Below are positions 1 to 64,000 of a stretch of DNA of 64,000 bases, piece after piece. Each line of letters starts with the position of its first letter. Within the stretch, counting starts at the first letter, position 1. The notes beneath the pieces are model-generated. The model was not told the origin of the DNA and did no database searches. It was given only the letters and a program-made list of their open reading frames with translations. This stretch comes from Phycisphaerae bacterium (GTDB taxonomy: Bacteria; Planctomycetota; Phycisphaerae; Sedimentisphaerales; UBA12454), in contig JAPLMW010000064.1 in the NCBI GenBank assembly GCA_026386845.1, forward strand, positions 33,427 through 97,426. Direction: 5' to 3'. Position numbers and translations under genes: made by a program.

Positions 1-341
1 TGCAGGACAAATACGGCCAGATACTCGATACCGAATCTATCTCGGCAGGCCTGGATTATCCCGGCGTAGGGCCTGAACACTGTCTGCTCAAAGACACTAA
101 AAGAGCTCAGTATTTCGCAGTTGAAGACAGGGACGTGCTCGATGTTTTTGATATCTTTACAAAGTGTGAAGGTATTCTGCCGGCGCTGGAAAGCACTCAC
201 GCCCTTGCCTGGGTTTACAGCCAAAAGGATAAAATGCCCGCCGATACCATAGTTGTTGTCAACCTCTCCGGCAGAGGCGACAAAGATGTCGATATAGTCG
301 AAAGAAACAGGAATCCCGCACCTTCTAAACATTCATCCTAA
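1..341 (+). CDS. trpB: tryptophan synthase beta subunit, C-terminal portion (5' end outside window)
   Basis: Frame 3 is open from base 3. The translation QDKYGQILDTESISAGLDYPGVGPEH...EGILPALESTHALAW...NLSGRGDKDV carries conserved TrpB C-terminal motifs. The gene lies directly upstream of trpA. Confidence 0.9.
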   Translation, partial: QDKYGQILDTESISAGLDYPGVGPEHCLLKDTKRAQYFAVEDRDVLDVFDIFTKCEGILPALESTHALAWVYSQKDKMPADTIVVVNLSGRGDKDVDIVERNRNPAPSKHSS

Positions 342-424
342 ATTTTTTAAAGGTGTAGGATAAAAAATCGTAAAAATAATAATTAAAACAGATTCAAAAA
401 AATTGAATAAAAAGAAGGTGCGGG

Positions 425-1216
425 ATGAAAACATATAAACAAACTTTTGCTGAACTTAAACGTGCCGCCTTGATTCCATTTTTTGTCATTGGCGACCCTG
501 ATTTTGATACAAGTCTCGAAATTATAAAAGCCGCAATCGACGCGGGCGCAGACATACTCGAACTTGGCATACCATTCTCCGACCCGATTGCTGATGGTCC
601 TGTTATTCAAAAAGCAGACATAAGGGCATTAGCCGCTGGTATGGATATCGAAAAGGCAAAAGACTTCATCGCAAAAATTAAGTCTTACAGGGATATTCCT
701 ATCGGCCTTTTGATGTATTACAACCTTATTTTTCAATACGGTATTGAAAAGTTTTTCGCCGATTTCGCAAAAGCCGGCGTAAACAGCGTTCTTGTCGCCG
801 ATTTAAGTATTGACGATGTCGATGAGATTTATACTCCTGCCCGAAAAGCGGGTCTTGATACGGTTTTTATGGTAACGCCTAATACCGAAACCGACCGCGC
901 AAAAAAAATTGCTTCAAAATGCACAGGCTTTATTTATACAGTCTCGCTGCTTGGCGTAACCGGCGGAAGAGAAACTCTCTCGGATATGGTAAAACCTCTG
1001 ATAGCGAAGTTGAAATCAATTACGGATGTTCCCGTTTGCGTGGGCTTTGGCGTAAGCAAACCGCAGCACGCTGTCGAGCTTGCAAAAGCCGGCGCCGACG
1101 GCGTAATCATCGGCTCAAGAATTGTAAAAATTATAGAAGATAATCTAAGCGACAAAAAATCAATACCCGCAAAAGTATCAGAATTTCTGGCTGATGTGAA
1201 AAAACAACTCGGTTAG
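425..1216 (+). CDS. trpA: tryptophan synthase alpha subunit
   Basis: 263 aa. FFVIGDPDFDTSLEIIKAAIDAGADILELGIPFSDPIADGPVIQ and GFGVSKPQHA match TrpA motifs. It follows trpB. Confidence 0.92.
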   Translation: MKTYKQTFAELKRAALIPFFVIGDPDFDTSLEIIKAAIDAGADILELGIPFSDPIADGPVIQKADIRALAAGMDIEKAKDFIAKIKSYRDIPIGLLMYYNLIFQYGIEKFFADFAKAGVNSVLVADLSIDDVDEIYTPARKAGLDTVFMVTPNTETDRAKKIASKCTGFIYTVSLLGVTGGRETLSDMVKPLIAKLKSITDVPVCVGFGVSKPQHAVELAKAGADGVIIGSRIVKIIEDNLSDKKSIPAKVSEFLADVKKQLG

Positions 1217-3249
1217 CTATGGATAAGCAGATACGCTCTCAACAGTTCCGCTACACTCCAGGCCTGTGCGAATGCTCCGCGACTTTTGTGAGGTTCATCG
1301 CCGTCAAAAATCTCGCTCACAGAACCTACGCAGCCGTCATTTTTGAAATGTCTCAAAAGCGGCTTTAGCATCAGCAGGCTTTGTTTCCTGCTCGGCTTGC
1401 TGAAATCATTTACTTTCAGATACGCCTCGATAAAAGCTCCCATCAGCCACGGCCAGACCGTCCCCTGGTGATAAGCGATGTCTCTTTGCCGCACGTCTCC
1501 TTCATATCTGCCTTTATATCGGCTGTCTTTTGGCGACAGCGTTCGCAGGCCGAAAGGCGTTAAAAGTTCTTTTTCCACGCAGTCAACTACCGCCTTTTGC
1601 TGCTGGGCGTTTAACGGCGAAAACGGAAGTGAAACAGCGAATATCTGATTCGGCCTGATACTGGCGTCTTTGAAATCGCCTGTTACGCAGTCATAAAGAT
1701 ATTGTCCCTTTTCATACCAGAAACACGTGCGGAAACTGTTTGCTATGCGGTCGGCCATTTCACTGAATTGCCTGCCGTTAACCACGTCCTTGGCGCGGTA
1801 AAACTCGGCGCAATTGCATATCGCGTTGTACCACAGGGCGTTTACCTCAACCACTTTGCCGAATCTGGGCGTAACAGGAGTATCGTCGATTTTTGAATCC
1901 ATCCACGTAAGCTGCGTCTGTGCCGAGCCGCCGGTTATAAGGCCGTCGTTGTCCATCTTTATGCCGAATTTCGCGCCTTTGCAGTAGGAATCTATTATCC
2001 AGCGAACCACGGGCATCAGTCTTGATGAAAATGTCCTGACATCGCCGCTTGCCTTGTAGTATTTGAATGCCGCGTGGATAAACCACAGCGATGAATCTAT
2101 ACTGTTAAATTGCGCCCCGCTGTTTCCTTCGCCGAAACAGTTAGGTATCATACCCTCATCGGCGTGATACGAAAAGTTAAGCAGCACCGATGCCGCATCT
2201 TCATATCTGCCGCTGCACAGCAAGAGCCCTTCAAAAGCGATAAAAGCATCTCTGCCCCAGTCCATAAACCACGGAAATCCCGCGAGAATGGATTTGGTTT
2301 TTGCCCTCTCCGCATGCCTGTCGATAACAAATTCGTCGCTGCTGACCGCCAGGCTTTGTGTTATATGGTCTTTGCTCTTCAAGCCGCTTAAGAGTTGTTT
2401 TTGCCGAAGTTTAATATCATCGACAATCACATCAACATCGAGAGCCGTCATCTTCTGCGGCAAAGCCGGCGTGCCGAACCCTGCCCAGAAAACAATTCTT
2501 AAACGACCGTCTATTGTTCTTCTGAAAACCCCGGGCGAAAATAAATCTTCCTTATAATCGTAGCCTCGCTGCTTTTCCTGCCGGTAGGAAAAATTATTCC
2601 ACCATTGCTTCTCTTCGACAAAGGCCATTTCTTCGCTCGAAAGAAAAAGCTGCCCCTGCTGATACCTGCTCCTTACGGCAAGGAACTCGTCGAACCATTC
2701 GAGAAAAAATTCATCGCTCGCCCTTTTAAGGCTGTGATAATCTCTCATCGCGACAAGCGGTCTTATAGTAAATTCAAATTCTTCCTCGATACCCGTAAAA
2801 TCGTAGCAGATTGCGACAATATCCGATTCAGGCAGCAGATAGATGCTCTTTGTCAGATTAAAACTTTCCGTTGAATATTCAAAATGAACCCCGGCATCTT
2901 TGCTGAAACTTACCGGCAGCGGCTCAAGCAGCTCAGACGACGGCGGCTCGAATTCAAAATGGCTCAGATTGTAGCTGTGTTTAGGAGTATGAATCGTTTC
3001 AGCGCACGCGGATAAAGCGACTGTTCTCTGGGCAGGCGGGGTTAACGAACCGATAAGCAGCGCGTGATATCGGCGTGTATTGCAGCCGGCTGCAGTGCCG
3101 CATGAAAAACTGCCGCGCTTATTTGAAAGAAGCCATTCGGTCTCTACTAATTGTTCATATTTGCTCAAGCCGCCAGGCTTTTGTTTTACCTTGTCGACTA
3201 CTTCCGCTATTTGAAGCACTTTTGCCTTCCCTGCAAAATCAATTGTCAA
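1213..3249 (-). CDS. glycogen debranching enzyme family protein (amylo-alpha-1,6-glucosidase type)
   Basis: 678 aa. GFPWFMDWGRDAFIAFEGL and YHQGTVWPWLMGAFIEAY resemble the GDE_C (alpha/alpha)6 barrel. It is co-oriented with GH57 and glycogen-synthase-like genes. Confidence 0.75.
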   Translation of the reverse strand: MTIDFAGKAKVLQIAEVVDKVKQKPGGLSKYEQLVETEWLLSNKRGSFSCGTAAGCNTRRYHALLIGSLTPPAQRTVALSACAETIHTPKHSYNLSHFEFEPPSSELLEPLPVSFSKDAGVHFEYSTESFNLTKSIYLLPESDIVAICYDFTGIEEEFEFTIRPLVAMRDYHSLKRASDEFFLEWFDEFLAVRSRYQQGQLFLSSEEMAFVEEKQWWNNFSYRQEKQRGYDYKEDLFSPGVFRRTIDGRLRIVFWAGFGTPALPQKMTALDVDVIVDDIKLRQKQLLSGLKSKDHITQSLAVSSDEFVIDRHAERAKTKSILAGFPWFMDWGRDAFIAFEGLLLCSGRYEDAASVLLNFSYHADEGMIPNCFGEGNSGAQFNSIDSSLWFIHAAFKYYKASGDVRTFSSRLMPVVRWIIDSYCKGAKFGIKMDNDGLITGGSAQTQLTWMDSKIDDTPVTPRFGKVVEVNALWYNAICNCAEFYRAKDVVNGRQFSEMADRIANSFRTCFWYEKGQYLYDCVTGDFKDASIRPNQIFAVSLPFSPLNAQQQKAVVDCVEKELLTPFGLRTLSPKDSRYKGRYEGDVRQRDIAYHQGTVWPWLMGAFIEAYLKVNDFSKPSRKQSLLMLKPLLRHFKNDGCVGSVSEIFDGDEPHKSRGAFAQAWSVAELLRAYLLIHS

Positions 3250-3253
3250 AAAT

Positions 3254-4465
3254 TTATCCGCCCGTAACTGCTGTATTAGTTTTTAATCTTGCTTTATATC
3301 TCTTTTCAAGGTTGCCCATAACGTTCATAAAATTGATATATGAATCATAAGGTGAATCATAAGGATTAAAATACTTATGGACATCGCCGTCGGCGAAATA
3401 TTTGGTGCACATATAATAAAAATGGTCGCTCGTCTGCAGTTTTCGCCAGTCGGTCAGTATCGCTGAATCGCCCGTCAGCTTGACTTGCTGCTCCATACGG
3501 TAAAGCTCGTGCAAAGCGCTGGACTGCAGCGGATTGCCCAGCCACGCTGAAAGGTCGCGCTCGGTATCGGCCCAGCTTATTACATTAGGCACGTCGAGAA
3601 TATCTGTCGCAGGATAAGATGCGATAACTTCGCTCGGCGTCTTGAAATTATTGTCGGGATGTTTCATAATCTCGCCCGGCAGATGACGCATAAAGTCAAA
3701 TATGCCTGTATCCTCCCACTGGTGTTCGCCGAAGGTTTCATAATCCATAAACAGGTTAACGTTATATCCATTGCCGTTGACTTTGTTTACCCAGTCGCTG
3801 AACTTGTATGCCATCAGCGGCCATTCGCACCAGTCTCTGTTGGAAAAGCGAAACGCTATATCGTCGCTTAACGTGTAATTCTTCAGCAGCAATTTGATTC
3901 TGCTGCTCCGCGGGGACGTATAAATAAAGTTGGGGCTTCGTCCGCCGAGTATCTTGTCGGCGCCTTCGGTCAAAATCCCGTCGAATATGCCCATCGACTC
4001 TATCACATCCACAAGGTCGTTGCTGTAGATAAGTTCCGTATTGCGGAAAACCTTCGGCCGAACACCGAACAGCCTTTCTATTGTCTCAATATGCTTGTAA
4101 ATCTGCTCTTTGAACTCGTTGCGGGAATAGAGGAAGCTCAGGCTGTGATAGTAGGTCTCTGCCAGAAATTCCACACAGCCGGTTTGTGCCAGCGCATCGA
4201 AGGTGCTCATGACCTCCGGTGCGTATTCTGCTAATTGTTCCAGCAATACGCCCGTTATGCTGTAGGCGACTTTGAATTTGCCGTTATTCTGCCTTATCAA
4301 ATCCAGTATCAGCCTGTTTGCCGGCAGGTAACATTTGTTTGCGACCTTGCGGCAGATTGACTTGTTCTTGGAATCATCGAAATATTTGTGGTCTTTGTCA
4401 AAAACCGTGTAATGTCTAAGCCTGCAAGGCTGATGAACCTGAAAGTAAAAACAAACAGAGGGCAT
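3254..4465 (-). CDS. glycoside hydrolase family 57 protein (alpha-glucan processing)
   Basis: 403 aa. The N-terminus CFYFQVHQPCRL and FMDYETFGEHQWE are typical of GH57 enzymes. It is the middle gene of the glycogen operon. Confidence 0.8.
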   Translation of the reverse strand: MPSVCFYFQVHQPCRLRHYTVFDKDHKYFDDSKNKSICRKVANKCYLPANRLILDLIRQNNGKFKVAYSITGVLLEQLAEYAPEVMSTFDALAQTGCVEFLAETYYHSLSFLYSRNEFKEQIYKHIETIERLFGVRPKVFRNTELIYSNDLVDVIESMGIFDGILTEGADKILGGRSPNFIYTSPRSSRIKLLLKNYTLSDDIAFRFSNRDWCEWPLMAYKFSDWVNKVNGNGYNVNLFMDYETFGEHQWEDTGIFDFMRHLPGEIMKHPDNNFKTPSEVIASYPATDILDVPNVISWADTERDLSAWLGNPLQSSALHELYRMEQQVKLTGDSAILTDWRKLQTSDHFYYMCTKYFADGDVHKYFNPYDSPYDSYINFMNVMGNLEKRYKARLKTNTAVTGG

Positions 4466-4502
4466 AAGTCAATCCTTTGAATAATCTTCCGGCTAAATAA
4501 TC

Positions 4503-5819
4503 TTAAACGCAAACTGTCGAAGCTGACAATTGATTATATATCTGCATACATTTCTGGGCGGCATCGTCCCATTTAAGTTTTCTTACTTCATAATTGCCGT
4601 GTTCTCTTAAAGCCATCTGCAGAGGCGGATATTTTAATACCGCCACAATCTTATTGGCTATCTCGTTTACATCCCAGAAGTCCGCCTTCAAAACATGGGT
4701 AAGCACTTCCGAAACGCCGCTTTGTCTGCTTATAAGAACAGGCACATCGTTATTAAGCGCTTCGAGCGGCGCTATTCCGAAAGGTTCGGACACACTTGTC
4801 ATAACATACAAATCCGCCATTTCATAAACCTTGCGGACGTCTTCGCCTCGCAGGAAACCTGTAAACAGAACCTTGCTGCCGATTCCGAGATTGGCGGCAA
4901 GCTCTACCGCCTTTCGCATCATATCGCCGGACCCTGCCATTACGAATTTGACGTTGTCCATTACTTCGAGCACTTTTTTCGCTGCGCCGAGGAAGTATTC
5001 CGGCCCCTTTTGCATCGTGATTCTGCCGAGGAACAGCACTATCTTCTCGTCTTTATTTATGCCTATCCTGTTGAAGCTAAGGCCGTTACCGTTTCTTTCG
5101 ACGCCATTGTAAACAACTTCTACTTTGTCGCCGGTTATGCCATATCGGCTGATTATTATATTTCTGGTCAGGAAGCTGACTGCGATTATTTTGTCGGCAG
5201 CGTGCATTCCCGCCCGTTCGATATCGTAAATCATTTGGTTGACATTTTCTCCGCTGCGGTCAAATTCGGTCGAATGAATATGAACAATAAGAGGCTTTCC
5301 GGTAACCGCGGCAACAGCCATACCTGCCGGGAAGGTCATCCAGTCGTGGGCGTGAATCACGTCAAAATCTTCCTGCAGCGCCAATTTAACCGATGAGGCG
5401 GCATATCTGTGAACTTCCGTGTACATATCGCCCGCATAATGAGCCAGCGAGTCAAGACAGTTTGTCTCAACGGCTTTGCCTGCACCGCAGCGTTGCTGTT
5501 TAGCTCGTATCATAGCCTCTATCTCACGCCGATAAGCTTCGTTGCTCGCGTAAGGTTTCAGCGGAGAATCTATGGCCTTGAATTTTATATTTTTAAGATT
5601 GCGTTCGTATTCCACCAAGTTGATATCGCTGTCGTTTATATCTGCAGGCGTGCGCATCTGAACATGGGTAGAATGGGACCCCATGCTGATGGACCGAGGC
5701 AATACGAAAGTTACCTCAAGCCCCATCTTGCTCAGCGCCTTCGTCAGACCGTAGCACGCTGTGCCAAGACCGCCGCTAATGAATGGCGGAAATTCCCATC
5801 CTAACATAAATACTTTCAC
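4503..5819 (-). CDS. GT-B glycosyltransferase, glycogen-synthase-like
   Basis: 438 aa. The start MKVFMLGWEFPPFISGGLGTAC and the C-terminal SEPFGIAPLEAL (E-x7-E region) are typical of GT4/GT5 glucan synthases. Confidence 0.7.
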   Translation of the reverse strand: MKVFMLGWEFPPFISGGLGTACYGLTKALSKMGLEVTFVLPRSISMGSHSTHVQMRTPADINDSDINLVEYERNLKNIKFKAIDSPLKPYASNEAYRREIEAMIRAKQQRCGAGKAVETNCLDSLAHYAGDMYTEVHRYAASSVKLALQEDFDVIHAHDWMTFPAGMAVAAVTGKPLIVHIHSTEFDRSGENVNQMIYDIERAGMHAADKIIAVSFLTRNIIISRYGITGDKVEVVYNGVERNGNGLSFNRIGINKDEKIVLFLGRITMQKGPEYFLGAAKKVLEVMDNVKFVMAGSGDMMRKAVELAANLGIGSKVLFTGFLRGEDVRKVYEMADLYVMTSVSEPFGIAPLEALNNDVPVLISRQSGVSEVLTHVLKADFWDVNEIANKIVAVLKYPPLQMALREHGNYEVRKLKWDDAAQKCMQIYNQLSASTVCV

Positions 5820-6043
5820 GACCCCCGTGCCTCCAAAAAAACTCTATTCTTCAAGGATATAATCGGTCTTTTAACAATCTGGGTTTAGTAAATTGTTCCC
5901 ATAAAATCAGATTTTCAGTATCTTTATGGCATTTTTATGGCACCCCTTCAGTTTATAGGACCTACAGACTGCCTAACCACAAAAAAAGACAAAAATGCCG
6001 TTAAAAAACATCGAAATGAATAAAATACGTTAAGTTCCCCTGC

Positions 6044-6077
6044 AAAAAAACCGACCTCTGCTCTTTGCGCAGAGGTC
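6044..6077 (-). terminator. intrinsic terminator (minus strand)
   Basis: A 9-bp perfect stem GACCTCTGC/GCAGAGGTC is followed on the minus strand by a T7 run. It lies about 215 nt downstream of the stop of the histone-fold gene. Confidence 0.6.
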
Positions 6078-6290
6078 AGTTTCACAGTTCTACTCAACAT
6101 AGAATTCAAGCATTTGAACATCAAACCACTCCGATTCTTCAGGCAAACCCGATTCATCAGGGGTTAATTGTTCCACTACTCACATATTCACCCGCTCTAT
6201 TTTTGTCCCCTCTGCTTCTTGCCAGCCCCCACGCTTTCTTGCGAAAGCAAGAGTGGAGGCAGCGGGCGAAGCATAGAGAGGGGGTAAATA

Positions 6291-6488
6291 TTACAGGTCT
6301 TGCGGTTTTAGTGTGCTTCTCCGGTTGGCCTTTGTGCGTTCACAGGCGCCATCGATAATGCAATAAACCTTATTGCTCAGCGCACCAATAGCATCTGCCG
6401 AGGTCATCATCTTTTTGGCCCTGACGTATGCTTTGACTTTGCTTGCCACTACCAGACACTCTTTCCCTTTTGTTGCTTTCTTTGCCAT
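6291..6488 (-). CDS. bacterial histone-fold protein (DUF1931-type singlet histone)
   Basis: 65 aa. The pattern ...LVVASKVKAYVRAKKMMTSADAIGALSNKVYCIIDGACERTKANRRSTLKPQDL matches my memory of DUF1931/Bdellovibrio-type histones (LVV-SKVK, ts-da, L, A-A-R-T-DL). It has a basic N-terminal tail. Not database-verified. Confidence 0.55.
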   Translation of the reverse strand: MAKKATKGKECLVVASKVKAYVRAKKMMTSADAIGALSNKVYCIIDGACERTKANRRSTLKPQDL

Positions 6489-6788
6489 GTTAATAATCCT
6501 CCATGCAAAAAAAAATAAGGATTCCTTTTTTATCGGCCCTTTCCGTTAAAGCCGACTTACGCCGCTTATTTTGCAGCCTTATCAGACCTTTTGCAACAAA
6601 AAAATATGCCAAAAATGCAGAATTTTATGCTCAATAGACCGTCCGGCACGTTTTTGCGGTTATTTGACCCCCCTTTTCTGCCGAAATTGGTAAGGAATGC
6701 TCTTATAGTGGTGAGCCTGCTTGTCCTGAGTAAGGTCGAAGGGTCGAATCCAATAGTGATGACTTTAGTGGTACTGGGAGTCAGAAAA

Positions 6789-7130
6789 ATGAAGGGACAA
6801 AATGACAACTCGAAATCCGCTCTGCACGACTATGTAACAGTAGCCGTTGCTGAGGACATAGACCTGGCAAATGAATACAGGGACGTATTGGCCAAAAACG
6901 ACATCCCTGCTGTAACCGCCGCTCAGAGAAGCCGTTCTGCAATGACCTCGGCGATTGCCGTGATGGTCCCGGAAAATTTTCTTGAGCAGGCTCAGGAGAT
7001 TATTGAATACCATCAGGAATTCGACCATTTTATAGATGATGCGTTCAATGACCCCGACTCCTGGCAGGATGAGCCGGATATGGAATACTTCGATGAGAAG
7101 GAAGATTCAGACGAAGAAGAAAACATTTAA
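6789..7130 (+). CDS. hypothetical protein with acidic C-terminal tail
   Basis: The ORF-track ORF is 6591-7130. The internal ATG at 6789 is preceded by GGGAG, and the upstream part runs through a dispersed repeat, so the shorter start is preferred. The C-terminus is very acidic (DEKEDSDEEENI). Confidence 0.45.
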   Translation: MKGQNDNSKSALHDYVTVAVAEDIDLANEYRDVLAKNDIPAVTAAQRSRSAMTSAIAVMVPENFLEQAQEIIEYHQEFDHFIDDAFNDPDSWQDEPDMEYFDEKEDSDEEENI

Positions 7131-7144
7131 GACTATTTATTAAG

Positions 7145-7498
7145 GTGATGAACGTGGACGAATCTTATCAATCGCATACGGACAATTGCTTTTCGGAAAA
7201 ACGGCAGGAATCGGCAAACAGACGCAGCAAAGACAGGAGAAGCGAAGCTGTTGACAGAAGGCTCGGCCTTGACCGTCGCAGGGGACCGGGCAAAAGACGC
7301 TCGGACGACAGGAAAGCCGCCGAAGAAGGCCAGATGACCGATGAGCAGTTCGAGTTTATTATGGCTGTTGACCAGTATAAAAAACTGAATAACAGGCCCT
7401 TCCCGACCTGGACCGAAGTTTTGGAAATCATAAAGGCTCTTGGCTATCGAAAGGTTGCCCAGCCTTCTGCTCTCCAGCAGGCCCCGACGGCTCATTAA
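7145..7498 (+). CDS. hypothetical Arg-rich protein with conserved-looking C-terminal domain
   Basis: 117 aa. It has an N-terminal R/D-rich low-complexity region (RRSKDRRSEAVDRRLGLDRRRGPGKRRSDDRK). The C-terminal part MTDEQFEFIMAVDQYKKLNNRPFPTWTEVLEIIKALGYRK looks like a globular domain. The opposite-strand ORF 7133-7495 was judged spurious. Confidence 0.5.
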   Translation: MMNVDESYQSHTDNCFSEKRQESANRRSKDRRSEAVDRRLGLDRRRGPGKRRSDDRKAAEEGQMTDEQFEFIMAVDQYKKLNNRPFPTWTEVLEIIKALGYRKVAQPSALQQAPTAH

Positions 7499-8411
7499 CC
7501 ATAGGCCTCTGTTGTTCCTGACGAAATGGATTCTTCCTGTCCATCAGCAGCACAACCTTTCCGCAGAGCCGCTCGTTTAATTTCTCCTTGAGAATCCTTT
7601 TCGCTTCCACAATGCCTGTCCGCTGACTTAAATGCGTAACGACAATGTATTGGTTGTCAAGTTCGTCGAGCATTCTTAAAAATTCACCCATATACATATG
7701 CGCCCCCGCCAGCGCCCTTTCGATATGCTCGTCATCCATAAAAGTGCACTCGGCAATCAGAATCTTGCTCTTCGCGACAAAATCTATTTTCCCAAAATTA
7801 GAATACTGCGTATCGCCTAAATACGTCACTATCGGCACTTCGACAGGATAGTCGATTGTTATATTTTTCTTTTTCAGCGCGACAATCTCGCCGCCGTTCA
7901 GTCCTGCGTATTCATCTTTTAGTTTTTTCTTTGTTTCAAGAACGCAAAACCCCAGCGACCCCCTGCAGTGCCGCGTCGCGAAGGCCCTTATAACAAGGTT
8001 CGGCTTGATTTTATACTCATCGCCTGCCCGCATCCCGATAAGCTCTGCCGGTATTTTGTTGCCGTCCAGCCTGCCCCATGCGTCTATTACTTCCCGTATC
8101 GGAAGTATCATATTTTCCGGCGCAAACACCCTGCCCGGCCTTTGTCCGCAGAATTTCCTGTGCGAAAGGTAATATGCGATTCCCGCCGAGTGGTCCATAT
8201 GCCCGTGCGTCAGCAGAACGTTGTTTATACTGATAATCTGGTCGGGAGCCTTGCCGATATCGAAGCAGACATCAAGCTGCGGCATCGCTACGACCGTTTC
8301 TTCGCCTGCTACCGAATAGCCGATTATATCAAGGTCTTCTATCTTTATTTTCGCTAAATTATGACTCGCCATAGTAAATTGAATTTTACCACAAACAACA
8401 CTGCTTGACAC
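7428..8411 (-). CDS. MBL-fold metallo-hydrolase (RNase Z/beta-lactamase superfamily)
   Basis: 327 aa with the motif LLTHGHMDHSAG (HxHxDH). The likely true start is MASHNL at 8372. The 3' end overlaps the convergent gene by 71 nt. Confidence 0.75.
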   Translation of the reverse strand: MSSSVVCGKIQFTMASHNLAKIKIEDLDIIGYSVAGEETVVAMPQLDVCFDIGKAPDQIISINNVLLTHGHMDHSAGIAYYLSHRKFCGQRPGRVFAPENMILPIREVIDAWGRLDGNKIPAELIGMRAGDEYKIKPNLVIRAFATRHCRGSLGFCVLETKKKLKDEYAGLNGGEIVALKKKNITIDYPVEVPIVTYLGDTQYSNFGKIDFVAKSKILIAECTFMDDEHIERALAGAHMYMGEFLRMLDELDNQYIVVTHLSQRTGIVEAKRILKEKLNERLCGKVVLLMDRKNPFRQEQQRPMVNEPSGPAGEQKAGQPFDSQEPL

Positions 8412-8474
8412 TTATTATTTATATTTAGACAATGCAACAGAGCCGCGACAGTTATGGAGCGGTATTTTAACATC

Positions 8475-8500
8475 GTTTAGCCGTCGCCGGCACGGCGACG
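8475..8500 (+). repeat. TTAGC-plus-hairpin element
   Basis: GTTTAGC is followed by an 8-bp stem CGTCGCCG/CGGCGACG with a GCA loop. It shares the TTAGC leader with elements at 9215, 9251, 9678, 11761 and with the RAYT-flanking REPs. Confidence 0.6.
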
Positions 8501-8540
8501 TTATTCTCTCAAATTTTAAATTTTCAATCTTCAATGCTTT

Positions 8541-9179
8541 TCACTTTCCCTTATATTTCTTCAAATCTTCTTCTAACAGATAACTTCTGAACGGCTCATT
8601 CCTGAAACACGGAAAATTCAGAGGCGCGTAATCTTCTTCTCCCGCCGCCAGTACAAATTTATCACGCGCAAAAGCCGCGATGATTCGGTTCTCCGGACTG
8701 TCCGGCAGATGAAATGACAATCTCTTGCCGTTGCTCTTGTTGAATTGTGCTATGCAGTAGTATATCCCTCTTTGGCGGCGAACGCATACGCCGATATATC
8801 CTGAAGTATTTTTGCATTTTTTATTTAAGGCGTTTTGTCTGACGTTCACGATACGCAAATTTTTTCTGCGGTTGTCCAAAGGGTTTCTGTTTTTATGGTC
8901 AACTATATCGCCTTCTTTAGCGTTCATTATAAAACGCGAAAGCGTAATGCATTTGACAGGTCTCTTTTTGCCCGGCCTTGCGGCTTTGGTGCGGTTTTCG
9001 AAGATAATTTGCGGATAGCCTGCCGAAGAAATTCGTACTGCGGTGATATCACCGTTATATTTTTTGTAAGGCAGCTCGTGTTGGGTGCTTATAATTTTAT
9101 AATAAATGTCCGGGTCAAGTTTTATCAGTCGTCCTCTGATTTTAAGCATCAGGTAGTTAATTTTGCATTTTGTCGCCAT
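8541..9179 (-). CDS. HNH endonuclease with AP2 DNA-binding domain (free-standing homing-endonuclease-like)
   Basis: 212 aa. IVDHKNRNPLDNRRKNLRIV is an HNH_3-type motif. SGYIGVCVRRQRGIYYCIAQFNKSNGKRLSFHL...AAFARDKFVL is AP2-like. Confidence 0.75.
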   Translation of the reverse strand: MATKCKINYLMLKIRGRLIKLDPDIYYKIISTQHELPYKKYNGDITAVRISSAGYPQIIFENRTKAARPGKKRPVKCITLSRFIMNAKEGDIVDHKNRNPLDNRRKNLRIVNVRQNALNKKCKNTSGYIGVCVRRQRGIYYCIAQFNKSNGKRLSFHLPDSPENRIIAAFARDKFVLAAGEEDYAPLNFPCFRNEPFRSYLLEEDLKKYKGK

Positions 9180-9214
9180 ATTAATCTCCTTGTAAATTTA
9201 ATTTGATAATTCGT

Positions 9215-9249
9215 GTTTAGCCCCCAGTTTTACTGGGGGTTTTCTTTTC
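9215..9249 (+). repeat. TTAGC-plus-hairpin element (terminator-like)
   Basis: GTTTAGC, then the stem CCCCCAGT/ACTGGGGG with a TTT loop, then TTTTCTTTTC. Confidence 0.6.
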
Positions 9250-9250
9250 G

Positions 9251-9332
9251 GGTTAGCCCTGCCATTATTTATCCTGAGCGTAGTCGAAGGACTATGGCAG
9301 GGTCAGAGCCCCAAGCGTTAGCGCGGGGTAAT
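9251..9332 (+). repeat. composite intergenic repeat: GGTTAGCCCTGCCAT hairpin with nested CCTGAGCGTAGTCGAAGGA unit, then CAGAGCCCCAAGCGTTAGCGCGGGGT unit
   Basis: The stem CCCTGCCAT (9257-9265) pairs with ATGGCAGGG (9294-9302). The same modules recur at 11733-11815 and 11917-11945 in the same orientation. Confidence 0.8.
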
Positions 9333-9402
9333 AGATTTGAGGGGGCAATTTTATTGTGGATATAATTAGACGTGTTTGTATTGGTTCGCATTGAACCGTT
9401 TA

Positions 9403-9455
9403 CAGTTTACAGAAAAATTTGAAATACTGTTAGCCGTAACCTGTTTACTGTAAAC
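9403..9455. repeat. GTTTACA/TGTAAAC motif cluster (left copy)
   Basis: CAGTTTACAGAAAAATTT (9403-9420) and the palindromic CTGTTTACTGTAAAC (9441-9455). The first is present in inverted form and the second identically at 12075-12113. Confidence 0.7.
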
Positions 9456-9677
9456 ATTTTGTGCAAATATGCACAAAAATTTAACTAATTGTCAAATAAC
9501 AAGAGTATTTTAACTTATCACATAACAAAAGTCAAGGGGAAAAAATAATTTTCTACTCTCGAATTTCGATTCTCTATTTTCAGCCCCCTTCCGGGGGGTG
9601 TCGCTCTTACTTTAGGAATGCTGCTTTGATGAAGACGGGGGGAATTATTTATTCTTTCAATTTTTCAAGAAATTCGT

Positions 9678-9728
9678 GGTTAGCCCCGTCATCTTAAATC
9701 CGCCGCAAAGGCGGATTTGATGACGGGG
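9678..9728 (+). repeat. TTAGC-plus-long-hairpin element
   Basis: GGTTAGC is followed by the nested stems CCCCGTCATC...GATGACGGGG and AAATCCGCC...GGCGGATTT. Confidence 0.7.
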
Positions 9729-9866
9729 TTCGTCTCTGAAATCTGAACTCTCAAATTTGAGATATGTTTCCCCTTTCACACTTTTCACACCCTTCTCACT
9801 TTATCCCATCACCGCTTCGGCGGCTATCTCATCGGGGCACTTCATCGGGGGTAATTGCGAGGAAAT

Positions 9867-9891
9867 CAGAGCCGCAAACGTTAGTGAGTGG
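9867..9891 (+). repeat. third, diverged copy of the CAGAGCC-CAA-CGTTAG unit
   Basis: CAGAGCCGCAAACGTTAGTGAGTGG compares with CAGAGCCCCAAGCGTTAGCGCGGGG (9304) and CAGAGCCCTAAGCGTTAGCGCCGGG (11917). Confidence 0.55.
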
Positions 9892-9989
9892 TATTCCTTT
9901 ATCTATTTATGTAAAAAAACAGGGTGTGATTCAAACCTGCATTGAGAAAGTTGCGGCAAAGGAGAAAAATTGATAGTCGCTGATTGCTA

Positions 9990-10514
9990 TTACCTAACTG
10001 CCTTTGGGGCAAAAAATTCAATCGTTCTGATCAGTGATCTAAAGGTGTCCACAGTTTCTTGCTCATGAGAGTCAACTCTCGATACAAGGTCGCTTGCATA
10101 TGTATATATTTCTACCCATTTCCACTGGTCTCTCATCGATGTCAATATTGAAAACATAGATATCGGCAAATAGATACGTATTACTGCTCCGGCAATTTTC
10201 TCATGCTCTCCCCTTTTCTTTCCCTTTGTTATAATGCTACCATTAACAATATGAAGTAAGATATGACCAATACATCGTTCACCTTCTTCAGAATACCGAG
10301 AACTTTCCTGCTCTCCAAAGAAATCTATATGAATCGAAACTGTTTTCTTGTCATGTGCCGGAATACCCTGTTTCCACTCTTCACAGTTAACCTCAAAATA
10401 CTCTCCTTCCAATTCCATCTTTATATGTATGGCCGGTTGAGGAGATTTTGATGTTTCGGCAAATCCAGTATATAACCACGATTTTTGTATACGAACCAAG
10501 GCTCCAAATCTCAT
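9990..10514 (-). CDS. hypothetical protein, no recognisable domain (partner of SIR2-like gene)
   Basis: 174 aa, soluble, with no motif I can assign. It lies 81 nt downstream of the SIR2-like gene on the same strand and shares its AT-rich composition. Confidence 0.6.
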   Translation of the reverse strand: MRFGALVRIQKSWLYTGFAETSKSPQPAIHIKMELEGEYFEVNCEEWKQGIPAHDKKTVSIHIDFFGEQESSRYSEEGERCIGHILLHIVNGSIITKGKKRGEHEKIAGAVIRIYLPISMFSILTSMRDQWKWVEIYTYASDLVSRVDSHEQETVDTFRSLIRTIEFFAPKAVR

Positions 10515-10595
10515 TCTAATTCTCCGTATCGATATATATGTATATTCAACCGTACTCTTGCAGTTAATTTTTATCTGGCTACTTAGCTAAAGAAT

Positions 10596-11501
10596 TTATA
10601 ATCCAACAATACTTGATATTTCTTCAAATTTGTCAAGCCAATAACCCTTTAGGGAAATATTATTCTTGCCATTTCTAAATTGATTAACCCATTGGTCGAA
10701 ATTATTCCGCTCATTCAAACCTGAGCAATAGATGAAATCTGCATTCGTATTTGCTATAGCATTCCAAATATGTGTATCATGAGGTCTTATTTTTATTCCT
10801 ATAGCAATAACTCTTTTGGCATTTTCAATTAATTTTTCAAATCTGTCTCTTTGTCCTTCTAAAAATTGTTGACCGGACGTTGCTCTTTTCTGTGGTTCAA
10901 AGTAACTCATAACAGGAGGAAAGGCATCATTAGTTATTCTCTGATGAAATTCATTTGCATTTCCAATCACTTTAATCTCCCCATTAATTTGAACACCCAT
11001 CGCTGCAAGTGATACAGCATTTGCTACCCCTCTGACACTTTCACAAAATAAATGGCAACAACCATGTGGCAGATTTAATTCAATTTGTGCATTTGAAGGT
11101 ATCCCTATAACGGGTTGTAAGCCTGTGGTAAGAAGCGATAGCTCCAGAAGTCGTTCATAGTTTAGGGTGACTATTGCTCCATTCCAGTTATGACGTTTGA
11201 TTTTTTGAGCTAATTGATAGTAAAGATTTGTATTTATAGGCCGAAACTCAAAGAAGTATGCGGCCATAGCTCTTTGTAGAATTGGCAGGTCATGAGGTTT
11301 TTCTTTTGCAATTCTGATAATTCCTAATTCAAAATCGTTCTGAAGATCGGTAATATAGACGCTTGGTAATTGCCCCCATCCTGGAGGATTAAATTTTCTT
11401 AATTCTCCGAGAAGATTATTTACTAGAGGTGGAGTCCCTTTACTATCAGAACCATGAGAGGCTCCAGCTCCAAATAATATAATATTCTCAGGCATGCTCA
11501 T
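10596..11501 (-). CDS. SIR2-like (SIR2_2-type) domain protein, stand-alone
   Basis: 301 aa. N-terminal IILFGAGASHG (GAGxS Rossmann start). IVTLNYERLLE corresponds to the TTNYD motif. LNLPHGC is the conserved HG. RVIAIGIKIRPHDTHIWNAI corresponds to the IGYS..D motif. No zinc ribbon and no fused sensor domain. Confidence 0.65.
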   Translation of the reverse strand: MSMPENIILFGAGASHGSDSKGTPPLVNNLLGELRKFNPPGWGQLPSVYITDLQNDFELGIIRIAKEKPHDLPILQRAMAAYFFEFRPINTNLYYQLAQKIKRHNWNGAIVTLNYERLLELSLLTTGLQPVIGIPSNAQIELNLPHGCCHLFCESVRGVANAVSLAAMGVQINGEIKVIGNANEFHQRITNDAFPPVMSYFEPQKRATSGQQFLEGQRDRFEKLIENAKRVIAIGIKIRPHDTHIWNAIANTNADFIYCSGLNERNNFDQWVNQFRNGKNNISLKGYWLDKFEEISSIVGL

Positions 11502-11732
11502 ATTTTTTATCCAACCTAATAATCTACCACACTTTTTGCCAAAGCATTTTAATATGTCATTTTGCTCTTTGATGTTTAAATTTTTGATTTTCCTTCTATT
11601 TATGTTGTTCGCCTCGGCCGATGTATCTCAAAGCCTTTAATTCTCTGCTCTATAATACCGCAAATCTCCCTTTTTACCACCAAATTCCCCGCCTCGTTTT
11701 TCTACTTCCAACTTTCGATTTTCTCGCCTTTG

Positions 11733-11815
11733 CCTGTCCTGAGTTTATCGAAGGAGTGCTGGTTAGCCCTGCCATCACAATGGCAGGGTTCGGCCGCCCC
11801 TTAGGCGGCATTTTT
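11733..11815 (+). repeat. composite intergenic repeat (right-hand copy): CCTGTCCTGAGTTTATCGAAGGA unit, GGTTAGCCCTGCCAT hairpin, GGCCGCC hairpin
   Basis: The modules match those at 9251-9302. The GGCCGCC-CCTTA-GGCGGC hairpin resembles hairpin 1 of the RAYT-flanking REP. Confidence 0.8.
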
Positions 11816-11916
11816 CTAAAATCTCTAATCTTCAATTTTAAATCCCCTCTGTGAAAAACCGGCGCGTTCCTTTAGTTATTGAAAAATTCACCCACCTCCA
11901 GCGTGATTTCCCGCCA

Positions 11917-11945
11917 CAGAGCCCTAAGCGTTAGCGCCGGGTCAT
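11917..11945 (+). repeat. CAGAGCCCTAAGCGTTAGCGCCGGGT unit (right-hand copy)
   Basis: Near-identical to 9304-9329. Confidence 0.75.
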
Positions 11946-12074
11946 TGCTTTTTTTTTTATCTGTAGTTTTTATCTTTTATTTTTTATTTTTGATATTGTT
12001 TACTAGCGACCAGCGACTAACAACTGCCAACTTATGACTTGTGTCTTCCTGCCTTAGTGGCAGGGTTTTTCAAA

Positions 12075-12113
12075 ATTTCTACTTAAATTTTTCTCTGTAA
12101 ACTGTCCGCTGTT
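12075..12113. repeat. GTTTACA/TGTAAAC motif cluster (right copy)
   Basis: AAATTTTTCTCTGTAAACTG is the reverse complement of the left CAGTTTACAG(AG)AAAAATTT. CTGTTTACTGTAAAC (12099-12113) is identical to 9441-9455. It ends 18 nt before the ATG at 12131. Confidence 0.7.
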
Positions 12114-12130
12114 TACTGTAAACTATAGTT

Positions 12131-13033
12131 ATGGAACTTACCTGGACAATGAGAATAAGGATTTTGGCCTCGCTTGCAATCGGCATTGTGCTGCTCGGTC
12201 TTTTGCCGGCCGGTCTCGTCAAGCCTCCTGCCGACGGCGTTTTTGCCGTTCTGAGCGGCAGCATCAGCATCGGCGATTTACTGATTTGCGCCTCTCTGGC
12301 CTTCATTGCAGGTTTCTTGGCTTCGGCAATCAGCACTCCTTACGGCGCAAGGATAGGAATACTCGCAGCCCCGGCCGGGCTTGCGGTCTGGGCTTTACAA
12401 AGCGCACCGCTTTCAGCGATTTTTCAGATGGCTCCGGCCGCGCAGGATAGAATGGATGTCTATTCAAAACTGAAATTTGAAGGCTTTCTCTGGCTGGCAA
12501 TCGTAATTTGCGGCTTTTGCGGTGCTATATTGGCTGATAAAATTATTAGAAGAAAAGGCATTGGATCGGTGGATGAAGCGAAGCCGGTTTTTCCGATGCC
12601 GCAGTTTGCCCGGATAGCGATATCGGTTATAGGGACTGTATTTATCGCTAATTTCCTGATTAACGTTCTCGCCGGCGGAATTGGTTATCCGGACTCAAAG
12701 GTAACTCACGTTACGGCTCAGCCTGCGAATCTTCAGATAGCGTTTGCCGTTTTCATTACCTTTGGGGTTTGCGGCTTTTTAGCCAAAGTTTTGCTGGATA
12801 GCAAAGCTTTTTGGCCTGCGGCTGCCTCTGCACTTTTAATCTCTTATTCTGCAATTACTTACGTCAAAAACGATTTTATGGCTCATATCAGCGGTTTCTG
12901 GCCTGCGAATTTCTTTATAAAGCCTGTTACGGCTGTTTTACCTGTTCAGATGGTCGCCTTTGCCTGTTTGGGGGCTGTATGGGGCTATTGGTTAGCCGTG
13001 GACTATAATTGGTGGCGAACTCATCAGACCTGA
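12131..13033 (+). CDS. hypothetical polytopic membrane protein
   Basis: 300 aa with about 8 hydrophobic segments and no recognisable family motif. Confidence 0.6.
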   Translation: MELTWTMRIRILASLAIGIVLLGLLPAGLVKPPADGVFAVLSGSISIGDLLICASLAFIAGFLASAISTPYGARIGILAAPAGLAVWALQSAPLSAIFQMAPAAQDRMDVYSKLKFEGFLWLAIVICGFCGAILADKIIRRKGIGSVDEAKPVFPMPQFARIAISVIGTVFIANFLINVLAGGIGYPDSKVTHVTAQPANLQIAFAVFITFGVCGFLAKVLLDSKAFWPAAASALLISYSAITYVKNDFMAHISGFWPANFFIKPVTAVLPVQMVAFACLGAVWGYWLAVDYNWWRTHQT

Positions 13034-13252
13034 TTTTGGCGGGCTTAGTCGAGCCGATTTTCTGCCTCAAAAACACACTTTTTATGTAACCTCTTGACCT
13101 TAAAGCACTTCTAAGAAATATAAAAGCGACTCTAAACTTTCAAAAAAAGGGGAAAATTTACTATTTGCCCCTGCCCCGATAGCCGAAAAGATACACAGGA
13201 TAGCAAAAAAGCGTCCAGTTTTTTTGTAAAAGGTCTGTTGACAATTGAATAC

Positions 13253-13360
13253 GGAATGTCGGAAACAGAGGCTGGGGGGTTTTCGTAGTAGAAGAGGAAG
13301 GATTGCCGTTAAAGGCGAAGACCTGGCGTTAGCAGGGTCGAATGAAAGGAGTGCCGAAAA
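13253..13360 (+). promoter_or_regulatory. csrA leader with clustered GGA motifs (possible CsrA autoregulation sites)
   Basis: GGA occurs at 13253, 13261, 13296, 13300 and 13348. The last is within the Shine-Dalgarno AAAGGAG. A TTGACA sits at 13238-13243, but no convincing -10 was seen. Confidence 0.35.
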
Positions 13361-13573
13361 ATGTTAGTTTTGAGCAGACAGAGAAATGAGTCGATAATGA
13401 TTGGCGACGACGTCGAAATAATAATCGTTGACGTGCGTGGGGACAAGGTCCGGCTTGGCATCACCGCCCCCAAGGCCATATCCGTCCATCGCAAGGAAGT
13501 TTATCTCGCAATTCAAGAGGAAAAGGCGGGACAGAAGCCGGTGAAGAGCCATCCGGAACCATCAGCAAGCTGA
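13361..13573 (+). CDS. csrA: carbon storage regulator CsrA
   Basis: 70 aa. [48 protein letters not shown] is the canonical CsrA sequence pattern. Confidence 0.95.
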
Positions 13574-13601
13574 AAACCGTTTAGGCTGAATATGAAAAAT
13601 C

Positions 13602-13630
13602 AAAGGCCGCTGCAAAGCGGCCTTTTTTTG
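13602..13630 (+). terminator. intrinsic terminator of csrA
   Basis: GGCCGC-TGCAAA-GCGGCC stem-loop followed by T7. Confidence 0.8.
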
Positions 13631-13646
13631 TTGACTTAATCGCAGA

Positions 13647-13694
13647 CCTGTCCTGAGCCTTGTTTATACTGAGCTTTGTCGAAGTGCCGAAGGA
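13647..13694 (+). repeat. dispersed CCTG-CCTGAGC...TCGAAGG family repeat
   Basis: CCTGTCCTGAGCCTTGTTTATACTGAGCTTTGTCGAAGTGCCGAAGGA. Related copies are at 6723, 9272, 11733, 14564(-), 26122, 32546, 33158(-) and 47248(-). Confidence 0.7.
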
Positions 13695-13741
13695 TTATGC
13701 AGAAAAAGTAAGTAGGGAAACGTCGCCACGAGTGGCAACGG

Positions 13742-13978
13742 CTAAACAACTTTTGCAAGAACATGTTCGACAGTGTTATCCTCGCTGACATTCAGCCAGT
13801 TGACATTTTTGAAGGTCTTGAACCATGTTCGCTGGGCCTTTGCGAATCTGCGGGTATTGATTTTTATTTTCTCAACGGCTTTTTCGAGAGTCTCTTTGCC
13901 TGCAAGATAATCAATAATTTCAGCGTAGCCTATAGCACTGCGAGCCTGCAGGCTTAACGGTTTTTCTTCTGCGAGCAA
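13742..13978 (-). pseudogene. miaA: remnant of tRNA dimethylallyltransferase (miaA), C-terminal ~80 codons only
   Basis: SAIGYAEIIDYLAGKETLEKAVEKIKINTRRFAKAQRTWFK matches the MiaA C-terminal pattern (IGYkE...TRrfAKRQ-TWF). The ~220 N-terminal codons, including the P-loop, are absent. The reading frame closes at 14012. Confidence 0.6.
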
Positions 13979-13981
13979 ACA

Positions 13982-14059
13982 GATTTTAACCAGAGCGGCT
14001 CTGTAAACTTCTCAGATTTCGCGACTCTGGCAAATGAATGGCTGCAGGAAGGAATATAA
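13982..14059 (+). pseudogene. orphan C-terminal dockerin/EF-hand-like tail fragment
   Basis: DFNQSGSVNFSDFATLANEWLQEGI-stop resembles the D-N-DG-V-F-DFA-LA--WL tail of secreted PVC proteins. The frame opens only at 13958, so there is no gene body. Confidence 0.45.
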
Positions 14060-14101
14060 ACCTGCGTTGTTGCGGAAAGCGGCGAGCTTATCGCGGCAGA
14101 T

Positions 14102-14674
14102 TTATTTGGTTTTCTTATTCGCAGGGTGCTTTGGTTTTTTTGCCTTTGTCTTCATAGAGAATTCTCCGTTCGGGTCAACAAGAGCCTCTTTCCGAAGACC
14201 GGCTGCGGATTTAATCAGCTCATCTTTCTGCACCGCCACAGCCGGAGTGAGCTTGAATGTCCAGGTATATGAATCGATTTTTGTGGTGAACATGTCGGCG
14301 AAAAGGTCGAATGGGAATCTGTCTTTCAGCGGCCGTTTGAGGTTCTGGTGAGTATTGAGCGTCTGGAAGCCATCCTTTGAGATTCGCACGGCAAAATCGC
14401 CATACCATTCGAAACCCACAGTAACCGGCGATGTGCCGATTTCCTCATCATTAAGTGCGACAAGGGCTCCCTGGGGCTCGGTTATAATGGTAATTTTTCT
14501 TTCAACGCAGCCTGTGCAGAAACAAAGCACTGCAAGAACGATAATGGCAGCAATGATTCGACTTCCTTCGACTCTTTCGACTCTTTCGACTACGCTCAAG
14601 ACAGGTGCGCTCAGGACGAGGCGCTCACCATAAATAGTTCGACGCTGCTCACTATAAAATCCTTTTGACGACAT
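14102..14674 (-). CDS. PEGA-domain lipoprotein
   Basis: 190 aa. It has a lipobox LCFCTGC and a PEGA-like segment ITIITEPQGALVALNDEEIGTSPV. The N-terminal ~35 codons are encoded by a dispersed repeat (14564-14620), so the true start may be the TTG inside it. Confidence 0.65.
   Translation of the reverse strand: MSSKGFYSEQRRTIYGERLVLSAPVLSVVERVERVEGSRIIAAIIVLAVLCFCTGCVERKITIITEPQGALVALNDEEIGTSPVTVGFEWYGDFAVRISKDGFQTLNTHQNLKRPLKDRFPFDLFADMFTTKIDSYTWTFKLTPAVAVQKDELIKSAAGLRKEALVDPNGEFSMKTKAKKPKHPANKKTK
14564..14620 (-). repeat. dispersed CCTGAGC...TCGAAGG family repeat with 3x 9-bp tandem (GTCGAAAGA/GTCGAAGGA), inside a CDS
   Basis: The minus strand reads CTCGTCCTGAGCGCACCTGTCTTGAGCGTAGTCGAAAGAGTCGAAAGAGTCGAAGGA. 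It is translated as VLSAPVLSVVERVERVEG. Confidence 0.75.
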
Positions 14675-14921
14675 ATTTTGCCTCCGGCAAATAAGATAAC
14701 TCCGTTAATTATCCGTTCAGGCGGCAGAGTTGTCAATTATAAACCCCCACACCTATTTACATTGTGGCGGCAAAGTTTAAAAACACCCAAAATTGCTTTG
14801 GTCGGTCTTCAAAATGCTCAATTATAGTGTAAATAGGTGTGGGGGTAAATCGTTGACATAAACAGCCTTGCGGGTTAAAGTAAAATTTTCTTAAAAACAG
14901 ATTAAAGGAAGGTCTAACGGG

Positions 14922-16934
14922 ATGAAAATATCGCTAAATTGGCTAAAAGATTACGTTCAAATAACCGAGTCGGCAGAACAGCTTTCCGAGATTATGAGCA
15001 ATCTGGGCTTTACCACCGAAAGCATTGAGAAATTTGGCGACGATACCGTGATAGACTTTGAAATCACAAGTAACAGGGGCGATTGCTTGAGCCATATAGG
15101 CATAGCCCGCGAGATTGCCGCAGCGACCGGCAGAGAGCTGAAACTGCCGAAGATTGAATATGAGGCCGCTAAAAAAGATGTAAGCAAATTAGTCAGCGTT
15201 GAAATAAATGCGCCTTCACTTTGCGGCAGATATACGGCAATGATAATCGAGGACGTAAAAGTCGGGCCAACCCCGGCGTGGATGACAACAAGGCTTGAAG
15301 CAATCGGCCTGCGAAGCGTCAATAACGTTGTCGATGCGACAAATTACGCGATGATGGAAACAGGCCAGCCGCCGCACGCATTTGATTACGACAAAATCCG
15401 CGGCGCAAAAATCATCGTCCGCAAGGCAAAAAAAGGCGAGAAACTCGTCAGCATCGACGGCACGCAATGCACACTTGAGCCGGATATGCTGATTATCGCC
15501 GATGCAAAAGACCCTGTGGCGATAGCGGGGGTGATGGGCGGCATCGAAACGGAAGTAAGCAATTCGACAAAAAATATTCTTTTGGAAGACGCCAGTTTCA
15601 GTCCGCCGTCCGTCAGGACGACATCACGAAAACTTTCACTGCCGAGCGAAGCAGCATATCGTTTCGGCCGAATTGTCGATATTCAAAAAATTGACTGGGC
15701 GGCACAGAGAACGGCACAGCTTATTGTCAAAGTCGCCGGCGGGAAAATCGTCGAAGGTATTGTTGATGCCTGGCCTATCAAACCGCAGACACAAAAAGTC
15801 GAACTGCGATTGAGCAGATTAAACAAACTGCTGGGTATAGACGTACCGCCGCAAAAAGCCTTTGATATACTCAATGCGCTTAAGTTTGAGCCTAAAAAAA
15901 TAGATTCCGATAAGATAGCCTGCACAGTACCGAGTTGGCGGCCGGATGTGAGCAGGGAGGCCGACTTAATTGAAGAAGTTGGAAGGGTTTACGGCTATGA
16001 CAAAGTCGGCGTCAGGGAAAAGATAAGTATTAAAATTGCCCCTGTCGATAAAAGGCAGCAGGTAATCAATTCGGCATCCGATTATCTTAACGGCTGCGGT
16101 TTTTACGAGGCGATAACGACGAGTTTTTCCGATGAGAAAAACTCAAAGCTTATAGCAGGCAAAGGCACCCAGGGTCATCTTGTCGTGCAGGATATAAGCC
16201 GAAAGACAGAAAATTTTCTAAGAAGCTCTCTGATAGGGTCATTGCTGAATGTGGTCAGGCATAATTACAATGTCGGCAATAAAAATATCAGGATTTATGA
16301 GCTTGCGGATGTTTTCAAACGGCAGCAGGATGGTAATCACGTCGAGCATACCAGTTTATCTCTTGTATGTGATAATGATTTTGGGATTCTCAAGGGCACG
16401 GTTTGCGGACTGATTAAGGCGATTGACAGGGACGCTGATATTGTCTTTAAACCTGCGCAGCTGCACTGGGCAAAGGCGGGAGCTGAAATTCTTGTTAATG
16501 GCGCCAATATCGGTTCCGCAGGTGTTTTAAATGATGAGGTTATCGAAGGCTTTGATATCAAGGCTAATCAGATTTGTGCTGCCGAGCTGGTTTTCGACAG
16601 TCTTTTAGAGATGGACAGGCCTATAGTTAAAATGAAGCCGCTGCCGAAGTTTCCCGCGATAGTCAGGGACCTGTCGCTTATTGTTGATGAGCAAATACAG
16701 TGGGTTCAGCTTGAACAGATTATCCGCTCTAATTCACCGCAGGAACTTGAAGAGATAAAGTTCGAGGGAATATACAGGGGCAAACCTATACCGGCAGGCA
16801 AGAAAAGTGTTACGGTTTCGCTGTGTTTCAGGGATGAGGATGGGACTTTGAAGCACGAGATTGTTGACCAGTGGGAAGGCAGAATAGTTTCATCACTTTC
16901 AAGTACGGTTGGCGCGGAAATCCGCAAATCATAG
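14922..16934 (+). CDS. pheT: phenylalanine--tRNA ligase beta subunit
   Basis: 670 aa. It has the canonical N-terminus MKISLNWLKDYV, B3/4 and B5 regions, and a C-terminal FDX-ACB-like domain. It is shorter than the E. coli type, with no EMAP/tRNA-binding insert. Confidence 0.9.
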   Translation: MKISLNWLKDYVQITESAEQLSEIMSNLGFTTESIEKFGDDTVIDFEITSNRGDCLSHIGIAREIAAATGRELKLPKIEYEAAKKDVSKLVSVEINAPSLCGRYTAMIIEDVKVGPTPAWMTTRLEAIGLRSVNNVVDATNYAMMETGQPPHAFDYDKIRGAKIIVRKAKKGEKLVSIDGTQCTLEPDMLIIADAKDPVAIAGVMGGIETEVSNSTKNILLEDASFSPPSVRTTSRKLSLPSEAAYRFGRIVDIQKIDWAAQRTAQLIVKVAGGKIVEGIVDAWPIKPQTQKVELRLSRLNKLLGIDVPPQKAFDILNALKFEPKKIDSDKIACTVPSWRPDVSREADLIEEVGRVYGYDKVGVREKISIKIAPVDKRQQVINSASDYLNGCGFYEAITTSFSDEKNSKLIAGKGTQGHLVVQDISRKTENFLRSSLIGSLLNVVRHNYNVGNKNIRIYELADVFKRQQDGNHVEHTSLSLVCDNDFGILKGTVCGLIKAIDRDADIVFKPAQLHWAKAGAEILVNGANIGSAGVLNDEVIEGFDIKANQICAAELVFDSLLEMDRPIVKMKPLPKFPAIVRDLSLIVDEQIQWVQLEQIIRSNSPQELEEIKFEGIYRGKPIPAGKKSVTVSLCFRDEDGTLKHEIVDQWEGRIVSSLSSTVGAEIRKS

Positions 16935-16962
16935 ACTCATTTCATCGCCAATCAGTCATCAT

Positions 16963-17001
16963 AAAAAAATGGCAAGTGGTAGAGGAGGCCCGCCACTTGC
17001 C
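16963..17001 (-). terminator. intrinsic terminator (minus strand), loop carries CCUCCUC
   Basis: A 9-bp stem GGCAAGTGG/CCACTTGCC is followed on the minus strand by T7. The loop on the minus strand is CGGGCCTCCTCTA. Confidence 0.55.
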
Positions 17002-17078
17002 TGAAAAAATTAGGGAAGAAAGTTCCCTTCACATATCTATACGAAAGTACCGGCAAAATTGTTTGCCAAATTAAGCGC

Positions 17079-17119
17079 AAAAAAAAAGGCAGGCGGCCGA
17101 GGAGAGAAACCGCCATGCC
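17079..17119 (-). terminator. intrinsic terminator (minus strand), loop carries UCUCUCCUC
   Basis: The stem GGCATGGCGG/CCGCCTGCC (one bulge) is followed on the minus strand by T9. Confidence 0.6.
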
Positions 17120-17220
17120 GTGTGCGCCTCCTAAAGAGGAGGAGGTACGTGTGGGCTATTTAGAATAACGTTTCATAAGATAGTACGTCAAGGGAAAATT
17201 CCTGTTCAACAGAAATTTCT
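17079..17220 (-). ncRNA. candidate ~140-nt sRNA with CU-rich (anti-SD-like) motif
   Basis: A putative promoter lies upstream. The CCTCCTCCTCTTTAGGAGG hairpin sits at about 17128-17150, and the T9 terminator is at 17079-17119. There is no ORF. The strand is inferred from the U-tracts. Confidence 0.3.
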
Positions 17221-17226
17221 ATAAAT

Positions 17227-17254
17227 ATTATAACAAGCCTGCGAAACAATGCAA
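17227..17254 (-). promoter_or_regulatory. sigma70-like promoter (minus strand)
   Basis: On the minus strand: TTGCAT (17249-17254), a 16-nt spacer, then a perfect TATAAT (17227-17232). Confidence 0.3.
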
Positions 17255-17986
17255 GTGTTTTTATTTGATTATATTCCAAAAAACAGGTCTTATAAAATTA
17301 CAGCAAAAACAGACAGTTATAATTGAAAAAGAACGAGTAACGCTTTTAAGCAAATACCCTGTAAAAGATGGGAAATACTTTCTTTGCTAAATGCAAACCT
17401 TGCAAAGAACTAAACTTAATTATACCCTCGAATACGCGATAAATCAGGCAAACATCACAACAAAGCCGTTAGTTGTGATATTCTGCATCAAGCCAAACGT
17501 CCCGGAGGCTAACGCCAGACACTATTATCTTTATGCTCGAATGGCTTGTCGAGATACAAAAAAAACCTGAAAAGAAGAAATATCCAAATGGTCGTCAGGA
17601 CCGGTAATTTCGTTAAAATCGTCCCAGAAATGGCCAAAAACGCCTGCGAAGCCACATCGTAGATGCCGGATACCTGAAATTTCAACAAAAATGCAGGTTG
17701 GATGCAGCTAAAAAAATTAACTGCAGATTAACCCAAATAGAAACAAACCTGATAGTCCCACCAGAAACGGCTTGGCCAAAAGAAGAAATTCGGCAAAAAC
17801 ATTCAGACAGAAAAAATAATAAAAATTTTAACAGATTCCTTGTTAAACTGCCGCAGACAAAATACATCAAAAGCTCATTAGGCCTGAAATTCAAAAGTCC
17901 GGACATCAGCAGTCCTGAAGCTATTATAAAAAAACTCAAAATAGACCAGTTAGTTGGAAAGGCAAAATATTTCAAAGGCGGAGGCG

Positions 17987-19423
17987 TTATTGTTGTGCGC
18001 CGGCTTTTTCAAGCATTTGCACAATATCCGCGCGATTTGCTTTTTTTGCCGACTTTAAGGCCGTTTGGCCATTGTAAGCCTTTACATTGACATCAGCGCC
18101 TTTTTGCAACAAGAGTTCGACAATTTCGGTATTTGCCGCCAGTGCCGCGGTCATCAGCGCGGTAACGCCTTTGTTAGTTCCGGCATTAACCTCAGCGCCT
18201 TTTTCGAGCAGAAGCCTGGCGACTTCCACCTGGCCATACCCCGCCGCTATCATCAGTGCCGACCTGCCGTCGATAGTCCTTGCATTGACAATAGCGCCTT
18301 TCTCAATCAGGAGCCTGACAACTTCCGTATCGCCGTTCTGCGTTGCCATTATCAGAGCTGTTACGCCATTGTCGGTTCTATTGACATTGACCTCTGCGCC
18401 TCTTTGCAGCAGGAGTTTGACGATTTCGGTGTGACGCCCCTGTGCGGCCATTATGAGGGCAGTCGCACCTGTGTCGGTTCTCCTTGGATTGACATCAGCG
18501 TCTTTTTCCAGCAGAAGTTTGATGATTTCGGTATAACCATTCTGCGCGGCCATTATCAGGGCCGTTATGCCGTTAGCAGCCTTTGCATTGACATCGGCGC
18601 CCTTCTCCAGCAGAAGCTTGACGATATCCGTATAGCCATTCTGAGCGGCCGCTATCAAAGCCGTCAAACCGCTGCCTTTTCTCTTAGCATTGACATCAGC
18701 GCCTCTTTGCAGCAAAACTTTAACGGTTTCCGTAAGACCCCTTCCGGCAGTAATTATCAGGACTGTTTCGCCATTGTCAGCTTTTGCTTTGACATCGGCG
18801 TTCTTTTCCAGCAGCAGCCCGATGATATCCGAATAGGCTTTCCTTGCCGCTATTATTAAGGCCGTTGCGCCATCACTGGTTCTCTTTGCGTTAACATTAG
18901 CGCCTTTTTCCAGCAGAAGCTTGACTATTTCCATACGGCCTTCCTGCGCCGCCATCATTAGCGATGTTGTGCCGTCGCTGTCGGCGGCGTTGACATCAGC
19001 TCCTCTTTCCAGCAGAAGCTTGACGATTTCCGTGTGCCCCCTATATGCCGCCATTCTCAGCGCCGTTACATCGCGATCGATTCTCTTTGCGTTGACATCA
19101 GCGCCCTTTTCCAGCAGAAGCCTGACGATTTCCATGTGGCCGTTTTGCGCCGCCTGTATCAGAGCCGTTGTGCCGGCGAGGGTTGCCTTGGCGTTGACAT
19201 TAGCGTTCGCAACCAGAGCAGCCTGCACGGCAGCGAGGTTGCCGTCCTGTGCGGCGCGAACCAATTGAGTATCCGCGTCCGCGACCGGAGCAGTCCGCAC
19301 AGCAGCAAGGTTACCATCCTGCGCGGCGCGAACTGATTGAGCATTCGCGTCCGGAGCGTTCACATCGGCAAAAGCAGCAGATGCCAGAGAAATACACACT
19401 ATAAAAAATAAGATTCGTTTCAC
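17987..19423 (-). CDS. secreted ankyrin-repeat protein (~13 ANK repeats)
   Basis: 478 aa. It has a signal peptide MKRILFFIVCISLASAAFA. This is followed by 33-aa repeats of the form G-TALI-AAQNG-TEIVKLLLEKGADVNAK. The DNA shows the corresponding 99-bp periodicity. Confidence 0.9.
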   Translation of the reverse strand: MKRILFFIVCISLASAAFADVNAPDANAQSVRAAQDGNLAAVRTAPVADADTQLVRAAQDGNLAAVQAALVANANVNAKATLAGTTALIQAAQNGHMEIVRLLLEKGADVNAKRIDRDVTALRMAAYRGHTEIVKLLLERGADVNAADSDGTTSLMMAAQEGRMEIVKLLLEKGANVNAKRTSDGATALIIAARKAYSDIIGLLLEKNADVKAKADNGETVLIITAGRGLTETVKVLLQRGADVNAKRKGSGLTALIAAAQNGYTDIVKLLLEKGADVNAKAANGITALIMAAQNGYTEIIKLLLEKDADVNPRRTDTGATALIMAAQGRHTEIVKLLLQRGAEVNVNRTDNGVTALIMATQNGDTEVVRLLIEKGAIVNARTIDGRSALMIAAGYGQVEVARLLLEKGAEVNAGTNKGVTALMTAALAANTEIVELLLQKGADVNVKAYNGQTALKSAKKANRADIVQMLEKAGAQQ

Positions 19424-19578
19424 TGGATTTCCTTTTCCCTGAGTTAATGCTATTTATTTGAGCGTTCGATAATTATCATAATTTCGATACGTATTGTAAA
19501 GACCCTTTTTGCCCCGGACAGATCGAAATTCGATTGTTTTCTTGCTATTGTTTTTTCAATCGTTATACTTTGCTAAGT

Positions 19579-20211
19579 ATGTCAATCGCTGAGAAGTTAA
19601 AATCACGATTCATAGTTCTGGACGGGCCTGACGGCAGCGGGAAAAGCACACAGGCCGCAATGCTGGCTGAATACCTCAAAACGCAGGGCATTTCGCCGGC
19701 GGTTTTTCGCGACCCCGGCTCAACGGCCATCGGCGAAAAGATAAGGGACGTCCTGCTCGACTCCAAAAACAACCTGATGGGCGACAGAACCGAGCTTTTG
19801 CTCTATATGGCCAGCCGCGCCCAACTCTGGCAGGAGCGCATCGCACCGGCACTGAAAGAAAAAAAATGCGTGCTGCTTGACCGCTGGCTTTCGAGCACCT
19901 GCGCGTATCAGGGCTTTGCAGGCGGGCTTGGAATCGCAAAAATCATTGATATTGCCAAACATTCACTCGAAAGAATCTGGCCTGACCTGACAATTATACT
20001 CGATGTTGACCTTCGCACGGCCAAGACGAGAATAAAACGCAAGTTCGACAGAATGGAGCAAAAGGCGGCCGGCTATCATAAAAAAGTCAGGACAGGTTTT
20101 CTTGAGCTTGCGGAGCTTCGCGACGATATTATCGTTCTGGACGCATCAGCGGACCAGCAAACAGTTCACAAAGAAATTGTGCGAACAATAGAAAAATACT
20201 TCAATCTTTAA
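19579..20211 (+). CDS. tmk: dTMP (thymidylate) kinase
   Basis: FIVLDGPDGSGKSTQ P-loop, and LLDRWLSSTCAYQG. The start was chosen at MSIAEK (19579) rather than the upstream ORF start at 19534. Confidence 0.9.
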   Translation: MSIAEKLKSRFIVLDGPDGSGKSTQAAMLAEYLKTQGISPAVFRDPGSTAIGEKIRDVLLDSKNNLMGDRTELLLYMASRAQLWQERIAPALKEKKCVLLDRWLSSTCAYQGFAGGLGIAKIIDIAKHSLERIWPDLTIILDVDLRTAKTRIKRKFDRMEQKAAGYHKKVRTGFLELAELRDDIIVLDASADQQTVHKEIVRTIEKYFNL

Positions 20212-20217
20212 AATCAT

Positions 20218-21324
20218 ATGAACCTTTCCGATATTTTTTGTCAGGACAGGGCCGTCGATACTTTGCAGCGGGCTTTTACCGCCCAAAGGATTCCGCACGC
20301 GCATATATTTTCAGGGCCGCAGGGCGTGGGAAAATTCACGACCGCCCGCTGCTGGGGCAAACTATTGTTATGCAAATCCCCGATAAAGAAAAATAATTTC
20401 GCTGACAGCTGCGGCAAATGCGATTCCTGCCGGAGTTTCGAGAGCGATTCTCATCCGGACTTTCATCATATTTATAAGGAACTCATCCGGTACACCAAAG
20501 ACTCGCAAAATAAAAATAAAACGCCTGTGGAGCTGCCGATAGATGTCATCCGGGAGTTTGTAATTGAAAAAGTTCAGATTAAGCCCATCTTTTCAGCGGC
20601 CAAGGTTTTTGTCGTAAGCGAAGCTGAAAAGCTAAACAAAGAGAGCCAAAACGCGCTTTTAAAAACCCTTGAAGAGCCGCCGGACAAAAGCTTTATTGTC
20701 CTGCTCTGCACAAAGCTCGATAATCTTCTGCCGACGACAAGGTCTCGCTGTCAGATTGTCGGCTTCGGTCCGGTAAGCGAGGAAAAAATAATCGCTCACC
20801 TGTCCGCGGCCGGGATTAATAAACAAGAGGCGAAATTCCTGGCAAGATTAACCGCGGGCAGTATCGGCCAAGCCGAGCTTTTCACTAAATTTGAGCCGTC
20901 GTTTTATGGAATCAAAAAGCAATTACTGGAGCGTCTGTCCGGCAGCAGGCTTTCTGATACTGTAGATTTTGCGCAATGGATAAGCTCAACCGCTGCGCAA
21001 CTGACAGATTCGTGGTGTGAACTTACGCCCGGCATAAGCAAATCAGACATAAGCAGGCAGGCAAAAAAAATCTTCGTCCAGATGTTCATATCGGCTCTTA
21101 ATGACGCGATGAAGCAGGGCATTGTCGAACCTGCTGAAATGGTAAATTTCGACCAGCCGCAGCAGATAAAAATTATCGCCCAAAAATACGAGCCGGAAAA
21201 ATGCGCCGAATTGATTGAGGATTGTTTCAAGACCAGCCGTTTTATTGACGCTTCTGTCAACGAAAAACTCATTTTTGAGCACTTATTGCTAAATTTCACA
21301 GATTCTGCTATAATAAAGATATGA
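20218..21324 (+). CDS. holB: DNA polymerase III delta-prime subunit
   Basis: 368 aa. HAHIFSGPQGVGKFTTA, zinc module CGKCDSCRSFESDSHPDF, and the SRCQ motif. tmk-holB synteny is present. Confidence 0.85.
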   Translation: MNLSDIFCQDRAVDTLQRAFTAQRIPHAHIFSGPQGVGKFTTARCWGKLLLCKSPIKKNNFADSCGKCDSCRSFESDSHPDFHHIYKELIRYTKDSQNKNKTPVELPIDVIREFVIEKVQIKPIFSAAKVFVVSEAEKLNKESQNALLKTLEEPPDKSFIVLLCTKLDNLLPTTRSRCQIVGFGPVSEEKIIAHLSAAGINKQEAKFLARLTAGSIGQAELFTKFEPSFYGIKKQLLERLSGSRLSDTVDFAQWISSTAAQLTDSWCELTPGISKSDISRQAKKIFVQMFISALNDAMKQGIVEPAEMVNFDQPQQIKIIAQKYEPEKCAELIEDCFKTSRFIDASVNEKLIFEHLLLNFTDSAIIKI

Positions 21325-22388
21325 ACGATAACAATATCGAAGCAAAACAAAAACCCAAGCATAACCCCGCGGAAAAGAAGATGCTTGTCCGTTACGGGAA
21401 AACCGGCACTGTCGGCTGGTTTACACACGAGGAAAAAAATATGCCCAAGGCTCACAGCAAGGTAATGATAAAGACTGAAAGAGGCCTTGAAATCGGCGAG
21501 GTGGTCGGCAGGTTCTGCTATAAAGCCGGCGTCTTCAAAAAAACTGAGGATGCCGTCGTTGACTATTACGGACAGGGAGTGGAAAACTGCCCGATAACGG
21601 TGGGAGGAAGATTCGTTCGCTACGCCACCGAGCAGGACCTGGCTGATGAACGGCACGTAAACTCCGGCGCAAAGCAGGAGCTTGACAAATGCCGGCTGTT
21701 TATAAAGGAACTGAATCTGCCTATGAAGCCGGTTGACATAGAACACGTCTTCGGCGGCGAAAGAATCATTTTCTATTTCACCGCCGAGACCAGAATCGAC
21801 TTTCGCGAGCTTGTCAAAAGGCTCGCAAAAGAGTTTCAGACAAGAATCGAAATGAGGCAGGTGGGTTCGAGAGACGCCGCGAAAATCGCCGCCGATATAG
21901 AGGTCTGCGGCCAGCCCTGCTGCTGCGCAAGATTTTTAAAGATTCTCAAGCCGGTCAATATGAAAATGGCGAAGCTTCAGAAGGCTACTCTCGACCCGGC
22001 AAAAATCTCAGGTTATTGCGGCAGGCTCAAATGCTGCCTGCGGTATGAAGACCACACATACAGGGACCTTGTCCGGCGTCTGCCGAGAAAACGAACCCGC
22101 GTAAAAACCGCTCACGGCGAAGGCATAGTCGTCGATGCGCAGATACTCACTCAGCTGGTATCCATAAAAACAGACGACGGAACGATTTTCGCAGTGCCGC
22201 TGGAGGAAATAGAAATTCTTGAGTCTCCGCCAAGAGAACCCCAGGTTGAAAGAACCGATAAACCGGCTCAGGAACGGCCTTCCGGCGAGGAAATCCCCGA
22301 CGATTTTGACACTGAAGATATAAACGACAGGGAGCCGGACATTGATTTCGACGAGCCGGAAGACGAGCAGGATAAACCGGAGCAGTAA
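21321..22388 (+). CDS. PSP1 domain protein (YaaT/RicT-like)
   Basis: 355 aa. It has a PSP1 C-terminal region with CGQPCCCARFL and CGRLKCCLRYE, plus an acidic tail. It shows the classical tmk-holB-yaaT synteny and overlaps holB by 4 nt. Confidence 0.85.
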   Translation: MNDNNIEAKQKPKHNPAEKKMLVRYGKTGTVGWFTHEEKNMPKAHSKVMIKTERGLEIGEVVGRFCYKAGVFKKTEDAVVDYYGQGVENCPITVGGRFVRYATEQDLADERHVNSGAKQELDKCRLFIKELNLPMKPVDIEHVFGGERIIFYFTAETRIDFRELVKRLAKEFQTRIEMRQVGSRDAAKIAADIEVCGQPCCCARFLKILKPVNMKMAKLQKATLDPAKISGYCGRLKCCLRYEDHTYRDLVRRLPRKRTRVKTAHGEGIVVDAQILTQLVSIKTDDGTIFAVPLEEIEILESPPREPQVERTDKPAQERPSGEEIPDDFDTEDINDREPDIDFDEPEDEQDKPEQ

Positions 22389-24380
22389 ATGAGCCGCAAA
22401 ATTATCGTCACTTCAGCGCTTCCTTATGCCAACGGCCCGATTCATATGGGTCATCTTGTCGAGTATATGCAGACTGATATATGGGTCCGCTTCCAAAAGG
22501 TAAACGGTAATCAATGCTGGTATTTTTGCGCCGATGACACGCACGGCACACCTGTAATGATTAGCGCCCGCTCCGAAGGCATAAAACCCGAGCAGCTTAT
22601 AGAAAGGGTTTATGCGGAGCATACAAGGGATTTCAAAAATTTTCATATAGAGTTTGATAATTTTTATTCCACTCATTCGGAGGAAAACCGCCAGCTCAGC
22701 GAGCTGATTTTCAACCGTCTGATGGAAAAAGGCTCCATCGTCCAAAGCGAAATCGAGCAGACCTTCTGCGAAAGCTGCAAAATGTTTCTGCCGGACAGAT
22801 TCATCCGCGGCGTCTGTCCGAAATGCAAAGCTGAAAATCAATACGGTGATTCGTGCGATACCTGCGGAGCGGCATATCAGCCGACAGATTTAATCAACCC
22901 TGCCTGCGCGACCTGCGGGACAAAGCCGATAATTAAAAAAAGTATACATTATTTTTTCAGACTCGCAGATTATCAACAGCAGCTTAAAAAACTTATCGGG
23001 TCAGGCTACACAGGCAAAAGCGTCTCCAACAAGCTCGATGAATGGTTCGCCGCGGGTCTTAAAGACTGGGACATTTCGCGCGACGGCCCTTACTTCGGCT
23101 TTAAAATTCCCGGCGAGGAAAACAAATTCTTCTACGTCTGGCTCGATGCGCCAATCGGCTATATGGCAAGCTGCAAAAACTACTGCGATAAAAACGGCCT
23201 CGATTTCGATAAGGTCTGGAACGGCAAAGATTACGAGCTTTATCATTTCATCGGCAAGGACATTATATATTTCCACGCCTTGTTCTGGCCCGCGATGCTG
23301 ATGGGAAGCGGGTTCAAAATTGCAAACAGACTTTTCGTGCACGGATTTCTTACCGTCAACGGCGTAAAAATGAGCAAATCCAAAGGCACTTTCATCAAGG
23401 CCGAGACTTACGCAAAATACCTTGACCCGGAATACCTGCGCTATTATTACGCGAGCAAATTAACCGATGGCGTGGGTGATTTGGACCTTAACCTCGATGA
23501 TTTCGTCGCAAAGGTAAATTCCGACCTCGTCGGAAACCTCGCGAATCTCGCAAGCCGGTCTGTGCCGATGCTGACGGGAAAACTGGATTCAAAACTCGGT
23601 GCTCTCGATAAAACCGGCAGAGAACTCGTAAATCAGCTTATAGGGGTAAAACAGCAGATAATAAGCGATTATGAAAATCTCGATTACGCCTCTGTCATCA
23701 GGCAGATAACTTCGCTTGCCGATGCGGCCAACCGCTACGTCGAGCAGAACCAGCCTTGGTCAACAATAAAAACCGACGCTGAGAAAACCCGGACTACGCT
23801 TACTGCCGTTTTGAATGCCGTAAAAATTCTCGCCGTATATTTAAAACCCGTATTGCCGGTCTTTGTCGGAAAGATTGAAAAAATTCTCAACATCGCGCCT
23901 TTATCATTTGCCGACGTCGGCGCATTACTGGAAAATCATAAAATAAACGAATATATAAGACTTGCTGAAAGAGTCGAAAAGGATAAGGTAAACGCTATGA
24001 CAGAAGAAAGTAAAAATGAGCAGCCGCAGCCGGCGCTCGAAGAACCAATCGAGCCTGAATGCACCATAGATGATTTCAAAAAGGCTGACCTGCGCGTCGC
24101 AAAAGTAGTAAAGGCTGAAAAGGTCGCGGGCGCAGATAAACTTTTGCGGCTTGAACTGGATATCGGCGGCATAACAAAAAGCGTTTTTGCGGGCATCGCA
24201 CAGGCTTATGAGCCCGAGCAGCTTGTCGGCAGATTAGTTATTTGCGCTGCTAATTTGCAGCCTCGAAAGATGAAATTCGGCGTATCGGAAGGAATGATTC
24301 TCGCTGCCGGCACCGGCGGAAAGGATATTTTCATACTCGGCATCGACGCCGGCGCAAAACCAGGACAGAGAATACATTGA
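22389..24380 (+). CDS. metG: methionine--tRNA ligase with C-terminal tRNA-binding domain
   Basis: 663 aa. PYANGPIHMGHL (HIGH), KMSKSKG (KMSKS), a zinc knuckle CPKC...CDTCG, and a C-terminal Trbp111/EMAP-like domain. Confidence 0.95.
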   Translation: MSRKIIVTSALPYANGPIHMGHLVEYMQTDIWVRFQKVNGNQCWYFCADDTHGTPVMISARSEGIKPEQLIERVYAEHTRDFKNFHIEFDNFYSTHSEENRQLSELIFNRLMEKGSIVQSEIEQTFCESCKMFLPDRFIRGVCPKCKAENQYGDSCDTCGAAYQPTDLINPACATCGTKPIIKKSIHYFFRLADYQQQLKKLIGSGYTGKSVSNKLDEWFAAGLKDWDISRDGPYFGFKIPGEENKFFYVWLDAPIGYMASCKNYCDKNGLDFDKVWNGKDYELYHFIGKDIIYFHALFWPAMLMGSGFKIANRLFVHGFLTVNGVKMSKSKGTFIKAETYAKYLDPEYLRYYYASKLTDGVGDLDLNLDDFVAKVNSDLVGNLANLASRSVPMLTGKLDSKLGALDKTGRELVNQLIGVKQQIISDYENLDYASVIRQITSLADAANRYVEQNQPWSTIKTDAEKTRTTLTAVLNAVKILAVYLKPVLPVFVGKIEKILNIAPLSFADVGALLENHKINEYIRLAERVEKDKVNAMTEESKNEQPQPALEEPIEPECTIDDFKKADLRVAKVVKAEKVAGADKLLRLELDIGGITKSVFAGIAQAYEPEQLVGRLVICAANLQPRKMKFGVSEGMILAAGTGGKDIFILGIDAGAKPGQRIH

Positions 24381-24386
24381 AAACCT

Positions 24387-24788
24387 ATGAAAAAAAGTAT
24401 TGAGGAAATCGCGAAACTTGACGGCAGGTATTCCCTGCGAGCGTTTGAATTTGTGCACGAGGGGCTTGGCCGAACTGTAAAAAAATCCTATGGCGACGGA
24501 ATTGAAAACGAAGGTCCCCATCACGTTACCGGAAGAGAGCTTTGCCTCGGCCTTGCGGAACTTGCCGGCGAAAAATGGGGCTACCTGGCAAGGGTCGTTT
24601 TAAATCGGCTCGGCATAAAATCCACTTACGACTTCGGCAGCATCGTATATCTTATGGTCGAGCATAAATGGATGTATGCCCGTCCTGAGGACACGATAGA
24701 CGAATTTAAAAATGTTTACGACTTCGAGGAAGTCTTCGAAAAAAACTTCAAATTCATCGCTACAAAACGAAAGACCGATGAGATATAA
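24387..24788 (+). CDS. conserved hypothetical protein (resembles PVC-restricted Minf_1886-type family, from memory)
   Basis: 133 aa, 6 nt after metG. It shows no catalytic motifs. The family assignment is unverified. Confidence 0.45.
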   Translation: MKKSIEEIAKLDGRYSLRAFEFVHEGLGRTVKKSYGDGIENEGPHHVTGRELCLGLAELAGEKWGYLARVVLNRLGIKSTYDFGSIVYLMVEHKWMYARPEDTIDEFKNVYDFEEVFEKNFKFIATKRKTDEI

Positions 24789-24791
24789 CGA

Positions 24792-24849
24792 TTTAGCGGC
24801 CGCCACTTGGGGCGGCCTTAAAACCCCGCCTCAAACGGCGGGGGCTAAA
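24792..24849 (+). repeat. composite REP element, copy A (upstream flank of RAYT)
   Basis: TTTAGC-GGCCGCC-ACTTGG-GGCGGCC-TTAAAA-CCCCGCC-TCAAAC-GGCGGGG-GCTAAA. This gives two GC hairpins closed by the outer 6-bp stem TTTAGC/GCTAAA. Confidence 0.9.
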
Positions 24850-25406
24850 TGAGAGGTGTAATGATAATCGCCTATCACATTGTTTTCACAACTTATGGCA
24901 CCTGGCTGCCGAATGACCCAAGAGGCTCATTTTCCAAGCAAATATATAATCAAAAACTTACAATAATCGCTCCGATAAAATATGGTAAACAAGAAAATAT
25001 ACCAAATAAAGAAAACTTGAATAAATTCTGGGCCGATACATCAGGAAAATTAAAACGCCAACCATATTTCATAGATGAGAAATCACGACAGACAATCGCT
25101 GAATCGTTTGCAAACACAATCAGCGGATTGAAATTAACAGTACCGGCCTGTGCTATAATGAAAGACCATATTCATATACTTGTTTTACGCACCGAATATA
25201 AAATCGGGTATATTGTCAACCAGCTAAAAAGTATAGCTACAAAGAAGCTAAACCGCAAAGATACTCCCTGGACAGAAGGATACTGGAAAATATTTATAAA
25301 TAATCAGGAAACATTACAATCAGCTATAGAGTATATAAACTCTAATCCTGTTTCTGCTGGTATGCCTCGACAAAATTGGAAATTTGTCAGTCCAACTTCT
25401 ATTTAG
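24849..25406 (+). mobile_element. REP-associated tyrosine transposase (RAYT; IS200-like Y1 HUH transposase)
   Basis: 185 aa. YHIVFTTYGTWLPNDPRGS, the HUH motif HIHILV, and the catalytic Tyr context AIEYINSNPV. It is a single gene bracketed by REP copies. Its stop codon lies inside copy B. Confidence 0.8.
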
Positions 25407-25459
25407 CGGCCGCCACTTGAGGCGGCCTTAAAACCCCGCCTTAAACGGCAGGGGCTAAA
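25402..25459 (+). repeat. composite REP element, copy B (downstream flank of RAYT)
   Basis: Same orientation as copy A. It differs at 3 positions, two in the hairpin loops and one in the stem of hairpin 2 (GGCAGGG vs GGCGGGG). It abuts the thyX stop codon. Confidence 0.9.
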
Positions 25460-26086
25460 TTATTGTGTATCGCTGGGATGTTCCTGGCCGATTTCAACAT
25501 CACTAAAACAAGTCGGAGCTTTATTTTTCAAAATTTTCAGTATCTCCATACAAACAATCCTGATTTCCCACTGTGCCTTTGGGCTTGTCCGAAGTTTAAT
25601 TATATGCCGCCACTCCCGGAAATTCGCTGTTACGACTATTTCGCTTGTGCAGGCATTGGGAAGGACAAACCTTGCATCCTCTTTTTTAAGTCCTTTATTA
25701 CGCCATTTGATATACATCTGCCTGATGACCTCCATATCGTCGCGGAATTCTTTCTGAAATTCCTTCGGTATCGTCGGCGGCGTTACAAAACTGAAATTAT
25801 CCTCGTCAACATATCTTTGCGACTGCTGTGAAACACTCATTAACCTGTGCCTTACAAGCTGATGCGTCATCGCGCGCGAGCAGTTTTCAATTCTGAACGT
25901 TGCGCAGGCGTGTTCCAGCGGCGAATCGTGCCCAATTTTTATCAGTTTCTGAATAAAATCCTTAGCCGAATCGGCTCCGATTTTGTCGAAACTCAGATAG
26001 CACGTCCTGCCAGCCTCTTCGATAAGCTTTTCCGCATCAGGCGTAATCGAAAGTAGCGTAACCTTTAGCTGAATATTCTTATCCAT
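25460..26086 (-). CDS. thyX: FAD-dependent thymidylate synthase
   Basis: 208 aa with the ThyX signature RHRLMSVSQQSQRY. Confidence 0.92.
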   Translation of the reverse strand: MDKNIQLKVTLLSITPDAEKLIEEAGRTCYLSFDKIGADSAKDFIQKLIKIGHDSPLEHACATFRIENCSRAMTHQLVRHRLMSVSQQSQRYVDEDNFSFVTPPTIPKEFQKEFRDDMEVIRQMYIKWRNKGLKKEDARFVLPNACTSEIVVTANFREWRHIIKLRTSPKAQWEIRIVCMEILKILKNKAPTCFSDVEIGQEHPSDTQ

Positions 26087-26121
26087 ATATATATTTCAAT
26101 TCTTCGTGTCTTAGTGCCTTG

Positions 26122-26145
26122 CCTGTCTTGAGCGTAGCCGAAAGA
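26122..26145 (+). repeat. dispersed CCTGTCTTGAGCGTAGCCGAAAGA family repeat
   Basis: Same family as 9272 and 14564. Confidence 0.6.
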
Positions 26146-26154
26146 GTGGCTGTC

Positions 26155-28047
26155 TTAAATCTGATTTATATCTATTTTTCCCGCCGTTGCAAGTGCCATT
26201 TTCACATTCCCGAACGGCGCGCTTATCGCAAAACCGCCCACTAATCCGCTTATCTGCTCCATAAGCTCTCTTGCAATCTCGATTCCCGCCTTTTTGCTGT
26301 CCTTTGCGTCTTTCGTCTTGGCCATTCTGTCGAGAATTTTTTGCGGCACAACAACCCCCGGCACTTCATTCGCCATAAACTCTGCGTTTTTAAAACTCGT
26401 AAACGGCCAAATGCCCGCGATTACCGGAATTTTACAATTGCTTGTCTCATCGAGAAACTTTTTCAGGCTGTCAGCGTCGAACACCGGCTGCGTTATGGCA
26501 AATTCCGCCCCCGCTTCGACCTTCTTTTTATATCTTTCAATTTCTCTTTTCAAATCCGTCGCGACTGGATTTGCCCCGACTCCTACGGCAAGCGATGTCG
26601 CCGAAGAAAAACCGTTACCCGCTATATCAATTCCGCAGTTCAAATCGCTGACAACCTTCGTCAGTGCAATCGAATCAAGGTCGAATACCCCCGTTGCATC
26701 GGGATATTCGCCTAATTTCGGCGGGTCGCCCGTTATTACAAGAACATTTCTGAGACCAACCGTATGAATCCCAAGCAAATCCGACTGCATCGCTATTATA
26801 TTCCTGTCCCGACAGCAGAAATGCAGAATCGTCTCCATACCGCAGCTCTGCTCGATTTTTATCGCCGTTATCATTGCGCTCAGTCTCGAACTTGCCCGCG
26901 GCCCATCGGGTATATTCACCGCGTCAACGCCCGCTTTCTGACAGATGCGCACCCTTTCTAAAAGTTCAGTTACATCCGCCCCCCTCGGCGGCGAAATCTC
27001 TATCGTTATCACCTTCTGCCCCGTGGCGAGTTTTGCTCCGAGTTTCGATTTATCCTTTAGTCCCACACTGCATTTAGCGGCCGCCGTTCGCGGCGGCCTA
27101 ACCCCGCCACTTGTGGCGGGAGCTAAATGAAATTCGGTACGCCCCGCCGAAACTGCTTTTTCCAGCGGCCTGACCGCCTTTACAATCTGTCTTATATGCT
27201 CAGGCGTTGTCCCGCAGCAGCCGCCGATGATTTTCACGCCCTTCTCATAAAATCTCTTGGCGTATTCCGCCATATATTCAGGTGTGCACATATAAAGCGT
27301 TCTGCCTTCAACGCTCCTCGGCAGACCTGCGTTAGGCTGCAATGAAATCGGCTTTGTCGTCGCTTTTTTAATTACATCAAGGCTTTCCAGCATCGCCGCA
27401 GGCCCAAGCGAACAATTCAGACCCACAGCGGCAATATTCTCAATTTCCGAAATGCTTTTTATCGCCGTATCGAGCCTGTCACCGTATAAAGTCTCGTTAT
27501 ATTCATTTATCGCTAATTGCGCCACAATTGGAAGTTCGCAAACCTCGCTGCACGCTTTTATCGCCAAAAGCAATTCTTTTAAATTCCCGAAAGTTTCTAA
27601 AAGTATGAAATCTGCGCCCGCCTCTGCTAATATTTTTATCTGATTTGAAAATGTATTTATTATTTCTTTTTCGCTGATTCTGCTTCCTTGCGCGATATCG
27701 ACGCCTAATGGCCCGACCGCACCTGCGACAAGTGCTTTATCACCGGCACATTCTTTTGCTATTTTTACCGCAGCCGAATTTATTTGCGCAAGTTTTTCTG
27801 CCAGTCCGAACCTTGCGAGTTTGAATTCGTTAGCGCCAAAGGTGTTAGTTTCGATAAAATCTGCCCCTGCATTGATGTATTGCTGATGGATTTCTTTTAC
27901 GAGGGATGGGCTTGTCAGGTTAAGTTCATCGAAGCAGGTATTTACGAATACCCCTTTGGAGTAGAGCATCGTCCCCATCGCCCCATCGCCGATGACTACC
28001 CCCTTTGCCAAAATTTGCGTTAAATTTTTCTTTTCCATTTTTATCAA
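26155..28047 (-). CDS. bifunctional homocysteine S-methyltransferase / 5,10-methylenetetrahydrofolate reductase
   Basis: 630 aa. The N-terminal ~300 aa form an S-methyltransferase (Hcy-binding) domain ending in GGCCGTTPEHI. The C-terminal ~290 aa are MTHFR-like (ISPPRG..., VNIPDGPRA, LVITGDPP). The linker is encoded by REP copy C. Confidence 0.85.
   Translation of the reverse strand: MIKMEKKNLTQILAKGVVIGDGAMGTMLYSKGVFVNTCFDELNLTSPSLVKEIHQQYINAGADFIETNTFGANEFKLARFGLAEKLAQINSAAVKIAKECAGDKALVAGAVGPLGVDIAQGSRISEKEIINTFSNQIKILAEAGADFILLETFGNLKELLLAIKACSEVCELPIVAQLAINEYNETLYGDRLDTAIKSISEIENIAAVGLNCSLGPAAMLESLDVIKKATTKPISLQPNAGLPRSVEGRTLYMCTPEYMAEYAKRFYEKGVKIIGGCCGTTPEHIRQIVKAVRPLEKAVSAGRTEFHLAPATSGGVRPPRTAAAKCSVGLKDKSKLGAKLATGQKVITIEISPPRGADVTELLERVRICQKAGVDAVNIPDGPRASSRLSAMITAIKIEQSCGMETILHFCCRDRNIIAMQSDLLGIHTVGLRNVLVITGDPPKLGEYPDATGVFDLDSIALTKVVSDLNCGIDIAGNGFSSATSLAVGVGANPVATDLKREIERYKKKVEAGAEFAITQPVFDADSLKKFLDETSNCKIPVIAGIWPFTSFKNAEFMANEVPGVVVPQKILDRMAKTKDAKDSKKAGIEIARELMEQISGLVGGFAISAPFGNVKMALATAGKIDINQI
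27073..27127 (+). repeat. composite REP element, copy C, in-frame inside a CDS
   Basis: TTTAGC-GGCCGCC-GTTCGC-GGCGGCC-TAA-CCCCGCC-ACTTGT-GGCGGG-A-GCTAAA. On the minus strand it is translated as LAPATSGGVRPPRTAAAK, between the two enzyme domains. Confidence 0.85.
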
Positions 28048-28058
28048 CCACCAATAAT

Positions 28059-28115
28059 GTCATTGCGAGGTCGCAACCGAAGCAATCTGTCATTCCCGCG
28101 AAAGCGGGAATCCAG
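28059..28115 (+). repeat. dispersed palindromic repeat pair (the type that yields IPAFAGMT / SLRGRNRSNL pseudo-ORFs)
   Basis: ATTGC...GCAAT and TCCCGC-GAAA-GCGGGA hairpins. It explains ORFs 27926-28150 and 28057-28269. Confidence 0.7.
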
Positions 28116-28224
28116 AATTTTATCTGTTCCGGAAAAACTCCACAACTCAAAACTAAGAACTAAAAACTCAAAACTTATTATATTCTCCCCCCATCTTTTT
28201 GCGAGTGTTTTGTTCTACTGCTTC

Positions 28225-28461
28225 TTATTTTTTATTATTAATATTCTCTTGTTTATCTTCCTTATTTGATTTTCGAGCATCCCATATTTTCCCCGCCGCA
28301 ACAACGAGAACAAACACCCCAAAAAATATAATATACAGAAGAGCCTCTTCTTCCAAAGGAATAGAATGAATACGCATAATCACAAAACAAACAATGAAAA
28401 ATATCACCGATACAATTATTAATGCTTTAAATTGATTAGTAGTCATATTATTTGTCGCCAA
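28225..28461 (-). CDS. small two-TM membrane protein
   Basis: 78 aa with two hydrophobic helices and a K/E-rich tail. Its start overlaps the stop of the upstream 571-aa gene by 14 nt, which suggests translational coupling. Confidence 0.55.
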   Translation of the reverse strand: MATNNMTTNQFKALIIVSVIFFIVCFVIMRIHSIPLEEEALLYIIFFGVFVLVVAAGKIWDARKSNKEDKQENINNKK

Positions 28462-30163
28462 TGATTATATTTTTCTGAAACCGTTTGGCACTTGCGAACT
28501 CAAATCTCGTTTCCGCTTCAACGACAACTTTGTCTTTATTGATATTTATTGTAATTTCTCTTTCCGCTTCTCGCCAGTGGATAATATTTGCCAGCGTAAT
28601 CGCCTTTTCAATCCCATCGCCGGTTTTGTAATTTGCAACCTCATCGGGCTGCGCCAACCTCTGATTATCATAAATCGACTCATTCGGCATACCTTGGAGC
28701 CACTGATAACTCTGCTCAATACTCTTTTCTTTTACCATCTCAATTGAAACCGGGCTTCTTTCAATCGCCGATTTTATAAACGGCCTCCAGTCGCAGCTTG
28801 CCATATCGCGATAAGCGTAAAACGCCAAATCTGCGATAGTATTTGTCTTTCGCAAATTCGACAGATAACCAATTATTTCCTCTCTGGACATTTCCGTTGA
28901 TATTTTTATCGGCTCGCTCGGTTTATAATTTTTCTCTCCCGCAGGGAGCTTGGGCTCAATATGCAGAAAATCATAAAGCTCAGCCATAAGTTTTTCAGGA
29001 TGTGGTACATAATCCGCAAAAAGCCCCGCCATCTCTTTTCTGCCCTGCTCGGTCCTGATATCCGGCCTTTTTTTCTTCATAAATTCCGCGAATTGTTCGC
29101 ACTGAATTCGATTCGCAAAAGGCTCACCCGAAAACTCGCCGTCGAAAACCTCATCGAGCATTTGTTTATGCGAACAATCGGCAACTCGCAGCGGGCTTAG
29201 ATGTTCGTAGTTAAAAAGGTCTTCTGCCTTAACGAACTGCGGATTGCCCCGGCAGTCCCTGCAGAACTGAAAATATTTTTGATAATCCGGATTTGCCCGC
29301 AGGAAATTTACCATTGTTGCCGTTGACAATTCCGCCTGCAGAAAGCCTTTAAGTTTCCCGCAAAAATCGTTATATATATTTTTGTCTATTGCAGCGTCTT
29401 TATAAAGGCAGTGGACTAGTCCGCTCGTGTGAGCGACGATGGTTATTTGTTCATTTCGCAGGGCCCTTTGGGCTTTGTTGGACAGTTCCGTTCCGTTGAA
29501 CCACATCGTTTTGGTAACTAATCTTCTGTTATTGGTAATAACTCCGTCGTTTATATCTATAAAGTTTTGCGAGTGCAGCGGCGTTAAAACCATATAGATA
29601 TCTTCAAGTGGTATTCCGCATACGATAAATGCCGCCGCCGCATATAGGGTTGAAAGGGAAACGCACTCCCCCGCTCCTGTTTTATAGCCTTCTTTTAGGC
29701 GGAAGGCGTTCATAGCTTCTGCAGTTTCTGTTTTCCAGTATGGTATAATATCGCCGTTGTATTTATCCAGGCCGAAATGTTTCCTGATATCGACATCATA
29801 GTAATATGTATCGCCTTCGTATCCGAACAGTGCGTTGCTTTTGGAGATTTCCCCTGCCGGCAGGTATTTCTCGAATCTTTTGATTTCGGCGTTCTTATTG
29901 GTCAGTCCCCAGGTTTGCAGGTCTAAGTTGAACTCGAACTGGTCCATAATGAATTGGCGTAGTCGCATCAGTTTTTTATAGGGGTCTTTTCCGTCTAATT
30001 TCTTGAAGCAGTCTTCCTGCCGCCACGACCACACGATTGGGCTCATTATATTTGCCAAAAGAAGTGAATACATCAGCTCTGGAAATACAAATATTTCCAT
30101 ATCGGAAAGCGTAAACGCCGATGAGTATTTTTCCAGGTCTATATCGCCCATCTTTATCTCCAT
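28448..30163 (-). CDS. hypothetical 571-aa protein with possible transglutaminase-like Cys-His-Asp core
   Basis: GAGECVSLSTLYAAAAFIVCGIPLEDIYMVLTPLHSQNFIDIND has the spacing of a transglutaminase-like C...H...D core. This is tentative. The second ATG (30151) has a better SD (GGAG, 6-nt spacer). Confidence 0.55.
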   Translation of the reverse strand: MEIKMGDIDLEKYSSAFTLSDMEIFVFPELMYSLLLANIMSPIVWSWRQEDCFKKLDGKDPYKKLMRLRQFIMDQFEFNLDLQTWGLTNKNAEIKRFEKYLPAGEISKSNALFGYEGDTYYYDVDIRKHFGLDKYNGDIIPYWKTETAEAMNAFRLKEGYKTGAGECVSLSTLYAAAAFIVCGIPLEDIYMVLTPLHSQNFIDINDGVITNNRRLVTKTMWFNGTELSNKAQRALRNEQITIVAHTSGLVHCLYKDAAIDKNIYNDFCGKLKGFLQAELSTATMVNFLRANPDYQKYFQFCRDCRGNPQFVKAEDLFNYEHLSPLRVADCSHKQMLDEVFDGEFSGEPFANRIQCEQFAEFMKKKRPDIRTEQGRKEMAGLFADYVPHPEKLMAELYDFLHIEPKLPAGEKNYKPSEPIKISTEMSREEIIGYLSNLRKTNTIADLAFYAYRDMASCDWRPFIKSAIERSPVSIEMVKEKSIEQSYQWLQGMPNESIYDNQRLAQPDEVANYKTGDGIEKAITLANIIHWREAEREITININKDKVVVEAETRFEFASAKRFQKNIIIGDK

Positions 30164-30176
30164 ATAAGATGGAGCA

Positions 30177-30204
30177 ATTTTAGACTATCTCATTCAAATT
30201 TCAA
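30177..30204 (-). promoter_or_regulatory. sigma70-like promoter for the 571-aa gene
   Basis: On the minus strand: TTGAAA (30199-30204), a 16-nt spacer, then TAAAAT (30177-30182). Confidence 0.3.
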
Positions 30205-30302
30205 TTGTTTTAATGATAGTTTCAGAAATGTCCCTTGGACCCAATGATCGTTTTAGAAATAAACCTTAGCCCTTAAGATTTACACTATGTTTTGAACTGC
30301 GC

Positions 30303-30351
30303 AAAAAATTGGCCCCGACCTAAGACCGAACAGTGATCTTTGGCCGGGGCC
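30303..30351 (-). terminator. terminator-like hairpin with U-tract (minus strand) at the end of the tandem structured array
   Basis: GGCCCCGGCC...GGTCGGGGCC stem (one mismatch, ~20-nt loop) followed on the minus strand by AATTTTTTG. Confidence 0.4.
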
Positions 30352-30835
30352 TACATTGGGTGATGCTTCACGCATTAGTAAGCCAACTAAAACATGGTCT
30401 TAAAACCATGGTTTTCCTCAAAGGGTTGTAGCCGAAGTTTCACTGTCAGTCCACAACCCTAATCTCATGGGAGATACAGAAGATGAATTATTTTATTTTC
30501 TTCACGGCTAAGCCGTGCTTGAATTCGAGAGGGTTATAACCTTTTATCACTGTTCAGTCATAACCCTAACTCGTGGGAGGAGGAGAAAACTCTTTATGAG
30601 CTTATATAATTATCACGGTCCCAGCACCGTGCTTGCTCTCGAGCGGGCTGTAACCGACGTTTTCACTGTCCGATCACAAGCCCGACTCATTTGGGAGGAG
30701 GAGAAAACTTCCTGAGCCCTATATTATCACGGTCCAAGCCGTGCTTGCTCTTGAGCGGGCTGCAATCATTTATCACTGTCCGATCACAACCCACTTTGGA
30801 GGAGGAGAAGAAGTTATTGTTTCTTTTCTCGCCTC
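30305..30835 (-). ncRNA. candidate multi-module structured RNA (strand tentative)
   Basis: Compensatory changes occur in hairpin B between units. Two C-A mismatches on the plus strand become G-U pairs on the minus strand in unit 3. The U-tract terminator is on the minus strand only. Unit reading frames are not conserved, which argues against coding. Confidence 0.4.
30393..30813. repeat. four tandem ~110-114-bp structured units
   Basis: Units start at 30393, 30503, 30614 and 30728. Each has hairpin A (CACGG-loop-CCGTG), hairpin B (GGGTTAT/ATAACCC and variants) with the conserved loop TCACTGT, and then GGGAGGAGGAGAAAAC. Confidence 0.85.
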
Positions 30836-31199
30836 CCTCCCTAACCTCACAAATAATCCGCTTGAACATCCTGTCGGTAACATCACTACTCAATACCGCT
30901 GATGCTCCAATGCTCCGAGCCGCTACTTCCTGCTCTACATCACCCGAATCCACTATGGCAATAACCGGTATATAAGGTCTTGCCAACCGCAGATTCCGCA
31001 GGAATCGGCCATCCGGGGCATCCGGAAGGTTCCATTTACTGATGACACTGTCCACATTTTCATTTTTCAAAGAACGGCCGGCTTCGAAGCCGGTTTGTAT
31101 AACACAGACTCGAATGGGCAACGCCTTTAAGGCATTGCTTCTACCTCCGAGTCCCACTACCAAAATATTTGCTTTTACAAGGACGAGCATTCTATGCAC
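30687..31199 (-). CDS. single-domain degenerate (pseudo-)receiver protein
   Basis: It has a CheY-like fold pattern (NILVVG...DSVISKWNLPD...PVIAIVDSG...GASAVLSSD). The acidic pair, the phospho-acceptor Asp (K here), and the T and K positions are all replaced. The last ~45 codons run through the tandem repeat array, so the real stop may be artefactual. Confidence 0.55.
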   Translation of the reverse strand: MHRMLVLVKANILVVGLGGRSNALKALPIRVCVIQTGFEAGRSLKNENVDSVISKWNLPDAPDGRFLRNLRLARPYIPVIAIVDSGDVEQEVAARSIGASAVLSSDVTDRMFKRIICEVREGGEKRNNNFFSSSKVGCDRTVINDCSPLKSKHGLDRDNIGLRKFSPPPK

Positions 31200-31656
31200 C
31201 TAAACTGCCAAGAAGACATCTATCTTCTCGTCCTCGCTGTCCGCTACATTGCGGCAGCGATATATATAATTGCAACCTGTGTGCCAAGAGGGATTTTAAA
31301 AAGATAATTTTTTAAGTGGTTTAATGACAAGGGGTTAGGAAAGTGAAAAAATTATGTGTGCCGAAACAAAAAATTCCGCAGCCGACCATAATGGCCGGTG
31401 AAAAAATAATTTTTTTCGCGCAGAGTCTTTTACAAAAAACAATTAAAACAAAGCGACCATTTTGGTAAGCAGCGTCCAAAATGGACGGGCCCCCCTTATG
31501 TCCCTAAGGGATAAAAATTAAAGGGCTAAATAAAATATGAATAATTTTTAAATACATTTTTATTTTGGTGCGGGGTTGACAAAGAGATAAGTTTGGCAGA
31601 AAATAAAATGGCTAACCAATAAAATAATTTAAAAAGGATTAAGCCGGGAGAAATAT

Positions 31657-32202
31657 ATGAATTTTCTGGATTTGGCAAATAAAAGATACAGCGTCAGAAA
31701 TTATAAAAATACTCCTGTTCCGCAGGAAAAGATTAATCGATGTATCGAAGGGGCCAGATTGGCGCCCTCGGCTTGTAATTCACAGCCCTGGAAATTTCTT
31801 GTCGTGGATGACCCTCGAATTAAAGCAGATGCCGCCAAGGCCGCCTTTGAAGGTATATTGAACTTTAATTATTTTGCCTTAAAAGCGCCTGTTCTGATAT
31901 TAGTGGTTTCCGAAAGGCAGAAGATGTTTGCTAAATTCGGGGGCATAGTCAAAGGAAAGAACTTCAGTCTTATGGATATAGGCATTGCAGCAGAGCATTT
32001 CTGCCTTGGGGCCGCTGAGGAAGGCTTGGGAACCTGCATACTCGGATGGTTCAATGAGAAGAAAGTGAAGAAAATACTTTCAATTCCAAAGCTTAAAAGG
32101 GTGGAGCTTATAATTTCTCTTGGGTTTTCTGCTGATGAAGAAATCCCGCATAAACATAGAAAAAGTATAGATGAAATATTAAGCTACAATAAATACAACT
32201 GA
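31657..32202 (+). CDS. nitroreductase family protein
   Basis: 181 aa. RYSVRNYKNTPVPQEKI...ARLAPSACNSQPWKFLVV is the nitroreductase signature. Confidence 0.85.
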   Translation: MNFLDLANKRYSVRNYKNTPVPQEKINRCIEGARLAPSACNSQPWKFLVVDDPRIKADAAKAAFEGILNFNYFALKAPVLILVVSERQKMFAKFGGIVKGKNFSLMDIGIAAEHFCLGAAEEGLGTCILGWFNEKKVKKILSIPKLKRVELIISLGFSADEEIPHKHRKSIDEILSYNKYN

Positions 32203-32285
32203 AACGAACCCCGCACCTATTCATTTTATCACAGCAATATAGGAATGATTGAATATCAAATAGGTGCGGTGCTAACCAAAATTTT

Positions 32286-32636
32286 TTATGCCCTGTCCTG
32301 CTCGCCTTTTGCAAGTTCATAGAGGCCGTGGCCGCTGTCGCGGAGCTTGCCCTGCTTACATAACTCCACCCAAACCTCGGGCGGAAACTGATTAGGCGGC
32401 CTTATCGCAAAAATGCCCGTATGGCCCGCAGAAAAGACGCCTTTGCCAAGGCGCGAATCGTCATCCAGAGCAGTGAGTTTAAGACGTTTTTTGAACGCCT
32501 TTAGCGCACTTTTGAGAGTCTCCGGCGTTATGCCGCTGGCTGCTTGCCCTGAGCTTGCCGAAGGGTCCTGCCCTGAACCTGCCTGTGGTGAGCTTGTCGA
32601 ACCAGCCGAAGGGGCTTGTCCTTCTTGTTCTGTCAT
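32286..32636 (-). CDS. hypothetical protein; N-terminal low-complexity segment encoded by dispersed repeats
   Basis: 116 aa. Residues 5-33 (GQAPSAGSTSSPQAGSGQDPSASSGQAAS) derive from the repeat copies at 32546-32612. Confidence 0.45.
   Translation of the reverse strand: MTEQEGQAPSAGSTSSPQAGSGQDPSASSGQAASGITPETLKSALKAFKKRLKLTALDDDSRLGKGVFSAGHTGIFAIRPPNQFPPEVWVELCKQGKLRDSGHGLYELAKGEQDRA
32546..32612 (+). repeat. two adjacent dispersed CCTGAGC..CCGAAGGG family repeats inside a CDS
   Basis: CCCTGAGCTTGCCGAAGGG and GGTGAGCTTGTCGAACCAGCCGAAGGGG. Confidence 0.65.
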
Positions 32637-32778
32637 ATTATCTGCCTCCGCATTTTTGCCTGTTATTTTCTAAACTATAGCCGACTATACAGCTATTTTC
32701 GCCTCAAACCTTTCAATAATCAATGAAAATGGCCGTCGCCGGATGTTTTAAGAGGCAATCCCTTAAAAAAGAGATTGT

Positions 32779-32806
32779 TTGACAAAGCCCAATAATTTGG
32801 TATAAG
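32779..32806 (+). promoter_or_regulatory. sigma70-like promoter
   Basis: TTGACA (32779-32784), a 16-nt spacer, then TATAAG (32801-32806). Confidence 0.4.
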
Positions 32807-32839
32807 TAATGTAATACAGAAGATTAGAAAATCTTTAAG

Positions 32840-32877
32840 GCCGCAGAGAAAGACAACTAACCTTTGCGGCTTTTTTG
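32840..32877 (+). terminator. intrinsic terminator/attenuator in leader of small Zn-ribbon ORF
   Basis: A 9-bp stem (GCCGCAGAG/CTTTGCGGC with one G-U), a 13-nt loop, then T6. It ends 28 nt before the ATG at 32905. Confidence 0.5.
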
Positions 32878-32904
32878 TTTGGTAATTTACCTATAGGAGT
32901 AACG

Positions 32905-33066
32905 ATGGGAAAAACGCTGAAAACTTCGGCTGATAACAGGAAATGTATGTTTCCGAACTGCACACATACCTTGAGTATCTATAACCACGAGGCTTACTGT
33001 CATGTGCATCTGGATAAGATGCCTCAGGATAAAAAACATAAGGTTTTAGCTCTTCCTGTTGCATAA
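32905..33066 (+). CDS. small Cys/His-rich (zinc-ribbon-like) protein
   Basis: 53 aa starting at MGKTLK, with AGGAG 5 nt upstream. CMFPNC...YCHVH is a putative metal-binding pattern. Confidence 0.45.
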   Translation: MGKTLKTSADNRKCMFPNCTHTLSIYNHEAYCHVHLDKMPQDKKHKVLALPVA

Positions 33067-33157
33067 ACCGATACTATGCAGAGCGTCATTTATTCAGTTA
33101 AGGAATTTTTTGTCAAAAAACAGCGAAGCGGAGAAAACGGATAAATTTTTTAAAACG

Positions 33158-33204
33158 CCCCTTCGACTCCTTCGATTCAACTCAGGACAGGTCACTCAGG
33201 GTAA
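33158..33204 (-). repeat. dispersed CCTGAG...TCGAAGG family repeat (inverted orientation)
   Basis: The plus strand reads CCCTTCGACTCCTTCGATTCAACTCAGGACAGGTCACTCAGGGTAAC. Confidence 0.65.
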
Positions 33205-33212
33205 CAATCCTG

Positions 33213-33719
33213 CTAAAGATTAGCAAAATTGTCATCTTTTTCGATAACCTTTTGTCGCTGGGATTTTCTGAAATCTGCGAGCCTGGCGGCGAGCTTTTCA
33301 TCGCCGAGTGCGAGAATCTGAACTGCGAAAATTGCGGCATTGATCGCCCCTGCTTTTCCTATTGCCATAGAGGCAACCGGTATGCCGGGCGGCATCTGAA
33401 CGGTGCTTAAGAGCGCATCAATTCCCGCAGGCGACTGGTCGGCGGCAAGCGGAACGCCGATAATCGGCAGAGTTGTCCTGGCGGCAATGGCGCCGGCCAG
33501 ATGAGCGGCCATACCGGCGGCGGCGATTATGACCTTAATGCCGTTTTTGGCAGCTGCCTGGGCAAATTCATCGGCGATATCCGGCGTGCGATGAGCTGAA
33601 ATGATGCGAACAACCGGCTCAATGCCGAATTCCTTAAGTTTATCAATACAAGCCTTCATTACAGGCATATCGCTGTCTGAACCCATTACAACCGCTACGG
33701 TTTTGTCAATTTGAGCCAT
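33213..33719 (-). CDS. purE: N5-carboxyaminoimidazole ribonucleotide mutase
   Basis: 168 aa. VAVVMGSDSDMPVM, and AHRTP...AAGMAAHLAG. Confidence 0.92.
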   Translation of the reverse strand: MAQIDKTVAVVMGSDSDMPVMKACIDKLKEFGIEPVVRIISAHRTPDIADEFAQAAAKNGIKVIIAAAGMAAHLAGAIAARTTLPIIGVPLAADQSPAGIDALLSTVQMPPGIPVASMAIGKAGAINAAIFAVQILALGDEKLAARLADFRKSQRQKVIEKDDNFANL

Positions 33720-33823
33720 TGTATTTCCTGAAATTAAGGTTAAAATTGTTCAGATAATATAATATACTCAAACCTGAAACTTTGCAAGCCCGCCGTAGGC
33801 GGACAGGTAAGGAGATGATTATT

Positions 33824-34702
33824 ATGGCAGCAAGAAAACCAGTCGTGGCCGGGCAGTTCTACCCCGGCAGCGAAAAAGAATGCAGAGCGGAAATCGCGGA
33901 TTGCCTTGCCAACCGCCCTATTACCGGCAAACTACCCGATAAAATCGTCGCGGGAATCGTGCCGCACGCAGGCTGGACGTTCAGCGGGGATTTGGCGGCA
34001 ATGGCTTTTGCCGCAATCGAAAAAGCCAATAAAGAAGTCGATACATTCGTTATCTTCGGCGCGGTGCATAGTTATTCTGATTCTTCTGCCGCGGTTTATG
34101 ATAAAGGAAGCTGGCAGATGCCGATGGGTGAAATAAAAATTGATGAGGAACTGGCTGCGGCAATTATCAGGAAAAACAAATCCGCAAAACCGAATCCCGA
34201 AGCTCACAGATACGAGCATAGCATTGAAGTGCAGGTGCCTTTTATTCAGTATCTTTTCAAGGATGCCAAAATCGTGCCGATACTGGCGCCGCCGGCGGAA
34301 GCTGTAATAGCTGTCGGAAGCACTGTTGGCGAATGTATAAAAGCGGCGGGCGATAAAAAAATCGTCTGCATAGGCTCAACGGACTTGACGCACTACGGGC
34401 CGCGATACGGCTTTAATCCGAAAGGGAGCGGGCCGGACGGAATCGAATGGGCGAAAAACGTTAACGATAAAGCGTTTATTACTTTGGCGATCGAAATGAA
34501 GGCTGAACGGATACTAACCGAATCTATGGAAAATCAGAACGCCTGCGGGCCGGGGGCTGTAGCGGCGACAATAGCTGCCGCTAAGGCACTTGGCAAGATT
34601 AAAGGCGTTTTATTAGCCCATACGCACAGTAATGAGGTTATGGAGATAAAGTTCGGCCAGAGCAGCAGCGAAAGCGTCGGATACGCGGCGATAGTATACT
34701 AA
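33824..34702 (+). CDS. AmmeMemoRadiSam system protein B (MEMO1 family)
   Basis: KPVVAGQFYPGS..., VPHAGWTFSG, HSIEVQVPF, THYGP. The start was chosen at 33824, where AAGGAG lies 9 nt upstream. Confidence 0.8.
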   Translation: MAARKPVVAGQFYPGSEKECRAEIADCLANRPITGKLPDKIVAGIVPHAGWTFSGDLAAMAFAAIEKANKEVDTFVIFGAVHSYSDSSAAVYDKGSWQMPMGEIKIDEELAAAIIRKNKSAKPNPEAHRYEHSIEVQVPFIQYLFKDAKIVPILAPPAEAVIAVGSTVGECIKAAGDKKIVCIGSTDLTHYGPRYGFNPKGSGPDGIEWAKNVNDKAFITLAIEMKAERILTESMENQNACGPGAVAATIAAAKALGKIKGVLLAHTHSNEVMEIKFGQSSSESVGYAAIVY

Positions 34703-34792
34703 AAATTAAAAATAAAAGATAAAAAATAAAAATTGTGGATTAGCCTGTCGGCGAGATTCCCTAAAAAACAAATAAACTCGAATTTAAAAACT

Positions 34793-35440
34793 TTATTCAA
34801 CGCGAATCGAGTTTATAACAATCGTTTCGGTAGGGACATCGCCGGGGTGGGTTGGAACTTCTGCGATTTTATCAACGACATCCATTCCCTCAACAACTTT
34901 GCCAAATACCGTATAGCCGGCGTCGCGGACGCCATAATTTAAAAAGTCATTATTTGCGTGATTGATAAAAAACTGAGAAGTCGCACTGTCGGGATTTGAA
35001 GTTCGAGCCATAGCGATAGTGCCGCGGTCGTTCTTTAAACCATTCTTCGCCTCGTTAATAATCGGCGGTTTCGTCTGTTTTGGACGCATATCGGCGGTCA
35101 TACCGCCGCACTGAATCATAAAACCCTTTATAACACGGTGAAAAATCGTGCCGTCATAAAACTTGTCCTGAACATACTGGAGGAAATTTTTGCAGCTAAC
35201 GGGGGCCTTTTCCTCATTAAGCTCAAGGACAATATCACCTTTGCTGGTTGAAATCCTGACTTTTGTTGCACCTTTTGTCGCATTGCCGGTTACGGCAGGC
35301 TTAGCTTCGCTATTTTGTTTTGTCATTGTATTTTCACTTTCTTTTGCTGATGGTTGTTTGTTTTCCTGCGGCTGTTTATCGCATCCTGTGAAGAAACAAA
35401 CAGTTGCGACCAATAAAACAACAGAGACAATTTTTGACAT
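34793..35440 (-). CDS. cyclophilin-type peptidyl-prolyl isomerase, lipoprotein
   Basis: Lipobox [19 protein letters not shown], and the FFIN motif. Confidence 0.9.
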
Positions 35441-35598
35441 TTTTATGCCCTTTCAGTAATTTGCGTCAATAAATATGTAATTATATCAGTTTTTTGTCAG
35501 TCGGCAACTTTTTTAACTTTTCTAAATTACATCTACCGGTTATACTGCCTGCCAAATTCCGGTAGTACTTTAGCAATCAATCCTTTGGGAAAAATGCT

Positions 35599-37290
35599 AT
35601 GGATTGCAAGCTCGTTCTGGATATGATTTTCGGTATAGTCGGGGGACTTGGTCTGTTCCTGTTGGGCATGAAAAATATGTCCGAAGGTATGCAGGCTGTT
35701 GCCGGCGATCGGCTTCGCAAACTCATAGGGGTTGTAACGAATAACCGCTTTGTGGCCTGCGGCGTCGGCATTATTGTTACAATTCTCATCCAATCCAGCA
35801 GTGCAACTACCGTAATACTGGTGAGTATGGTCAACGCGGGGATAATGACGCTGACGCAGGCTATCGGGGTTATTTACGGGGCAAATATCGGAACGACAGT
35901 AACGGCGTGGATTCTGGCAATAAATCTTACAGAATACGGGCTGCCGCTTTTGGGGGCTTCGATAATCCTGTCTTTCTTCACATCAAACAATCGCTTCCGC
36001 TATTATACTATCGTGGGCATGGGCGTTGGTATGATATTTTTCGGGCTGGAGCTGATGACAAGCGGCCTTGCACCAATAAAACAGATGCCGGCATTTGAGG
36101 CGTGGTTCGCGAAATTCACGGCTGACTCCTACTGGGGCGCAATCAGGTGCTGCCTGACAGGCGCTCTTGTTACGGCAATCGTCCAATCATCGGCTGCAAC
36201 TGTCGGCATAACAATGGGACTGGCCTACAACGGCATTATCGATTTCCACTCAGCAGCAGCATTGGTACTGGGCGAAAATATCGGCACGACAATTACCGCG
36301 GTACTGGCCGCACTGCCGGCAAACCGCAACGCAAAACGAGCGGCTTTTGCACATTCGCTATTTAATATTATCGGCGTTATGTGGGTGATATCGATATTCC
36401 CCCTTTTCGTTAAAGTTATCGAGTGGATGGTCGGGGTCGATATGGCAACGCCGGAGATTATCAACGGCAGAACTGTATTTCCGCATGTAATGAAGGGTAT
36501 CGCGGCAACACATACAACCTTCAATGTCGCCAATGTCATAGTCTTTATGCCGCTGCCCAAATTGCTGGCTAAATTTCTTTATAAAATAGTGCCAGATAGA
36601 GGCGTGCCGGAAGAACCCCGTCTTACCGCACTTAATATACGCTTTATCGATGCGCCGGCGCTCGGTATTGAACAATCCAGAAGAGAAATCCTCATAATGA
36701 GTTCGACAGTAATACAAATGATGAAAAATCTCAAAGAGATTATTCTGCTGCCGAGCAGTCAAACCGAAAAACCCGCACAAGCCGAGCCTATCTTCCAAAA
36801 AGAAAGGGAACTGGACGTAATACAAAAAGAGATTGTCGAGTTTATCAGCTCTATTATCGAAGGCAGTATCCCGCACGAAGTGGCCGAGGAAAGCCGGAGG
36901 CAGCTAAGAATGGCCGATGAATTCGAATCTATAAGCGATTATATAGCCAATATTCTGAAACTGAATCTCAAGCTCCGCCAGTCCGGGCAGAAAATAAGCC
37001 CCGAAGGTCTGGCCGCCATAATTGACCTGCATGATAATACGGCTGATTACCTTTGTCGCATAGATGAAGCTGCGAAAAATGCCGATACGAATATTCTTGC
37101 ATTGGCCGAAAGCGACGGCAAAGCCATAACAGAATTGATGAAAAGATACCGCAGTGAACACCTTGCCCGCGTAAGCAAGGGCACTGTAAAACCTTTGAAA
37201 AGTCTTATTTATACCGATATGCTCAATGCATACAGACGCATAAAAGACCACGGCTTGAATATCGCTGAAGTGCTGGCGGGGGAAAAATAA
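35599..37290 (+). CDS. Na/Pi cotransporter family protein with PhoU-like C-terminal domain
   Basis: 563 aa. It has duplicated QSSSATT/QSSAATV transporter motifs and a C-terminal helical PhoU-like region. Confidence 0.85.
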   Translation: MDCKLVLDMIFGIVGGLGLFLLGMKNMSEGMQAVAGDRLRKLIGVVTNNRFVACGVGIIVTILIQSSSATTVILVSMVNAGIMTLTQAIGVIYGANIGTTVTAWILAINLTEYGLPLLGASIILSFFTSNNRFRYYTIVGMGVGMIFFGLELMTSGLAPIKQMPAFEAWFAKFTADSYWGAIRCCLTGALVTAIVQSSAATVGITMGLAYNGIIDFHSAAALVLGENIGTTITAVLAALPANRNAKRAAFAHSLFNIIGVMWVISIFPLFVKVIEWMVGVDMATPEIINGRTVFPHVMKGIAATHTTFNVANVIVFMPLPKLLAKFLYKIVPDRGVPEEPRLTALNIRFIDAPALGIEQSRREILIMSSTVIQMMKNLKEIILLPSSQTEKPAQAEPIFQKERELDVIQKEIVEFISSIIEGSIPHEVAEESRRQLRMADEFESISDYIANILKLNLKLRQSGQKISPEGLAAIIDLHDNTADYLCRIDEAAKNADTNILALAESDGKAITELMKRYRSEHLARVSKGTVKPLKSLIYTDMLNAYRRIKDHGLNIAEVLAGEK

Positions 37291-37327
37291 TTGAAGATTT
37301 AAGAATGAAGAATGAAGATTGATAAAT

Positions 37328-37951
37328 ATGATAACGATAATAGATTACAAAGCGGGGAATTTGACAAGCGTCCAATTAGCCTTCGAATACATCGGATGCG
37401 AGGTTAAAATCACCGATAAGGCCCAGGAGATTCTACAGGCGGAAAAAATAGTTTTTCCGGGCGTCGGGGCGGCAAAATCAGCGATGGATAACCTAAAAAA
37501 ACTAAAGATAATCGACACCATTCAAAAGGTAATCGCTAACGGCGTTCCTTTTTTAGGCATCTGTATCGGTATGCAGGTACTATTCGAGAGCAGCGAAGAA
37601 GACGGCGGGACAAAGTGTTTAGGCATACTGGCAGGCAGCGTAAAAAAGTTCAAAACCTCCGATAAATTATGCAAAATTCCGCAGATGGGCTGGAACACGG
37701 TAAAAATTGTAAAACCGCATCCTGTTTTTACCGGTATTGAAGACCAGAGCGAATTTTATTTTGTGCACAGTTTTTATCCGGCACCTTCAAAAAAAGAAAT
37801 AATCATCGGGCAAACTGAATACGCGGATGCTGTTTTCGCAAGCGCAGCAGGAAAGGGAAATCTTGCCGCGGTGCAATTCCACCCCGAAAGGTCGGGCAGA
37901 ATCGGTCTGAAACTGCTTGAAAACTTCAGTAAGTGGGACGGGATATGCTGA
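37328..37951 (+). CDS. hisH: imidazole glycerol phosphate synthase, glutamine amidotransferase subunit
   Basis: IIDYKAGNL, GICIGMQ (catalytic Cys), QFHPE. Confidence 0.92.
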   Translation: MITIIDYKAGNLTSVQLAFEYIGCEVKITDKAQEILQAEKIVFPGVGAAKSAMDNLKKLKIIDTIQKVIANGVPFLGICIGMQVLFESSEEDGGTKCLGILAGSVKKFKTSDKLCKIPQMGWNTVKIVKPHPVFTGIEDQSEFYFVHSFYPAPSKKEIIIGQTEYADAVFASAAGKGNLAAVQFHPERSGRIGLKLLENFSKWDGIC

Positions 37952-38724
37952 CGAAAAGAATAATACCGTGTTTGGATGTCAGAGCCCGCAAGGTAACCAA
38001 AGGCGTAAGATTCCAGAATAACATCGACCTCGGCGACCCTGTTGAAATGGCTGTCGCTTACAGCGAGGGCGGGTGCGACGAGCTGGTTTTTTATGATATA
38101 ACCGCCTCAGCAGAGGAAAGAGAGATAGATATTGATATGGTTCGTGAAGTCGCAAAAGCAGTGCATATACCGTTTGCGGTCGGAGGCGGGATAAAAAATA
38201 TCGAAGATATGAGAAAAGTGCTCCTTGCGGGAGCTGAAAAGGTGAGCGTAAACTCTCTTGCGGTGCAAAACCCGAATATTATCGCTGAAGGTGCGAAACT
38301 ATTCGGTTCGCAGTGCATTGTATTGGGAATGGACCCTGTGAAGGTCGAAAAGAGCAGCAAATTTCCGAGCGGATATGAAATAACAATCCAGGGTTTTCGG
38401 ACAAGAACGGGACTTGACGCCCTGCAATGGGCCAAAAGAGCCGAACAGTCAGGCGCAGGCGAAATAGTAGTAAACAGCGTCGATGCCGACGGGACACAAC
38501 AGGGTTTTGAAATTAACCTTACAAGACTGATTGCGGAAAACGTCGGGATACCTGTGGTAGCAAGCGGCGGCGGCGGGACGTGCCAGCACCTGATTGACGT
38601 TTTTACCAAAGGAAAGGCAGACGCGGCAATCATAGCGAGTATGATTCATACAAAAATGTTTACAATCAAGCAAATAAAAGATAAACTTATCGACGCAGGA
38701 ATACCAATAAGGCGAAAATGGTAA
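37945..38724 (+). CDS. hisF: imidazole glycerol phosphate synthase, cyclase subunit
   Basis: MLTKRIIPCLDV..., VGGGI, ASGG. It overlaps hisH by 7 nt. Confidence 0.92.
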   Translation: MLTKRIIPCLDVRARKVTKGVRFQNNIDLGDPVEMAVAYSEGGCDELVFYDITASAEEREIDIDMVREVAKAVHIPFAVGGGIKNIEDMRKVLLAGAEKVSVNSLAVQNPNIIAEGAKLFGSQCIVLGMDPVKVEKSSKFPSGYEITIQGFRTRTGLDALQWAKRAEQSGAGEIVVNSVDADGTQQGFEINLTRLIAENVGIPVVASGGGGTCQHLIDVFTKGKADAAIIASMIHTKMFTIKQIKDKLIDAGIPIRRKW

Positions 38725-38742
38725 CATAAACAGGAGTTTTTT

Positions 38743-39666
38743 ATGAATGCCATCAACAAGACCATAAGCGTAATCGAGCCTGTAAACGAGGCTATAGAAA
38801 GAACAAAAACTATTCTGTTTAGACCATTTAATCTTGAGAAATGGTTTATAATCGGTTTTTGCGCATGGCTTGCAGGATTGCTCGAAGGCAGCGGCGGCGG
38901 GGGTTACGGCGGAGGTGGCGGCGACCACGATGGAGGACAAATACCGGCTCAAGTGGTTGAGTTCTGCAAGATTCATATAGTATTCATAATTTTTGCCGCT
39001 ATTGCGGCTGTTACCATAATTGCCGCTGTTATGCTTGTTCTCCTGTGGCTCAGCAGCAGAGGTAAATTTATGTTCCTCGATTGTCTTGCAAAAAACAAAG
39101 GCCATATTATAGAGCCGTGGAAAACATTCAAAAAACAAGCTAACGGACTTTTGGGGTTTCGAGCGCTGTTAATCGCGGCAGCTATGATATGTATGATGCC
39201 TTTGGGCATCCTGACAGTCTGGCTTTTTTCGCTTCTCAAATCCGGAGACGCCAACGTCATAATCGCTGCTGCGATGTTTTTCGTCGTAATGCTGGCCATT
39301 TTCACAGCAGTATCCTTCTTCGGCACTGTTCAGGCACTAACCTTCGATTTCATCGTGCCGATAATGTATCGACAAAGAACCGGAGTATTTGCGGCGTGGG
39401 GGAAATTTTTGCCGATGCTGTGGCAGAATTTCTGGAAGATTATGCTCTACCTGCTTTTCAAGGTCGTGATACTGCTGTGCCTCGGAGCAATTGTGGTGGC
39501 AATGATATTTATCGGCTGCTGCTTCTGCTGCATAAGTGCCGTATTGTTTATTCCTTACATAGGGACGGTGATATTACTGCCGCTGTCGAGTTTTTACAGG
39601 CTTTATACACTATGTTATTTGCGGCAGTTCGGCAGCGAATATGACGTTTTTGCCGCTGCTGTATAA
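38743..39666 (+). CDS. hypothetical membrane protein with Gly-rich loop
   Basis: 307 aa with several TM segments, a GSGGGGYGGGGGDHDGG loop and a CCFCC motif. The antisense ORF 38449-39138 was rejected. Confidence 0.6.
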   Translation: MNAINKTISVIEPVNEAIERTKTILFRPFNLEKWFIIGFCAWLAGLLEGSGGGGYGGGGGDHDGGQIPAQVVEFCKIHIVFIIFAAIAAVTIIAAVMLVLLWLSSRGKFMFLDCLAKNKGHIIEPWKTFKKQANGLLGFRALLIAAAMICMMPLGILTVWLFSLLKSGDANVIIAAAMFFVVMLAIFTAVSFFGTVQALTFDFIVPIMYRQRTGVFAAWGKFLPMLWQNFWKIMLYLLFKVVILLCLGAIVVAMIFIGCCFCCISAVLFIPYIGTVILLPLSSFYRLYTLCYLRQFGSEYDVFAAAV

Positions 39667-39674
39667 AATAAATT

Positions 39675-40967
39675 TTAATCAGGCTGCTGCCTTAAGAGTC
39701 GCAAGACAGCAGTTCCAAATCGCTTAGGCACTCGCGATTCCCGAGAATTCTGAGTATCGGCGGCTGTTATTATGTTGCCGTTGATTTCAAGCGAGGTATT
39801 CTTCCACTCGGCTCCGGCCCTAATAAGCTTGCTGCGTTCAGAAGCAAGAGATGTAACATTTCTTCCTTTGACAATGCCGGCATTTGCAAATATGGCAGGG
39901 GCAGTAGAAATCGCGGCAAGTATTTTATTTTTTTCGTTCGCCTGACGCACAAGATTCAATATATTCTTATCGTTAAAATAATTTCTTGCGCTTACCGGAA
40001 CATCGACAAAAACAAAGGCGTCATAATCGTCAACTTTCACATCCTTGAACAGCACCGTCGCAGTTATGGAATTTCTGTCTATGCCGTTTATTTCGCCAAC
40101 AACCGAACTGGCGACAACCGGCTGAATACCCGCTATCTGAAACGTATCCTCAATATCAAAATATTCCGTATCATCGAAATACTTATCCAGCACAAAAATA
40201 ACAACGCGTTTATTACGAATATCCGACGACGGTTTAACCGGCGGAGGCGATACAACAGGAGCAGGTGCGACAACCGGCTCAAGAGACGGCCTTGCAGCCG
40301 GATAGCCTACAGCAACCAGATATAACGGCTCAAGATTTTCAGGAAGCTTACAGATTCCGGCGACCGATTTGGGTTCAAATACGCCGATAGGGACCGAGCC
40401 AAGACCGAGAGAGACCGCCTGCAAATGGATATTCTGAGCAATGTGGCCGGCTTCGAGATATGCAAATTTTTCGCCTTTGCCGCGGTACCTGGCTTCAAGC
40501 TTTATTACCGAGCCGGAAATTACAAAAACACAGGGCGAATTCTGCACTACCCTCTGTCCAAAAGACGCCGCAGAAAGTATCGGCCTGACATCGCCGCTGA
40601 TTTTCTTTTCAAGAGCGTTGTCCTGCGGGGAATAAAGATAAAGGCCGTCAGGCAGAGCAACATATAACTGCATCGGATACAAATCGCCTGCCGAAGGAGC
40701 GGCCCTTAAGCCTCTGTTGGGGTCCGTTATGCCCTGCGCCGACCAGCATAACTGGCTTATCTGATTTACCTTCAAAAGTTCGGCGGTAAACTGGTGAATG
40801 TTTCTGCGATTTTTAATCGCCTGCTCAAGAGAAATGCTCCCATTCAAATCCGGCTCCGGCAGCCTTATCACCGTTACAACAGGGGCGACAGGGGCAACCT
40901 GCGAAAAAAGACTTGCCGAAAAACAAACCAATAAAACGAAAATTATTAAGCTCTTTTTCATTTTCAT
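39675..40967 (-). CDS. secreted fusion protein: SagB-type nitroreductase/dehydrogenase domain + DJ-1/PfpI-like domain
   Basis: Signal peptide MKMKKSLIIFVLLVCFSASLFSQ. The SagB-like domain shows SAGDLYPMQLYV and YLEAGHIAQN. A Pro-rich linker follows. The DJ-1-like domain has Ser in place of the nucleophile Cys (ILAAISTAPAIFANAG). The ORF track extends to 41000. Confidence 0.65.
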   Translation of the reverse strand: MKMKKSLIIFVLLVCFSASLFSQVAPVAPVVTVIRLPEPDLNGSISLEQAIKNRRNIHQFTAELLKVNQISQLCWSAQGITDPNRGLRAAPSAGDLYPMQLYVALPDGLYLYSPQDNALEKKISGDVRPILSAASFGQRVVQNSPCVFVISGSVIKLEARYRGKGEKFAYLEAGHIAQNIHLQAVSLGLGSVPIGVFEPKSVAGICKLPENLEPLYLVAVGYPAARPSLEPVVAPAPVVSPPPVKPSSDIRNKRVVIFVLDKYFDDTEYFDIEDTFQIAGIQPVVASSVVGEINGIDRNSITATVLFKDVKVDDYDAFVFVDVPVSARNYFNDKNILNLVRQANEKNKILAAISTAPAIFANAGIVKGRNVTSLASERSKLIRAGAEWKNTSLEINGNIITAADTQNSRESRVPKRFGTAVLRLLRQQPD

Positions 40968-40980
40968 CGCCTTTCGAAAA

Positions 40981-41304
40981 TCAGTCTTCATCTTTTTCAA
41001 TTACGGTAACATCGCCGGTCTGCTTATGTTTATGTATAAGATGCAGATTGCGAATGTAAATAATCGCGTTGAGCGAAAAACCGAGTATAAAAATCGGCTC
41101 GGTTCTGTGAATGCTGTACGCAAGCAATATAATACTGCCTACCAGAGACAAATACCAGAAGGCTACCGGCACGTGAGACTTCTTTTTGTACTCACTGACA
41201 AGCCACTGCAGAATAAATCTGCCGCCGAAAGTAAGCTGGCCTACAAAACCAACCATCGTCCAGACCGGCTCCTGCGTAAGCTCCTTTACCAAAGATTCAA
41301 ACAT
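40981..41304 (-). CDS. lipid-A-disaccharide synthase N-terminal domain (LAB_N) membrane protein
   Basis: 107 aa. VGFVGQLTFGGRFILQWLVSEYKKKSHVPVAFWYLSLVGSIILLAY matches the LAB_N pattern. Confidence 0.7.
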   Translation of the reverse strand: MFESLVKELTQEPVWTMVGFVGQLTFGGRFILQWLVSEYKKKSHVPVAFWYLSLVGSIILLAYSIHRTEPIFILGFSLNAIIYIRNLHLIHKHKQTGDVTVIEKDED

Positions 41305-41404
41305 ATACTTCTCCTGAAAAATAAATTAAGTAGTCTATGATAACCAAATATGATATAAAAACAACATTTACCCGCCTGGGGCGGGTTTTCCAAGAACCGA
41401 TGCT

Positions 41405-42124
41405 ATGAAAACAGGCAAAGACCAGAAATTCTTTACAATTATCCTGATATTTTACTGGGTGGGTATATTTATCGCCACACATATTCCCGTGCCCAGCTGG
41501 ACCGGACAGATGGGTATGAGCGATAAAACTATGCACTTTTTCGCCTATATGGTACTGGCATTTTTACTATGGCTCAGCAGGAGTTTTGACAAAAAAGCTA
41601 ACTGGAAAGAACTGCGCCTCTGGCTGTTGTCGACAATTGTTATACTTTACGGCCTTGCGGATGAATTATCACAACAATTTATGAATCGCTCGACGGATAT
41701 AAGTGATTTTGCGGCCAATATACTTGGTTTGGCTGTCGCAATGGCAATGGCTACTGTTCTGTCCTCCTATCATATAGCAATGATACTCGTTACAGTCTGT
41801 CCGTTGTTTGTACCGGGTATCGTAAGGTCACAACTTATACCACAGAATTCGATATATGAAGCCGCTGCTTATATGACGGGTTTTGCGATTATAACCGCTG
41901 CGTGGATAAAGTACCTGTCCTCAGTGTCCGGTCTAAACCTCAGAAAAAATAAACTCCTGCCGATATTTTTCGCACCGCCGGCAGGAACAATTATTATCGT
42001 AAAATTTTATGCACAGTTGACGGACAAACCATTCGGCTTAACAGCAATTATAAGCGCATTTGTCTCAATAGCATTAACGCTTTTCATCTGGCGTCTGATG
42101 AGCAAAAAAGGAACTGCTACTTAA
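41405..42124 (+). CDS. VanZ-like family membrane protein
   Basis: 239 aa. DKTMHFFAYMVLAF and ADELSQQFMNRSTDISDFAANILG are VanZ-like. It has extra C-terminal TM segments. Confidence 0.65.
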   Translation: MKTGKDQKFFTIILIFYWVGIFIATHIPVPSWTGQMGMSDKTMHFFAYMVLAFLLWLSRSFDKKANWKELRLWLLSTIVILYGLADELSQQFMNRSTDISDFAANILGLAVAMAMATVLSSYHIAMILVTVCPLFVPGIVRSQLIPQNSIYEAAAYMTGFAIITAAWIKYLSSVSGLNLRKNKLLPIFFAPPAGTIIIVKFYAQLTDKPFGLTAIISAFVSIALTLFIWRLMSKKGTAT

Positions 42125-43727
42125 TGTTGAGCCTATAAAGCGGGTCGCCTATGAGGACAAGCTGCCAGGAATTGAAGGGATTTGTTTTATAAAAGGCCTC
42201 GACAAGACATTTGCCGTCAAGCAATTCAGCAAAAAATTTGTCCGGCTCAGGAAATGACATAAGATAAGGTTCATCTACCGGTCCCAATGTAGCGGTTATG
42301 CCGTGCGAAAGCATGGCGGGACACTATTTGGAACTTGACGCATCGCGCAAGTCCATAGCCTCAAAACTTGCTATATGAAACCCAACGGCGCCGGGAACAA
42401 AATCAAACGCATCAATATATTTTTTTAAGCTGTACCAGCCGCAGTAAATCGCCGTCTTCGGACAGGAGCCTGGAGCAAAAAGCGCCGGCGTGTTCTCAAC
42501 TACAACATTCATTGAAGTACGTCTTTTAAGCATTGCGGCAAGCGAATGCAGAGATTTATCAAAAAATTCAAACGAATACGGCGAGATCTGTCCTGCAATA
42601 TTCAGCCCCCGCGTATCAATATAGGCCTTGCCGGAAAGACCTTTTTTCTCGGCCATAATCGACTTGTCAACCAAACCGGCAGCGATTTGGGCCGAAGGTC
42701 CATCCAGCCTTGAAACCATCAACGTCTTTGTCGGCAAAAACAAGTGGGAGTCGAGCAGTTCATTTCTCTGCCAGCGGTAAAGGTCATAATCCTCAAACAA
42801 AACCATTGAAAGCTCACTATCAACTGAAGCAGCGGTTTCAGCGCCTTTGCATCTGCCGATATCAGAATTCAGACTCGAAATAACCATAACAAGGCCGCCG
42901 GCAGATTCAGCAGCCTGATAAAAATTCATATCGAGCTTTTTGGGGATATCCCAGTTTTGCCGCTCTGCTGCCTGTAAAATCAGGCCGGCTTCGCGCAGTT
43001 CTCTCTCCTCAAGCATAGAAAGTTTAAACGAAACCTGCGGCAACTGCCCGGCCCGCTGCTGAGCGTAAACAGGGCCATAAAAACTTTTCAGAAGAATTAT
43101 TAATTTATCATACTGCTCTTTTCGGATATCCTGCCGCTCAACATATTCAATTCTTTTTAAGGCCTGCTTTATATCATCGTCCAGATGCCTGGAGGCATTT
43201 TCGTAAGATTCCGCCTGAGCGGTATTCTGATCTATCAGTTCCTGTCTGCCGAGATGATTAAGCTCATACAACAAGCTTCCAAACCGCTGTTTTTTCTCAC
43301 CGAGCATCGCAGAGAGCTTTAAAACGAGCTGTTCTGAATTTTTCAGCGGTCCGGCAGAACCGACTTTTATCGGGACACCATATAAGGTCAGGAGACATTT
43401 AATCTCGCCGGGCAATCTGTTTTCCTGAAGCTCTTTTTTTACCGCGGCAGCCAAAACATTATTGTATTGCGGCCGGTTTATTTCCTCAGAAAGGTTTTGG
43501 CCAAGCGGGATTTTTAGAATATTTCCGGCCGGCACAGTCCTTTTGCCGCAATAATACTGCGCAAGCTGCAGCGATTCATTGACGTCAGAGTTAGCAATTA
43601 TAAGAACCTGCTGCGGCTGGAGAGCAAAAACCGCGTTTGTCAACGCAAAGGTCAACAGAAGTATACTAAAGACCGTTTTTATTTTTTTGTCCCCTTGTTT
43701 CTTCGGTCTGTGAATATCTTTTTTCAT
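42117..43727 (-). pseudogene. secreted conserved hypothetical (TIGR03790-like, from memory) interrupted by an in-frame TAG
   Basis: ORFs 42324-43727 and 42117-42314 are in the same frame, separated by a TAG at 42324-42326 plus three codons. The C-terminal piece ends in the family-typical ...WQLVLIGDPLYRL. Confidence 0.55.
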
Positions 43728-44292
43728 AAATACTTTTGCTTGCCAGGACCTGCCAGAGCGTCAGAAAAATTATTTTAAAATCCAACAGCAGTGATGCCTT
43801 TTCGACATACTCAACATCATAAGCAAGCTTTTCTTCCCTCGTAAGTTCGCCTCTGCCGCTAACCTGAGCAAGACCCGTAAGGCCGGGCCTGACGAGAAGT
43901 CTTTTTTTCTGCCGATTATCCCATTCGGCCATCTGCTCAAGATATAAAGGTCTCGGCCCGACAAGACTCATATCACCCTTTAATACATTAAAAAGCTGCG
44001 GTAATTCATCGAGCGAATACTTACGTAAAAAAACACCTATTTTAGTCAGCCGAGGGTCTTCGCCTGATTTAGGACTTGCGCCGAACGGGTCAACATCAGC
44101 TTTCATTGTGCGAAATTTATAAAATGTAAAAGGCTTTCCGTCTTTGCCGGCACGGGTTTGAGTGAAAATGGCCAGGCCTTTGCCGCTCAGTTTTATTACT
44201 ATAGCTATAACTGCAAAAACAGGCAGCAATATCAGGACTGCCAATAAAGAAACAAAAATATCAAATAGCCTTTTTATGAATCTATACAGCAT
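43666..44292 (-). CDS. small phosphoglycosyl transferase (bacterial sugar transferase family, WbaP/EpsL C-terminal type)
   Basis: 208 aa. RLFDIFVSLLAVLILLP..., FYKFRTM, DELPQLFNVLKGDMSLVGPRP. Confidence 0.88.
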   Translation of the reverse strand: MLYRFIKRLFDIFVSLLAVLILLPVFAVIAIVIKLSGKGLAIFTQTRAGKDGKPFTFYKFRTMKADVDPFGASPKSGEDPRLTKIGVFLRKYSLDELPQLFNVLKGDMSLVGPRPLYLEQMAEWDNRQKKRLLVRPGLTGLAQVSGRGELTREEKLAYDVEYVEKASLLLDFKIIFLTLWQVLASKSIYEKRYSQTEETRGQKNKNGL

Positions 44293-44971
44293 TTATTTTC
44301 CCCAATAAATCCGGCAACTTTGCAATTGAATCAATTTCGTAATGCGGCTGAGCCTGCTGTGACGGTGCTTTCCCAAAATGAATCCGTCTTTTACGCACAA
44401 CTCTGATTGTTTTAAAGCCCATCTGATTCGGAGACAAAAAATCCTTTTCAAGATTATCACCCACACAAACACACTGGTCGGCAGAAACAGTAAACTGAGC
44501 GAGTAATTTCTCAAAAGCCTTAGGCGAAGGTTTCCAGTGCTCCCTGCCGAGCTTTTCCGTATATAAAATATAATCGAAATATTTTTCAAGTCCGAGCGCT
44601 TTTACCTTCAACTCCTGAGCCGGCAGATAGCCATCGGTAATCAGTCCAAGTTTATAATGACTTTTCAAATTCTCCAAAACCATCCTGCTTTCAGAAGGAA
44701 GACTTATATCAGGTTCGTGAGCGCGAAATACATTTACCAGCTTTTCTATATATGCAGCATCAAAGACAATCCCAAGTTTTTCGGCGGCGGCATCAAAAGT
44801 GGTTTTGTGATTGCCGGAATTAAAAATTTCCCACAGGGTTTTAAAAACAGCTTCGCCGGCCAATCCAAAATCACTCTTCACGACCCGACTTACCGCAGTG
44901 AAACCGCTTCTGTAGTAGTCTATCTCATCGTAAAGGGTGTCATCCATATCAAAAACAATGCATTTTATCAC
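44282..44971 (-). CDS. HAD-superfamily hydrolase
   Basis: IVFDMDDTLYDE (DxDxT motif). The C-terminal part has the GD motif CVGDNLEKD. Confidence 0.8.
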   Translation of the reverse strand: MIKCIVFDMDDTLYDEIDYYRSGFTAVSRVVKSDFGLAGEAVFKTLWEIFNSGNHKTTFDAAAEKLGIVFDAAYIEKLVNVFRAHEPDISLPSESRMVLENLKSHYKLGLITDGYLPAQELKVKALGLEKYFDYILYTEKLGREHWKPSPKAFEKLLAQFTVSADQCVCVGDNLEKDFLSPNQMGFKTIRVVRKRRIHFGKAPSQQAQPHYEIDSIAKLPDLLGKINAV

Positions 44972-45086
44972 TTAAAAACCCTGTCAAAATCGCCGAAAAT
45001 CAAGTATGCTGCTACTGTTATAATTTTATGGACAAAGGTCCTATAAACAGTTAAACTTTCACTAACCTTTTTTGGTACTATAACTT

Positions 45087-46082
45087 ATGATAAGCTGCAA
45101 AAAGCCAAAAAGCAAGGATTTTAATATCCTGTTTACCTGCATCGGCAGAAGAGTATCCCTTCTAAACAGCTTCAAAAAAGCCGCAAAAGAGCTAAAACTT
45201 AACTGCCGATTTCTCGGCACCGAAACAACAGAACTAAGCTCCGCCCTTCAGCTTTGCGACAAGAAATTTATTGTCAAACCCACAACCCATCAAGGCTATA
45301 TAAAACAGCTTCTAAAAATTGTTAAACAAGCCAATGTAAAGCTGCTGGTGCCGACAGTTGACCTCGATTTACAAATTCTTGCCAAAAACAAGGACAAATT
45401 CGCTGCTGCCGGCTGCATTGTGCTTGTGTCAAAACCACAGGTTGTAAATATTTGTCAGGATAAACGAGAGACTTTCAAATTCCTTATTAAAAACGGTTTC
45501 GATACTCCCAAAACATTAACCGCCAAACAGGCACTTGCCAAAAAGAATCTCAAATATCCTTGTTTCTTAAAACCCTGGGATGGCTACGCAAGTAAAGGAA
45601 ATGCCATAGCCAGAAACCACAGGGAGCTTATTTTCTATACAAAAAAAATCCCAAACTGTATCGTTCAGGAATTTATTGACGGACAGGAATTCACCTGCGA
45701 TGCTTTCGTTGACTTTAAACTTCAGGCCAGATGCGTCGTGCCAAGAAAACGCATTGAGACAAGAACAGGCGAGGTCAGCAAGAGTAAAATAATCAAAGAT
45801 TCCAAAATAATACGCCGAACAACAGAGCTGATAAAAAAACTCGGTGCGGGTCCGGGAGTTATTACCGTTCAGTTGATACAAACCAAAAATGAAAAAATAA
45901 AATTCATAGAAATCAATCCGCGATTTGGCGGAGGAGCGCCATTGTCCATAAAGGCCGGTGCAAATTTCCCGAAATGGATTTTGCAGGAACTATGCGGCAA
46001 AAATCTTAAAATTAAATTCGACTGTTTTAAAAATAATCTGACAATGCTGCGATATGACGCTGAAGTCTGGTTAAAAACTTGA
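45087..46082 (+). CDS. ATP-grasp domain protein
   Basis: 331 aa. FLKPWDGYASKG, IVQEFIDGQEF, FIEINPRFGG. Confidence 0.75.
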   Translation: MISCKKPKSKDFNILFTCIGRRVSLLNSFKKAAKELKLNCRFLGTETTELSSALQLCDKKFIVKPTTHQGYIKQLLKIVKQANVKLLVPTVDLDLQILAKNKDKFAAAGCIVLVSKPQVVNICQDKRETFKFLIKNGFDTPKTLTAKQALAKKNLKYPCFLKPWDGYASKGNAIARNHRELIFYTKKIPNCIVQEFIDGQEFTCDAFVDFKLQARCVVPRKRIETRTGEVSKSKIIKDSKIIRRTTELIKKLGAGPGVITVQLIQTKNEKIKFIEINPRFGGGAPLSIKAGANFPKWILQELCGKNLKIKFDCFKNNLTMLRYDAEVWLKT

Positions 46083-46095
46083 TGGAGAATATAAA

Positions 46096-47247
46096 GTGCT
46101 TACAGACATTGTAGGACCGTATAAGGAAATAAGCTGGATATTACCATTCTGGCCGGTGTTGCTAATCTCTTTCGTAGCGGCATTACCAGGAACATGGCTG
46201 TGCAAAAAAATCGCTCTTAAATTCGGTGTTGTAGATAAACCCGATGGAACAGTCAAAACACATGCTCATCCTATCGCTTATCTTGGGGGACTTGGTATCC
46301 TTTTAGGTTTCACCGCAGGTATTTTGACAGGGATAACTTTCTTTGAACCTACCGAGATATTTAAATTATCCATGAAACTTCTTATAGGAATATTGGCGGG
46401 AGCATCGGTGACATGTTTCGTGGGTCTAATTGATGATCTCTTTAATATCCAACCTTTTCAGAAAATTTTTGGACAGATGCTTGCAGCTATTATTTTAATA
46501 GCTGTCGGAATCAGGCCAAATCTCGAGATTATTTTTACACAATTAGGCCTAACGCTACCGCCAATACTAGATCCTATTCTGGGTGTGCTAATAGTTATAA
46601 TCTTTGTTTTGGGAGCTACGAACTCTCTTAATCTAATCGACGGCCTCGACGGTTTGTGTGCCGGAGTAACCGCTATTATTACTATCGGTATGCTTATTCT
46701 GACTATTCATATTGGTACATGGAATCAATCAAGTGTTTACGATCCTATTCGTGCGATAGTCGGGTTGGCTCTTGTCGGAGGTACTTTGGGATTTTTGCCC
46801 TTCAATAAAGCACCTGCAAAAATATTTATGGGCGATGCAGGTAGTATGTTGTTAGGCTTTGTCGTGGCGGCAATGATGATACTGTTCACGGAAAGACAGC
46901 CGCTGTGGTGGATGGCATCATTAATGATATTCGGACTTCCTATTCTCGATACGGCAGTGGCGCTGGCAAGAAGATTGTTAAATAAAAGGCCTTTATTTGT
47001 TTCGGACCGCGGTCACATATACGACCAAATGATAGATAGAGGAATACCTCTGAAAAAAACTGTTGGTATCTGTTATATTCTCGCCGGTATGTATGCGGTG
47101 ATAGGATTGATAATGTGCCCATTAAGACACAGGTACGCGGCAGTTATATTAGCTGTTACAGTTACAATCTCTGCCGTGGTTATATGGAAAAAAGGGTTTT
47201 TGAAAATGGAAGGCTTAAGAGGGGCTGTAAAGAAATTGAAGAGTTAA
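46096..47247 (+). CDS. polyprenyl-phosphate HexNAc-1-phosphate transferase (MraY/WecA/WbpL family)
   Basis: 383 aa, polytopic. IDDLFNI, NSLNLIDGLDGL, MGDAGSM. Confidence 0.85.
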   Translation: MLTDIVGPYKEISWILPFWPVLLISFVAALPGTWLCKKIALKFGVVDKPDGTVKTHAHPIAYLGGLGILLGFTAGILTGITFFEPTEIFKLSMKLLIGILAGASVTCFVGLIDDLFNIQPFQKIFGQMLAAIILIAVGIRPNLEIIFTQLGLTLPPILDPILGVLIVIIFVLGATNSLNLIDGLDGLCAGVTAIITIGMLILTIHIGTWNQSSVYDPIRAIVGLALVGGTLGFLPFNKAPAKIFMGDAGSMLLGFVVAAMMILFTERQPLWWMASLMIFGLPILDTAVALARRLLNKRPLFVSDRGHIYDQMIDRGIPLKKTVGICYILAGMYAVIGLIMCPLRHRYAAVILAVTVTISAVVIWKKGFLKMEGLRGAVKKLKS

Positions 47248-47272
47248 TCCTTCGACCTCGCTCAGGACAAGG
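47248..47272 (-). repeat. dispersed CCTGAGC...TCGAAGGA family repeat (inverted orientation)
   Basis: The plus strand reads TCCTTCGACCTCGCTCAGGACAAGG, followed by a GATTGAAGATTGAAGATT low-complexity stretch. Confidence 0.6.
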
Positions 47273-48602
47273 ATTGAAGATTGAAGATTTTAGAAAAAAG
47301 AAAAACAATTCCTGTCGCTGACAAAATGCAAAGAAAAGGTATTGTCCCCAGATTATAAAGTGAATGTGTAATAAAAGTAGCAAAAGGAAAATACCAGACC
47401 GCATAGAGAATTATTCCCGCCAACAAAAACAAACCGATACGCCAGTTGCTGAAAATTCCGGCAATCGCCATAATCCATAAAAACAGATAAAAAACGCTTA
47501 AAGCCCATTTTTCGGCCGTTATAACTTTGACTGCAAGAAAAGGTTTGACAAACGCAGGAAAATAATACTCTATCGCATTTAAGACAAGTTTTTTTATAAA
47601 TAAAGCAGGGTGTTCTTTTATGTGTTCAATCATTTTTCTGTTGGCAAGTTCTTCTAGCTTTATATCTATAAACCCCTTCCAGTGAGTGAGCGTCTTTTCA
47701 GTACCTTCTATCCCCATGATTCGAAAACTCGCATCAATAAAATCTTCACTTCTTCTTCGCGGTTCAGCTTCAATCCCTGTCCAATGCATATTACCGTTAA
47801 AATAATCAAGCCCTCCACCGCCAGATACTGGTATAAACCTATTAAACACTACCCAATTTCTATAAGTCCATGGAGCAATAAGACAAACCGTAACCATCAC
47901 CATTATCAGCATGGCTAACAAATGTTTTGTGCTTTTGCAAAGAGCTGTGATAAACAAAATAAATGTAAAAATAAAAACCACTGCCAGCATAGCCGCATGA
48001 GAAAGAGCCAGACTTGCACCTGTTAAACCAATAATAATGCCTCGCACTATAAATCCATACTTTAGTTTTTCCTTCAACAGACCAAAAACGTCTAATAACT
48101 CAATCGCCGCAAAATAAGCAAAAAACAGGTACAAGAACGTTTGCAGAATCGACGTCATAGGATTTTTGGCATTCCAGTAAACCCAGGGATTGACCAGAAA
48201 GAGCAATAATGCCGTCACTGCCACATTTTTATTATATAACTGTTTTGCTATTCTAAATATCATCATTCCGATAAAACCAACGAGAATACTTTGCGGAATA
48301 ACAATAACATATCGCTGCAAGTGTTCAGGAAAGAGAGCTACCGGCACAAGGAAAAACGGATACAGCGGCGGACGATGAAAAACCGGAGAACCGCCTTTTT
48401 CAAAAACATAACCGTCGCCGGCAACAATACTCCTGGCAAGCTGGATGTAGCCGTCATTGCCCGCACCAAAATTTTTGCTTAAGCCCGTAATTGGTGAAAT
48501 CACAAAAAGAATTACACAGCAACCCAAAAGACAAATAATAAAAGATAACCAGAATGCCTGATTACCGTTTTGGGGAACAAACTTTTTCAAACTATCCATC
48601 AT
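47262..48602 (-). CDS. GT-C-type membrane glycosyltransferase (ArnT/PMT-like)
   Basis: 446 aa with more than 10 TM segments. The early loop ...GDGY...FHRPPLYPF resembles GT39/GT83 enzymes. This is tentative. Confidence 0.5.
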   Translation of the reverse strand: MMDSLKKFVPQNGNQAFWLSFIICLLGCCVILFVISPITGLSKNFGAGNDGYIQLARSIVAGDGYVFEKGGSPVFHRPPLYPFFLVPVALFPEHLQRYVIVIPQSILVGFIGMMIFRIAKQLYNKNVAVTALLLFLVNPWVYWNAKNPMTSILQTFLYLFFAYFAAIELLDVFGLLKEKLKYGFIVRGIIIGLTGASLALSHAAMLAVVFIFTFILFITALCKSTKHLLAMLIMVMVTVCLIAPWTYRNWVVFNRFIPVSGGGGLDYFNGNMHWTGIEAEPRRRSEDFIDASFRIMGIEGTEKTLTHWKGFIDIKLEELANRKMIEHIKEHPALFIKKLVLNAIEYYFPAFVKPFLAVKVITAEKWALSVFYLFLWIMAIAGIFSNWRIGLFLLAGIILYAVWYFPFATFITHSLYNLGTIPFLCILSATGIVFLFSKIFNLQSLS

Positions 48603-48612
48603 ATCAACCGGT

Positions 48613-50169
48613 TTATTTCCTTTCCGCAGTATAGGCTTCCGTCAGATTTTCCACTGCGGTTATCTTTGTCTCGTGATACTCTTCTTCGCTGTTGACCTGC
48701 CAGATATTATCCTTGCTTTTTACGCCTTTAATAATATTCTCAACCGCGGTCATAGCCGTAAGCATTGAATGGTCCTGATTGTTGTAGCGATGCATGCCAT
48801 TGCGACCGATTAAAAAAAGATTGTCGAAACTATCCGTATAATTCCTTATGACATCAAACCGGTCATAACCGCCAAAATAAGCGGGATAAGTCTTTTGTAT
48901 CCTTATAACAACACCGTCAAGTATATCCTTTTTTTCAATTATGCCGATTTTTTCAAGTTCTGCGGCCGCAAATTTTTTGAATTTTTCGTCTTCCATACAC
49001 CAAAGCTCATCTCCTTCATTACAGAAGTATTCGAGACCCAGCCAGACGGTATCCGGGTCGGCAACCATGTAAGGACTCCAGTTGTTAAATATCTGAAGGC
49101 GACCGATTTTGACGTCATTTTCCTGAATGTAAATCCAGTTGTCCGGTACGATGTTATTAATCGTTTTTATGCTCGTGTCATTCTTTATTCTTAGCTTTTT
49201 AGCCAGCAGACCTACAGTAATAAAATCTCTGTAGCACAAACCCGCCGCAATTTTCTTTACTTTATCAGGAACACCTTGTCCCATTGATTCTATCAAATCT
49301 CTCACAGGCATACTTGAAAAAACAAAATCCGCCTTAAACTCCTTCAGCTCTTTCGTTTTTTCATCTCTAACTCTCAGGGAAACGATTTTATCATTTTGAT
49401 TTTTTAAGCCTATTACCTTATGGTTTAGATAAATTTGGCCGCCTTTTGATTTTACAATATCCGCAACAGTTTCCCATAATTGTCCGGGACCATATTTAGG
49501 ATATAAGAACTGACTTATGAGGCTGGTTTCTATTTCTTTCTGACCTATTGACATATCCCTGCGAATAGCCGCTTTAATAGCATGCTTTATAGCTCTTTTT
49601 ATCGAAATCCCTTTTATTCGCTGGGCGCCCCACTGAGGATGAATTTTATCACAGCTTATACCCCATACTTTTTCTGTATAATCTTTGAAGAATGTTTTAT
49701 AAAGCTCCCTGCCGAAACGATTAATTAAAAAATCCTCAAGCGATTTTTCCTCTTTTACGGGATAGATTTTCGCTTTTATATAACTGGCTGTAATTTTAAG
49801 GGTTCTAAAAAAGCCGAGATTAGCCACTGTTTTTAAGGTCAACGAGATGGGGTAATCGAAAAATTTCCGCATAAAAAGAATTCTGGAAATTCTATTTCGA
49901 AGCAGCATTACTTTATCTTGTTTTTGAGGGTCAGCCTCGACCGGAAACAAATCAAGCCAGAACTTCATCACCCTGTCCGACTTTGAAAAGAACCGATGGC
50001 CGCCAATATCAATACGATTGCCTTTGTAGTTGACGGTCTTGGAAATGCCGCCAATATCCCCTGTCTGCTCAAAGATTACAGGCTTGATATCAGTCTTATT
50101 GAGCAATTCGAATGCCGTCGTAAGACCTGCAGGTCCTGCACCAATTATTATTGCTGTTTTTTGTGTCAT
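48613..50169 (-). CDS. FAD-dependent oxidoreductase (amine-oxidase/UDP-galactopyranose-mutase-like)
   Basis: 518 aa. It has the N-terminal dinucleotide fold [17 protein letters not shown] and sits in a glycan locus. Confidence 0.6.
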
Positions 50170-50182
50170 ATATTTTTATTAG

Positions 50183-51223
50183 CTACCTTGGCTGAGGCAC
50201 TTTCCAGATTTTAATTTCAGAACTGACCATACAACCTGTAGCAAGGTATTTTGAGTCCGGCGAAAAGGCAATATCAGAAACCGTAAATTCATTTGCATGA
50301 AATGATGTGATTTTTTTACCCGTCTCGATATCCCAGAACCATACGGTGCTTGCAGGCTCGGTATCTGCGGCAAGCGTTCGACCATCCGGGCTGACGGCTA
50401 TGCAGCAAATGTTCTGCTTTTGGTGACTGGGGGTATTATACAACGGCATTTCAAAAACTCTAATGGTCCGGCCTGTTGCTGAATCGAGAGCGACAATATA
50501 CCTGACTTTTTCAACAACAAAAAGCGTTTTGCCATCAGGCGAAAACTCAACACCAGTAAATTTACTATATTCTGGAAAGGTCTTTTCCCACAGTATTTTT
50601 TCGTTATTTACATCTGTTACAAAAACCCAGGCCCGGCCTTTTTCTCCCACACCGGCTATGAAATTACCGTCATTCACTATGGCAAAATCATACAGCAGGA
50701 AATCTTCTGCCCGCGTATTTTTCTTGAACACATACGATATATTTTTAAAATCAGAATCAAAAAGACCTAATTTTAACCAGTCCTTCTGTTCGCCTTCCTT
50801 AAACAGGACCGAAACCGCACCATATCGGCTGTTCTGCGATATTTTTGCTTTTTTACATTCAGAACCATAAGGTATAGGTAAATCTGCCAATTTCTTTTCT
50901 GCCTTCAAATCGGCCAGGATTAGCCCGGCCGGCATAGCTAATGGAACATATACTATTCTGTCGCCGGTAAACGGTATAACTATTTGTGATTTCGGCTTGG
51001 CAACAACCGGCCAGACGGATAAATCCTTCCATTGCCAGGTGTAAACGTAATTATTTTTTGAGATGACAGAGAGTTTATTATCAACAGTCAAAACACTATC
51101 CGTTCCTTCGATGGGTCCCTGAAGCTGACGAACAAGAGCACTTCTAAAATTGGCAAAAACCATAAAAAATACAATCACTGCCGCTATTATGAAGACAATA
51201 ATATTTCTATTTTTTTTGCTCAT
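50183..51223 (-). CDS. membrane-anchored beta-propeller (WD40-like) protein
   Basis: 346 aa with an N-terminal TM anchor. It has repeated SPDGKTL / SPDGRTLA / SPDSKYLATG...IKIWKV blades. Confidence 0.55.
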   Translation of the reverse strand: MSKKNRNIIVFIIAAVIVFFMVFANFRSALVRQLQGPIEGTDSVLTVDNKLSVISKNNYVYTWQWKDLSVWPVVAKPKSQIVIPFTGDRIVYVPLAMPAGLILADLKAEKKLADLPIPYGSECKKAKISQNSRYGAVSVLFKEGEQKDWLKLGLFDSDFKNISYVFKKNTRAEDFLLYDFAIVNDGNFIAGVGEKGRAWVFVTDVNNEKILWEKTFPEYSKFTGVEFSPDGKTLFVVEKVRYIVALDSATGRTIRVFEMPLYNTPSHQKQNICCIAVSPDGRTLAADTEPASTVWFWDIETGKKITSFHANEFTVSDIAFSPDSKYLATGCMVSSEIKIWKVPQPR

Positions 51224-51822
51224 AACTGTTTTTCTCTCGCCAAATCCCTGATATAAACGTTACTTCTAACGCCGTGGCTGTTAATTTGTGTGTTTAATTC
51301 AAATCCGCATTTTTTATATAATTTGTTGGCAGCTTCATTATCTGCAGCCACTAACACCTTAACTTTTTCAATTCTTCTTTTTCGGCATTCTTCAAAACCA
51401 GCATCAACAAGCTGCTTTGCAATTCCTCTGCCTCTGCCATCAGGGACTATGGCTATTGAGAGCAATTCAGCGTCCGGCAAATTCATCTTTTTCATCTTTG
51501 ATGGATAAAAAAGATTGTCCCATATTTTCTTAATTACCCGCGAGAATAACATTCTCTTAGCAAGCACAAAAATAAATTTGAAACCTTTCTTTAACGCCAC
51601 ATATTTATATAGCCTTGAAAGATTTATAGAAAATGCAACGAAGCCAAGTACCTTGTCGTCTTCTATTGCCACGAAGCCGAAGCTGTTTTTATCCTCTGCG
51701 ATAGCTTCATATAACGCCGCTACAAACTCCTGCCCCAAAGAGCTTATAAATCCGGTTGGAATGCCCTGGATATGCAATACCGCACATTTTCCTGCATATT
51801 TTGATTGTAAGCTGTGGATCAC
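51220..51822 (-). CDS. GNAT-family N-acetyltransferase
   Basis: 200 aa. VPDGRGRGIAKQLV is the acetyl-CoA binding R-x-x-G-x-G/A motif. Confidence 0.8.
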   Translation of the reverse strand: MIHSLQSKYAGKCAVLHIQGIPTGFISSLGQEFVAALYEAIAEDKNSFGFVAIEDDKVLGFVAFSINLSRLYKYVALKKGFKFIFVLAKRMLFSRVIKKIWDNLFYPSKMKKMNLPDAELLSIAIVPDGRGRGIAKQLVDAGFEECRKRRIEKVKVLVAADNEAANKLYKKCGFELNTQINSHGVRSNVYIRDLAREKQL

Positions 51823-51826
51823 TCTG

Positions 51827-52675
51827 TCAAAAGTTTCTTAATATGCTTTTTATGGTTGAAAACTTGAAATCTAAAAGCAATTTATCGACTTTGCCTTTTA
51901 CCGTCTGCCTATTTCTCATCTGCGATTTATGAAATTTAAAGGCTTTTATTTTGCCTTGACCAGTAAAATTGTCCAATTTCAATAGCACTATATCTGTATC
52001 AATTTCATAAGGATGCAGATAGATAATAGCCGGGCGTTTTTTTTGTATGTGTCCTATAGCCCATTTTGTATAGAAATATGGTAAGTGTCTCATGTACCCC
52101 CCACCAATACCAAGTTCCTTTATGCCCAGAGATACGGTTGACATCGGCACTTCAATAATGCTTTGTCCATTAGTCAAAGGCATTCTATGAATTTCTTTCT
52201 TGAATCCCGGCCAGCCATAACGCCTGCCCTGCATTGGCGATATACTTGAATCATAAACAAAACCTTCTTCAGCAAGAATTTCCAGTGCCCATTGAGTATC
52301 CTTGTTTATGGAAAAAGCCGGAGCACGATGCCCAATTGCCTCTTGGCCGGAAAGGTCTTCAAGAAGTTTTTTAGCATCACCTGTTTCTTTTTTGAATTCA
52401 TCTCTTGACAGTTTAAAAATCTGACGATGATAAAAACCGTGAACAGCAATTTCATGGCCGGCTCGAGAGATTTCTTTTATTAGTTCCGGGAAGCACTGAG
52501 CAACTTCGCCCAATATAAAGAACGTCGCTTTTGTATTATACTCGGCCAAAACCTGCAGAAACCAACGTGTATTCCTGACAACAGCTTCTGACGGAATTGC
52601 GTCTTTAACATGCAGCCAGTCTCTGTATAAAATACTCCAGTAATCCTCGACGTCAATGGTAAGTGCGTTTAGCAT
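51827..52675 (-). CDS. polysaccharide deacetylase (PEP-CTERM-locus subfamily-like)
   Basis: 282 aa. ALTIDVEDYW, FFILGEVA, HGFYH. Confidence 0.75.
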   Translation of the reverse strand: MLNALTIDVEDYWSILYRDWLHVKDAIPSEAVVRNTRWFLQVLAEYNTKATFFILGEVAQCFPELIKEISRAGHEIAVHGFYHRQIFKLSRDEFKKETGDAKKLLEDLSGQEAIGHRAPAFSINKDTQWALEILAEEGFVYDSSISPMQGRRYGWPGFKKEIHRMPLTNGQSIIEVPMSTVSLGIKELGIGGGYMRHLPYFYTKWAIGHIQKKRPAIIYLHPYEIDTDIVLLKLDNFTGQGKIKAFKFHKSQMRNRQTVKGKVDKLLLDFKFSTIKSILRNF

Positions 52676-52714
52676 AAAACTGTTGCGGTAAGTTCTCCGG
52701 CACTAAAATCAATA

Positions 52715-53740
52715 TTACACCAAATTACGACTGATATACGGACTAAGCAGATTTGCCATCCATAGCGGCAACCGTTTCCACAGTTCAATTTTTCTCTGGT
52801 ACTTTGGACTGTCCGGGCTAAGGATAGACAATTGACGGCCGGGACAGACCCAGTATTGATAGTGCAGTTCGACTGGTTCGGGGCCCCACTGCTGCTTGAA
52901 ATGATGTGTGTTACCACCAATCGTGCATCGCCCAAAGTCAAAATACGCCGCACCCGCAAGACAAGAATATTTTATAATTAACCAGTATAACAAATTGTTG
53001 GGACACAGATTATTGTATTCCACTAATGTTGCTGCCCAGGGGATTTCTACAAGTCCGTTATAGCAAATAACAAAACCAGCTCCAATTACTAATTCGTGCA
53101 ACCGCGCAACGAATATCCGACTATAATGTGGAAACTCCTGCAAAATACTGTGCATAAGCTCGCGAGGATAAGCGGGGGTGCCGAGTTGATGCATACGAAT
53201 GGCATAAACCTTGTAAAAGTCGTTCAGAAACTCACTGCCACCATTAGTAACAATAATGTTGGATTTTTCGGCCTTGCGCACCTGGTTTCGAACTTTAGGG
53301 TCGAAAGATTTCCAAATTCTCTCAGGGTCGGGAGAAAGGCAAAGATGCATTGATATTTTTCCTTCGCGAGATTCAAGGTTATACGGCAGCGGTTCGCTGT
53401 TACGAAATTCTATTGATTCGCATTTAAGCCGTTTTGCCAAATCCACAGCAAACTCAAAAAGAGCGTCGCGAGCCTCCGGACTGTCCACAAGCATGCCGCC
53501 GTAATTACTAACCCCCTGTGATACCATATGATTGCCAAACAAAAAACTTCGGATATGCGTCAGCGGCAACACCCCGCACGCCCTGCTGTTATCACGTGCG
53601 ATAAGGTAAAACTGTTTTTGACCGGTTGCTCGCTCAACCATTGCACCCCAGGCGGGCAGGTGACAAATTTTGGCGTCCGGCCTTTGTGAAATAAAGGCAT
53701 CACAAGCCGGGTCAGATATATCAAGAATGCCTACGTTCAC
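52715..53740 (-). CDS. FemAB-like acyltransferase (PEP-CTERM system-associated type)
   Basis: 341 aa. ICHLPAWGAMVE..., FDFGRCT..GNTHHFKQQWG. It lies next to the deacetylase, as in XrtA-type EPS loci. Confidence 0.65.
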   Translation of the reverse strand: MNVGILDISDPACDAFISQRPDAKICHLPAWGAMVERATGQKQFYLIARDNSRACGVLPLTHIRSFLFGNHMVSQGVSNYGGMLVDSPEARDALFEFAVDLAKRLKCESIEFRNSEPLPYNLESREGKISMHLCLSPDPERIWKSFDPKVRNQVRKAEKSNIIVTNGGSEFLNDFYKVYAIRMHQLGTPAYPRELMHSILQEFPHYSRIFVARLHELVIGAGFVICYNGLVEIPWAATLVEYNNLCPNNLLYWLIIKYSCLAGAAYFDFGRCTIGGNTHHFKQQWGPEPVELHYQYWVCPGRQLSILSPDSPKYQRKIELWKRLPLWMANLLSPYISRNLV

Positions 53741-54519
53741 AGATATGGTTTGTCTTCCTTAATATCTTGTATGCTATGGGAATCTTTAATTACTTCTGAA
53801 AACTGCTTCCACGCGGTTTTATCAAATAAGGTTACATTATATCTAATTTTCGAAAATAATTTTTTCATCTGTATTTTTGCAATCCGCTTACAACCAGCTT
53901 TCTCCATACCTCGAATTGAAGCAAGGTTTTTCTCTTCAACATCTATAAAAAATCCGTCAAAACCCTCTGATGCCAGTGTTTGACTCATATAACGAATTAT
54001 GTTTGGATAATTACCTTTTCCACGTGCTCTTTTTACGGTAACAGCGTTGTAAAACCATACCTGATTAGATTTAAGATTGAACGTCAAATGTAATCTATCT
54101 ATATATCTAAAGCCAAATTGTGCCCAGAAATAAGTGGCAATTCCTTTATCATCTATAATAGCAAAACATCGCTCACCCCGGTTAAATCTTCTACATATAT
54201 CAACTCGGTTCAAATACATAACGGCCAGCATTTGGCTGATATCAGATAGTGTCAGTTCTTTTATTTCAAGACTTGGTTCCGGCTCTCTCGCCTCTTCCGG
54301 CAGCAACTTCATTATAAACCTGGTCCTGTTTTCGAAAAGCCAACCAGTCAATGCAACCCAAATCCGTTTCGATAATTCCAGCCAACTATGATGCTGAACA
54401 AATTTGAGGATAATACTTGCGCAGGTAAATATCTGATTATCGTTTTTTCCGCTTTTTATTAATCGGTCTGTTTTCATCGTGATATGTAACTCTGCGAAAG
54501 TGCTGTCGGTTTCCGCCAA
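53737..54519 (-). CDS. GNAT-like acetyltransferase (start uncertain)
   Basis: The C-terminal half has VKRARGKGNYPNIIRYM and EEKNLASIRGMEKAGCKRI. The N-terminal ~70 codons have doubtful coding quality. Confidence 0.5.
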   Translation of the reverse strand: MAETDSTFAELHITMKTDRLIKSGKNDNQIFTCASIILKFVQHHSWLELSKRIWVALTGWLFENRTRFIMKLLPEEAREPEPSLEIKELTLSDISQMLAVMYLNRVDICRRFNRGERCFAIIDDKGIATYFWAQFGFRYIDRLHLTFNLKSNQVWFYNAVTVKRARGKGNYPNIIRYMSQTLASEGFDGFFIDVEEKNLASIRGMEKAGCKRIAKIQMKKLFSKIRYNVTLFDKTAWKQFSEVIKDSHSIQDIKEDKPYL

Positions 54520-54537
54520 GTCAAAATATGCCCCCTC

Positions 54538-55761
54538 TTACTTTTTTATTATAGATTCAAAAACCGCCTCAAAATGCTTTGTTCCAATCTTCAAGGAAAG
54601 TTCCTGTTGGTAAAATTTTCTTCCATTCTCCCCCATCGCATCCAACTGCGACTGAGGCATTGATTGAAACTTTTCGACCACCTCTGCAATACTTCGGGGA
54701 TTGCCAGGCTCACATTTCAGCCCCGCATTAGCTTTTAAAACCAAATCTGCCGCATCCCCTTCTACTCCTACAAGGATTGGTTTTCCGACAGACAAGTAAG
54801 CCTGAATCTTTGATGGAATAGTTATTCTAAACAGGGGATTATCTTTCAACTGAACGAGCAATACGTCCGCCAAGCTTAGGATGCTTCCCATTTTAGATAC
54901 CGGCTGACGTCCAATGAACAATACATTTTTTAGCCTCATATCTTTGGTTTTTTGTTTGAGAAACTCTGTTTCACTGCCATCACCAACAAAAACAAATTGA
55001 ATGTTAGGGTGCTTAGGCTGCACTATATCTGCGGCATCAATAACCGTATCCAATATTTGCACATTACCTATATTTCCTGCAAACATGACATTGAAGCGGT
55101 TTCTCAGACCCAATTCATCTGCTAAAGCCATATCCTTCTCTACTAAACAAATGTTAGCATCATCACACCAGTTATATATGACTTCGATTTTATCTTCGGG
55201 GACACCTCTATTACATAGTTCTTTCTTAAATCCCGGATAAGGAACCACAATTTTCCCGGCAGCCCAATATAAAAATCGACAACAGTGGCCCGCCAGCCAA
55301 AACCCGAATCTATTATTAAACATACCTGATTCTAACAGTGAGTCCGGCCAAAAATCCTCAATATCATAAACAAAAGGAACGCCTCGTAATAACTGTAACA
55401 AACAAGCTGGCAGGCATGAGGTTGGAGGCGGGTGATAAACATAAGCCACATCTGGTTTGTTAACCGCCCAAAGACCTATTGCCGTTGCTGAAATACCGAA
55501 ACTGGCATAGCTTAAAAACCGCTTTACGCTTGATCTGTCACGGCTTGGATATAGCGGAACGCGCACTACTGGGACACCGTCCATTTCCTCTCGCTGCAGC
55601 AACTGGAGGTGATATCCCGGATAAATCTTACCATAAGGATGATTGGGAAAGCCCGTCAGCACTTCAACTTCGTGCCCCAATTCCATTAGCTTTTTTGCAA
55701 ACGGCAGACCTTTAAGGAATGGTTCGGGCTGAAACCATTGTGTAATCAATAAGATTCGCAT
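54538..55761 (-). CDS. GT4 glycosyltransferase, WbuB/WcaI-like
   Basis: 407 aa. MRILLITQWFQPEPFLKGLPFAKKLMELGHEVEVLTGFPNHPYGKIYPGY is typical of WbuB-type (L-FucNAc-type) transferases. Confidence 0.7.
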   Translation of the reverse strand: MRILLITQWFQPEPFLKGLPFAKKLMELGHEVEVLTGFPNHPYGKIYPGYHLQLLQREEMDGVPVVRVPLYPSRDRSSVKRFLSYASFGISATAIGLWAVNKPDVAYVYHPPPTSCLPACLLQLLRGVPFVYDIEDFWPDSLLESGMFNNRFGFWLAGHCCRFLYWAAGKIVVPYPGFKKELCNRGVPEDKIEVIYNWCDDANICLVEKDMALADELGLRNRFNVMFAGNIGNVQILDTVIDAADIVQPKHPNIQFVFVGDGSETEFLKQKTKDMRLKNVLFIGRQPVSKMGSILSLADVLLVQLKDNPLFRITIPSKIQAYLSVGKPILVGVEGDAADLVLKANAGLKCEPGNPRSIAEVVEKFQSMPQSQLDAMGENGRKFYQQELSLKIGTKHFEAVFESIIKK

Positions 55762-55827
55762 TTTTAGACAAAACCATTAAATTTAATATTGTCCCAGTCT
55801 TGTTTTATCGCTAAATATACAGAACAT

Positions 55828-56286
55828 TTATCTCAGTCGTTTTTGTTCTTCCGCCACATCATATCCTTCGAATGCAACATGTCTATACGTGTCTTCGTGG
55901 ACTGGATCATGTTGCTCAGACCCATATGACACTATCACAGCGACTTCTTTATGTTCATTTATTAAAGCATGCGCAGTTCCAGGCCCGGCATAAACAATTT
56001 TTGGATTTTTAGGCGATATCGTTACTGCCCTCTTGCCGCCTTTAGAATTGCTTAGCAACACAATAGCTTCTCCATGCACGCAAGTGAACCATTCTCTTTT
56101 ATTTAGATGGTAATGGTCGCCTCGGCGCTGGTGGGGCTCAATCGAAAATGTGTAGAGTTGTCCTTGTCCAGGAATTCGCGCATCCTTAAAACGTAATATT
56201 TCAAACAACATCCCCCGTGTATCTACATAACAAGTAAGATCGCGAACGTCAAACGGCTCTTTCCATTCCAATTCAAAAGTATCCAT
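55828..56286 (-). CDS. stand-alone cupin protein (CapF C-terminal / WxcM-like)
   Basis: 152 aa with a beta-barrel pattern containing RGDHYH...HG...H. It sits within the sugar-nucleotide operon. Confidence 0.5.
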   Translation of the reverse strand: MDTFELEWKEPFDVRDLTCYVDTRGMLFEILRFKDARIPGQGQLYTFSIEPHQRRGDHYHLNKREWFTCVHGEAIVLLSNSKGGKRAVTISPKNPKIVYAGPGTAHALINEHKEVAVIVSYGSEQHDPVHEDTYRHVAFEGYDVAEEQKRLR

Positions 56287-56338
56287 TTATTTCATACACC
56301 TTGCGACAATATAACAAAAATTACCGCACGATTCTATC

Positions 56339-57478
56339 TTATACGTGTTTCTTATTGGGATCTCCCCACGTTCTTTCATCTATCACCTTATTCATTCCGA
56401 GAATAATCCGGACAACCTTGGACGAAACATTCAAGGGTGTATACTCCACCGGCATTGGAGATTCATTAAGGTTCACAGGCTCAGAAGTCGCTATTTTCAC
56501 AGATGTAAGAACGCTCTCCGGCTCCAGGCCGGTTATTACACAATGTCCCGCATCAATGGATTCTGCCTTCTCGGTGGCCTTTCTTATAGCAATTGCCGGA
56601 AAGTTTAAAATACTCGAATCCTCGTGTATCGTGCCGCTATCGGAAACTACACAAAATGAGTTTATCTGGAGCGTGAGATAATCTATCAGACCGAAAGGCA
56701 CATGCCAGTTTATGCGACTGTCCGAGATATCAAAAAGTCCCTGAGTCTTCAGACGTTTCTGAGTGCGCGGATGTGTTGAAACAACAATCGGCATATTATA
56801 GCACTCTGCGAGCGCGTTATAACTCTTCACCATCTGGTCAAGACAGCCCTTCTTGTCCACATTCTCTTCTCTATGAATACTGGCGGTTATAAATTCCCTT
56901 TTCGTCAACTTTAATTCGTCAAGAATATGGGATTTGCTGAGTTTGTCACGCATATAAGCATAGACTTCGCGAATAGGACTCCCCGTAACAAAGATACGAC
57001 TCGGATGTATGCCTTCGCGAAGCAAGTTTCTCCGGCTGTATTCTGTATAAGCCAGGTCGAGGTCTGCCGTATGGTCCACTATACGGCGATTCAACTCTTC
57101 CGGAACATTCTCATCAAATGACCTATCGCCCGCTTCCATATGATATATAGGAATCTTCATACGTTTGGCGTTAATAACAGAAAGGGCCGAGTTTGTGTCA
57201 CCCAAAACCAGAACTGCATCCGGCCTGACCTTATCCATTATGGCGCCGGTTTTGCTGATAATATTGCCGAGCTGTTCATACAAGGTATCGGCTTTGACAT
57301 CCAGAACGTAATCGGGGTCGCGAAGTTCCAAATCTTCAAAGAAAACTTTATTGAGTTCATAATCATAATTCTGGCCCGTATGCACCAAGATATGGTCGCA
57401 ATACTTGTCCAGTTTTTTTATTACACATGCCAATCGTATAATTTCCGGCCTCGTTCCTACAATCGTCATTACTTTCAT
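56339..57478 (-). CDS. UDP-N-acetylhexosamine 2-epimerase (non-hydrolysing, WecB/FnlC/CapG-like)
   Basis: MKVMTIVGTRPEIIRL..., VLGDTNS, DSGTIHEDS. The start was chosen at 57478 to avoid overlap with the upstream gene. Confidence 0.85.
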   Translation of the reverse strand: MKVMTIVGTRPEIIRLACVIKKLDKYCDHILVHTGQNYDYELNKVFFEDLELRDPDYVLDVKADTLYEQLGNIISKTGAIMDKVRPDAVLVLGDTNSALSVINAKRMKIPIYHMEAGDRSFDENVPEELNRRIVDHTADLDLAYTEYSRRNLLREGIHPSRIFVTGSPIREVYAYMRDKLSKSHILDELKLTKREFITASIHREENVDKKGCLDQMVKSYNALAECYNMPIVVSTHPRTQKRLKTQGLFDISDSRINWHVPFGLIDYLTLQINSFCVVSDSGTIHEDSSILNFPAIAIRKATEKAESIDAGHCVITGLEPESVLTSVKIATSEPVNLNESPMPVEYTPLNVSSKVVRIILGMNKVIDERTWGDPNKKHV

Positions 57479-57510
57479 TCTTTGTTTCCTTTTGAATAAA
57501 TTATCTTCGC

Positions 57511-58617
57511 CTACCATCCGCGCCGAATAATATCGCAGATACGCCCGACTTCATCTTCAGTGACCCACCATCCGCATGGCAAAGAAAGCTCTCGCTCAGA
57601 AAAAGCATCCACATTTGGAAGGTGTCGTTTGGACATCGAAAACATACTATATACATCATTTCTCGGATGTATCTGCCCGGAAGCTATCCCTTCACGAGCT
57701 AATTTCTTGATCAACGACTGGCGGTTTTCCACGATTATACAATATGCCCAGAAAATGGAATAATCATTCTTCAGGTCGCGTTTGACCAATGTTACACCAG
57801 GAACATTTTTAAGTAATTTCGAAAAAAGAACACCATTGCGGTGAAAACATTCGTTTAGTCTTTCTGTATGCTTTATGTTTTCAAGACCAATTGCTGCGGC
57901 TATATCGTTCATGTTGAACTTATAACCCCATTCCCTCACATCTCGAAGCCAAGGATTTCCGCCTTCCTGATTCTGCCGGTCCACCCCGAACCACTTAAGC
58001 CTTTTTGCACGAGCAAAGTCTTCCTTGCTTTTACAGGCCAAGGCTCCGCCGTCACCCGTAGTCATATGTTTGATGGCCTGAAAAGAAAAACAGGCATAAT
58101 CTCCATGGTTGCCGATCTTGATTCCTTTATACTTGGCGCCGAAAGCATGTGCGCAATCCTCGACAACTTTTATATTATGTTTCCTTGCGATAGAAAGTAT
58201 TTCATCTAACCGTGCGGGGTCACCCTCTTTATGAAGAACGCATATTGCTTTTGTTCGTTCACTTATCAGATGCTTGATATCATTGGGATCCACCATGCCT
58301 GTTTCAGGGTCCGAATCTGCCCAAACCGGAATACCTCCCAGCTCAAGAATTGGAACATTGCTGGCTACGCAGGTTAATGGGGTTGATATAACTTCCGTAC
58401 CAGGACCTACCCCTGCTAAACGGAAAGCAACCGTTAGTGCAGATGTGCAGGAATTAAGCAGAACAGTATTTGGATTCCCGATAAATTTGGAAACTTCCTG
58501 TGTCAGGCGTAATACGTTTTCGCCTTCTGCTACATAGCCGGAATAGAGGGTTTTCTTCACAGCCATCTCTACGGAATCGGCCATAAAAACTCTAAATAAA
58601 GGCGTTGATATGTTCAT
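57511..58617 (-). CDS. DegT/DnrJ/EryC1-family PLP-dependent sugar aminotransferase
   Basis: 368 aa. NSCTSALTVA, and the SFQAIKHMTTGDGG PLP-lysine region. Confidence 0.85.
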   Translation of the reverse strand: MNISTPLFRVFMADSVEMAVKKTLYSGYVAEGENVLRLTQEVSKFIGNPNTVLLNSCTSALTVAFRLAGVGPGTEVISTPLTCVASNVPILELGGIPVWADSDPETGMVDPNDIKHLISERTKAICVLHKEGDPARLDEILSIARKHNIKVVEDCAHAFGAKYKGIKIGNHGDYACFSFQAIKHMTTGDGGALACKSKEDFARAKRLKWFGVDRQNQEGGNPWLRDVREWGYKFNMNDIAAAIGLENIKHTERLNECFHRNGVLFSKLLKNVPGVTLVKRDLKNDYSIFWAYCIIVENRQSLIKKLAREGIASGQIHPRNDVYSMFSMSKRHLPNVDAFSERELSLPCGWWVTEDEVGRICDIIRRGW

Positions 58618-58653
58618 AAAATTTTAATCTCCTATGTAAAATGCCAAGTATAT

Positions 58654-59688
58654 TTAACCCCAGCCTTTCAGCTCTTTTTGTATTTCAGGCAGACTCAGGA
58701 GAAGTTCCTCAACCTGCTTAACATTCAATCTCGTGGTATTATGTGAGTTATATTCCTCAAGCTCAACCTCTTTTTTGTCGCCTTCGGTAAAATAAAGGGC
58801 GTAATTCAGGTTACGGTCATCAAGCGAAATGCGATAATAATCTACCATATCTTCTGCTCTGCGAAGTTCTTCCTTGGTAACCAGCGTTTCATACAGTTTC
58901 TCTCCGTGGCGTATTCCAATAGTTTTCACAGGAACATCGGAATGAAATACATTTTTGACTGCCTGCACCAAATCGGCCACCGTACAAGCCGGCGCTTTCT
59001 TGACAAACAAATCGCCCGGTTTTGCATGTTGAAAAGCAAAAAGCACCAAATCCACTGAATAACGCAACGGCAGAAGGAACCGCGTCATCTCCGGCACGGT
59101 AATAGTGATTGGTTTGTGCTGCTTTATCTGCTGAATAAACAAAGGAATAACCGAACCCCGCGTGCACATTACATTGCCATATCTGACACAGGATACCACT
59201 GTACCGGTAGAATTTTTAGTTCTGGCAAAAGCCTGCGCAACTTTCTCCATTAGCGCCTTTGTCATACCCATAACGTTAATAGGATAAACGGCTTTATCTG
59301 TACTAAGACAAACTATACCTGTTACACCGTTAGCAATCGCTGATTCTATTACGTTATGGCCGCCGATGATATTAGTCAGCACCGCCTGCATAGGGAAAAA
59401 CTCACAAGATGGCACCTGCTTTAGTGCGGCAGCGTGAAAAACATAATCCACGCCTTTCATCACATTATCAACGCTATCGCGGTCGCGCACATCACCAATA
59501 TAAAAATTCAGCTTCAAGTTATTATACTCAATTCGCATTAATTCCTGTTTGAGTTCATCCCTGCTGAATATTCTTATCTCTTTTACATCAATTTCTAAAA
59601 GCCTGTTGACCATCGCTCCCCCAAAAGAACCTGTGCCGCCTGTGACGAGGATGGTCTTTCCAGCTAACCGTTTCATATAACTCTCCAT
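58654..59688 (-). CDS. UDP-GlcNAc 4,6-dehydratase/5-epimerase, FnlA/CapE type
   Basis: 344 aa. TILVTGGTGSFG. STDKAVYPINVMGMTKAL has Met in place of the SDR Tyr (MxxxK), the hallmark of the CapE/FnlA subgroup. Confidence 0.75.
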   Translation of the reverse strand: MESYMKRLAGKTILVTGGTGSFGGAMVNRLLEIDVKEIRIFSRDELKQELMRIEYNNLKLNFYIGDVRDRDSVDNVMKGVDYVFHAAALKQVPSCEFFPMQAVLTNIIGGHNVIESAIANGVTGIVCLSTDKAVYPINVMGMTKALMEKVAQAFARTKNSTGTVVSCVRYGNVMCTRGSVIPLFIQQIKQHKPITITVPEMTRFLLPLRYSVDLVLFAFQHAKPGDLFVKKAPACTVADLVQAVKNVFHSDVPVKTIGIRHGEKLYETLVTKEELRRAEDMVDYYRISLDDRNLNYALYFTEGDKKEVELEEYNSHNTTRLNVKQVEELLLSLPEIQKELKGWG

Positions 59689-59835
59689 ATATAAGTTCGA
59701 AAACCAGTAATTATGCCATTATAATCGTTCCGGCACAACTGAATATTTCTATGCAAATGGGTGTCAGACTTTCTCATCAAAAACGAGCATAATACGCTTT
59801 CGGCTATACTGCCCATTTGTGCGTTTCTATTAAGA

Positions 59836-60495
59836 CTATAGGGGTTCTTGTGATTCTGCCGCCAGAATCTTCTGCATCATCAGGTATGACTCCCCCTCGG
59901 CATTTTTAGACTTAATAAGCCTGTCAATCGATTCGTTATGCAGTTTCTGCTGTTCAGGCGTAAATCTGTAGCGAATCAGCTTTGCGGGCACACCGCCAAC
60001 AACGGCATACGGCGGCACATCTTTGGTAACAACGGACCCGGCAGCAACAATTGCACCGCGTCCGATTTTAACGCCGGACATAATTATAGTGCCGTGACCT
60101 ACCCAGACATCGTCTTCAATAATGGTGAGCAGTTTTTCCTTTGTGTCGCGGCCGGTAAATCTTGTCGGCACACCGACCATATCAAAGCGATGGTCGCCGC
60201 CAACAACAGCCACATTTGTGGCAATCATCGTGAAATGGCCTATTTGCACATTAGCGTAAAAATGGGCTTTGGCTCCGATAAAAACATAATCACCGATGCT
60301 TACAGAATTCTTTTTGAAAATCGATGTGGTGTCGCAGATGGTAAAGCACTTGCCTACTGATTTGAAACGGTAGCCGCGAATTATGCCTATCAGCAAAACA
60401 AGTCGCCACTTTTGCCACCTTAGCCACATCACCAATTTTTGGGTTAGTGATAAATCTGTTTTCATCTCTATTTTCTCGACCGAATCTGTATGCAT
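59836..60495 (-). CDS. hexapeptide-repeat (left-handed beta-helix) acetyltransferase
   Basis: The C-terminal part [46 protein letters not shown] is typical of LbH O/N-acetyltransferases. Confidence 0.8.
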
Positions 60496-61646
60496 TACTC
60501 CGATATCGATTTATAAAATTCCACTAAGTGCTTCTCAATAATACCCCAATTGTATTTTTCAATAAACGCTTTTTGTCCTTTCTCGCCCATTTCTATGGCA
60601 AGTTGCGGATTATCAACCAGCTTGATAATAGCCTCAGCATATTCATTCGGATCATCCGGCGATACCAAAATCCCGCAACCCTCATTTCCAACATATTTAA
60701 CGCTGGGCGGCAAATCAGACGCAACAATAGGAACTGCCTGAGACATATATTCAAAGAACTTTGTTGGTACAGCAACATAGTTCTGGTTGATATTTTGAAT
60801 TGGACTCAATCCTATTCCGCCTTGTCGCACAACTTTTGGAAGTTCCTTCCCGCTGACATTTGGGATAAACTGGATGACATCCTGATAATCAGGCAAAGCC
60901 ATTTTCTGCATCATCACGTCTTGCTGATATTTTACCAAAAATCGACGTGTAACAATAATTTGAATATCAGGTCGCGTTTTTTTTATCTGTTTTGCGATAT
61001 CCAATAATATTAACGAACCTTTTCTGGGGTCTAATGTCCCGATAAATAATACTGTTTTGCGCCGTTCTTTCCATTCCTCTTCGGAAACTGGTGTAGGAAC
61101 GAACTCTTCTATCGATGCATAATTTGGCGTATAAACAGTTTTGCAGCCAAGTCTGGAAAATCTCCTGATATGCTCTTCGTAAACTGCCGAAATTCGTCCT
61201 ATTATAACCCCGCAAATAGTTTCCATAAGCCAAATACAGACAGATGCTACTTGCCGTAACGGCCAAATGTTGGGCAGTTTCTCAAACTGATTTATATGGA
61301 AAAATTCATGAATGTCGTATATAACCGGCTTGAAAGTAAATATTCTTAAAAAAACTGCTGGAATAAGCAGGTCAGGGTCATGAAAATGGTAAATATCTGC
61401 CTTTTGCTTATAGGCTTCATAGACAATTCTTAAAATCACTCGTATTCTCTGCCACTTCGATGCCCATTTCTTTATTCCAATTACTTTCACGCCGTCTTCT
61501 TCGTAATCGCCGTTTGGGGAAGCGCCGATTAAAGTAACATCCCAGCCATTTCTTTGTAAAGAACAGCATTGACGATTAAAGATGCGAAGATCCTTTGTTG
61601 GGTGCATTGTAAATACACAAACCCTTCTTTTCTTTAATTCAGCCAT
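60495..61646 (-). CDS. GT-B glycosyltransferase (GT4-like)
   Basis: 383 aa. The C-terminal part has [19 protein letters not shown] (E-x7-E-like). Confidence 0.7.
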
Positions 61647-61713
61647 AAGCCTTTCTGTCCTTTTTAATGTAAATGAAACTTTTTATATAGGTCTTGCCAC
61701 ATCAAAAGTGATG

Positions 61714-62859
61714 CTACTTGTCAAAACCCAGGTCTTCTAAGTGTTTAACACCTGTTGCGCCACGAACGTAAGCTATAAAATGTTTACCCCACGCCGGTGT
61801 CTTGTGATAAAAAGGCGAGGGAAAAAAAGTAATTATTTTTGTATGCTCGTAAGGAGCATATATTTCAGGATATCTTGCAAACCACGGATGGTTTAATTCA
61901 AATCCCAGCAGATATGAATAAATCAAATCATAATCCCAATCGTCAGTCCAATTGTTTTCCGTTTCGAGCCCGCGTTGATACCCTGCGGCAAGTGCTACCC
62001 CTATTGTCACCTCTTCAATGCCAAGCTCTTTCGCCAAAGTATAAGTCCTTCGGTATTGTTCGCGCATCAATTCTTGTTCGGGAACCCTGAAAAACGCAGT
62101 AGAAAGAGGTGACTTTATTTCCTTACCCGTAAAATAAGGTGTTTTGCCCCACCTGGTGCCGCCCAATTTCAAAACTCCACGGCAATGCCATTGAATTCTC
62201 ACATCCGGTAAGATTGATTCTGCCTTAAGATGTATTGCATCAAGAGCTTGACGCATTCCCTCGTTCCAAGCCTCATCTCCTTCCTTTTCAGTAAGACGTT
62301 CATTAGCTAATAATAAGGCACCTATTTTCACATCGGTGCCATATTTCTTGTTTGCATTGTCCACCCATTCTTTGACCTTCATTATCCGCTCGGCAAAAAA
62401 ATCAATTTCAGCATAGTAAGTAGGCCCCCTGTCAGTCGGAGGCAGGTCTTTGCCGAATTTCCTATGCCAGGGGCTATAGTTAACTCCTATTGAACAGGGT
62501 ATGGCTGGTTTAGTCTTGTTAATTCTGGCACATGTGTAAACACAATTGTCAATCTGCTTCTCAGTACACCATTCACCGCGAACATTCAAAGAATGCATTA
62601 TCCTTGCCAATTCATACAGAAGGCTGCTTCCATACTCATTAAGCAAATTGTCTTCCAGGTTCCATGAAAAGTGTATTTTGGGCAAAGGTTTCAAGTCGCG
62701 TAATTTAGCCATAATATTGGGGTCAATTCTGCTCGACCCAGATGCTGGCTTTTGAGCACACTGTGCGATATTCGCGGTTATGAAAAAGCAAGTACATACC
62801 AATTGAATGAGAGACTTTCTTAAATATGACCGCTCACCATTGTTTATGCAAATATTCAT
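61714..62859 (-). CDS. secreted hypothetical protein in glycan locus
   Basis: The start was chosen at MNICINN (62859), downstream of the GT2 stop. It has a hydrophobic signal-like segment LIQLVCTCFFITANIAQCA. No family was recognised. Confidence 0.5.
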   Translation of the reverse strand: MNICINNGERSYLRKSLIQLVCTCFFITANIAQCAQKPASGSSRIDPNIMAKLRDLKPLPKIHFSWNLEDNLLNEYGSSLLYELARIMHSLNVRGEWCTEKQIDNCVYTCARINKTKPAIPCSIGVNYSPWHRKFGKDLPPTDRGPTYYAEIDFFAERIMKVKEWVDNANKKYGTDVKIGALLLANERLTEKEGDEAWNEGMRQALDAIHLKAESILPDVRIQWHCRGVLKLGGTRWGKTPYFTGKEIKSPLSTAFFRVPEQELMREQYRRTYTLAKELGIEEVTIGVALAAGYQRGLETENNWTDDWDYDLIYSYLLGFELNHPWFARYPEIYAPYEHTKIITFFPSPFYHKTPAWGKHFIAYVRGATGVKHLEDLGFDK

Positions 62860-62876
62860 ACTATAATCCCCGATAA

Positions 62877-63719
62877 TCACGATTGTAATATTCTGGAAAA
62901 CGCCCTTCGACAAACACCACGAAGGACATACATCCCATCCCCCTGAAGCAGAAACCAATATGCCCGATATACCTGCATTGCAAGCATAACAAGCTTCTCG
63001 GGAAAGCCTTTGCATACTTGTTTCAAATACTTTTCTCTAATCTGACAGTGTTCAATTTGTTGGATGCTGAGACTCGTATTGGATTTTGAGCTGCAATGCC
63101 AGCGAAATTTTGCAAGATGCTTCCTGATATGTTTAGCCTTTATGCATCCTCCAATTCGACAAAAAAAATCGTAGTCCATACAGAAATATTTGGATTCATC
63201 AAGGTAACCGTGCTTTTCAAAAAGAGTGCGCCTCCAAAAGGATGCTGGTTGAACAAAAATACTTCCCAGAACAACCAAAGCAGTGAAGCTAAAACGTGTG
63301 TGTCTGTTATCTCGCAAGATATTGCCGTTTTCGTCTATATCGAAGCTGTCGCCAAATATAATATCAGCACTTGGATTGTCTGCGAAAGTTTGCGCTGCTG
63401 CTTCAAGCGCTCCCTGGCAATATTCGTCATCACTATTCAACCAGGCTACGATTTCGCCGGTGGCTTTCTTAAAACCCTTGTTCAGAGCATTTGCTTGACC
63501 ATTGTCTTTTTCGCTTACCCAGTAAGTCAACTTATCAGCGTATTTTCTGATAATATCAACGGAATTATCCGTGCTGCCGCCGTCAATTACCATATATTCA
63601 AGATTTGGGTAGTTTTGTGCGAGCACTGAACGAATCGTTCTCTCTAAAAACTTCCCTTGATTATACGATGGCGTAACCACGGTTATTTTAGGTTGGCTTG
63701 TTGTTGTTGTTTTGGGCAT
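62877..63719 (-). CDS. GT2 glycosyltransferase
   Basis: ITVVTPSYNQGKFLERTIRSVLAQNYPNLEYMVIDGGSTDNS, and NSDD (DxD-like). Confidence 0.88.
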   Translation of the reverse strand: MPKTTTTSQPKITVVTPSYNQGKFLERTIRSVLAQNYPNLEYMVIDGGSTDNSVDIIRKYADKLTYWVSEKDNGQANALNKGFKKATGEIVAWLNSDDEYCQGALEAAAQTFADNPSADIIFGDSFDIDENGNILRDNRHTRFSFTALVVLGSIFVQPASFWRRTLFEKHGYLDESKYFCMDYDFFCRIGGCIKAKHIRKHLAKFRWHCSSKSNTSLSIQQIEHCQIREKYLKQVCKGFPEKLVMLAMQVYRAYWFLLQGDGMYVLRGVCRRAFSRILQS

Positions 63720-63726
63720 AATATCC

Positions 63727-64000
63727 TTAAAATGAACTTTTGTTCAGGGTTTGGCCGAAAACTGGTTTAGTTACCACCGTCTTTTTTAGTACTAATCTCA
63801 TAACTAGCAATCGCTTCAGCATAGTTTTATGATCAATAATAGGAAATATATTTAATATCTTATTGGTCAACCATCCTCCCTTTAGCAATATAAAAGCAAT
63901 TCTGCTCGGTAAAATCCTCGGGCTATATTTGTGATGCTTCCAGCTGCGAATATCTAATAGCAGTTTCAATATTACTTCTTGTGGTATCAGGTCATCAAGC
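63727..64000 (-). CDS. hypothetical protein, C-terminal part (5' end outside window)
   Basis: The frame stays open to the window edge. No motif was recognised. Confidence 0.35.
   Translation of the reverse strand, partial: LDDLIPQEVILKLLLDIRSWKHHKYSPRILPSRIAFILLKGGWLTNKILNIFPIIDHKTMLKRLLVMRLVLKKTVVTKPVFGQTLNKSSF

Follow-up and report, generated by a model that had tools for sequence, protein, structure and literature searches.

To our knowledge, all prokaryotic SIR2 defence effectors characterised so far are tethered to a sensor or partner, be it SLOG together with TIR, HerA, pAgo, STAND or a DSR body. ThsA has a SLOG domain and depends on the TIR protein ThsB, DSR1 and DSR2 carry sensor bodies of ~700 aa, and the SIR2 protein of SIR2-HerA (Nezha), at ~380-430 aa, is a dodecamer bound to the HerA ATPase encoded next door. 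Filament formation has been documented for ThsA and Avs5. Two models of similar length to the protein described here, PDC-S21 (336 positions) and PDC-S25, are held by PADLOC as single-gene candidates, and a literature search returned nothing relevant on PDC-S21 or on a stand-alone prokaryotic SIR2 system. ThsA, DSR1 and DSR2 are NADase effectors of the SIR2_2/SIRim type. The SIR2_2/SIRim clade lacks the zinc module and shows a 12-fold enrichment of defence neighbours (bioRxiv 10.1101/2024.09.18.613514). Stand-alone, single-domain SIR2_2 proteins without the zinc module are found in FAM118A and FAM118B, which are ~350 aa long, specific to vertebrates and act as a paralogue pair, and in which filament formation governs the processing of NAD (PMC12700824).

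We analysed a window of 64,000 nucleotides from the metagenome-assembled genome of a Phycisphaerae bacterium (contig JAPLMW010000064.1), in which a first-pass annotation had singled out a 301-aa SIR2-like protein. NCBI starts the same gene at the third codon, giving a 299-aa 'hypothetical protein' (NTW93_07310). The gene and its landmark codons are as follows.

10596..11501, minus strand: SIR2-like gene, an open reading frame of 301 aa with an exact database match (P0001)
11448..11471, minus strand: codons of GAGASHGS (residues 11-18), the NAD-binding loop, rich in glycine, that follows the first Rossmann strand
11160..11162, minus strand: codon of Asn114 in TLNYE (context VTLNYERLLE), the putative catalytic asparagine, invariant
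11064..11066, minus strand: codon of His146 in LPHG (context NLPHGCCH), the putative catalytic histidine; H146 and G147 are invariant
10887..10919, minus strand: codons of PPVMSYFEPQK (residues 195-205), a motif specific to the family, lying in the insertion that separates the catalytic His from the C-terminal Rossmann half
10764..10778, minus strand: codons of DTHIW (residues 242-246), the C-terminal Rossmann motif after the strand VIAIG

The SIR2 fold that had been proposed from the letters alone was confirmed by structure prediction. An AF2 model of the 301-aa protein (pLDDT 94.3, pTM 0.92) shows a predicted Rossmann fold of the SIR2 type, interrupted by a helical insertion, and its top Foldseek match was the SIR2 protein of SIR2-HerA (E 6.6e-10, probability 1.00; 8sub, 8j4u, 8wld and 8w9l), followed by weaker matches to Sir2Af2, CobB, SirTM and SIRT3/5, with the canonical sirtuins and SirTM at E 1e-7 to 1e-5. 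A total of 71 PDB chains matched at E<=0.001, the best 50 of the 71 being SIR2 or sirtuin without exception, and a structure search of BFVD returned viral sirtuins only. At the sequence level, phmmer and a close-family profile found nothing meaningful for the protein among PDB sequences. The family profile gave its best match, a weak one, to PsSIR2 (8w9l, E 0.0016), aligning TLNYDlLlE with TTNYDLLME and kpHGscn with KLHGSIN, and its match to ThsA (6lhx) covered residues 107-154, which is the N-to-H region. The motifs IILFGAGAS, TLNYE, LPHG and VIAIG..RPHDTHIW quoted in the first-pass annotation were all present in the translation. Across 56 sequences at 23-60% identity, G11, A12, G13, S15, G17, S18, N114, Y115, H146 and G147 are invariant, as are G235, D242, H244 and W246 in the C-terminal half; P196 and K205 are invariant in the broad SIR2-like family, and PPVMS in the close subfamily. 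The predicted fold, together with the GAGxS, TxN[YI][DE] and HG motifs, places the protein in the SIR2 superfamily at the level of the fold.

Family assignment within the superfamily came by way of relatives. The 301-aa protein matched nothing in Pfam (E<=1), NCBIfam or PHROGs, while Pfam SIR2_2 (PF13289) was matched by 21 of its 56 relatives (best 1.7e-6) and canonical Pfam SIR2 (PF02146) by none of the 56. The SIR2_2 type that had been claimed is supported through these relatives, and since the matches belong to the relatives and not to the window protein, membership is by transitive homology only; judged from these sequence comparisons, the protein appears to be a divergent, single-domain member of SIR2_2 ('SIRim') without a zinc ribbon. 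A four-cysteine CxxC...CxxC module is absent from the protein, as had been stated, and from its aligned family. The only cysteine cluster, HGCCHLFC, lies beside the catalytic His, and its conservation does not extend to the broad family.

Comparison with the described systems brought out shared motifs and a different architecture. The SIR2 protein of SIR2-HerA, which was the best structural match (TM 0.55-0.64) and, as 8w9l, the best profile match, likewise has the TxNYD/E and HG catalytic motifs and no zinc ribbon, but it is larger than the 301-aa protein and only ~13-15% identical to it. No HerA/DUF87-type gene adjoins the SIR2-like gene in the window or in the loci examined, the lone DUF87-type match at a family locus (L098) being a weak one to a TrwB/TraG-type protein ~7 kb off. 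ThsA, DSR1 and DSR2 have a catalytic Asn/His pair like the motifs seen here, and family members match the PADLOC SIR2 and Dsr1 models weakly, whereas the 301-aa protein consists of the SIR2 domain alone; Pfam, PADLOC and the alignment agreed with the earlier statement that no SLOG, HerA, pAgo, STAND or DSR body is fused to it or encoded beside it. Thoeris, whose effector has a signal-binding SLOG or Macro domain and an adjacent TIR (ThsB) gene, was rejected on the grounds that the protein is single-domain, that its 174-aa neighbour has no TIR match and that a TIR gene neighbours only one of ~80 family loci (L005). DSR1/DSR2, Avs5 and SPARSA were likewise rejected, the listed family members being 292-324 aa long with no matching Pfam or PADLOC domains on the protein or its neighbours. 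The top PADLOC models for the family were PDC-S21, matched weakly and in part by 20 of the 56 members (best E 1.5e-5), and PDC-S25, matched by five. For the 301-aa protein itself PADLOC returned PDC-S21 only (E 0.002; residues 221-272, the one stretch touched, which includes DTHIW, against model positions 253-304), and a match of 50 residues, not full-length, led us to reject that identity. Canonical sirtuins (CobB, Sir2Af2, SIRT3/5) and SirTM have the Rossmann fold and catalytic His in common with the protein, but the canonical enzymes have a zinc module of four cysteines, and either act on lysine residues of proteins or ADP-ribosylate their protein targets. FAM118A/FAM118B set a precedent for a SIR2 protein that lacks a sensor, though the likeness is an architectural analogy only.

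The first-pass annotation had described the SIR2-like gene as one half of a two-gene cassette. Both open reading frames, their shared orientation and the gap between them are as it reported:

10515..10595, minus strand: spacer between the 301-aa and 174-aa genes, 81 nt, no strong hairpin, fold -8.2 kcal/mol
9990..10514, minus strand: 174-aa gene, of a tiny family; it adjoins the conserved SIR2-like unit and is not part of it

With a Shine-Dalgarno GGAG 9 nt ahead of the 174-aa gene's ATG and no terminator-like site found on the minus strand between the two, local co-transcription is possible. These features would also fit a dedicated two-gene defence system in which the SIR2-like effector had the 174-aa protein as its sensor, regulator or antitoxin, as would the AT-richness of both genes relative to the window, the need of a small NADase for some control, and the co-oriented downstream ORF within 250 nt at ~45% of family loci. 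The comparative evidence runs against such a system. Relatives of the 174-aa protein are absent from all 88 SIR2-like loci, and no SIR2-like gene lies on the contigs examined for its own family, which cover six of its seven known proteins. Moreover, the genes downstream of the SIR2-like family show no relationship to one another even at BLAST E<1, and a co-oriented share of 45% is about that of any prokaryotic gene. Because the 174-aa gene is not conserved beside SIR2-like genes in the loci and contigs examined, an outcome that the first-pass annotation had itself named as counting against the idea, the cassette fails, and we hold a dedicated two-gene system to be very unlikely; adjacency in one genome is not evidence of a system.

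The 174-aa protein itself was as featureless as had been reported, with no recognisable domain in Pfam, NCBIfam, PADLOC or PHROGs, and it is not a TIR. A full HMMER search recovered three relatives among 1.84 billion representatives, a profile extended the family to seven proteins (query included), and a word-indexed search returned the protein alone. Its AF2 model, built from a four-sequence alignment, was uninformative (pLDDT 49.5; no Foldseek match better than E 0.26). We conclude that the 174-aa gene is probably an incidental neighbour, perhaps co-transcribed here, and not a component; given its own Shine-Dalgarno sequence and the lack of a terminator before it, a lineage-specific functional link to the 301-aa protein may exist.

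With no conserved partnership between the two genes, the locus is most likely a single-gene candidate. On balance we think it probable, if by no means assured, that the 301-aa protein is an autonomous NAD+-consuming SIR2 effector with an incidental 174-aa neighbour, and homology and context suggest that its role is probably defensive. By analogy with ThsA, DSR1/2, SIR2-HerA and SIR2-APAZ, it would cleave NAD+ and so arrest the infected cell in an abortive-infection-type response. As it has no sensor domain, the protein would probably be held inactive and then be switched on by a trigger and/or by self-assembly. A phage-derived trigger might bind family-specific surfaces, such as the helical subdomain (residues 27-103) or the insertion (residues 150-210) with PPVMSYFEPxK, and/or the protein might homo-oligomerise or form filaments. 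An unregulated NADase would be toxic, which counts against this reading.

The wider family was examined for size, spread and partners. It comprises 570+ clusters and is sporadically distributed over more than 20 phyla of bacteria and archaea at 45-60% identity, with at least 96 carriers among 185,579 species genomes. Among the best 120 of 570 matches, which are the ones listed, length is 292-324 aa and no Pfam domain is present. A search for partners on both sides of family genes, by naive ORF calling, all-against-all BLAST, phmmer and Pfam, found heterogeneous flanking genes. The recurrent neighbours were a tightly linked zinc-ribbon protein of ~81 aa, at 9 of 80 loci, and Trypsin_2, at two, and neither gene occurs in the window. 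The family is thus uniformly ~300 aa long and has no conserved partner gene. Because small genes are tightly linked in these two subsets, autonomy may not hold for every member.

Genes of mobile elements and of defence recur around the family. Family loci contained integrases, transposases and Mob genes; AAA_15/21, RmuC, UvrD, McrBC and a STAND-like gene; TIR, TIR-STING and RhuM; Multi_ubiq/ThiF, Zeta toxin and ArdC; and an integrase and ParE. One member lies in a region resembling a prophage that also encodes a serine recombinase, one beside a type II R-M pair and one on an archaeal plasmid near MazF. Matches to MADS, AriA, DRT, R-M and PycC came from 22 further loci, PARIS genes were also among the neighbours, and distant members occur on 31 IMG/VR viral contigs. 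Many family loci, that in the window included, have housekeeping neighbours. Across the individually inspected loci, the association with mobile elements and defence is frequent and not universal.

The same neighbourhoods admit another reading, in which the SIR2-like protein would not be an NAD+-depleting anti-phage effector. It would instead serve a mobile-element module as its toxic or selfish component, in addiction, exclusion or conflict between elements, or it would use NAD+ to modify a specific target as an ADP-ribosyltransferase or deacylase. Transposases, integrases, plasmids and toxin-antitoxin genes frequently accompany the family, the ~81-aa zinc-ribbon gene resembles an antitoxin or regulator in its tight coupling at nine loci, and the fold matches include SirTM-type sirtuins, which are ADP-ribosyltransferases. 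Yet structure comparison puts defence NADases first, and not SirTM or deacylases, both the zinc module and a macrodomain partner are absent, most family loci lack a small partner gene, and defence genes recur around them. We consider this reading unlikely.

We offer a broader proposal tentatively, as possible and not yet as probable: that these ~300-aa proteins are the smallest self-contained SIR2 immune proteins and form a hitherto uncatalogued single-gene defence system. In it, one bare SIR2_2 domain would do two jobs, sensing infection by way of its family-specific insertions or trigger-induced filamentation and depleting NAD+, and the system would have spread horizontally among bacteria and archaea, with CPR, DPANN, Bathyarchaeia and Heimdallarchaeota among its hosts. 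Were this so, the family would give prokaryotes an equivalent of FAM118, the stand-alone sirtuins of vertebrates, and it would pose the question of how a bare NADase is kept off and then switched on. In practice, it adds one more family to those missed by current defence-finding tools.

In addition, we compared base composition within the window. Against 28 other long window ORFs (G+C 0.450 +/- 0.036, GC3 0.469 +/- 0.068), the 301-aa gene, with G+C 0.360 and GC3 0.238, falls below by ~2.5 sd and 3.4 sd, respectively, and the 174-aa gene (G+C 0.387, GC3 0.331) by ~1.7-2 sd. These values substantiate the visual impression that both are more AT-rich than the flanking genes 8541-9179 (G+C 0.421) and 12131-13033 (G+C 0.492), and the 301-aa gene is compositionally foreign in its host genome. 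The composition would be incidental if the planctomycete host used the protein as a sirtuin-like enzyme for housekeeping or regulation, and the window does flank the gene with ordinary genes (a metallo-beta-lactamase-fold gene, csrA and pheT), as do several other loci. We regard that reading as barely credible, given carriers that make up a tiny fraction of species genomes scattered over bacteria and archaea, the GC3 deviation, the lack of a Pfam SIR2 match and the absence of the zinc module, which canonical deacylases require (PMC12700824).

Finally, the two genes had been described as a horizontally acquired defence islet set in ~0.8 kb and 0.6 kb of repeat-bearing non-coding DNA next to an HNH-AP2 endonuclease. 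The extent and repeats of the flanks were verified:

9180..9989, no strand assigned: non-coding flank of 810 nt with G+C-rich hairpins (start TTAGCC...) and the motif CAGAGCCCCAAGCGTTAGCGCGGGGT
11502..12130, no strand assigned: non-coding flank upstream of the SIR2-like gene, 629 nt, with the same hairpin/motif modules at 11761, 11917 and 12095
8541..9179, minus strand: HNH endonuclease gene, 212 aa, homing-endonuclease type, co-oriented (HNH_3 E 6e-7, PHROG 99 E 8e-20, PADLOC HEase)

Rfam reported nothing at gathering thresholds, with sub-threshold noise only in the flanks, and no tRNA genes were found. The repeats would fit integron attC sites poorly, as the GTTAG motifs are direct, not inverted, and the spacers are 600-800 nt. 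For the endonuclease, the HNH part of the label stands (HNH_3, PHROG 99) and the AP2 part does not, with no Pfam match at E<=1; a recurrent association of this gene with the family was ruled out, no similar protein being present at other loci. The islet description holds in part, through the HNH gene and the defence association in other genomes, but not for the window's own flanks, where the HNH gene is the sole mobile-type neighbour among ordinary genes. Several short repeats are dispersed over the flanks themselves, together with G+C-rich hairpins, and these elements are absent from the rest of the 64 kb.

The 301-aa protein had no match at E<=1 in Pfam, NCBIfam or PHROGs and none among PDB sequences, and its sole match in a PADLOC search covered 50 residues of the candidate single-gene model PDC-S21 (E 0.002), which falls short of a proper match. 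It belongs to a large, well-conserved family of 570 clusters at E<=0.001, the best 120 of which all represent proteins of 292-324 aa that lack Pfam domains and are named 'hypothetical'. An AlphaFold2 model built with 53 homologues was confident (pLDDT 94.3, pTM 0.92) and, among the matches listed by Foldseek against the PDB, retrieved SIR2/sirtuin chains only, with the SIR2 subunits of SIR2-HerA/Nezha ranking first (8sub, 8j4u, 8wld and 8w9l; E down to 6.6e-10, TM 0.55-0.64), followed by Sir2Af2, CobB, SirTM and SIRT3/5. Viral sirtuins were the only matches in a viral structure library.

In addition, we examined a broader alignment of 56 homologues sharing 23-60% identity. Its invariant residues (G11, A12, G13, S15, G17, S18, N114, Y115, H146, G147, P196, K205, G235, D242, H244 and W246) correspond to the glycine loop that binds NAD, the Asn and His that are catalytic in SIR2 enzymes, and the Rossmann motif near the C-terminus. 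Pfam SIR2_2 was matched by 21 of the 56 homologues (best 1.7e-6) and the canonical SIR2 family of Pfam by none. The alignment profile paired TLNYDlLlE and kpHGscn with TTNYDLLME and KLHGSIN of PsSIR2 (8w9l; E 0.0016), and also touched ThsA residues 107-154. The four-cysteine zinc module, the lack of which is the hallmark of the SIR2_2/'SIRim' branch (PMC12700824; bioRxiv 10.1101/2024.09.18.613514), is missing from both the 301-aa protein and the alignment. Structure and transitive homology, rather than a direct family match, thus agree with the first-pass annotation in predicting a SIR2_2-like protein that has neither a zinc ribbon nor a fused domain.

In its source, a Phycisphaerae MAG, the gene lies in an islet of about 3.7 kb (39% G+C) that holds three genes only and is surrounded by ordinary ones (a metallo-beta-lactamase-fold gene, csrA and pheT):

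8541..9179, minus strand: HNH endonuclease gene (Pfam HNH_3, PHROG 99), the next co-oriented gene
9180-9989: non-coding flank, 810 nt
9990..10514, minus strand: ORF for the 174-aa protein (NTW93_07305, annotated 'hypothetical protein')
10596..11501, minus strand: ORF for the 301-aa SIR2-like protein (NTW93_07310, annotated 'hypothetical protein')
11502-12130: non-coding flank, 629 nt

ORF calling and translation confirmed the positions, shared orientation and 81-nt gap of the 301-aa and 174-aa genes, together with all of the motifs quoted from the sequence. The neighbour described as HNH-AP2 does encode an HNH domain, while Pfam detected no AP2 domain in its product. As had been noted by eye, both genes are low in G+C (0.360 with GC3 0.238 for the 301-aa gene; 0.387 with GC3 0.331 for the 174-aa gene), and their composition is deviant against that of the remaining 28 long ORFs in the window (G+C 0.450 +/- 0.036, GC3 0.469 +/- 0.068). 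A second low-G+C stretch at 45087-63015, with mostly co-oriented minus-strand genes of 0.38-0.44 G+C and GC3 0.36-0.47, means that the low composition of the islet is not unique within the window. A GGAG lies 9 nt upstream of the ATG of the 174-aa gene, no hairpin resembling a terminator comes ahead of the gene, and local co-transcription with the 301-aa gene is possible. Terminator-like hairpins with T-runs occur on the plus strand of the flanks (9219-9241, 11793-11809 and 12047-12065), where no plus-strand gene ends; the islet genes are on the minus strand.

The first-pass annotation, which is partly supported overall, had proposed that these two genes form a defence cassette. The 174-aa gene is not conserved beside SIR2-like genes: tblastn with its product found nothing in 88 SIR2-like loci, and neither tblastn nor a six-frame search with an HMM of the SIR2-like family found a SIR2-like gene on the contigs, some of them short, of six of its seven relatives. 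The two-gene module is therefore not supported, and a true two-gene system in the window seems improbable. The 174-aa protein itself is a near-orphan, with a word-indexed search returning itself alone and a full HMMER search over 1.84 billion representatives returning three relatives at 37-42% identity. A profile of these relatives gathered seven proteins including the query, five of them 218-233 aa long. The structure model of the 174-aa protein was too poor to be useful (pLDDT 49.5), and this low-confidence model gave no fold match. On the contigs of the six relatives (L089-L095, L101-L104), the genes include DUF1016/YhcG, Peptidase_M16, DUF4469/U32, PEP-CTERM-like secreted protein and XhlA-like genes. 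The family occurs in two forms, of about 170 aa and of 218-233 aa (P0124, P0125-P0128); P0124, the long member whose sequence was read, carries transmembrane helices in a C-terminal extension, and the member on L101 has large secreted proteins, repeat-rich and PEP-CTERM-like, on either side. The 174-aa family may be envelope-associated.

We also called ORFs in about 80 SIR2-like loci and compared the immediate co-oriented neighbours. An ORF lay within 250 nt upstream in 47 loci and downstream in 36, and these ORFs showed no likeness to one another, even at BLAST E<1. Their Pfam domains were a miscellany (Trypsin_2 twice, type I R-M helicases twice, TIR once, UvrD, PemK, metallophosphatase, HNH and Cas4-like nucleases, and others). 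The sole recurrent partner was a zinc-ribbon protein (CxxC...CxxC) about 81 aa long, with the pattern MP.S..Q...I...L......C..C....W.......CN.C.H...F.A.KLG.I. Its gene, absent from the window, was found in nine loci, overlapping (often by 4-50 nt) or abutting the SIR2-like start in eight:

Upstream: L024 5670-5978, L028 5460-5984, L032 5679-5996, L053 5756-6001
Upstream: L055 1900-2145, L057 5753-5998, L064 605-850, L073 5749-5994
Just downstream: L051 6895-7203

This protein may be a regulator or antitoxin for a subset of the family. At two other loci (L006 7160-7996 and L009 7272-7988) a Trypsin_2 serine-protease gene ends 4-12 nt before the SIR2-like start; the two members are independent, 55% and 52% identical to the 301-aa protein, and the arrangement could be a protease-SIR2 operon variant. 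Downstream of the gene for P0007, among the closest homologues with a long contig (61% identity), a 284-aa TIR-domain gene follows after 175 nt (L005 9073-9927), and a TIR-STING gene lies some 5 kb beyond that. This arrangement is reminiscent of Thoeris, although no SLOG domain is present in the SIR2 protein; because it is the only such case in about 80 loci, we rejected Thoeris as a general pattern.

When one genome from each of 185,579 species was scanned with a sequence pattern, at least 96 proved to be carriers. Bacterial carriers fall in Bacteroidota, Thermotogae, Proteobacteria, Acidobacteriota, Chloroflexota, Nitrospinota, Planctomycetota, Chlamydiae, Cyanobacteria and CPR, and archaeal ones in Methanothrix, Bathyarchaeia, DPANN, Thermoplasmata, Nitrososphaerota and Heimdallarchaeota. 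This scatter, with identities across domains often of 45-60%, points to horizontal transfer. For nine independent members, the annotated surroundings comprised transposases, integrase and Mob genes; a classical defence island (AAA_15/21, RmuC, UvrD, HNH, McrBC, STAND-like helicase); TIR, TIR-STING and RhuM; a Multi_ubiq/ThiF module with Zeta toxin, ArdC and TrwB; an integrase with ParE; a prophage-like region that carries a serine recombinase; a type II R-M pair; and a Halorubrum plasmid, near MazF. The 150 neighbouring proteins of 22 further loci were mixed, comprising defence or mobile functions (MADS, AriA, DRT/AbiP2, R-M, PycC, AAA_21, transposases) and housekeeping ones (Cpn60, TGT, ExoVII, ABC transporters). 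Distant members (23-31% identity) are carried by 31 IMG/VR contigs, several near a contig end, and GenBank phages yielded none. Mobile and defence DNA is thus a frequent setting for the family, not a universal one, and the distribution of the family is sporadic and linked to mobile elements. A role as a housekeeping sirtuin is very unlikely.

By analogy, the closest functional parallels of the 301-aa protein would be SIR2 effectors from defence systems, the SIR2 of SIR2-HerA being its closest structure. It has none of the partner or fused domains that define Thoeris, SIR2-HerA, DSR, Avs5 and SPARSA and so falls outside them, and a literature search turned up no publication on PDC-S21 or on a stand-alone SIR2 system in prokaryotes. 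We regard this family of bare SIR2_2 domains as a candidate single-gene system. The predicted SIR2 fold, with its apparently intact NAD pocket and catalytic Asn/His in a single domain that has no conserved partner, is consistent with an autonomous minimal sensor-effector, a possible reading but one less likely than not. The 301-aa protein would hydrolyse NAD+ and thereby arrest growth of infected cells, as we infer from ThsA, DSR1/2, SIR2-HerA, SPARSA and Avs5. A toxin or modifier acting in mobile-element conflict, rather than an NAD+ depleter, is an unlikely alternative. As the protein lacks a sensor domain, its simplest means of control would be, speculatively, activation by direct binding of a trigger to family-specific elements, by oligomerisation or filamentation, or by a combination of these; candidate elements are the helical subdomain at 27-103 and the insertion at 150-210, in which P196 and K205 are invariant. 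Filament formation switches on ThsA and Avs5, and it also controls the FAM118 proteins, which stand alone in vertebrates (PMC12700824).

Finally, both non-coding flanks contain short dispersed repeats and G+C-rich hairpins found nowhere else in the 64 kb. A conserved non-coding motif, (T)CAGAGCC[CG][CT]AA[AG]CGTTAG[CT]G..GGGT, usually comes after a G+C-rich hairpin starting TTAGCC, and hairpin and motif DNA occupies these positions:

8438-8472
9212-9337
9678-9900
11761-11950

Rfam does not contain the motif, and none of the SIR2-like loci carries it. An exact-pattern scan matched 75 stretches of metagenome DNA (L105-L179), which come from soil, freshwater, peat and sediment, where roughly 15 would be expected by chance. 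Seven of these (L110, L113, L116, L127, L129, L135 and L147) have the hairpin-plus-motif layout of the window, L159 and L163 carry tandem arrays with a 155-204 nt period, and in L138 and L133 the motif is one arm of a 25-bp palindrome. A 4-bp stem around the conserved AAGCGTTAGCG core covaries (CCCC/GGGG, CCGC/GCGG), and the motif resembles a family of hairpins that are REP/MITE-like or bound by a protein.

Follow-up and report, generated by a model that had tools for sequence, protein, structure and literature searches.

Intragenic REPs and REP dimers have been described in the GTAG/CGTC super-families (Di Nocera, De Gregorio and Rocco 2013, PMC3733652), where, in the part of that survey available to us, a subset lying wholly inside ORFs encodes about 20–30 residues. 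Another described system is that of the RPEs (Ogata et al. 2000, as reported in PMC3733652 and PMC10969869), palindromic elements that lie in frame in unrelated Rickettsia genes and, in the passages that treat them there, are translated as extra peptide segments where fold and function allow. In the REPIN/RAYT systems of Pseudomonas and E. coli (Bertels and Rainey; Ton-Hoang et al.) the repeats form inverted doublets and the Y1/HUH gene is itself flanked by repeats, as is the case at the locus described here.

The window analysed, a stretch of 64,000 nucleotides from a MAG of the Sedimentisphaerales (Phycisphaerae), holds such a repeat (copy C; Table 1) within a gene for a bifunctional homocysteine S-methyltransferase/methylenetetrahydrofolate reductase, and since translated intragenic REPs are already known, copy C is a clear new example and not a new principle. 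Judged against the descriptions available to us in PMC3733652, copy C and its relatives share with the GTAG/CGTC elements their short GC-rich hairpins, a terminal xTAG tag whose TAG gives neighbouring ORFs their stop codons, and a position flanking a RAYT gene; copy C is also head-to-head, its two units only a few bases apart, like above all the HH dimers of Opitutus terrae (a member of the same PVC superphylum as the host), and like the published intragenic subset it lies inside an ORF as part of the predicted translation. Compared by description with the same source, the tag differs, being TTAG (ATTTAGC) in most of the copies listed here rather than GTAG or CGTC; TTAG shares its TAG with GTAG and, as read from the sequence, is a variant tag. 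Copy number is low relative to those families (one MAG has at least 9 strict matches), and host clade and host genes both fall outside the survey as far as that part of it goes. The likeness to RPEs is one of behaviour only, probably without any sequence relation: the first-reported RPEs were ~150 bp long according to the portion of PMC10969869 available to us, against 57 nt for copy C; the passages on RPEs in that paper and in PMC3733652 do not mention an association with RAYT, whereas the family of copy C has one; the RPE host is an obligate intracellular alphaproteobacterium, whereas that of copy C belongs to the Phycisphaerae, and the organisms named as sources of the orthologues likewise point to a Planctomycetota lineage; and copy C, unlike RPEs, has taken the place of a linker rather than just adding a loop.

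Table 1. Positions in the window of the repeat copies, the two genes and the parts of the interdomain linker
Feature	Position	Strand	Basis or detail
REP dimer copy A, left flank of RAYT gene	24791..24850	+	end GCTAAATG supplies RAYT start codon
RAYT (Y1/HUH transposase) gene, 185 aa	24849..25406	+	Pfam Y1_Tnp, NCBIfam, Foldseek, JGI naming
REP dimer copy B, right flank of RAYT gene	25401..25460	+	its ATTTAG supplies RAYT stop codon
Bifunctional homocysteine S-methyltransferase/methylenetetrahydrofolate reductase gene, 630 aa	26155..28047	-	Pfam PF02574 and PF02219, NCBIfam NF006396
Downstream remodelled flank	27061..27071	-	last two bases of C326 codon and S327-G329; DNA alignment
REP head-to-head dimer (REPIN-like), copy C	27072..27128	+	sequence, DNA fold, match to copies A and B
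Copy C, left closing arm ATTTAGC	27072..27078		pairs with GCTAAAT, 7 bp
Copy C, hairpin 1	27079..27098		GGCCGCC / GTTCGC / GGCGGCC
Copy C, spacer			TAA, between hairpin 1 and hairpin 2
Copy C, hairpin 2	27102..27121		CCCCGCC / ACTTGT / GGCGGGA
Copy C, right closing arm GCTAAAT	27122..27128		pairs with ATTTAGC
Codons L308-K325 (LAPATSGGVRPPRTAAAK), REP-encoded part of linker	27073..27126	-	ORF translation, six-frame table, AlphaFold2
Upstream remodelled flank	27129..27144	-	codons G302-F306 and first base of H307 codon; DNA alignment with L002 and L003
Junction peptides of predicted fusion protein			TEFHLAPATSGGVR, CSVGLK

Copies A, B and C match one another on the same strand, which bears out the proposal of the earlier note that copy C is the third REP copy in the window and has the orientation of the other two. 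The element that it had placed at 27073-27127 (55 bp) is present, and only its extent changes: with the closing stem the double hairpin covers 57 nt, 27072-27128. The predicted DNA fold is a three-way structure of -26.6 kcal/mol (z = -6.2; 0 of 200 shuffles as good) with the palindromic make-up of a REP, namely two 7-bp GC stems and a 7-bp closing stem, the latter also giving a terminal inverted repeat of 7 bp, which is one half of the MITE definition, the other being a target-site duplication. The half pattern TTAGCSSCCGCC-N6-GGCGGSS has one match per strand in every copy, as in an inverted doublet, and the two hairpins of copy C are inverted copies of one REP unit. A location inside an ORF departs from the extragenic location usual for REPs, to which there are published exceptions. 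Three comparisons with repeat-free sites gave no clear target-site duplication, only a TAA(A)C motif overlapping the element end. We considered whether the segment is simply a native Ala/Pro/Gly-rich linker whose GC-rich codons look REP-like by chance, given that GGCGGC and GCTAAAC motifs are also present in native linker DNA, but this is extremely improbable: the match spans all 57 nt, hairpins and 7-bp closing arms alike, chance would produce the hairpin-1 pattern 0.00 times in the window (the relaxed half-element pattern has 10 matches against 0.13 expected), and the hairpins are not formed by repeat-free alleles. Chance expectation, fold and repeat-free alleles together refute a chance resemblance.

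The gene flanked by copies A and B lies 1.6 kb from copy C, and its product has a Y1/HUH domain (Pfam PF01797, Y1_Tnp, 37.4 bits, cut-off 23) in which H107 and H109 (the HIH of DHIHIL) and Y121 are invariant or nearly so in 35 homologues; JGI calls the homologues RayT. It is divergent relative to classical RAYTs, since its best NCBIfam match, NF047646 (REP_Tyr_transpos), scores 58.4 bits and is below the cut-off of 80, and a phmmer search of the PDB found nothing meaningful, with no match to 4er8, the structure of a RAYT bound to a REP hairpin. Fold comparison alone worked: a Foldseek search with the predicted model (mean pLDDT 75.8) ranked 4er8_A, which comes from the REPIN/RAYT systems, as the best match (E 7.5e-6, TM 0.49/0.54), ahead of IS200/IS605 TnpA structures. 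The repeat–RAYT–repeat arrangement (REPtron) is found in the window and at two further loci (L018 and L006), and this RAYT presumably mobilised the REP family.

A strict pattern matched 9, 6, 4 and 2 times in four related MAGs, with further matches in metagenomes; these counts, which the strict pattern underestimates, fall short of those of classical REPs. Classical REPINs occur outside genes, in hundreds of copies per genome, whereas about 9 of 24 sites of this family in Sedimentisphaerales lie within genes and in frame; lnt, lipA, comEC and mfd are among the genes concerned. Pfam domains lie on both sides of the in-frame repeat, or span it, in lnt, lipA, DUF2400 and comEC, and comparison with 284-aa orthologues and with PDB entry 4u0o confirmed the lipA copy. 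Some intragenic copies are 56 or 59 nt long, lengths that are not multiples of three. At L020 the open frame across the repeat spans two genes (AP2/HNH and ABC ATPase) and the site was counted as intergenic; the long ORF at L013 has no Pfam match and was treated as spurious. Pattern matches in Dryocola, Devosia, Terriglobia, Vicinamibacteria, Dehalococcoidia and a proteobacterial MAG have no second hairpin and no closing arm, and were therefore set aside as chance GC-rich hairpins.

The host protein matches NCBIfam NF006396 (PRK08645) over residues 7-625 with 742.6 bits (cut-off 453) and is a full-length member, with both domains and an interdomain linker as in the rest of the family; this linker is 7 residues longer than in the closest repeat-free relatives and is mostly repeat-encoded. 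Translation around the linker reads ...SAGRTEFHLAPATSGGVRPPRTAAAKCSVGLKDK... As had been claimed, the REP is in frame inside the CDS, L308-K325 mapping to 27126-27073, and its peptide lies between the S-methyltransferase and MTHFR domains (Pfam residues 18-292 and 337-599). H307 and C326 are encoded partly by the REP, so that 19-20 of the 28 residues in the linker segment, which is rich in Pro, Gly, Ala and Arg, come from the repeat. On each strand copy C has one stop-free frame out of three, and the gene uses that frame. We read the site as permissive, since residues 302-325 have pLDDT <50 in the AlphaFold2 model and are the least conserved columns in the orthologue alignment. No signal for a split product emerged: a terminator scan found none on the mRNA strand within the repeat, with promoter and terminator site counts at the level of shuffles, and an Rfam scan of 24600-28300 (E up to 1) gave no match. 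A search of the 30-residue linker peptide against 1.84 billion representative proteins returned one match, to an unrelated repetitive protein, so that, as far as cluster representatives go, the peptide is no widespread motif.

Orthologues without the repeat do not share this peptide, the point on which the reading of the earlier note hinged, and have a different linker, RPVAIEVSPAAKQAVRQKAAQ; the reading survives this test. Among them, two close relatives of the window (L002 and L003; dS 0.35-0.38) carry the consensus, ancestral linker of 21 codons. The DNA alignment with these alleles does not bear out the idea that the 18-aa segment is a plain insertion, as the repeat and its two remodelled flanks, which make up the complete 84 nt (28 codons), stand in place of 63 nt (21 codons) of native sequence, which leaves the linker 7 codons longer. 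The upstream flank is neither REP nor clearly native linker. Neither L002 nor L003 has the RAYT downstream of thyX. With +21 nt at the linker and +69 nt at lipA, 2 of 2 intragenic sites compared with a repeat-free allele are not clean element-sized insertions and so do not reveal the insertion chemistry. ACCGAA lies upstream of the linker copy and of the lipA copy; considered as a shared flank motif, it was judged a post hoc coincidence.

The position of the repeat exactly between the domains had also suggested that it is the scar of an event that fused two formerly separate genes. We give this idea almost no weight and regard it as refuted: the fused architecture is that of a curated equivalog family, both Pfam domains are present in all of the 120 homologues listed, and in 29 of 29 aligned orthologues both domains and an ordinary linker occur at the same position, while the repeat is in 1 of 29 (P0001), where it has overwritten that linker; the repeat is moreover limited to two closely related lineages. 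Nor is it necessary to invoke recombination between REP halves, which had been proposed from the likeness of the copy C loop ACTTGT to hairpin-1 loops of the other copies, since the hairpins are inverted copies of each other and their loops are hypervariable across the family and able to flip. Between L007 and L011 the loop at an orthologous site has flipped to its exact reverse complement, and ACTTGT is the flip of ACAAGT, the commonest hairpin-2 loop among the listed copies.

Short-read assemblies are often broken or confused by REP copies, and many RAYT homologues lie on very short contigs, so we weighed whether the repeat is a mis-join or a pseudogenising insertion and the continuous protein does not exist. 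This is highly improbable, as a second, independent MAG assembly (L001/L018) has the same repeat, the same remodelled flanks with identical junctions and an intact 628-aa ORF, at a dS of ~0.44 from the window, too far for the two to be duplicates of one data set. In a comparison of the two repeat-bearing genes, dN/dS is 0.116 in the S-methyltransferase domain and 0.053 in MTHFR (range 0.05-0.12), values that indicate purifying selection on both domains. Together with the intact second ORF, they uphold the claim that the repeat is tolerated as an interdomain linker. The gene tree of the window, L001, L002 and L003 is star-like, with 7-10 informative sites per pairing, and did not resolve the branch on which the insertion occurred.

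Six orthologous pairs of intragenic copies differ at 4 of 252 stem positions and at 24 of 98 loop or spacer positions (Fisher p = 4e-11), stems thus changing ~15 times less often than loops. For copy C alone the counts are 1 of 42 and 5 of 15 (p = 0.004), in a comparison in which fourfold sites of the host gene differ by 23%; between the window and L001, dS is 0.16 for the linker as against 0.43-0.45 for the domains. Such a combination of stem conservation and low linker dS is not what a purely neutral passenger predicts, and it demands selection acting on the hairpins, gene conversion between members of the family, or repair biased towards hairpins. It is conceivable, if on balance unlikely, that selection for a nucleic-acid function retains the repeat within the gene, the peptide being a by-product; candidates would be a strong mRNA structure at the domain boundary (the local mRNA fold around the repeat is -51 kcal/mol) at which ribosomes pause or 3'-5' decay is halted, or else a binding site in the DNA for the RAYT or another hairpin-binding protein. 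Several intragenic copies do lie between domains, e.g., in lnt and the fusion gene, but others are within catalytic domains (lipA, DUF2400) and not at boundaries, gene conversion or palindrome-restoring repair would give the same stem and loop pattern without any host function, and close relatives do well without the repeat.

We therefore favour, as a very likely account overall, replacement of the linker of a pre-existing fusion gene by a RAYT-mobilised REPIN that is tolerated in frame. The element, a head-to-head dimer of TTAG-tagged REP hairpins and member of a small family, would have been mobilised by the Y1 transposase whose gene lies between the other two copies. A copy would have entered the linker DNA of the already fused gene in an ancestor shared with MAG GCA_049691175.1, landing in the sole stop-free frame of the element, and most of the native 21-residue linker would have disappeared either then or subsequently; which came first, insertion or deletion, is itself a matter of inference. 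The product would now be one polypeptide, its two domains tethered by the 28-residue segment. The insertion probably survived thanks to the permissive site, the repeat being tolerated and by default doing the job of the linker, and nothing suggests selection for the REP-encoded peptide itself.

The locus provides a natural case in which a mobile palindromic repeat has overwritten the linker of a central-metabolism enzyme without breaking the enzyme, with the ancestral allele available for comparison and a second lineage showing that the replacement lasted. It extends the published translated intragenic REPs to Phycisphaerae and to new host genes. For annotation, the ~20-residue inserts with abundant Pro, Gly, Ala and Arg that occur in these MAGs derive from the repeat, and represent neither errors of sequencing nor functional motifs specific to the lineage. 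The contrast between stems and loops within coding sequence raises the question of nucleic-acid-level constraint on such repeats, and we suggest, very tentatively, that the Sedimentisphaerales REPIN family may be actively maintained in essential genes and not merely tolerated there. If so, the hairpins could act in DNA or RNA to the benefit of the host or of the RAYT, e.g., as sites of co-translational pausing or barriers to mRNA decay at domain boundaries, and compatibility with coding could be an evolved property of the repeat.

We confirmed from sequence, fold and family match that a REP copy is present where the earlier note had placed it, in the gene for a bifunctional homocysteine S-methyltransferase/MTHFR (fusion gene; coordinates in the table). 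This element, copy C (ATTTAGC-GGCCGCC-GTTCGC-GGCGGCC-TAA-CCCCGCC-ACTTGT-GGCGGGA-GCTAAAT), has a 7-bp closing stem around two 7-bp GC hairpins, and its single-stranded DNA fold scored -26.6 kcal/mol (z = -6.2), with 0 of 200 shuffles as good. Copies A and B (same strand, 95% mutual identity) belong to the same repeat family, which makes copy C its third member, and the chance expectation of the hairpin-1 pattern in the window was 0.00. A six-frame reading of copy C gave one stop-free frame per strand, and the 630-residue fusion ORF (local reading ...EKAVSAGRTEFHLAPATSGGVRPPRTAAAKCSVGLKDKSKLG...) uses that frame. Pfam assigned residues 18-292 to the S-methyltransferase domain and 337-599 to MTHFR, so the REP-encoded residues L308-K325 are interdomain, as had been claimed.

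The possibility that the repeat marks the junction of two formerly separate genes was refuted, as the two-domain architecture is that of a curated family (NF006396) and is common to every orthologue examined. The fusion protein is a full-length NF006396 member (742.6 bits, cut-off 453), and both Pfam domains were found in 120/120 homologues listed of the 8000 returned at E <= 1e-30, with source names from Sedimentisphaerales, Phycisphaerae and other Planctomycetota. Nearly all orthologues examined had an ordinary linker (consensus ARPAxIEVKPxxKQAVRQKPAELKDK, from an alignment of 29), which the repeat overwrote in two closely related lineages only; the REP-type linker (HLAPAASGGVRPPRVAAAKC) occurred in a single aligned orthologue, P0001 (94% identity, MAG GCA_049691175.1). 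We aligned the linker DNA of the window with that of P0001 (locus L001) and two close relatives, P0002 (L002) and P0003 (L003). The repeat-free alleles had 63 nt (21 codons) between conserved ...GCAGTTTCGGCG and TAAA(A/G)GATAAATC..., whereas the window and L001 had 84 nt, consisting of the 57-nt repeat with flanks of 16 and 11 nt that bore scant resemblance to native linker sequence. Most of the native linker was therefore replaced, lengthening it by a net 7 codons; a segment of 18 or 19 codons was not cleanly inserted. The four closest alleles gave a star-like gene tree, so the event could not be placed on a resolved branch.

When the window and L001 genes were compared, the S-methyltransferase domain had a dN/dS of 0.116 and MTHFR one of 0.053 (dS 0.43–0.45). 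The repeat allele has thus survived considerable divergence while purifying selection acted on both domains, and the evidence indicates that the fusion gene is still working with its repeat linker. Because the two assemblies carrying the repeat allele are independent, an assembly artefact was ruled out. In an AlphaFold2 model, pLDDT was below 50 for residues 302-325, which follow a confidently predicted helix (282-300) and precede the MTHFR barrel; this fits a flexible tether. Local mRNA structure was strong (-51 kcal/mol over 121 nt); the repeat contained no intrinsic-terminator-like site on the mRNA strand, and an Rfam scan of the repeat region returned no match. These results support the proposal that the element was tolerated in frame and now serves as linker, corrected in one respect: it replaced the native one.

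A candidate mobilizing gene, for a REP-associated tyrosine transposase (RAYT), lies between copies A and B. The ORF scored 37.4 bits against its Pfam model (cut-off 23), its best NCBIfam model was REP_Tyr_transpos (58.4 bits, below the cut-off of 80), and several homologues carried the JGI annotation RayT. The protein was modelled with AlphaFold2 from 35 homologues (mean pLDDT 75.8), and the PDB entry that the model matched best was 4er8_A (E 7.5e-6), the E. coli REP-associated transposase in complex with a REP hairpin, ahead of IS200/IS605 transposases. The same repeat-RAYT gene-repeat layout was found in two other genomes (L018, L006), and in 3/3 genomes the gene starts in the upstream repeat end GCTAAATG and stops in the downstream ATTTAG. 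Each element has the half-pattern TTAGC-stem-loop-stem once per strand, which makes it a pair of tagged REPs joined head to head, the REPIN arrangement. The family of copy C forms hairpins, is repeated, is built as dimers and flanks RAYT genes; copy C lacks the GTAG tag and extragenic location of a literal REP. Downstream of thyX, RAYT and its two flanking repeats were absent in L002 and L003 (the L003 contig ends ~165 nt past thyX), and the two convergent genes lie only a few bases apart at the equivalent spot, TAACG|TTTATTG.

A check for in-frame copies in other genes, proposed in the earlier note, was productive. In exact-pattern scans, family members turned up in JGI metagenome contigs and, as 9, 6, 4 and 2 strict matches, in four Sedimentisphaerales/Planctomycetota MAGs; matches in other phyla were discounted because they had no second hairpin. 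By manual count, with copies grouped by flanking sequence, ~9 of ~24 distinct sites, including the fusion gene, are in frame inside recognisable genes. The repeat-bearing lipA encodes 309 residues vs 284–285 in the closest orthologues; relative to the DNA of two repeat-free orthologues its net gain is 69 nt, and the repeat peptide is the exact break point of the LipA alignment to solved structure 4u0o. Intergenic copies lie 0–90 nt from gene ends, and several provide TAG stop codons. No clean element-sized insertion or target duplication was seen in three comparisons with repeat-free sites. TAA(A)C was present at the junction in 3/3 of these, at the same place as the element end CTAAA(T/C); it may be a target motif or microhomology. 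One locus, L055, from a more distant relative, has a single repeat next to a fusion gene (protein 84% identical, native linker) with neither thyX nor RAYT at the repeat, so the locus has been rearranged around it.

Table. Repeats and associated features in the window and in loci (L) from related MAGs and metagenomes
Feature	Position	Situation	Source
Copy A	24791-24850		window
Copy B	25401-25460		window
Y1/HUH transposase ORF (RAYT)	24849-25406	between copies A and B; Pfam PF01797	window
RAYT codons inside repeats	24846-24851 (start), 25401-25406 (stop)		window; likewise L018, L006
Fusion gene	26155-28047(-); copy C 27072-27128	repeat in interdomain linker	window, L018
lnt		repeat between LNT_N and CN_hydrolase	L005, L016, L063/65/67 (at least 3 distinct lineages)
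PTPS/QueD-like gene	repeats 2358-2416, 6293-6351	repeat upstream of PTPS domain	L007, L011
lipA		repeat inside radical-SAM domain	L008
DUF2400 gene		repeat inside domain	L010
comEC		repeat inside DUF4131	L012
mfd		repeat upstream of UvrB-interaction domain	L023
Cys-rich protein, no Pfam scan		repeat mid-protein	L046
Putative scpB, by-eye assignment		repeat in N-terminal region	L059
Single repeat	5044-5100	between 136-aa gene and fusion gene	L055
Junction TAA(A)C	~2640-2665; linker; ~1880-1900	repeat-free sites	L002; L002/L003; L068/L069
Palindromic repeats GTCATTGCGAGGTCGCAACCGAAGCAATC, GTCATTCCCGCGAAAGCGGGAATCC	28058-28125	just upstream of fusion gene start	window
Third family (CCTGTCTTGAGCGTAGCCGAAAGAGT and relatives)	26122-26147 and 14580-14605; 6720-6742 and 47249-47271	inverted copies	window
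Third-family-like sequence	~4520-4560	interrupts hairpin 2 of REP copy	L013
Degenerate single unit TTAGCCGTTGCCACTCGTGGCGACG	13721-13745(-)	half-element pattern, 3 mismatches	window
Tandem array	18080-19350	99-102-nt units (~33-34 codons), at least 10	window
~57-nt repeat	30437-30792	four copies, spacing 107-116 nt	window

The hairpins themselves have diverged unevenly. Fourfold-degenerate sites differed by 23% between the window and L001, and in copy C 1/42 stem positions had changed vs 5/15 in loops and spacers (Fisher p = 0.004); over six orthologous pairs at five sites the counts were 4/252 and 24/98 (p = 4e-11). Linker dS was 0.16 vs ~0.44 in the flanking domains. Taken with the stem/loop contrast, this indicates that constraint or homogenisation acts on the hairpins as nucleic acid, even where they lie in a coding linker; the pattern is compatible with selection on the hairpins, with gene conversion between copies and with repair biased towards palindromes. 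Loops, in turn, are hypervariable throughout the family. In the PTPS gene, the orthologous repeats of L007 and L011 have unchanged stems, and their hairpin-2 loops, ACTTGG and CCAAGT respectively, are exact reverse complements. Flipping ACAAGT, the commonest hairpin-2 loop among the copies listed, gives the ACTTGT of copy C. Each hairpin is the same unit in opposite orientation, so any hairpin-2 loop that flips will resemble a hairpin-1 loop. The likeness of ACTTGT to ACTTGG, previously read as a hint of recombination between REP halves, needs no such event, as hypervariable, flippable loops suffice.

Other repeats were also seen. Spurious ORFs through the two palindromes upstream of the fusion gene read SFPRKRES and IPAFAGMT, closely like the R. 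conorii CGTC-1 REP/RPE signatures SFPRKRES and WIPAFTGMT given in the supplement of PMC3733652. One copy of the third family lies between thyX and the fusion gene. Some orthologous fusion proteins (P0012, P0014, P0016) contain extra 8-residue segments in the S-methyltransferase domain, STSSPQAG at one point and QVDSTGSP at another (alignment columns 160–167 and 225–232), which may be other short in-frame repeat insertions. No ORF of at least 80 residues overlapped the degenerate single unit, and the tandem array is probably a repeat-protein gene.

Di Nocera et al. 2013 (PMC3733652) describe REPs tagged GTAG and CGTC, among them head-to-head dimers in Opitutus terrae spaced by 1–2 bp, REPs providing TAG stop codons, REPs on either side of RAYT genes and REPs wholly inside ORFs. 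More than half of the intragenic inserts there are dimers or groups coding 20–30 residues, their host genes and peptides being given in the supplement. The classic examples of palindromes inserted in frame are the RPEs of Rickettsia (PMC3733652 and PMC10969869). Copy C behaves like these intragenic REPs and RPEs but differs in tag (TTAG), host clade and host genes, and it replaces a linker whereas the published cases add a segment. We consider the most interesting aspects to be how often copies are intragenic across the lineage and the stem/loop contrast, which together give a modest chance, one we regard as rather unlikely to be borne out, that hairpins within genes are maintained for a function.

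Follow-up and report, generated by a model that had tools for sequence, protein, structure and literature searches.

The 'cuckoo' RNAs occur in clusters and carry the motif CCUCCUCCC in modular hairpins (PMC4615179). CcsR1-4 are four sibling RNAs that RNase E releases from the 3'UTR of a gene for a small protein, with an RpoHI/II promoter and a Rho-independent terminator (PMC8034643), and in NfeR1 three redundant anti-Shine-Dalgarno (anti-SD) motifs occlude ribosome-binding sites (PMC10746234). The array characterised here lies in a window of 64,000 nucleotides (64 kb, the whole stretch of DNA analysed) from a Phycisphaerae bacterium, and is a genuine RNA element of four related ~110-nt modules, each with a CUCCUCC-type pyrimidine tract. 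The CcsR, cuckoo and NfeR1 clusters are the closest known system, but the window element is not a member of it because it has no Rfam match, a different fold and a host from a different phylum. To our knowledge, almost no regulatory RNAs have been characterised in Planctomycetota.

The initial annotation of the window described a tandem repeat of ~110 nt, and this was borne out by repeat and profile searches. Tandem Repeats Finder matched positions 30502-30792 (period 112-114, 2.6 copies, 76-83% matches), a repeat search placed four in-register copies of a TCACTGT core at 30437, 30544, 30660 and 30770, and an nhmmer profile of the four units recovered all of them at 55-76 bits. Unit lengths are 110, 111, 114 and 108 nt, none being reckoned a multiple of 3, and the earlier claim that they differ by non-multiples of 3 was likewise judged to hold. 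A CM R1 scan of the 64-kb window found no further copies of the array. Hairpins A and B, the TCACTGT core and the purine tract GGGAGGAGGAG are all present as had been described, including the degeneracy of the tract in the unit originally numbered 0, but hairpin B is longer than was claimed; it comprises 11-15 bp and reaches into the GATC/GACC of the supposed 'loop'.

Read 5' to 3' on the minus strand, each module consists of a CU tract, the long hairpin B with its ACAGUGA loop, a linker, hairpin A and an AU-rich spacer. Module 1 (initially unit 3) spans 30721..30832 on the minus strand, with the CU tract CUUCUUCUCCUCCUCC at 30798-30813, hairpin B at 30757-30792 and hairpin A at 30728-30743, and scores 99.1 bits with CM R1 (alignment A3). 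Module 2 (initially unit 2; 30607..30723, minus strand) has the CU tract UUUUCUCCUCCUCCC at 30693-30707, which includes CCUCCUCCC and is invariant in relatives, with hairpin B at 30644-30684 and hairpin A at 30614-30631 (nhmmer 76 bits; alignment A3). The same tract, UUUUCUCCUCCUCCC, is found at 30575-30589 in module 3 (initially unit 1; 30496..30605, minus strand), whose hairpins B and A lie at 30530-30567 and 30503-30517 (CM R1 102.7 bits). Module 4 (initially unit 0; 30386..30499, minus strand) carries a degenerate tract, AUCUUCUGUAUCUCCC, at 30469-30484, together with hairpin B at 30422-30460 and hairpin A at 30393-30410 (nhmmer 54.6 bits). Modules 2 and 3 carry an exact CCUCCUCCC motif, module 1 agrees with it at 8/9 positions, and in module 4 it is degenerate. 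The predicted probability of being unpaired ranges from 0.36 to 0.75 for the tract cores, with that of module 3 the most accessible (0.75). A 5' purine tract, GGGAGGGAGG, at 30832..30841 (minus strand) is nearly invariant in relatives, and both MFE and alifold folding predict that it pairs with the module 1 CU tract; because neither side ever varies, this pairing lies beyond a covariation test.

The functional strand of the array is the minus strand, which is also that of both flanking genes. Across 103 distinct units, hairpins A and B are 94% paired on the minus strand against 79% on the plus strand, with 261 G-U as against 8 A-C pairs on the minus strand. Double compensatory changes were found at 12 of the 16 pairs (107 cells); none of 500 shuffles came up to the value observed, which was 0.335, as compared with 0.006-0.094 in slid controls. 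Covariation in homologous arrays of relatives had been set beforehand as a test, and its presence in these 103 units upholds the compensatory stem changes first noted in the window. The strand argument, according to which C-A mismatches on the plus strand become G-U pairs on the minus strand, is upheld by the 261 G-U pairs. The MFE is lower for the minus strand (-206.9 kcal/mol, z -7.6) than for the plus strand (-177.9 kcal/mol, z -4.7). An array of protein sites in double-stranded DNA (iterons) was rejected, as it leaves the G-U/A-C asymmetry unexplained.

Further helices were considered around this core. An outer helix, P1 (GCUC/GAGC), is unsupported, its sequences being invariant or inconsistent between module types, and an alternative hairpin around the tract (GCUCA/UGAGC) is weak, feasible in module 2 only and without covariation. 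On reading the alignment, an extension of hairpin B, P2 (CGAG/CUCG), was seen to have the compensatory variants CGAU/AUCG and CGAA/UUCG in module 3; P2 is mis-registered in the MAFFT alignment and was excluded from the counted structure.

The choice of strand bears directly on the two hypotheses of the initial annotation, a minus-strand RNA with anti-SD seeds and a plus-strand RNA whose GGGAGGAGGAG tracts would act as a sponge for the CsrA encoded at 13361. Of the two, the former fits best. A CsrA sponge could draw on three overlapping GGA motifs per unit on the plus strand and on the CsrA gene as given in that annotation, but the conserved structure is on the minus strand alone, 261 G-U pairs becoming A-C on the plus strand, and the conserved promoter and terminator (see below) are also on the minus strand. 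An RNA of plus-strand sense would enter the receiver gene in antisense orientation, and no match to CsrB or any other Rfam family was found. In the loops of the minus-strand RNA the conserved motif is ACAGUGA, whereas GGA gives way to CGA in module 4 and often to GAA in module 3. With pairing falling from 94% to 79% on the plus strand, and promoter and terminator on the minus, we reject the sponge as extremely improbable.

The array is non-coding. In relatives the receiver ORF ends ...LGLGDTEEIQKLCAVADD*, ~100 nt short of the array, and orthologous units differ in their loops by indels of 1-2 nt, which are not multiples of 3. A protein-coding tandem repeat, already dismissed by the initial annotation, is rejected on these grounds and on the compensatory nature of the stem substitutions; small ORFs on either strand were rejected because their frame is not conserved. 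The dismissal of a CRISPR array also stands, there being no unique spacers; the units abut, are 108-114 nt long, are just 56-68% alike and are orthologous between genomes.

In the window the pseudo-receiver ORF occupies 30687..31190 on the minus strand (ATG at 31190), with homology to relatives ending near 30844, after which an accidental frame continues into the RNA until 30687. The overlap of this gene with the array, reported by the initial annotation, turns out to be an accident peculiar to the window. Three-way alignment with L115, whose 571-aa protein is 92% identical, and L001 places the junction of a window-specific 131-nt deletion at 30843..30844 (minus strand). The deletion appears to have taken the last ~20 codons of the receiver, its stop codon and a 5' hairpin (GGGCCAAAGACCGAACAGU..GGACCC), and it accounts for the overlap of the ORF with the array. 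The receiver ORF scores 27.9 bits against Pfam Response_reg, below the cut-off; its best matches, which are weak, are the receiver domains of NtrC, GlrR and LuxO, and the receiver family has just 114 members.

Upstream of the receiver gene lies a predicted sigma-54 (-24/-12) promoter, TGGCACACAGGTTGCA, at 31271..31286 on the minus strand, the sole such site in the window. The pattern TGGCAC-N5-TTGCW, with a variable spacer, is kept in 19 distinct relatives at 70-90 nt before the receiver ATG, and GG-N10-GC variants of the promoter occur in distant relatives. Three palindromic enhancer-like sites, (G)NCCAWWWTGGNC, are located 100-200 bp upstream of the promoter at 31384-31396, 31455-31465 and 31474-31486 (no strand assigned), and all 5 matches to this pattern in the 64-kb window fall within 31384..31486, where 1.5 would be expected by chance. 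Similar palindromes (GACCATAATGGTC) precede the promoter in distant relatives, and we presume these palindromes to be sites for an enhancer-binding protein. An enhancer-binding protein gene adjoins the receiver gene in L109 and L117; neither a second sigma-54 promoter nor a GAFTGA activator was found in the 64-kb window. An internal sigma-70 promoter in the AU-rich spacers was rejected, since no sigma-70-like site was found on the minus strand within the array, spacers included. In relatives there is no room for a promoter between receiver and array, the 5' hairpin starting 2-5 nt past the receiver stop codon. Judged by these motifs, the array appears to be co-transcribed with the receiver gene from the sigma-54 promoter. 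It is to this upstream gene and promoter that the array is linked, not to the 571-aa gene, and arrays follow receiver homologs of just 50-57% identity at other genomic locations.

The position of the array also admits a cis-acting role within the receiver operon, either as a long 3'UTR governing how stable the receiver mRNA is or how well it is translated, for example through pairing of the CU tracts with a purine-rich 5'UTR segment, GAGGnCGAGAAGA, or, in relatives, as a leader or intergenic control of a downstream PEP-CTERM gene. The array always comes directly after the stop codon of the receiver gene, and 12/13 positions of the conserved 5'UTR block GAGGnCGAGAAGA are complementary to the module 1 tract. 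A PEP-CTERM gene with a strong SD lies downstream of the modules in L109, L111 and L113, and in L111 it has modules on its other side as well. Low-complexity complementarity of purines and pyrimidines is, however, expected by chance, and on reading the sequences the pairing of CU tracts with the SD of PEP-CTERM genes proved inconsistent, at 8 bp in L109 and weak in L111 and L113. The arrays of the window clade and L117 end at the terminator, with no downstream gene in the unit, and there is no PEP-CTERM gene in the 64-kb window. Four distinct conserved modules would moreover exceed the needs of a stability element, and we consider a cis-acting role quite doubtful.

The 571-aa gene has a predicted sigma-70-like promoter of its own, TTGAAA-N16-TAAAAT (10/12 consensus positions), at 30177..30204 on the minus strand and outside the RNA, and because of this the RNA was marked as a separate unit. 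A TTGCAA...TAAAAT block is kept downstream of the terminator in relatives. In type III toxin-antitoxin systems the RNA repeats are tied obligatorily, within a single operon, to the toxin gene that follows them. The toxIN layout consists of repeats, a terminator and an effector, and the one-strand order of repeats, terminator and gene resembles it here, which would favour a type III toxin-antitoxin-like or defence repeat RNA controlling the 571-aa gene. That gene, however, has its own conserved promoter past the terminator and belongs to a widespread family of >6000 homologs, and a CM R1 scan found the array absent from 70 loci of its more distant homologs. Arrays in distant lineages occur without the 571-aa gene, at other loci and beside a receiver gene. 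The 571-aa protein has no match in PADLOC, Pfam or NCBIfam, and the units are 110 nt rather than about 36 nt long; such a system is scarcely credible here.

The RNA ends in an invariant 3' domain at 30303..30369 on the minus strand, which comprises GAAGCAUCACCCAAUGUAG (30369-30352), a terminator hairpin (30351-30311) with the loop UCACUGUUCGG and a U-tract (30308-30303), and was flagged as terminator-like by a scan. All 10 loci reached via the 571-aa protein share its ~70 nt without a difference, as does L116, in agreement with the hairpin and U-tract end (30351-30303) first read on the minus strand of the window. Complementarity links the terminator loop with the module loops, a feature absent from the initial annotation, and with the 5' hairpin loop, over 13-16 bp and at -18 to -30 kcal/mol compared with about -9 for shuffles. 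The invariance of the 3' domain and the ACAGUGA loops is unexplained by seed pairing and may point to a higher-order fold or to binding by a protein.

A fold of this kind could be that of one large, unprocessed architectural RNA, of the sort represented by the OLE, ROOL and GOLLD types of large ncRNA, in which five ACAGUGA-type loops would kiss the single terminator loop and GGGAGGGAGG would form a helix with the CU tract, its function being unrelated to anti-SD pairing. Module number and order are fixed, and orthologs are more alike than paralogs, with identities of 0.77-0.84 between orthologous modules (0.64 for module 4, the least conserved, in whose place L116 and L091 have unrelated sequence) against 0.56-0.68 between paralogs. 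The loops of the 5' hairpin and of the terminator are both invariant and complement each other perfectly over 13-14 nt, every module-loop variant still pairs with the terminator loop through G-U, and the z-score of the fold is -7.6. However, the ACAGUGA loop and 3' domain are not kept in distant lineages that retain the modules, and the window lineage has lost the 5' hairpin, although the remainder shows no sign of decay. An inverted duplication could have left the loop complementarity behind as a relic, and covariation is no test of it, both sides being invariant. We regard an architectural RNA with no anti-SD function as distinctly unlikely. A single ~0.65 kb architectural RNA in which kissing loops (within or between copies) and the purine:pyrimidine helix would form a multivalent platform for a pyrimidine-tract-binding factor, in a sigma-54/split enhancer-binding-protein circuit, is in our estimate rather unlikely.

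Outside the window, at least 31 other distinct loci from Sedimentisphaerales/Phycisphaerae (Planctomycetota) carry the element, with nhmmer E-values down to 1e-24, a recurrence well past what chance would give. Among the 80 loci fetched via the 571-aa protein, 9 have this array, placed and oriented as in the window, and an array was found in 24 of the 28 loci fetched by DNA pattern in a metagenome scan. In the latter set two loci (L092 and L106) matched by chance, L096 is truncated and L105, on a short contig, has the 3' domain alone; the module pattern gave 0 matches in viral contigs. The RNA is ~0.55 kb long in the window and ~0.65-0.7 kb in relatives. No relevant match was found in Rfam, which includes alpha-r14-type models, whether for the whole window at the gathering threshold, the array at E<=10 or four relatives at E<=1, and the literature yielded no earlier description of such an RNA in Planctomycetes/Phycisphaerae or near PEP-CTERM genes. 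To this extent the RNA is novel, as the initial annotation proposed, but a design of tandem siblings with CCUCCUCCC is known from the alphaproteobacterial cuckoo, CcsR and NfeR1 sRNAs.

Across the clade the CU tracts of modules 1-3 are invariant over ~25 nt. In distant lineages the tract drifts (CUCCCCCC, CUCUCCUCUUCUUC, (CU)n) yet stays pyrimidine-only, and is often paired to an adjoining GAGGAG; this drift would seem to suit a 'pyrimidine tract' better than a fixed anti-SD sequence. Retention of pyrimidine composition despite sequence drift also favours a multivalent protein-binding RNA, a sponge or scaffold in which each module would bind one copy of a protein through its pyrimidine tract and/or ACAGUGA loop. 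Such an RNA would titrate or assemble the protein under sigma-54-inducing conditions; CrcZ and RsmZ titrate Hfq/Crc and RsmA. The single-stranded motifs and loops are strictly kept across the repeated modules, and the RNA is far better conserved than its neighbours, the window and L042 being 54% identical in the receiver, 73% in the 571-aa protein and 100% in the 3' domain. Candidate partners would be a global RNA-binding protein or the co-encoded pseudo-receiver, in the role of CcaF1 for CcsR. The array always accompanies the narrow receiver family of 114 members, and CcaF1 binds its own CcsR precursor (PMC8034643). The receiver has, however, no recognisable RNA-binding domain, the window strain has lost the receiver C-terminus while its RNA is still intact, and no bacterial protein with a preference for CUCCUCC was identified in this analysis. 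We consider a protein-binding RNA possible, if somewhat unlikely.

Our best explanation, which we hold tentatively and at a little under even weight, is that the element is a minus-strand ncRNA whose tandem CU-tract modules act as redundant anti-SD seeds in trans. The minus-strand RNA displaying CUCCUCC tracts, as first hypothesised, is retained in this explanation, with CCUCCUCCC exact in two of the modules and module 4 degenerate. Transcription would begin at the enhancer-dependent sigma-54 promoter and stop at the terminator (30351-30303), the array forming the 3' part of the transcript of the small pseudo-receiver gene and its four sibling modules having probably arisen by ancient duplication. 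Each module would offer a pyrimidine-only tract, CUCCUCCUCC(C), with the cuckoo anti-SD motif CCUCCUCCC, just 5' of a long hairpin, and by analogy with CcsR1-4 and NfeR1 these tracts would pair in trans with the purine-rich ribosome-binding regions of mRNAs and block their translation. The precursor may be cut in the AU-rich spacers to give ~110-nt sRNAs, each ending in hairpin A; of a possible maturation by RNase E, the AU-rich spacers are the one trace seen here. Activity may be tuned by masking of the seeds, the 5' GGGAGGGAGG acting against module 1 and GGGCUCAGGA against module 2, and pairing of the ACAGUGA loops with the terminator loop may add to this. That the four modules keep a set order and are each individual would be equally compatible with a single large RNA.

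Potential targets of anti-SD seeds were sought within the window. For GGAGGAGGAG-like sites, the only perfect matches in the window were those of the array itself, and two 1-mismatch matches lay away from gene starts. RNAduplex, run over 347 candidate start regions in the window, gave a best non-self value of -20.2 kcal/mol at a MetH-like gene, which is unconvincing. In a rough count of SD use in the genome, a 4-mer core was seen for 13 of 70 ORFs, the background being 9%; because SD use is apparently low, generic SD occlusion is less obviously useful here.

The element is a long modular RNA with strong covariation, better conserved than the adjacent proteins and associated with a sigma-54 promoter and with a pseudo-receiver that, unusually, stands alone. 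Should the cuckoo-like reading be true, two distant phyla would have evolved independently the same design, in which tandem siblings with CCUCCUCCC occupy a small gene's 3'UTR and are controlled by an alternative sigma factor; such an independent origin would argue for a general solution to some regulatory problem, and the locus would provide a test case in a genome seemingly sparing with Shine-Dalgarno sequences. If that reading is wrong, the invariant 3' domain and complementary loops point to a protein partner or a large-RNA architecture, new in either case, and an architectural platform, if true, would be a new class of large bacterial ncRNA. The 103-unit alignment and its model suffice to seed an Rfam family.

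Compared with CcsR1-4 and the cuckoo RNAs (the RSs0680 family of Rhodobacter sphaeroides and other Alphaproteobacteria), the element has a similar tandem arrangement of four homologous modules with CCUCCUCCC. The predicted place of the array in a small gene's 3'UTR, its presumed alternative sigma factor and its Rho-independent terminator would be further likenesses (PMC8034643), as are AU/U-rich sibling junctions and stems that vary compensatorily while the motif is fixed (PMC4615179, PMC8034643). The host, however, is a member of the Planctomycetota and not of the Alphaproteobacteria, the sigma factor would be sigma-54 and not RpoHI/II, and the partner gene encodes a Response_reg-like pseudo-receiver, whereas theirs encodes a DUF1127 protein (CIN1-type locus). 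Modules here are ~110 nt long, with the motif 5' of a long hairpin and unpaired or partly masked, whereas theirs have it in the loop of each of two small hairpins, and the cuckoo, CcsR and alpha-r14 sRNAs as a group in the loops of 2-4 simple hairpins side by side; in our consensus folds the loops of both covarying hairpins carry ACAGUGA or are short and variable, and do not contain the motif. The ACAGUGA loop and the complementary terminator loop are extra features of the element described here.

An enhancer-binding protein with sigma-54 drives the regulatory RNAs Qrr1-4, GlmY/GlmZ and CrcZ, among which sibling or repeated-motif designs occur. Their motifs differ (the Qrr seed, GlmY mimicry, the A-rich motifs of CrcZ), none is a 3'UTR array of CU tracts, and the element here has no Rfam match. 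In Firmicutes, RsaE/RoxS and RNAIII use multiple C/U-rich unpaired motifs to target G-rich SD regions, but there the motifs are short (UCCC/CCCC), each sRNA is small and single, and no relationship to the element exists in sequence, structure or locus organisation. The CsrB/RsmZ sponges present many GGA motifs, in loops or single-stranded parts of the strand that is transcribed, whereas the GGA-rich tracts here are on the strand that has no conserved structure. NfeR1 is a single 123-nt sRNA of three hairpins with its own sigma-70-type promoter, whereas the element here is a ~0.6-kb four-module 3'UTR array, and no homology of sequence or structure between them is detectable. What NfeR1 (alpha-r14 of Sinorhizobium meliloti) does share with it is the presence of several CCUCCUCCC anti-SD motifs in one RNA, those of NfeR1 being identical, ultraconserved, unpaired and redundant in their action on ribosome-binding sites, and NfeR1 is wired into the circuit of NtrBC, a sigma-54 activator system (PMC10746234).

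The tandem four-unit repeat described in the initial annotation was recovered by Tandem Repeats Finder (30502-30792, period 112-114), by a repeat search of the window in which all four copies of the TCACTGT core fell in register, and by a profile built from the same four units, which found each of them at 55-76 bits. The units are 110, 111, 114 and 108 nt long, and both genes flanking the array lie on the minus strand: upstream a pseudo-receiver ORF (30687-31199, 170 aa; Response_reg-like at 27.9 bits, under the Pfam cut-off) and downstream the gene (28448-30163) for a 571-aa protein that matches no family. No Rfam family matches the array, even at E<=10.

RNAalifold, applied to 103 units, gave a consensus comprising hairpin A and the 10-bp core of hairpin B, with double compensatory changes in 11 of its 13 pairs. 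When scored as a 16-pair structure, 94.0% of cells are paired and 12 pairs show two-sided changes (107 cells); 0 of 500 shuffles reached the observed value on any measure, and the covariation score of 0.335 fell to at most 0.094 in a control with the partners slid. The compensatory stem changes reported earlier are thereby confirmed. Minus-strand pairs include 1281 Watson-Crick, 261 G-U and only 8 A-C, so that pairing on the plus strand would be 78.6%, and folding is likewise more favourable for the minus strand (-206.9 kcal/mol, z -7.6, vs -177.9 kcal/mol, z -4.7). Structure and strand are thus firmly established, with minus as the functional strand, and the earlier idea of a plus-strand GGA-rich sponge for CsrA is removed.

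Read 5' to 3' on the minus strand, the element begins in relatives with a 5' hairpin (loop GACCGAACAGU) directly after the receiver stop codon, which is lost from the window. A purine tract GGGAGGGAGG (30841-30832, minus strand) is the predicted partner of the pyrimidine tract that opens module 1. Each module consists of this tract (CUUCUUCUCCUCCUCC in module 1, UUUUCUCCUCCUCCC in modules 2 and 3, degenerate in module 4), hairpin B of 11-15 bp with loop GGACAGUGA..., a linker CUCGAGAGCAAG, hairpin A (CACGG/CCGUG, covarying to CAUGG/CCAUG, CACAG/CUGUG and CACGC/GCGUG) and an AU-rich spacer GAUAAUAUAG. The 3' domain comprises GAAGCAUCACCCAAUGUAG, a hairpin (30351-30311) and a U-tract (30308-30303); its ~70 nt are identical across all protein-derived relatives, which bears out the minus-strand end in a hairpin and U-tract. 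The loop of the terminator, UCACUGUUCGG, complements the module loops, with G-U pairs needed and hence on this strand only, and is a perfect complement of the relatives' 5' hairpin loop over 13-14 nt; these duplexes reach -18 to -30 kcal/mol, compared with about -9 for shuffles. Seed pairing by an anti-Shine-Dalgarno (anti-SD) regulator leaves both the invariant 3' domain and the complementary loops unexplained, and we consider it unlikely that the array is one large architectural RNA.

The receiver ORF of every relative ends in a conserved tail (…LGLGDTEEIQKLCAVADD, then stop) ~100 nt short of the first unit, which upholds the view that the array is not coding. Alignment of the window with two relatives' loci, L001 and L115 (whose 571-aa protein is 92% identical), places a 131-nt deletion in the former at 30843/30844. 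This took the receiver's last ~20 codons, including the conserved C-terminal tail LGLGDT..CAVADD, its stop codon and the RNA's 5' hairpin, and the frame continues by accident as far as 30687; the overlap of the array with the 3' end of the receiver gene proposed previously is therefore a product of the deletion. The deletion could be a true strain difference or an assembly artefact.

A sigma-54 promoter of textbook form (TGGCAC-N5-TTGCA), TGGCACACAGGTTGCA (31286-31271, minus strand), precedes the ATG of the receiver by ~80 nt and is the sole such site in the 64-kb window; TGGCAC-N5-TTGCW is kept in 19 distinct relatives while its spacer varies freely. All five matches to CCAWWWTGGNC-type patterns in the window fall in three palindromes (31384-31486) 100-200 bp further upstream. 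The window was searched for a sigma-54 activator gene (GAFTGA motif) and has none, which means that the activator must lie outside it. Since in relatives the interval separating the receiver stop codon from the RNA is too short for a promoter, and the minus strand of the array contains no sigma-70-like site, we infer a single transcript of promoter, receiver ORF, RNA and terminator. A conserved sigma-70-like promoter of the 571-aa gene (30204-30177) lies downstream of the terminator. In the receiver 5'UTR (~31200-31265, minus strand) a conserved purine block, GAGGnCGAGAAGA, forms a hairpin with the local complement that comes after it, GUCUUCUU, and the start-codon region AUGCUCGUCCUU has its complement in GAGGACGAG. 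These 5'UTR pairings may serve to control translation of the receiver mRNA. The purine block is also complementary to the module-1 CU tract at 12 of 13 positions. That the array as a whole is a cis element of the receiver operon seems improbable.

Homologs of the 571-aa protein number in the thousands in Phycisphaerae/Sedimentisphaerales. Among 80 loci fetched via this protein, the array occurs in exactly the nine closest (protein identity at least 70%), upstream of the gene and in unchanged orientation, nearly always with four units; it is absent from 70 loci of 571-aa homologs. Searching with a DNA pattern taken from the 3' hairpin yielded 28 metagenome stretches, of which 24 carry arrays, two truncated or partial ones, and two are chance matches. 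The close clade thereby comprises 29 distinct full loci and 103 distinct units; L115 and L116 were added to these by exact-protein-sequence lookup. Orthologous units (identity 0.77-0.84; module 4, 0.64) are more alike than paralogous ones (0.56-0.68), indicating that the four-module layout predates the clade and has not been homogenised. Module number is not absolutely fixed, as module 1 is tandemly duplicated, with a ~200-nt insert, within the opening ~300 nt of the arrays of L084, L088 and L100, five modules occur in L095, and unrelated sequence replaces module 4 in L116 and L091. Unrelated tandem repeats were also seen beside the 3' domain of L105 (1-200; ~39 nt, AAGGGTGATGCGTTTAGTAAGGTAGTTTAGTAGAATAC) and past the terminator of L005 (~2810-3060; short, AATCAGGYTTAAA-type).

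The receiver belongs to a small family of 114 clusters, whose members are 131-150 aa long. Receivers with only 50-57% identity, at other genomic locations (loci L109/110, L111/112, L113 and L117), each have diverged modules directly after them, with E-values of 3e-6 to 0.1 against a covariance model of the array units; these sequences were also read directly. They retain the pyrimidine tract, hairpin A, the AU-rich spacer and the hairpin B base (GCUGGGYUUG/CAARCCCAGC); no ACAGUGA loop or invariant 3' domain occurs in these lineages, and in one locus the last hairpin A forms the terminator. On this sequence comparison, it is the receiver gene, not the 571-aa gene, with which the RNA travels. 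The tract sequence drifts in these lineages (CUCCCCCC, CUCUCCUCUUCUUC, expanded (CU)n), which counts against an anti-SD regulator; a protein sponge or scaffold is conceivable but rather doubtful. One module of L111 has its tract expanded to a (CT)n microsatellite (4425-4450, CTCTCTCTCTCTCTCTCTCTCTTCTTCG), suggesting that, in this lineage, selection maintains the composition or length of the tract and not its precise sequence. A ~215-aa PEP-CTERM protein gene (TIGR02595 above cut-off; secreted; strong SD) follows or separates the modules in L109 (4705-5352), L111 (3564-4217) and L113 (4522-5181), with additional modules beyond it in L111.

Next to the receiver genes, directly upstream, L109 (1873-2931) and L117 (2064-3164) carry sigma-54 activator genes (352-366 aa) whose products align to PrsR/NtrC-type regulators from the AAA+ domain onward only, and so are without a receiver domain. 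The neighbouring stand-alone pseudo-receiver is most similar, though weakly, to the NtrC, GlrR and LuxO receiver domains. The pair resembles an activator that has been split in two, with a separate, non-phosphorylatable receiver that would itself be under sigma-54 control; if true, this arrangement would permit a feedback loop.

The 571-aa protein (28448-30163, minus strand) is highly conserved, with a mean column identity of 74% across 16 sequences; it has more than 6000 homologs and no Pfam, NCBIfam or PADLOC match. Its invariant residues include C167 (in GAGECVSLS), H197 and D203, which recall, as an impression only, a Cys-His-Asp (transglutaminase/protease-like) triad.

The array represents a genuine RNA family for which neither Rfam 15 nor the searchable literature gives an earlier description. 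CsrB-type, ToxI-type, CRISPR (as already argued in the initial annotation) and coding-repeat memberships each fail on one defining feature. The cuckoo RNAs of Alphaproteobacteria are modular hairpins, often clustered, each with CCUCCUCCC (PMC4615179). In Rhodobacter, RNase E cuts the four siblings CcsR1-4 from the 3'UTR of ccaF1, a small gene; transcription there is from an RpoHI/II promoter to a Rho-independent terminator, and the CcsR precursor is bound by CcaF1 (PMC8034643). In NfeR1, the three motifs act redundantly to occlude ribosome-binding sites, that of ntrB among them (PMC10746234). Because the locus logic is the same as that of CcsR, we tentatively prefer a multivalent regulator of anti-SD type, which may be processed into ~110-nt sRNAs. 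Of the proposal that a minus-strand RNA presents anti-SD-like seeds, the strand and the CUCCUCC-type tracts stand, and anti-SD action is retained by analogy, at somewhat less than even likelihood. Against this regulator, no target was found within the window and SD use in its genome looks low; SD-like cores precede 13 of 70 long ORFs against a 9% background, a weak enrichment from crude start calls that suggests low SD usage in the organism. The genomic logic of the locus is clear and the mechanism, by analogy, plausible. The array differs from cuckoo/CcsR RNAs in that its motif is not in hairpin loops, no Rfam covariance model detects it in the window or in four relatives, its partner gene is a pseudo-receiver rather than DUF1127, and it belongs to a different phylum; membership was rejected on these grounds. 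It nevertheless resembles the CcsR cluster in combining an alternative sigma factor, a small gene, four same-motif (CCUCCUCCC) siblings, AU-rich junctions and a terminator, and convergence is the simplest reading of this likeness.
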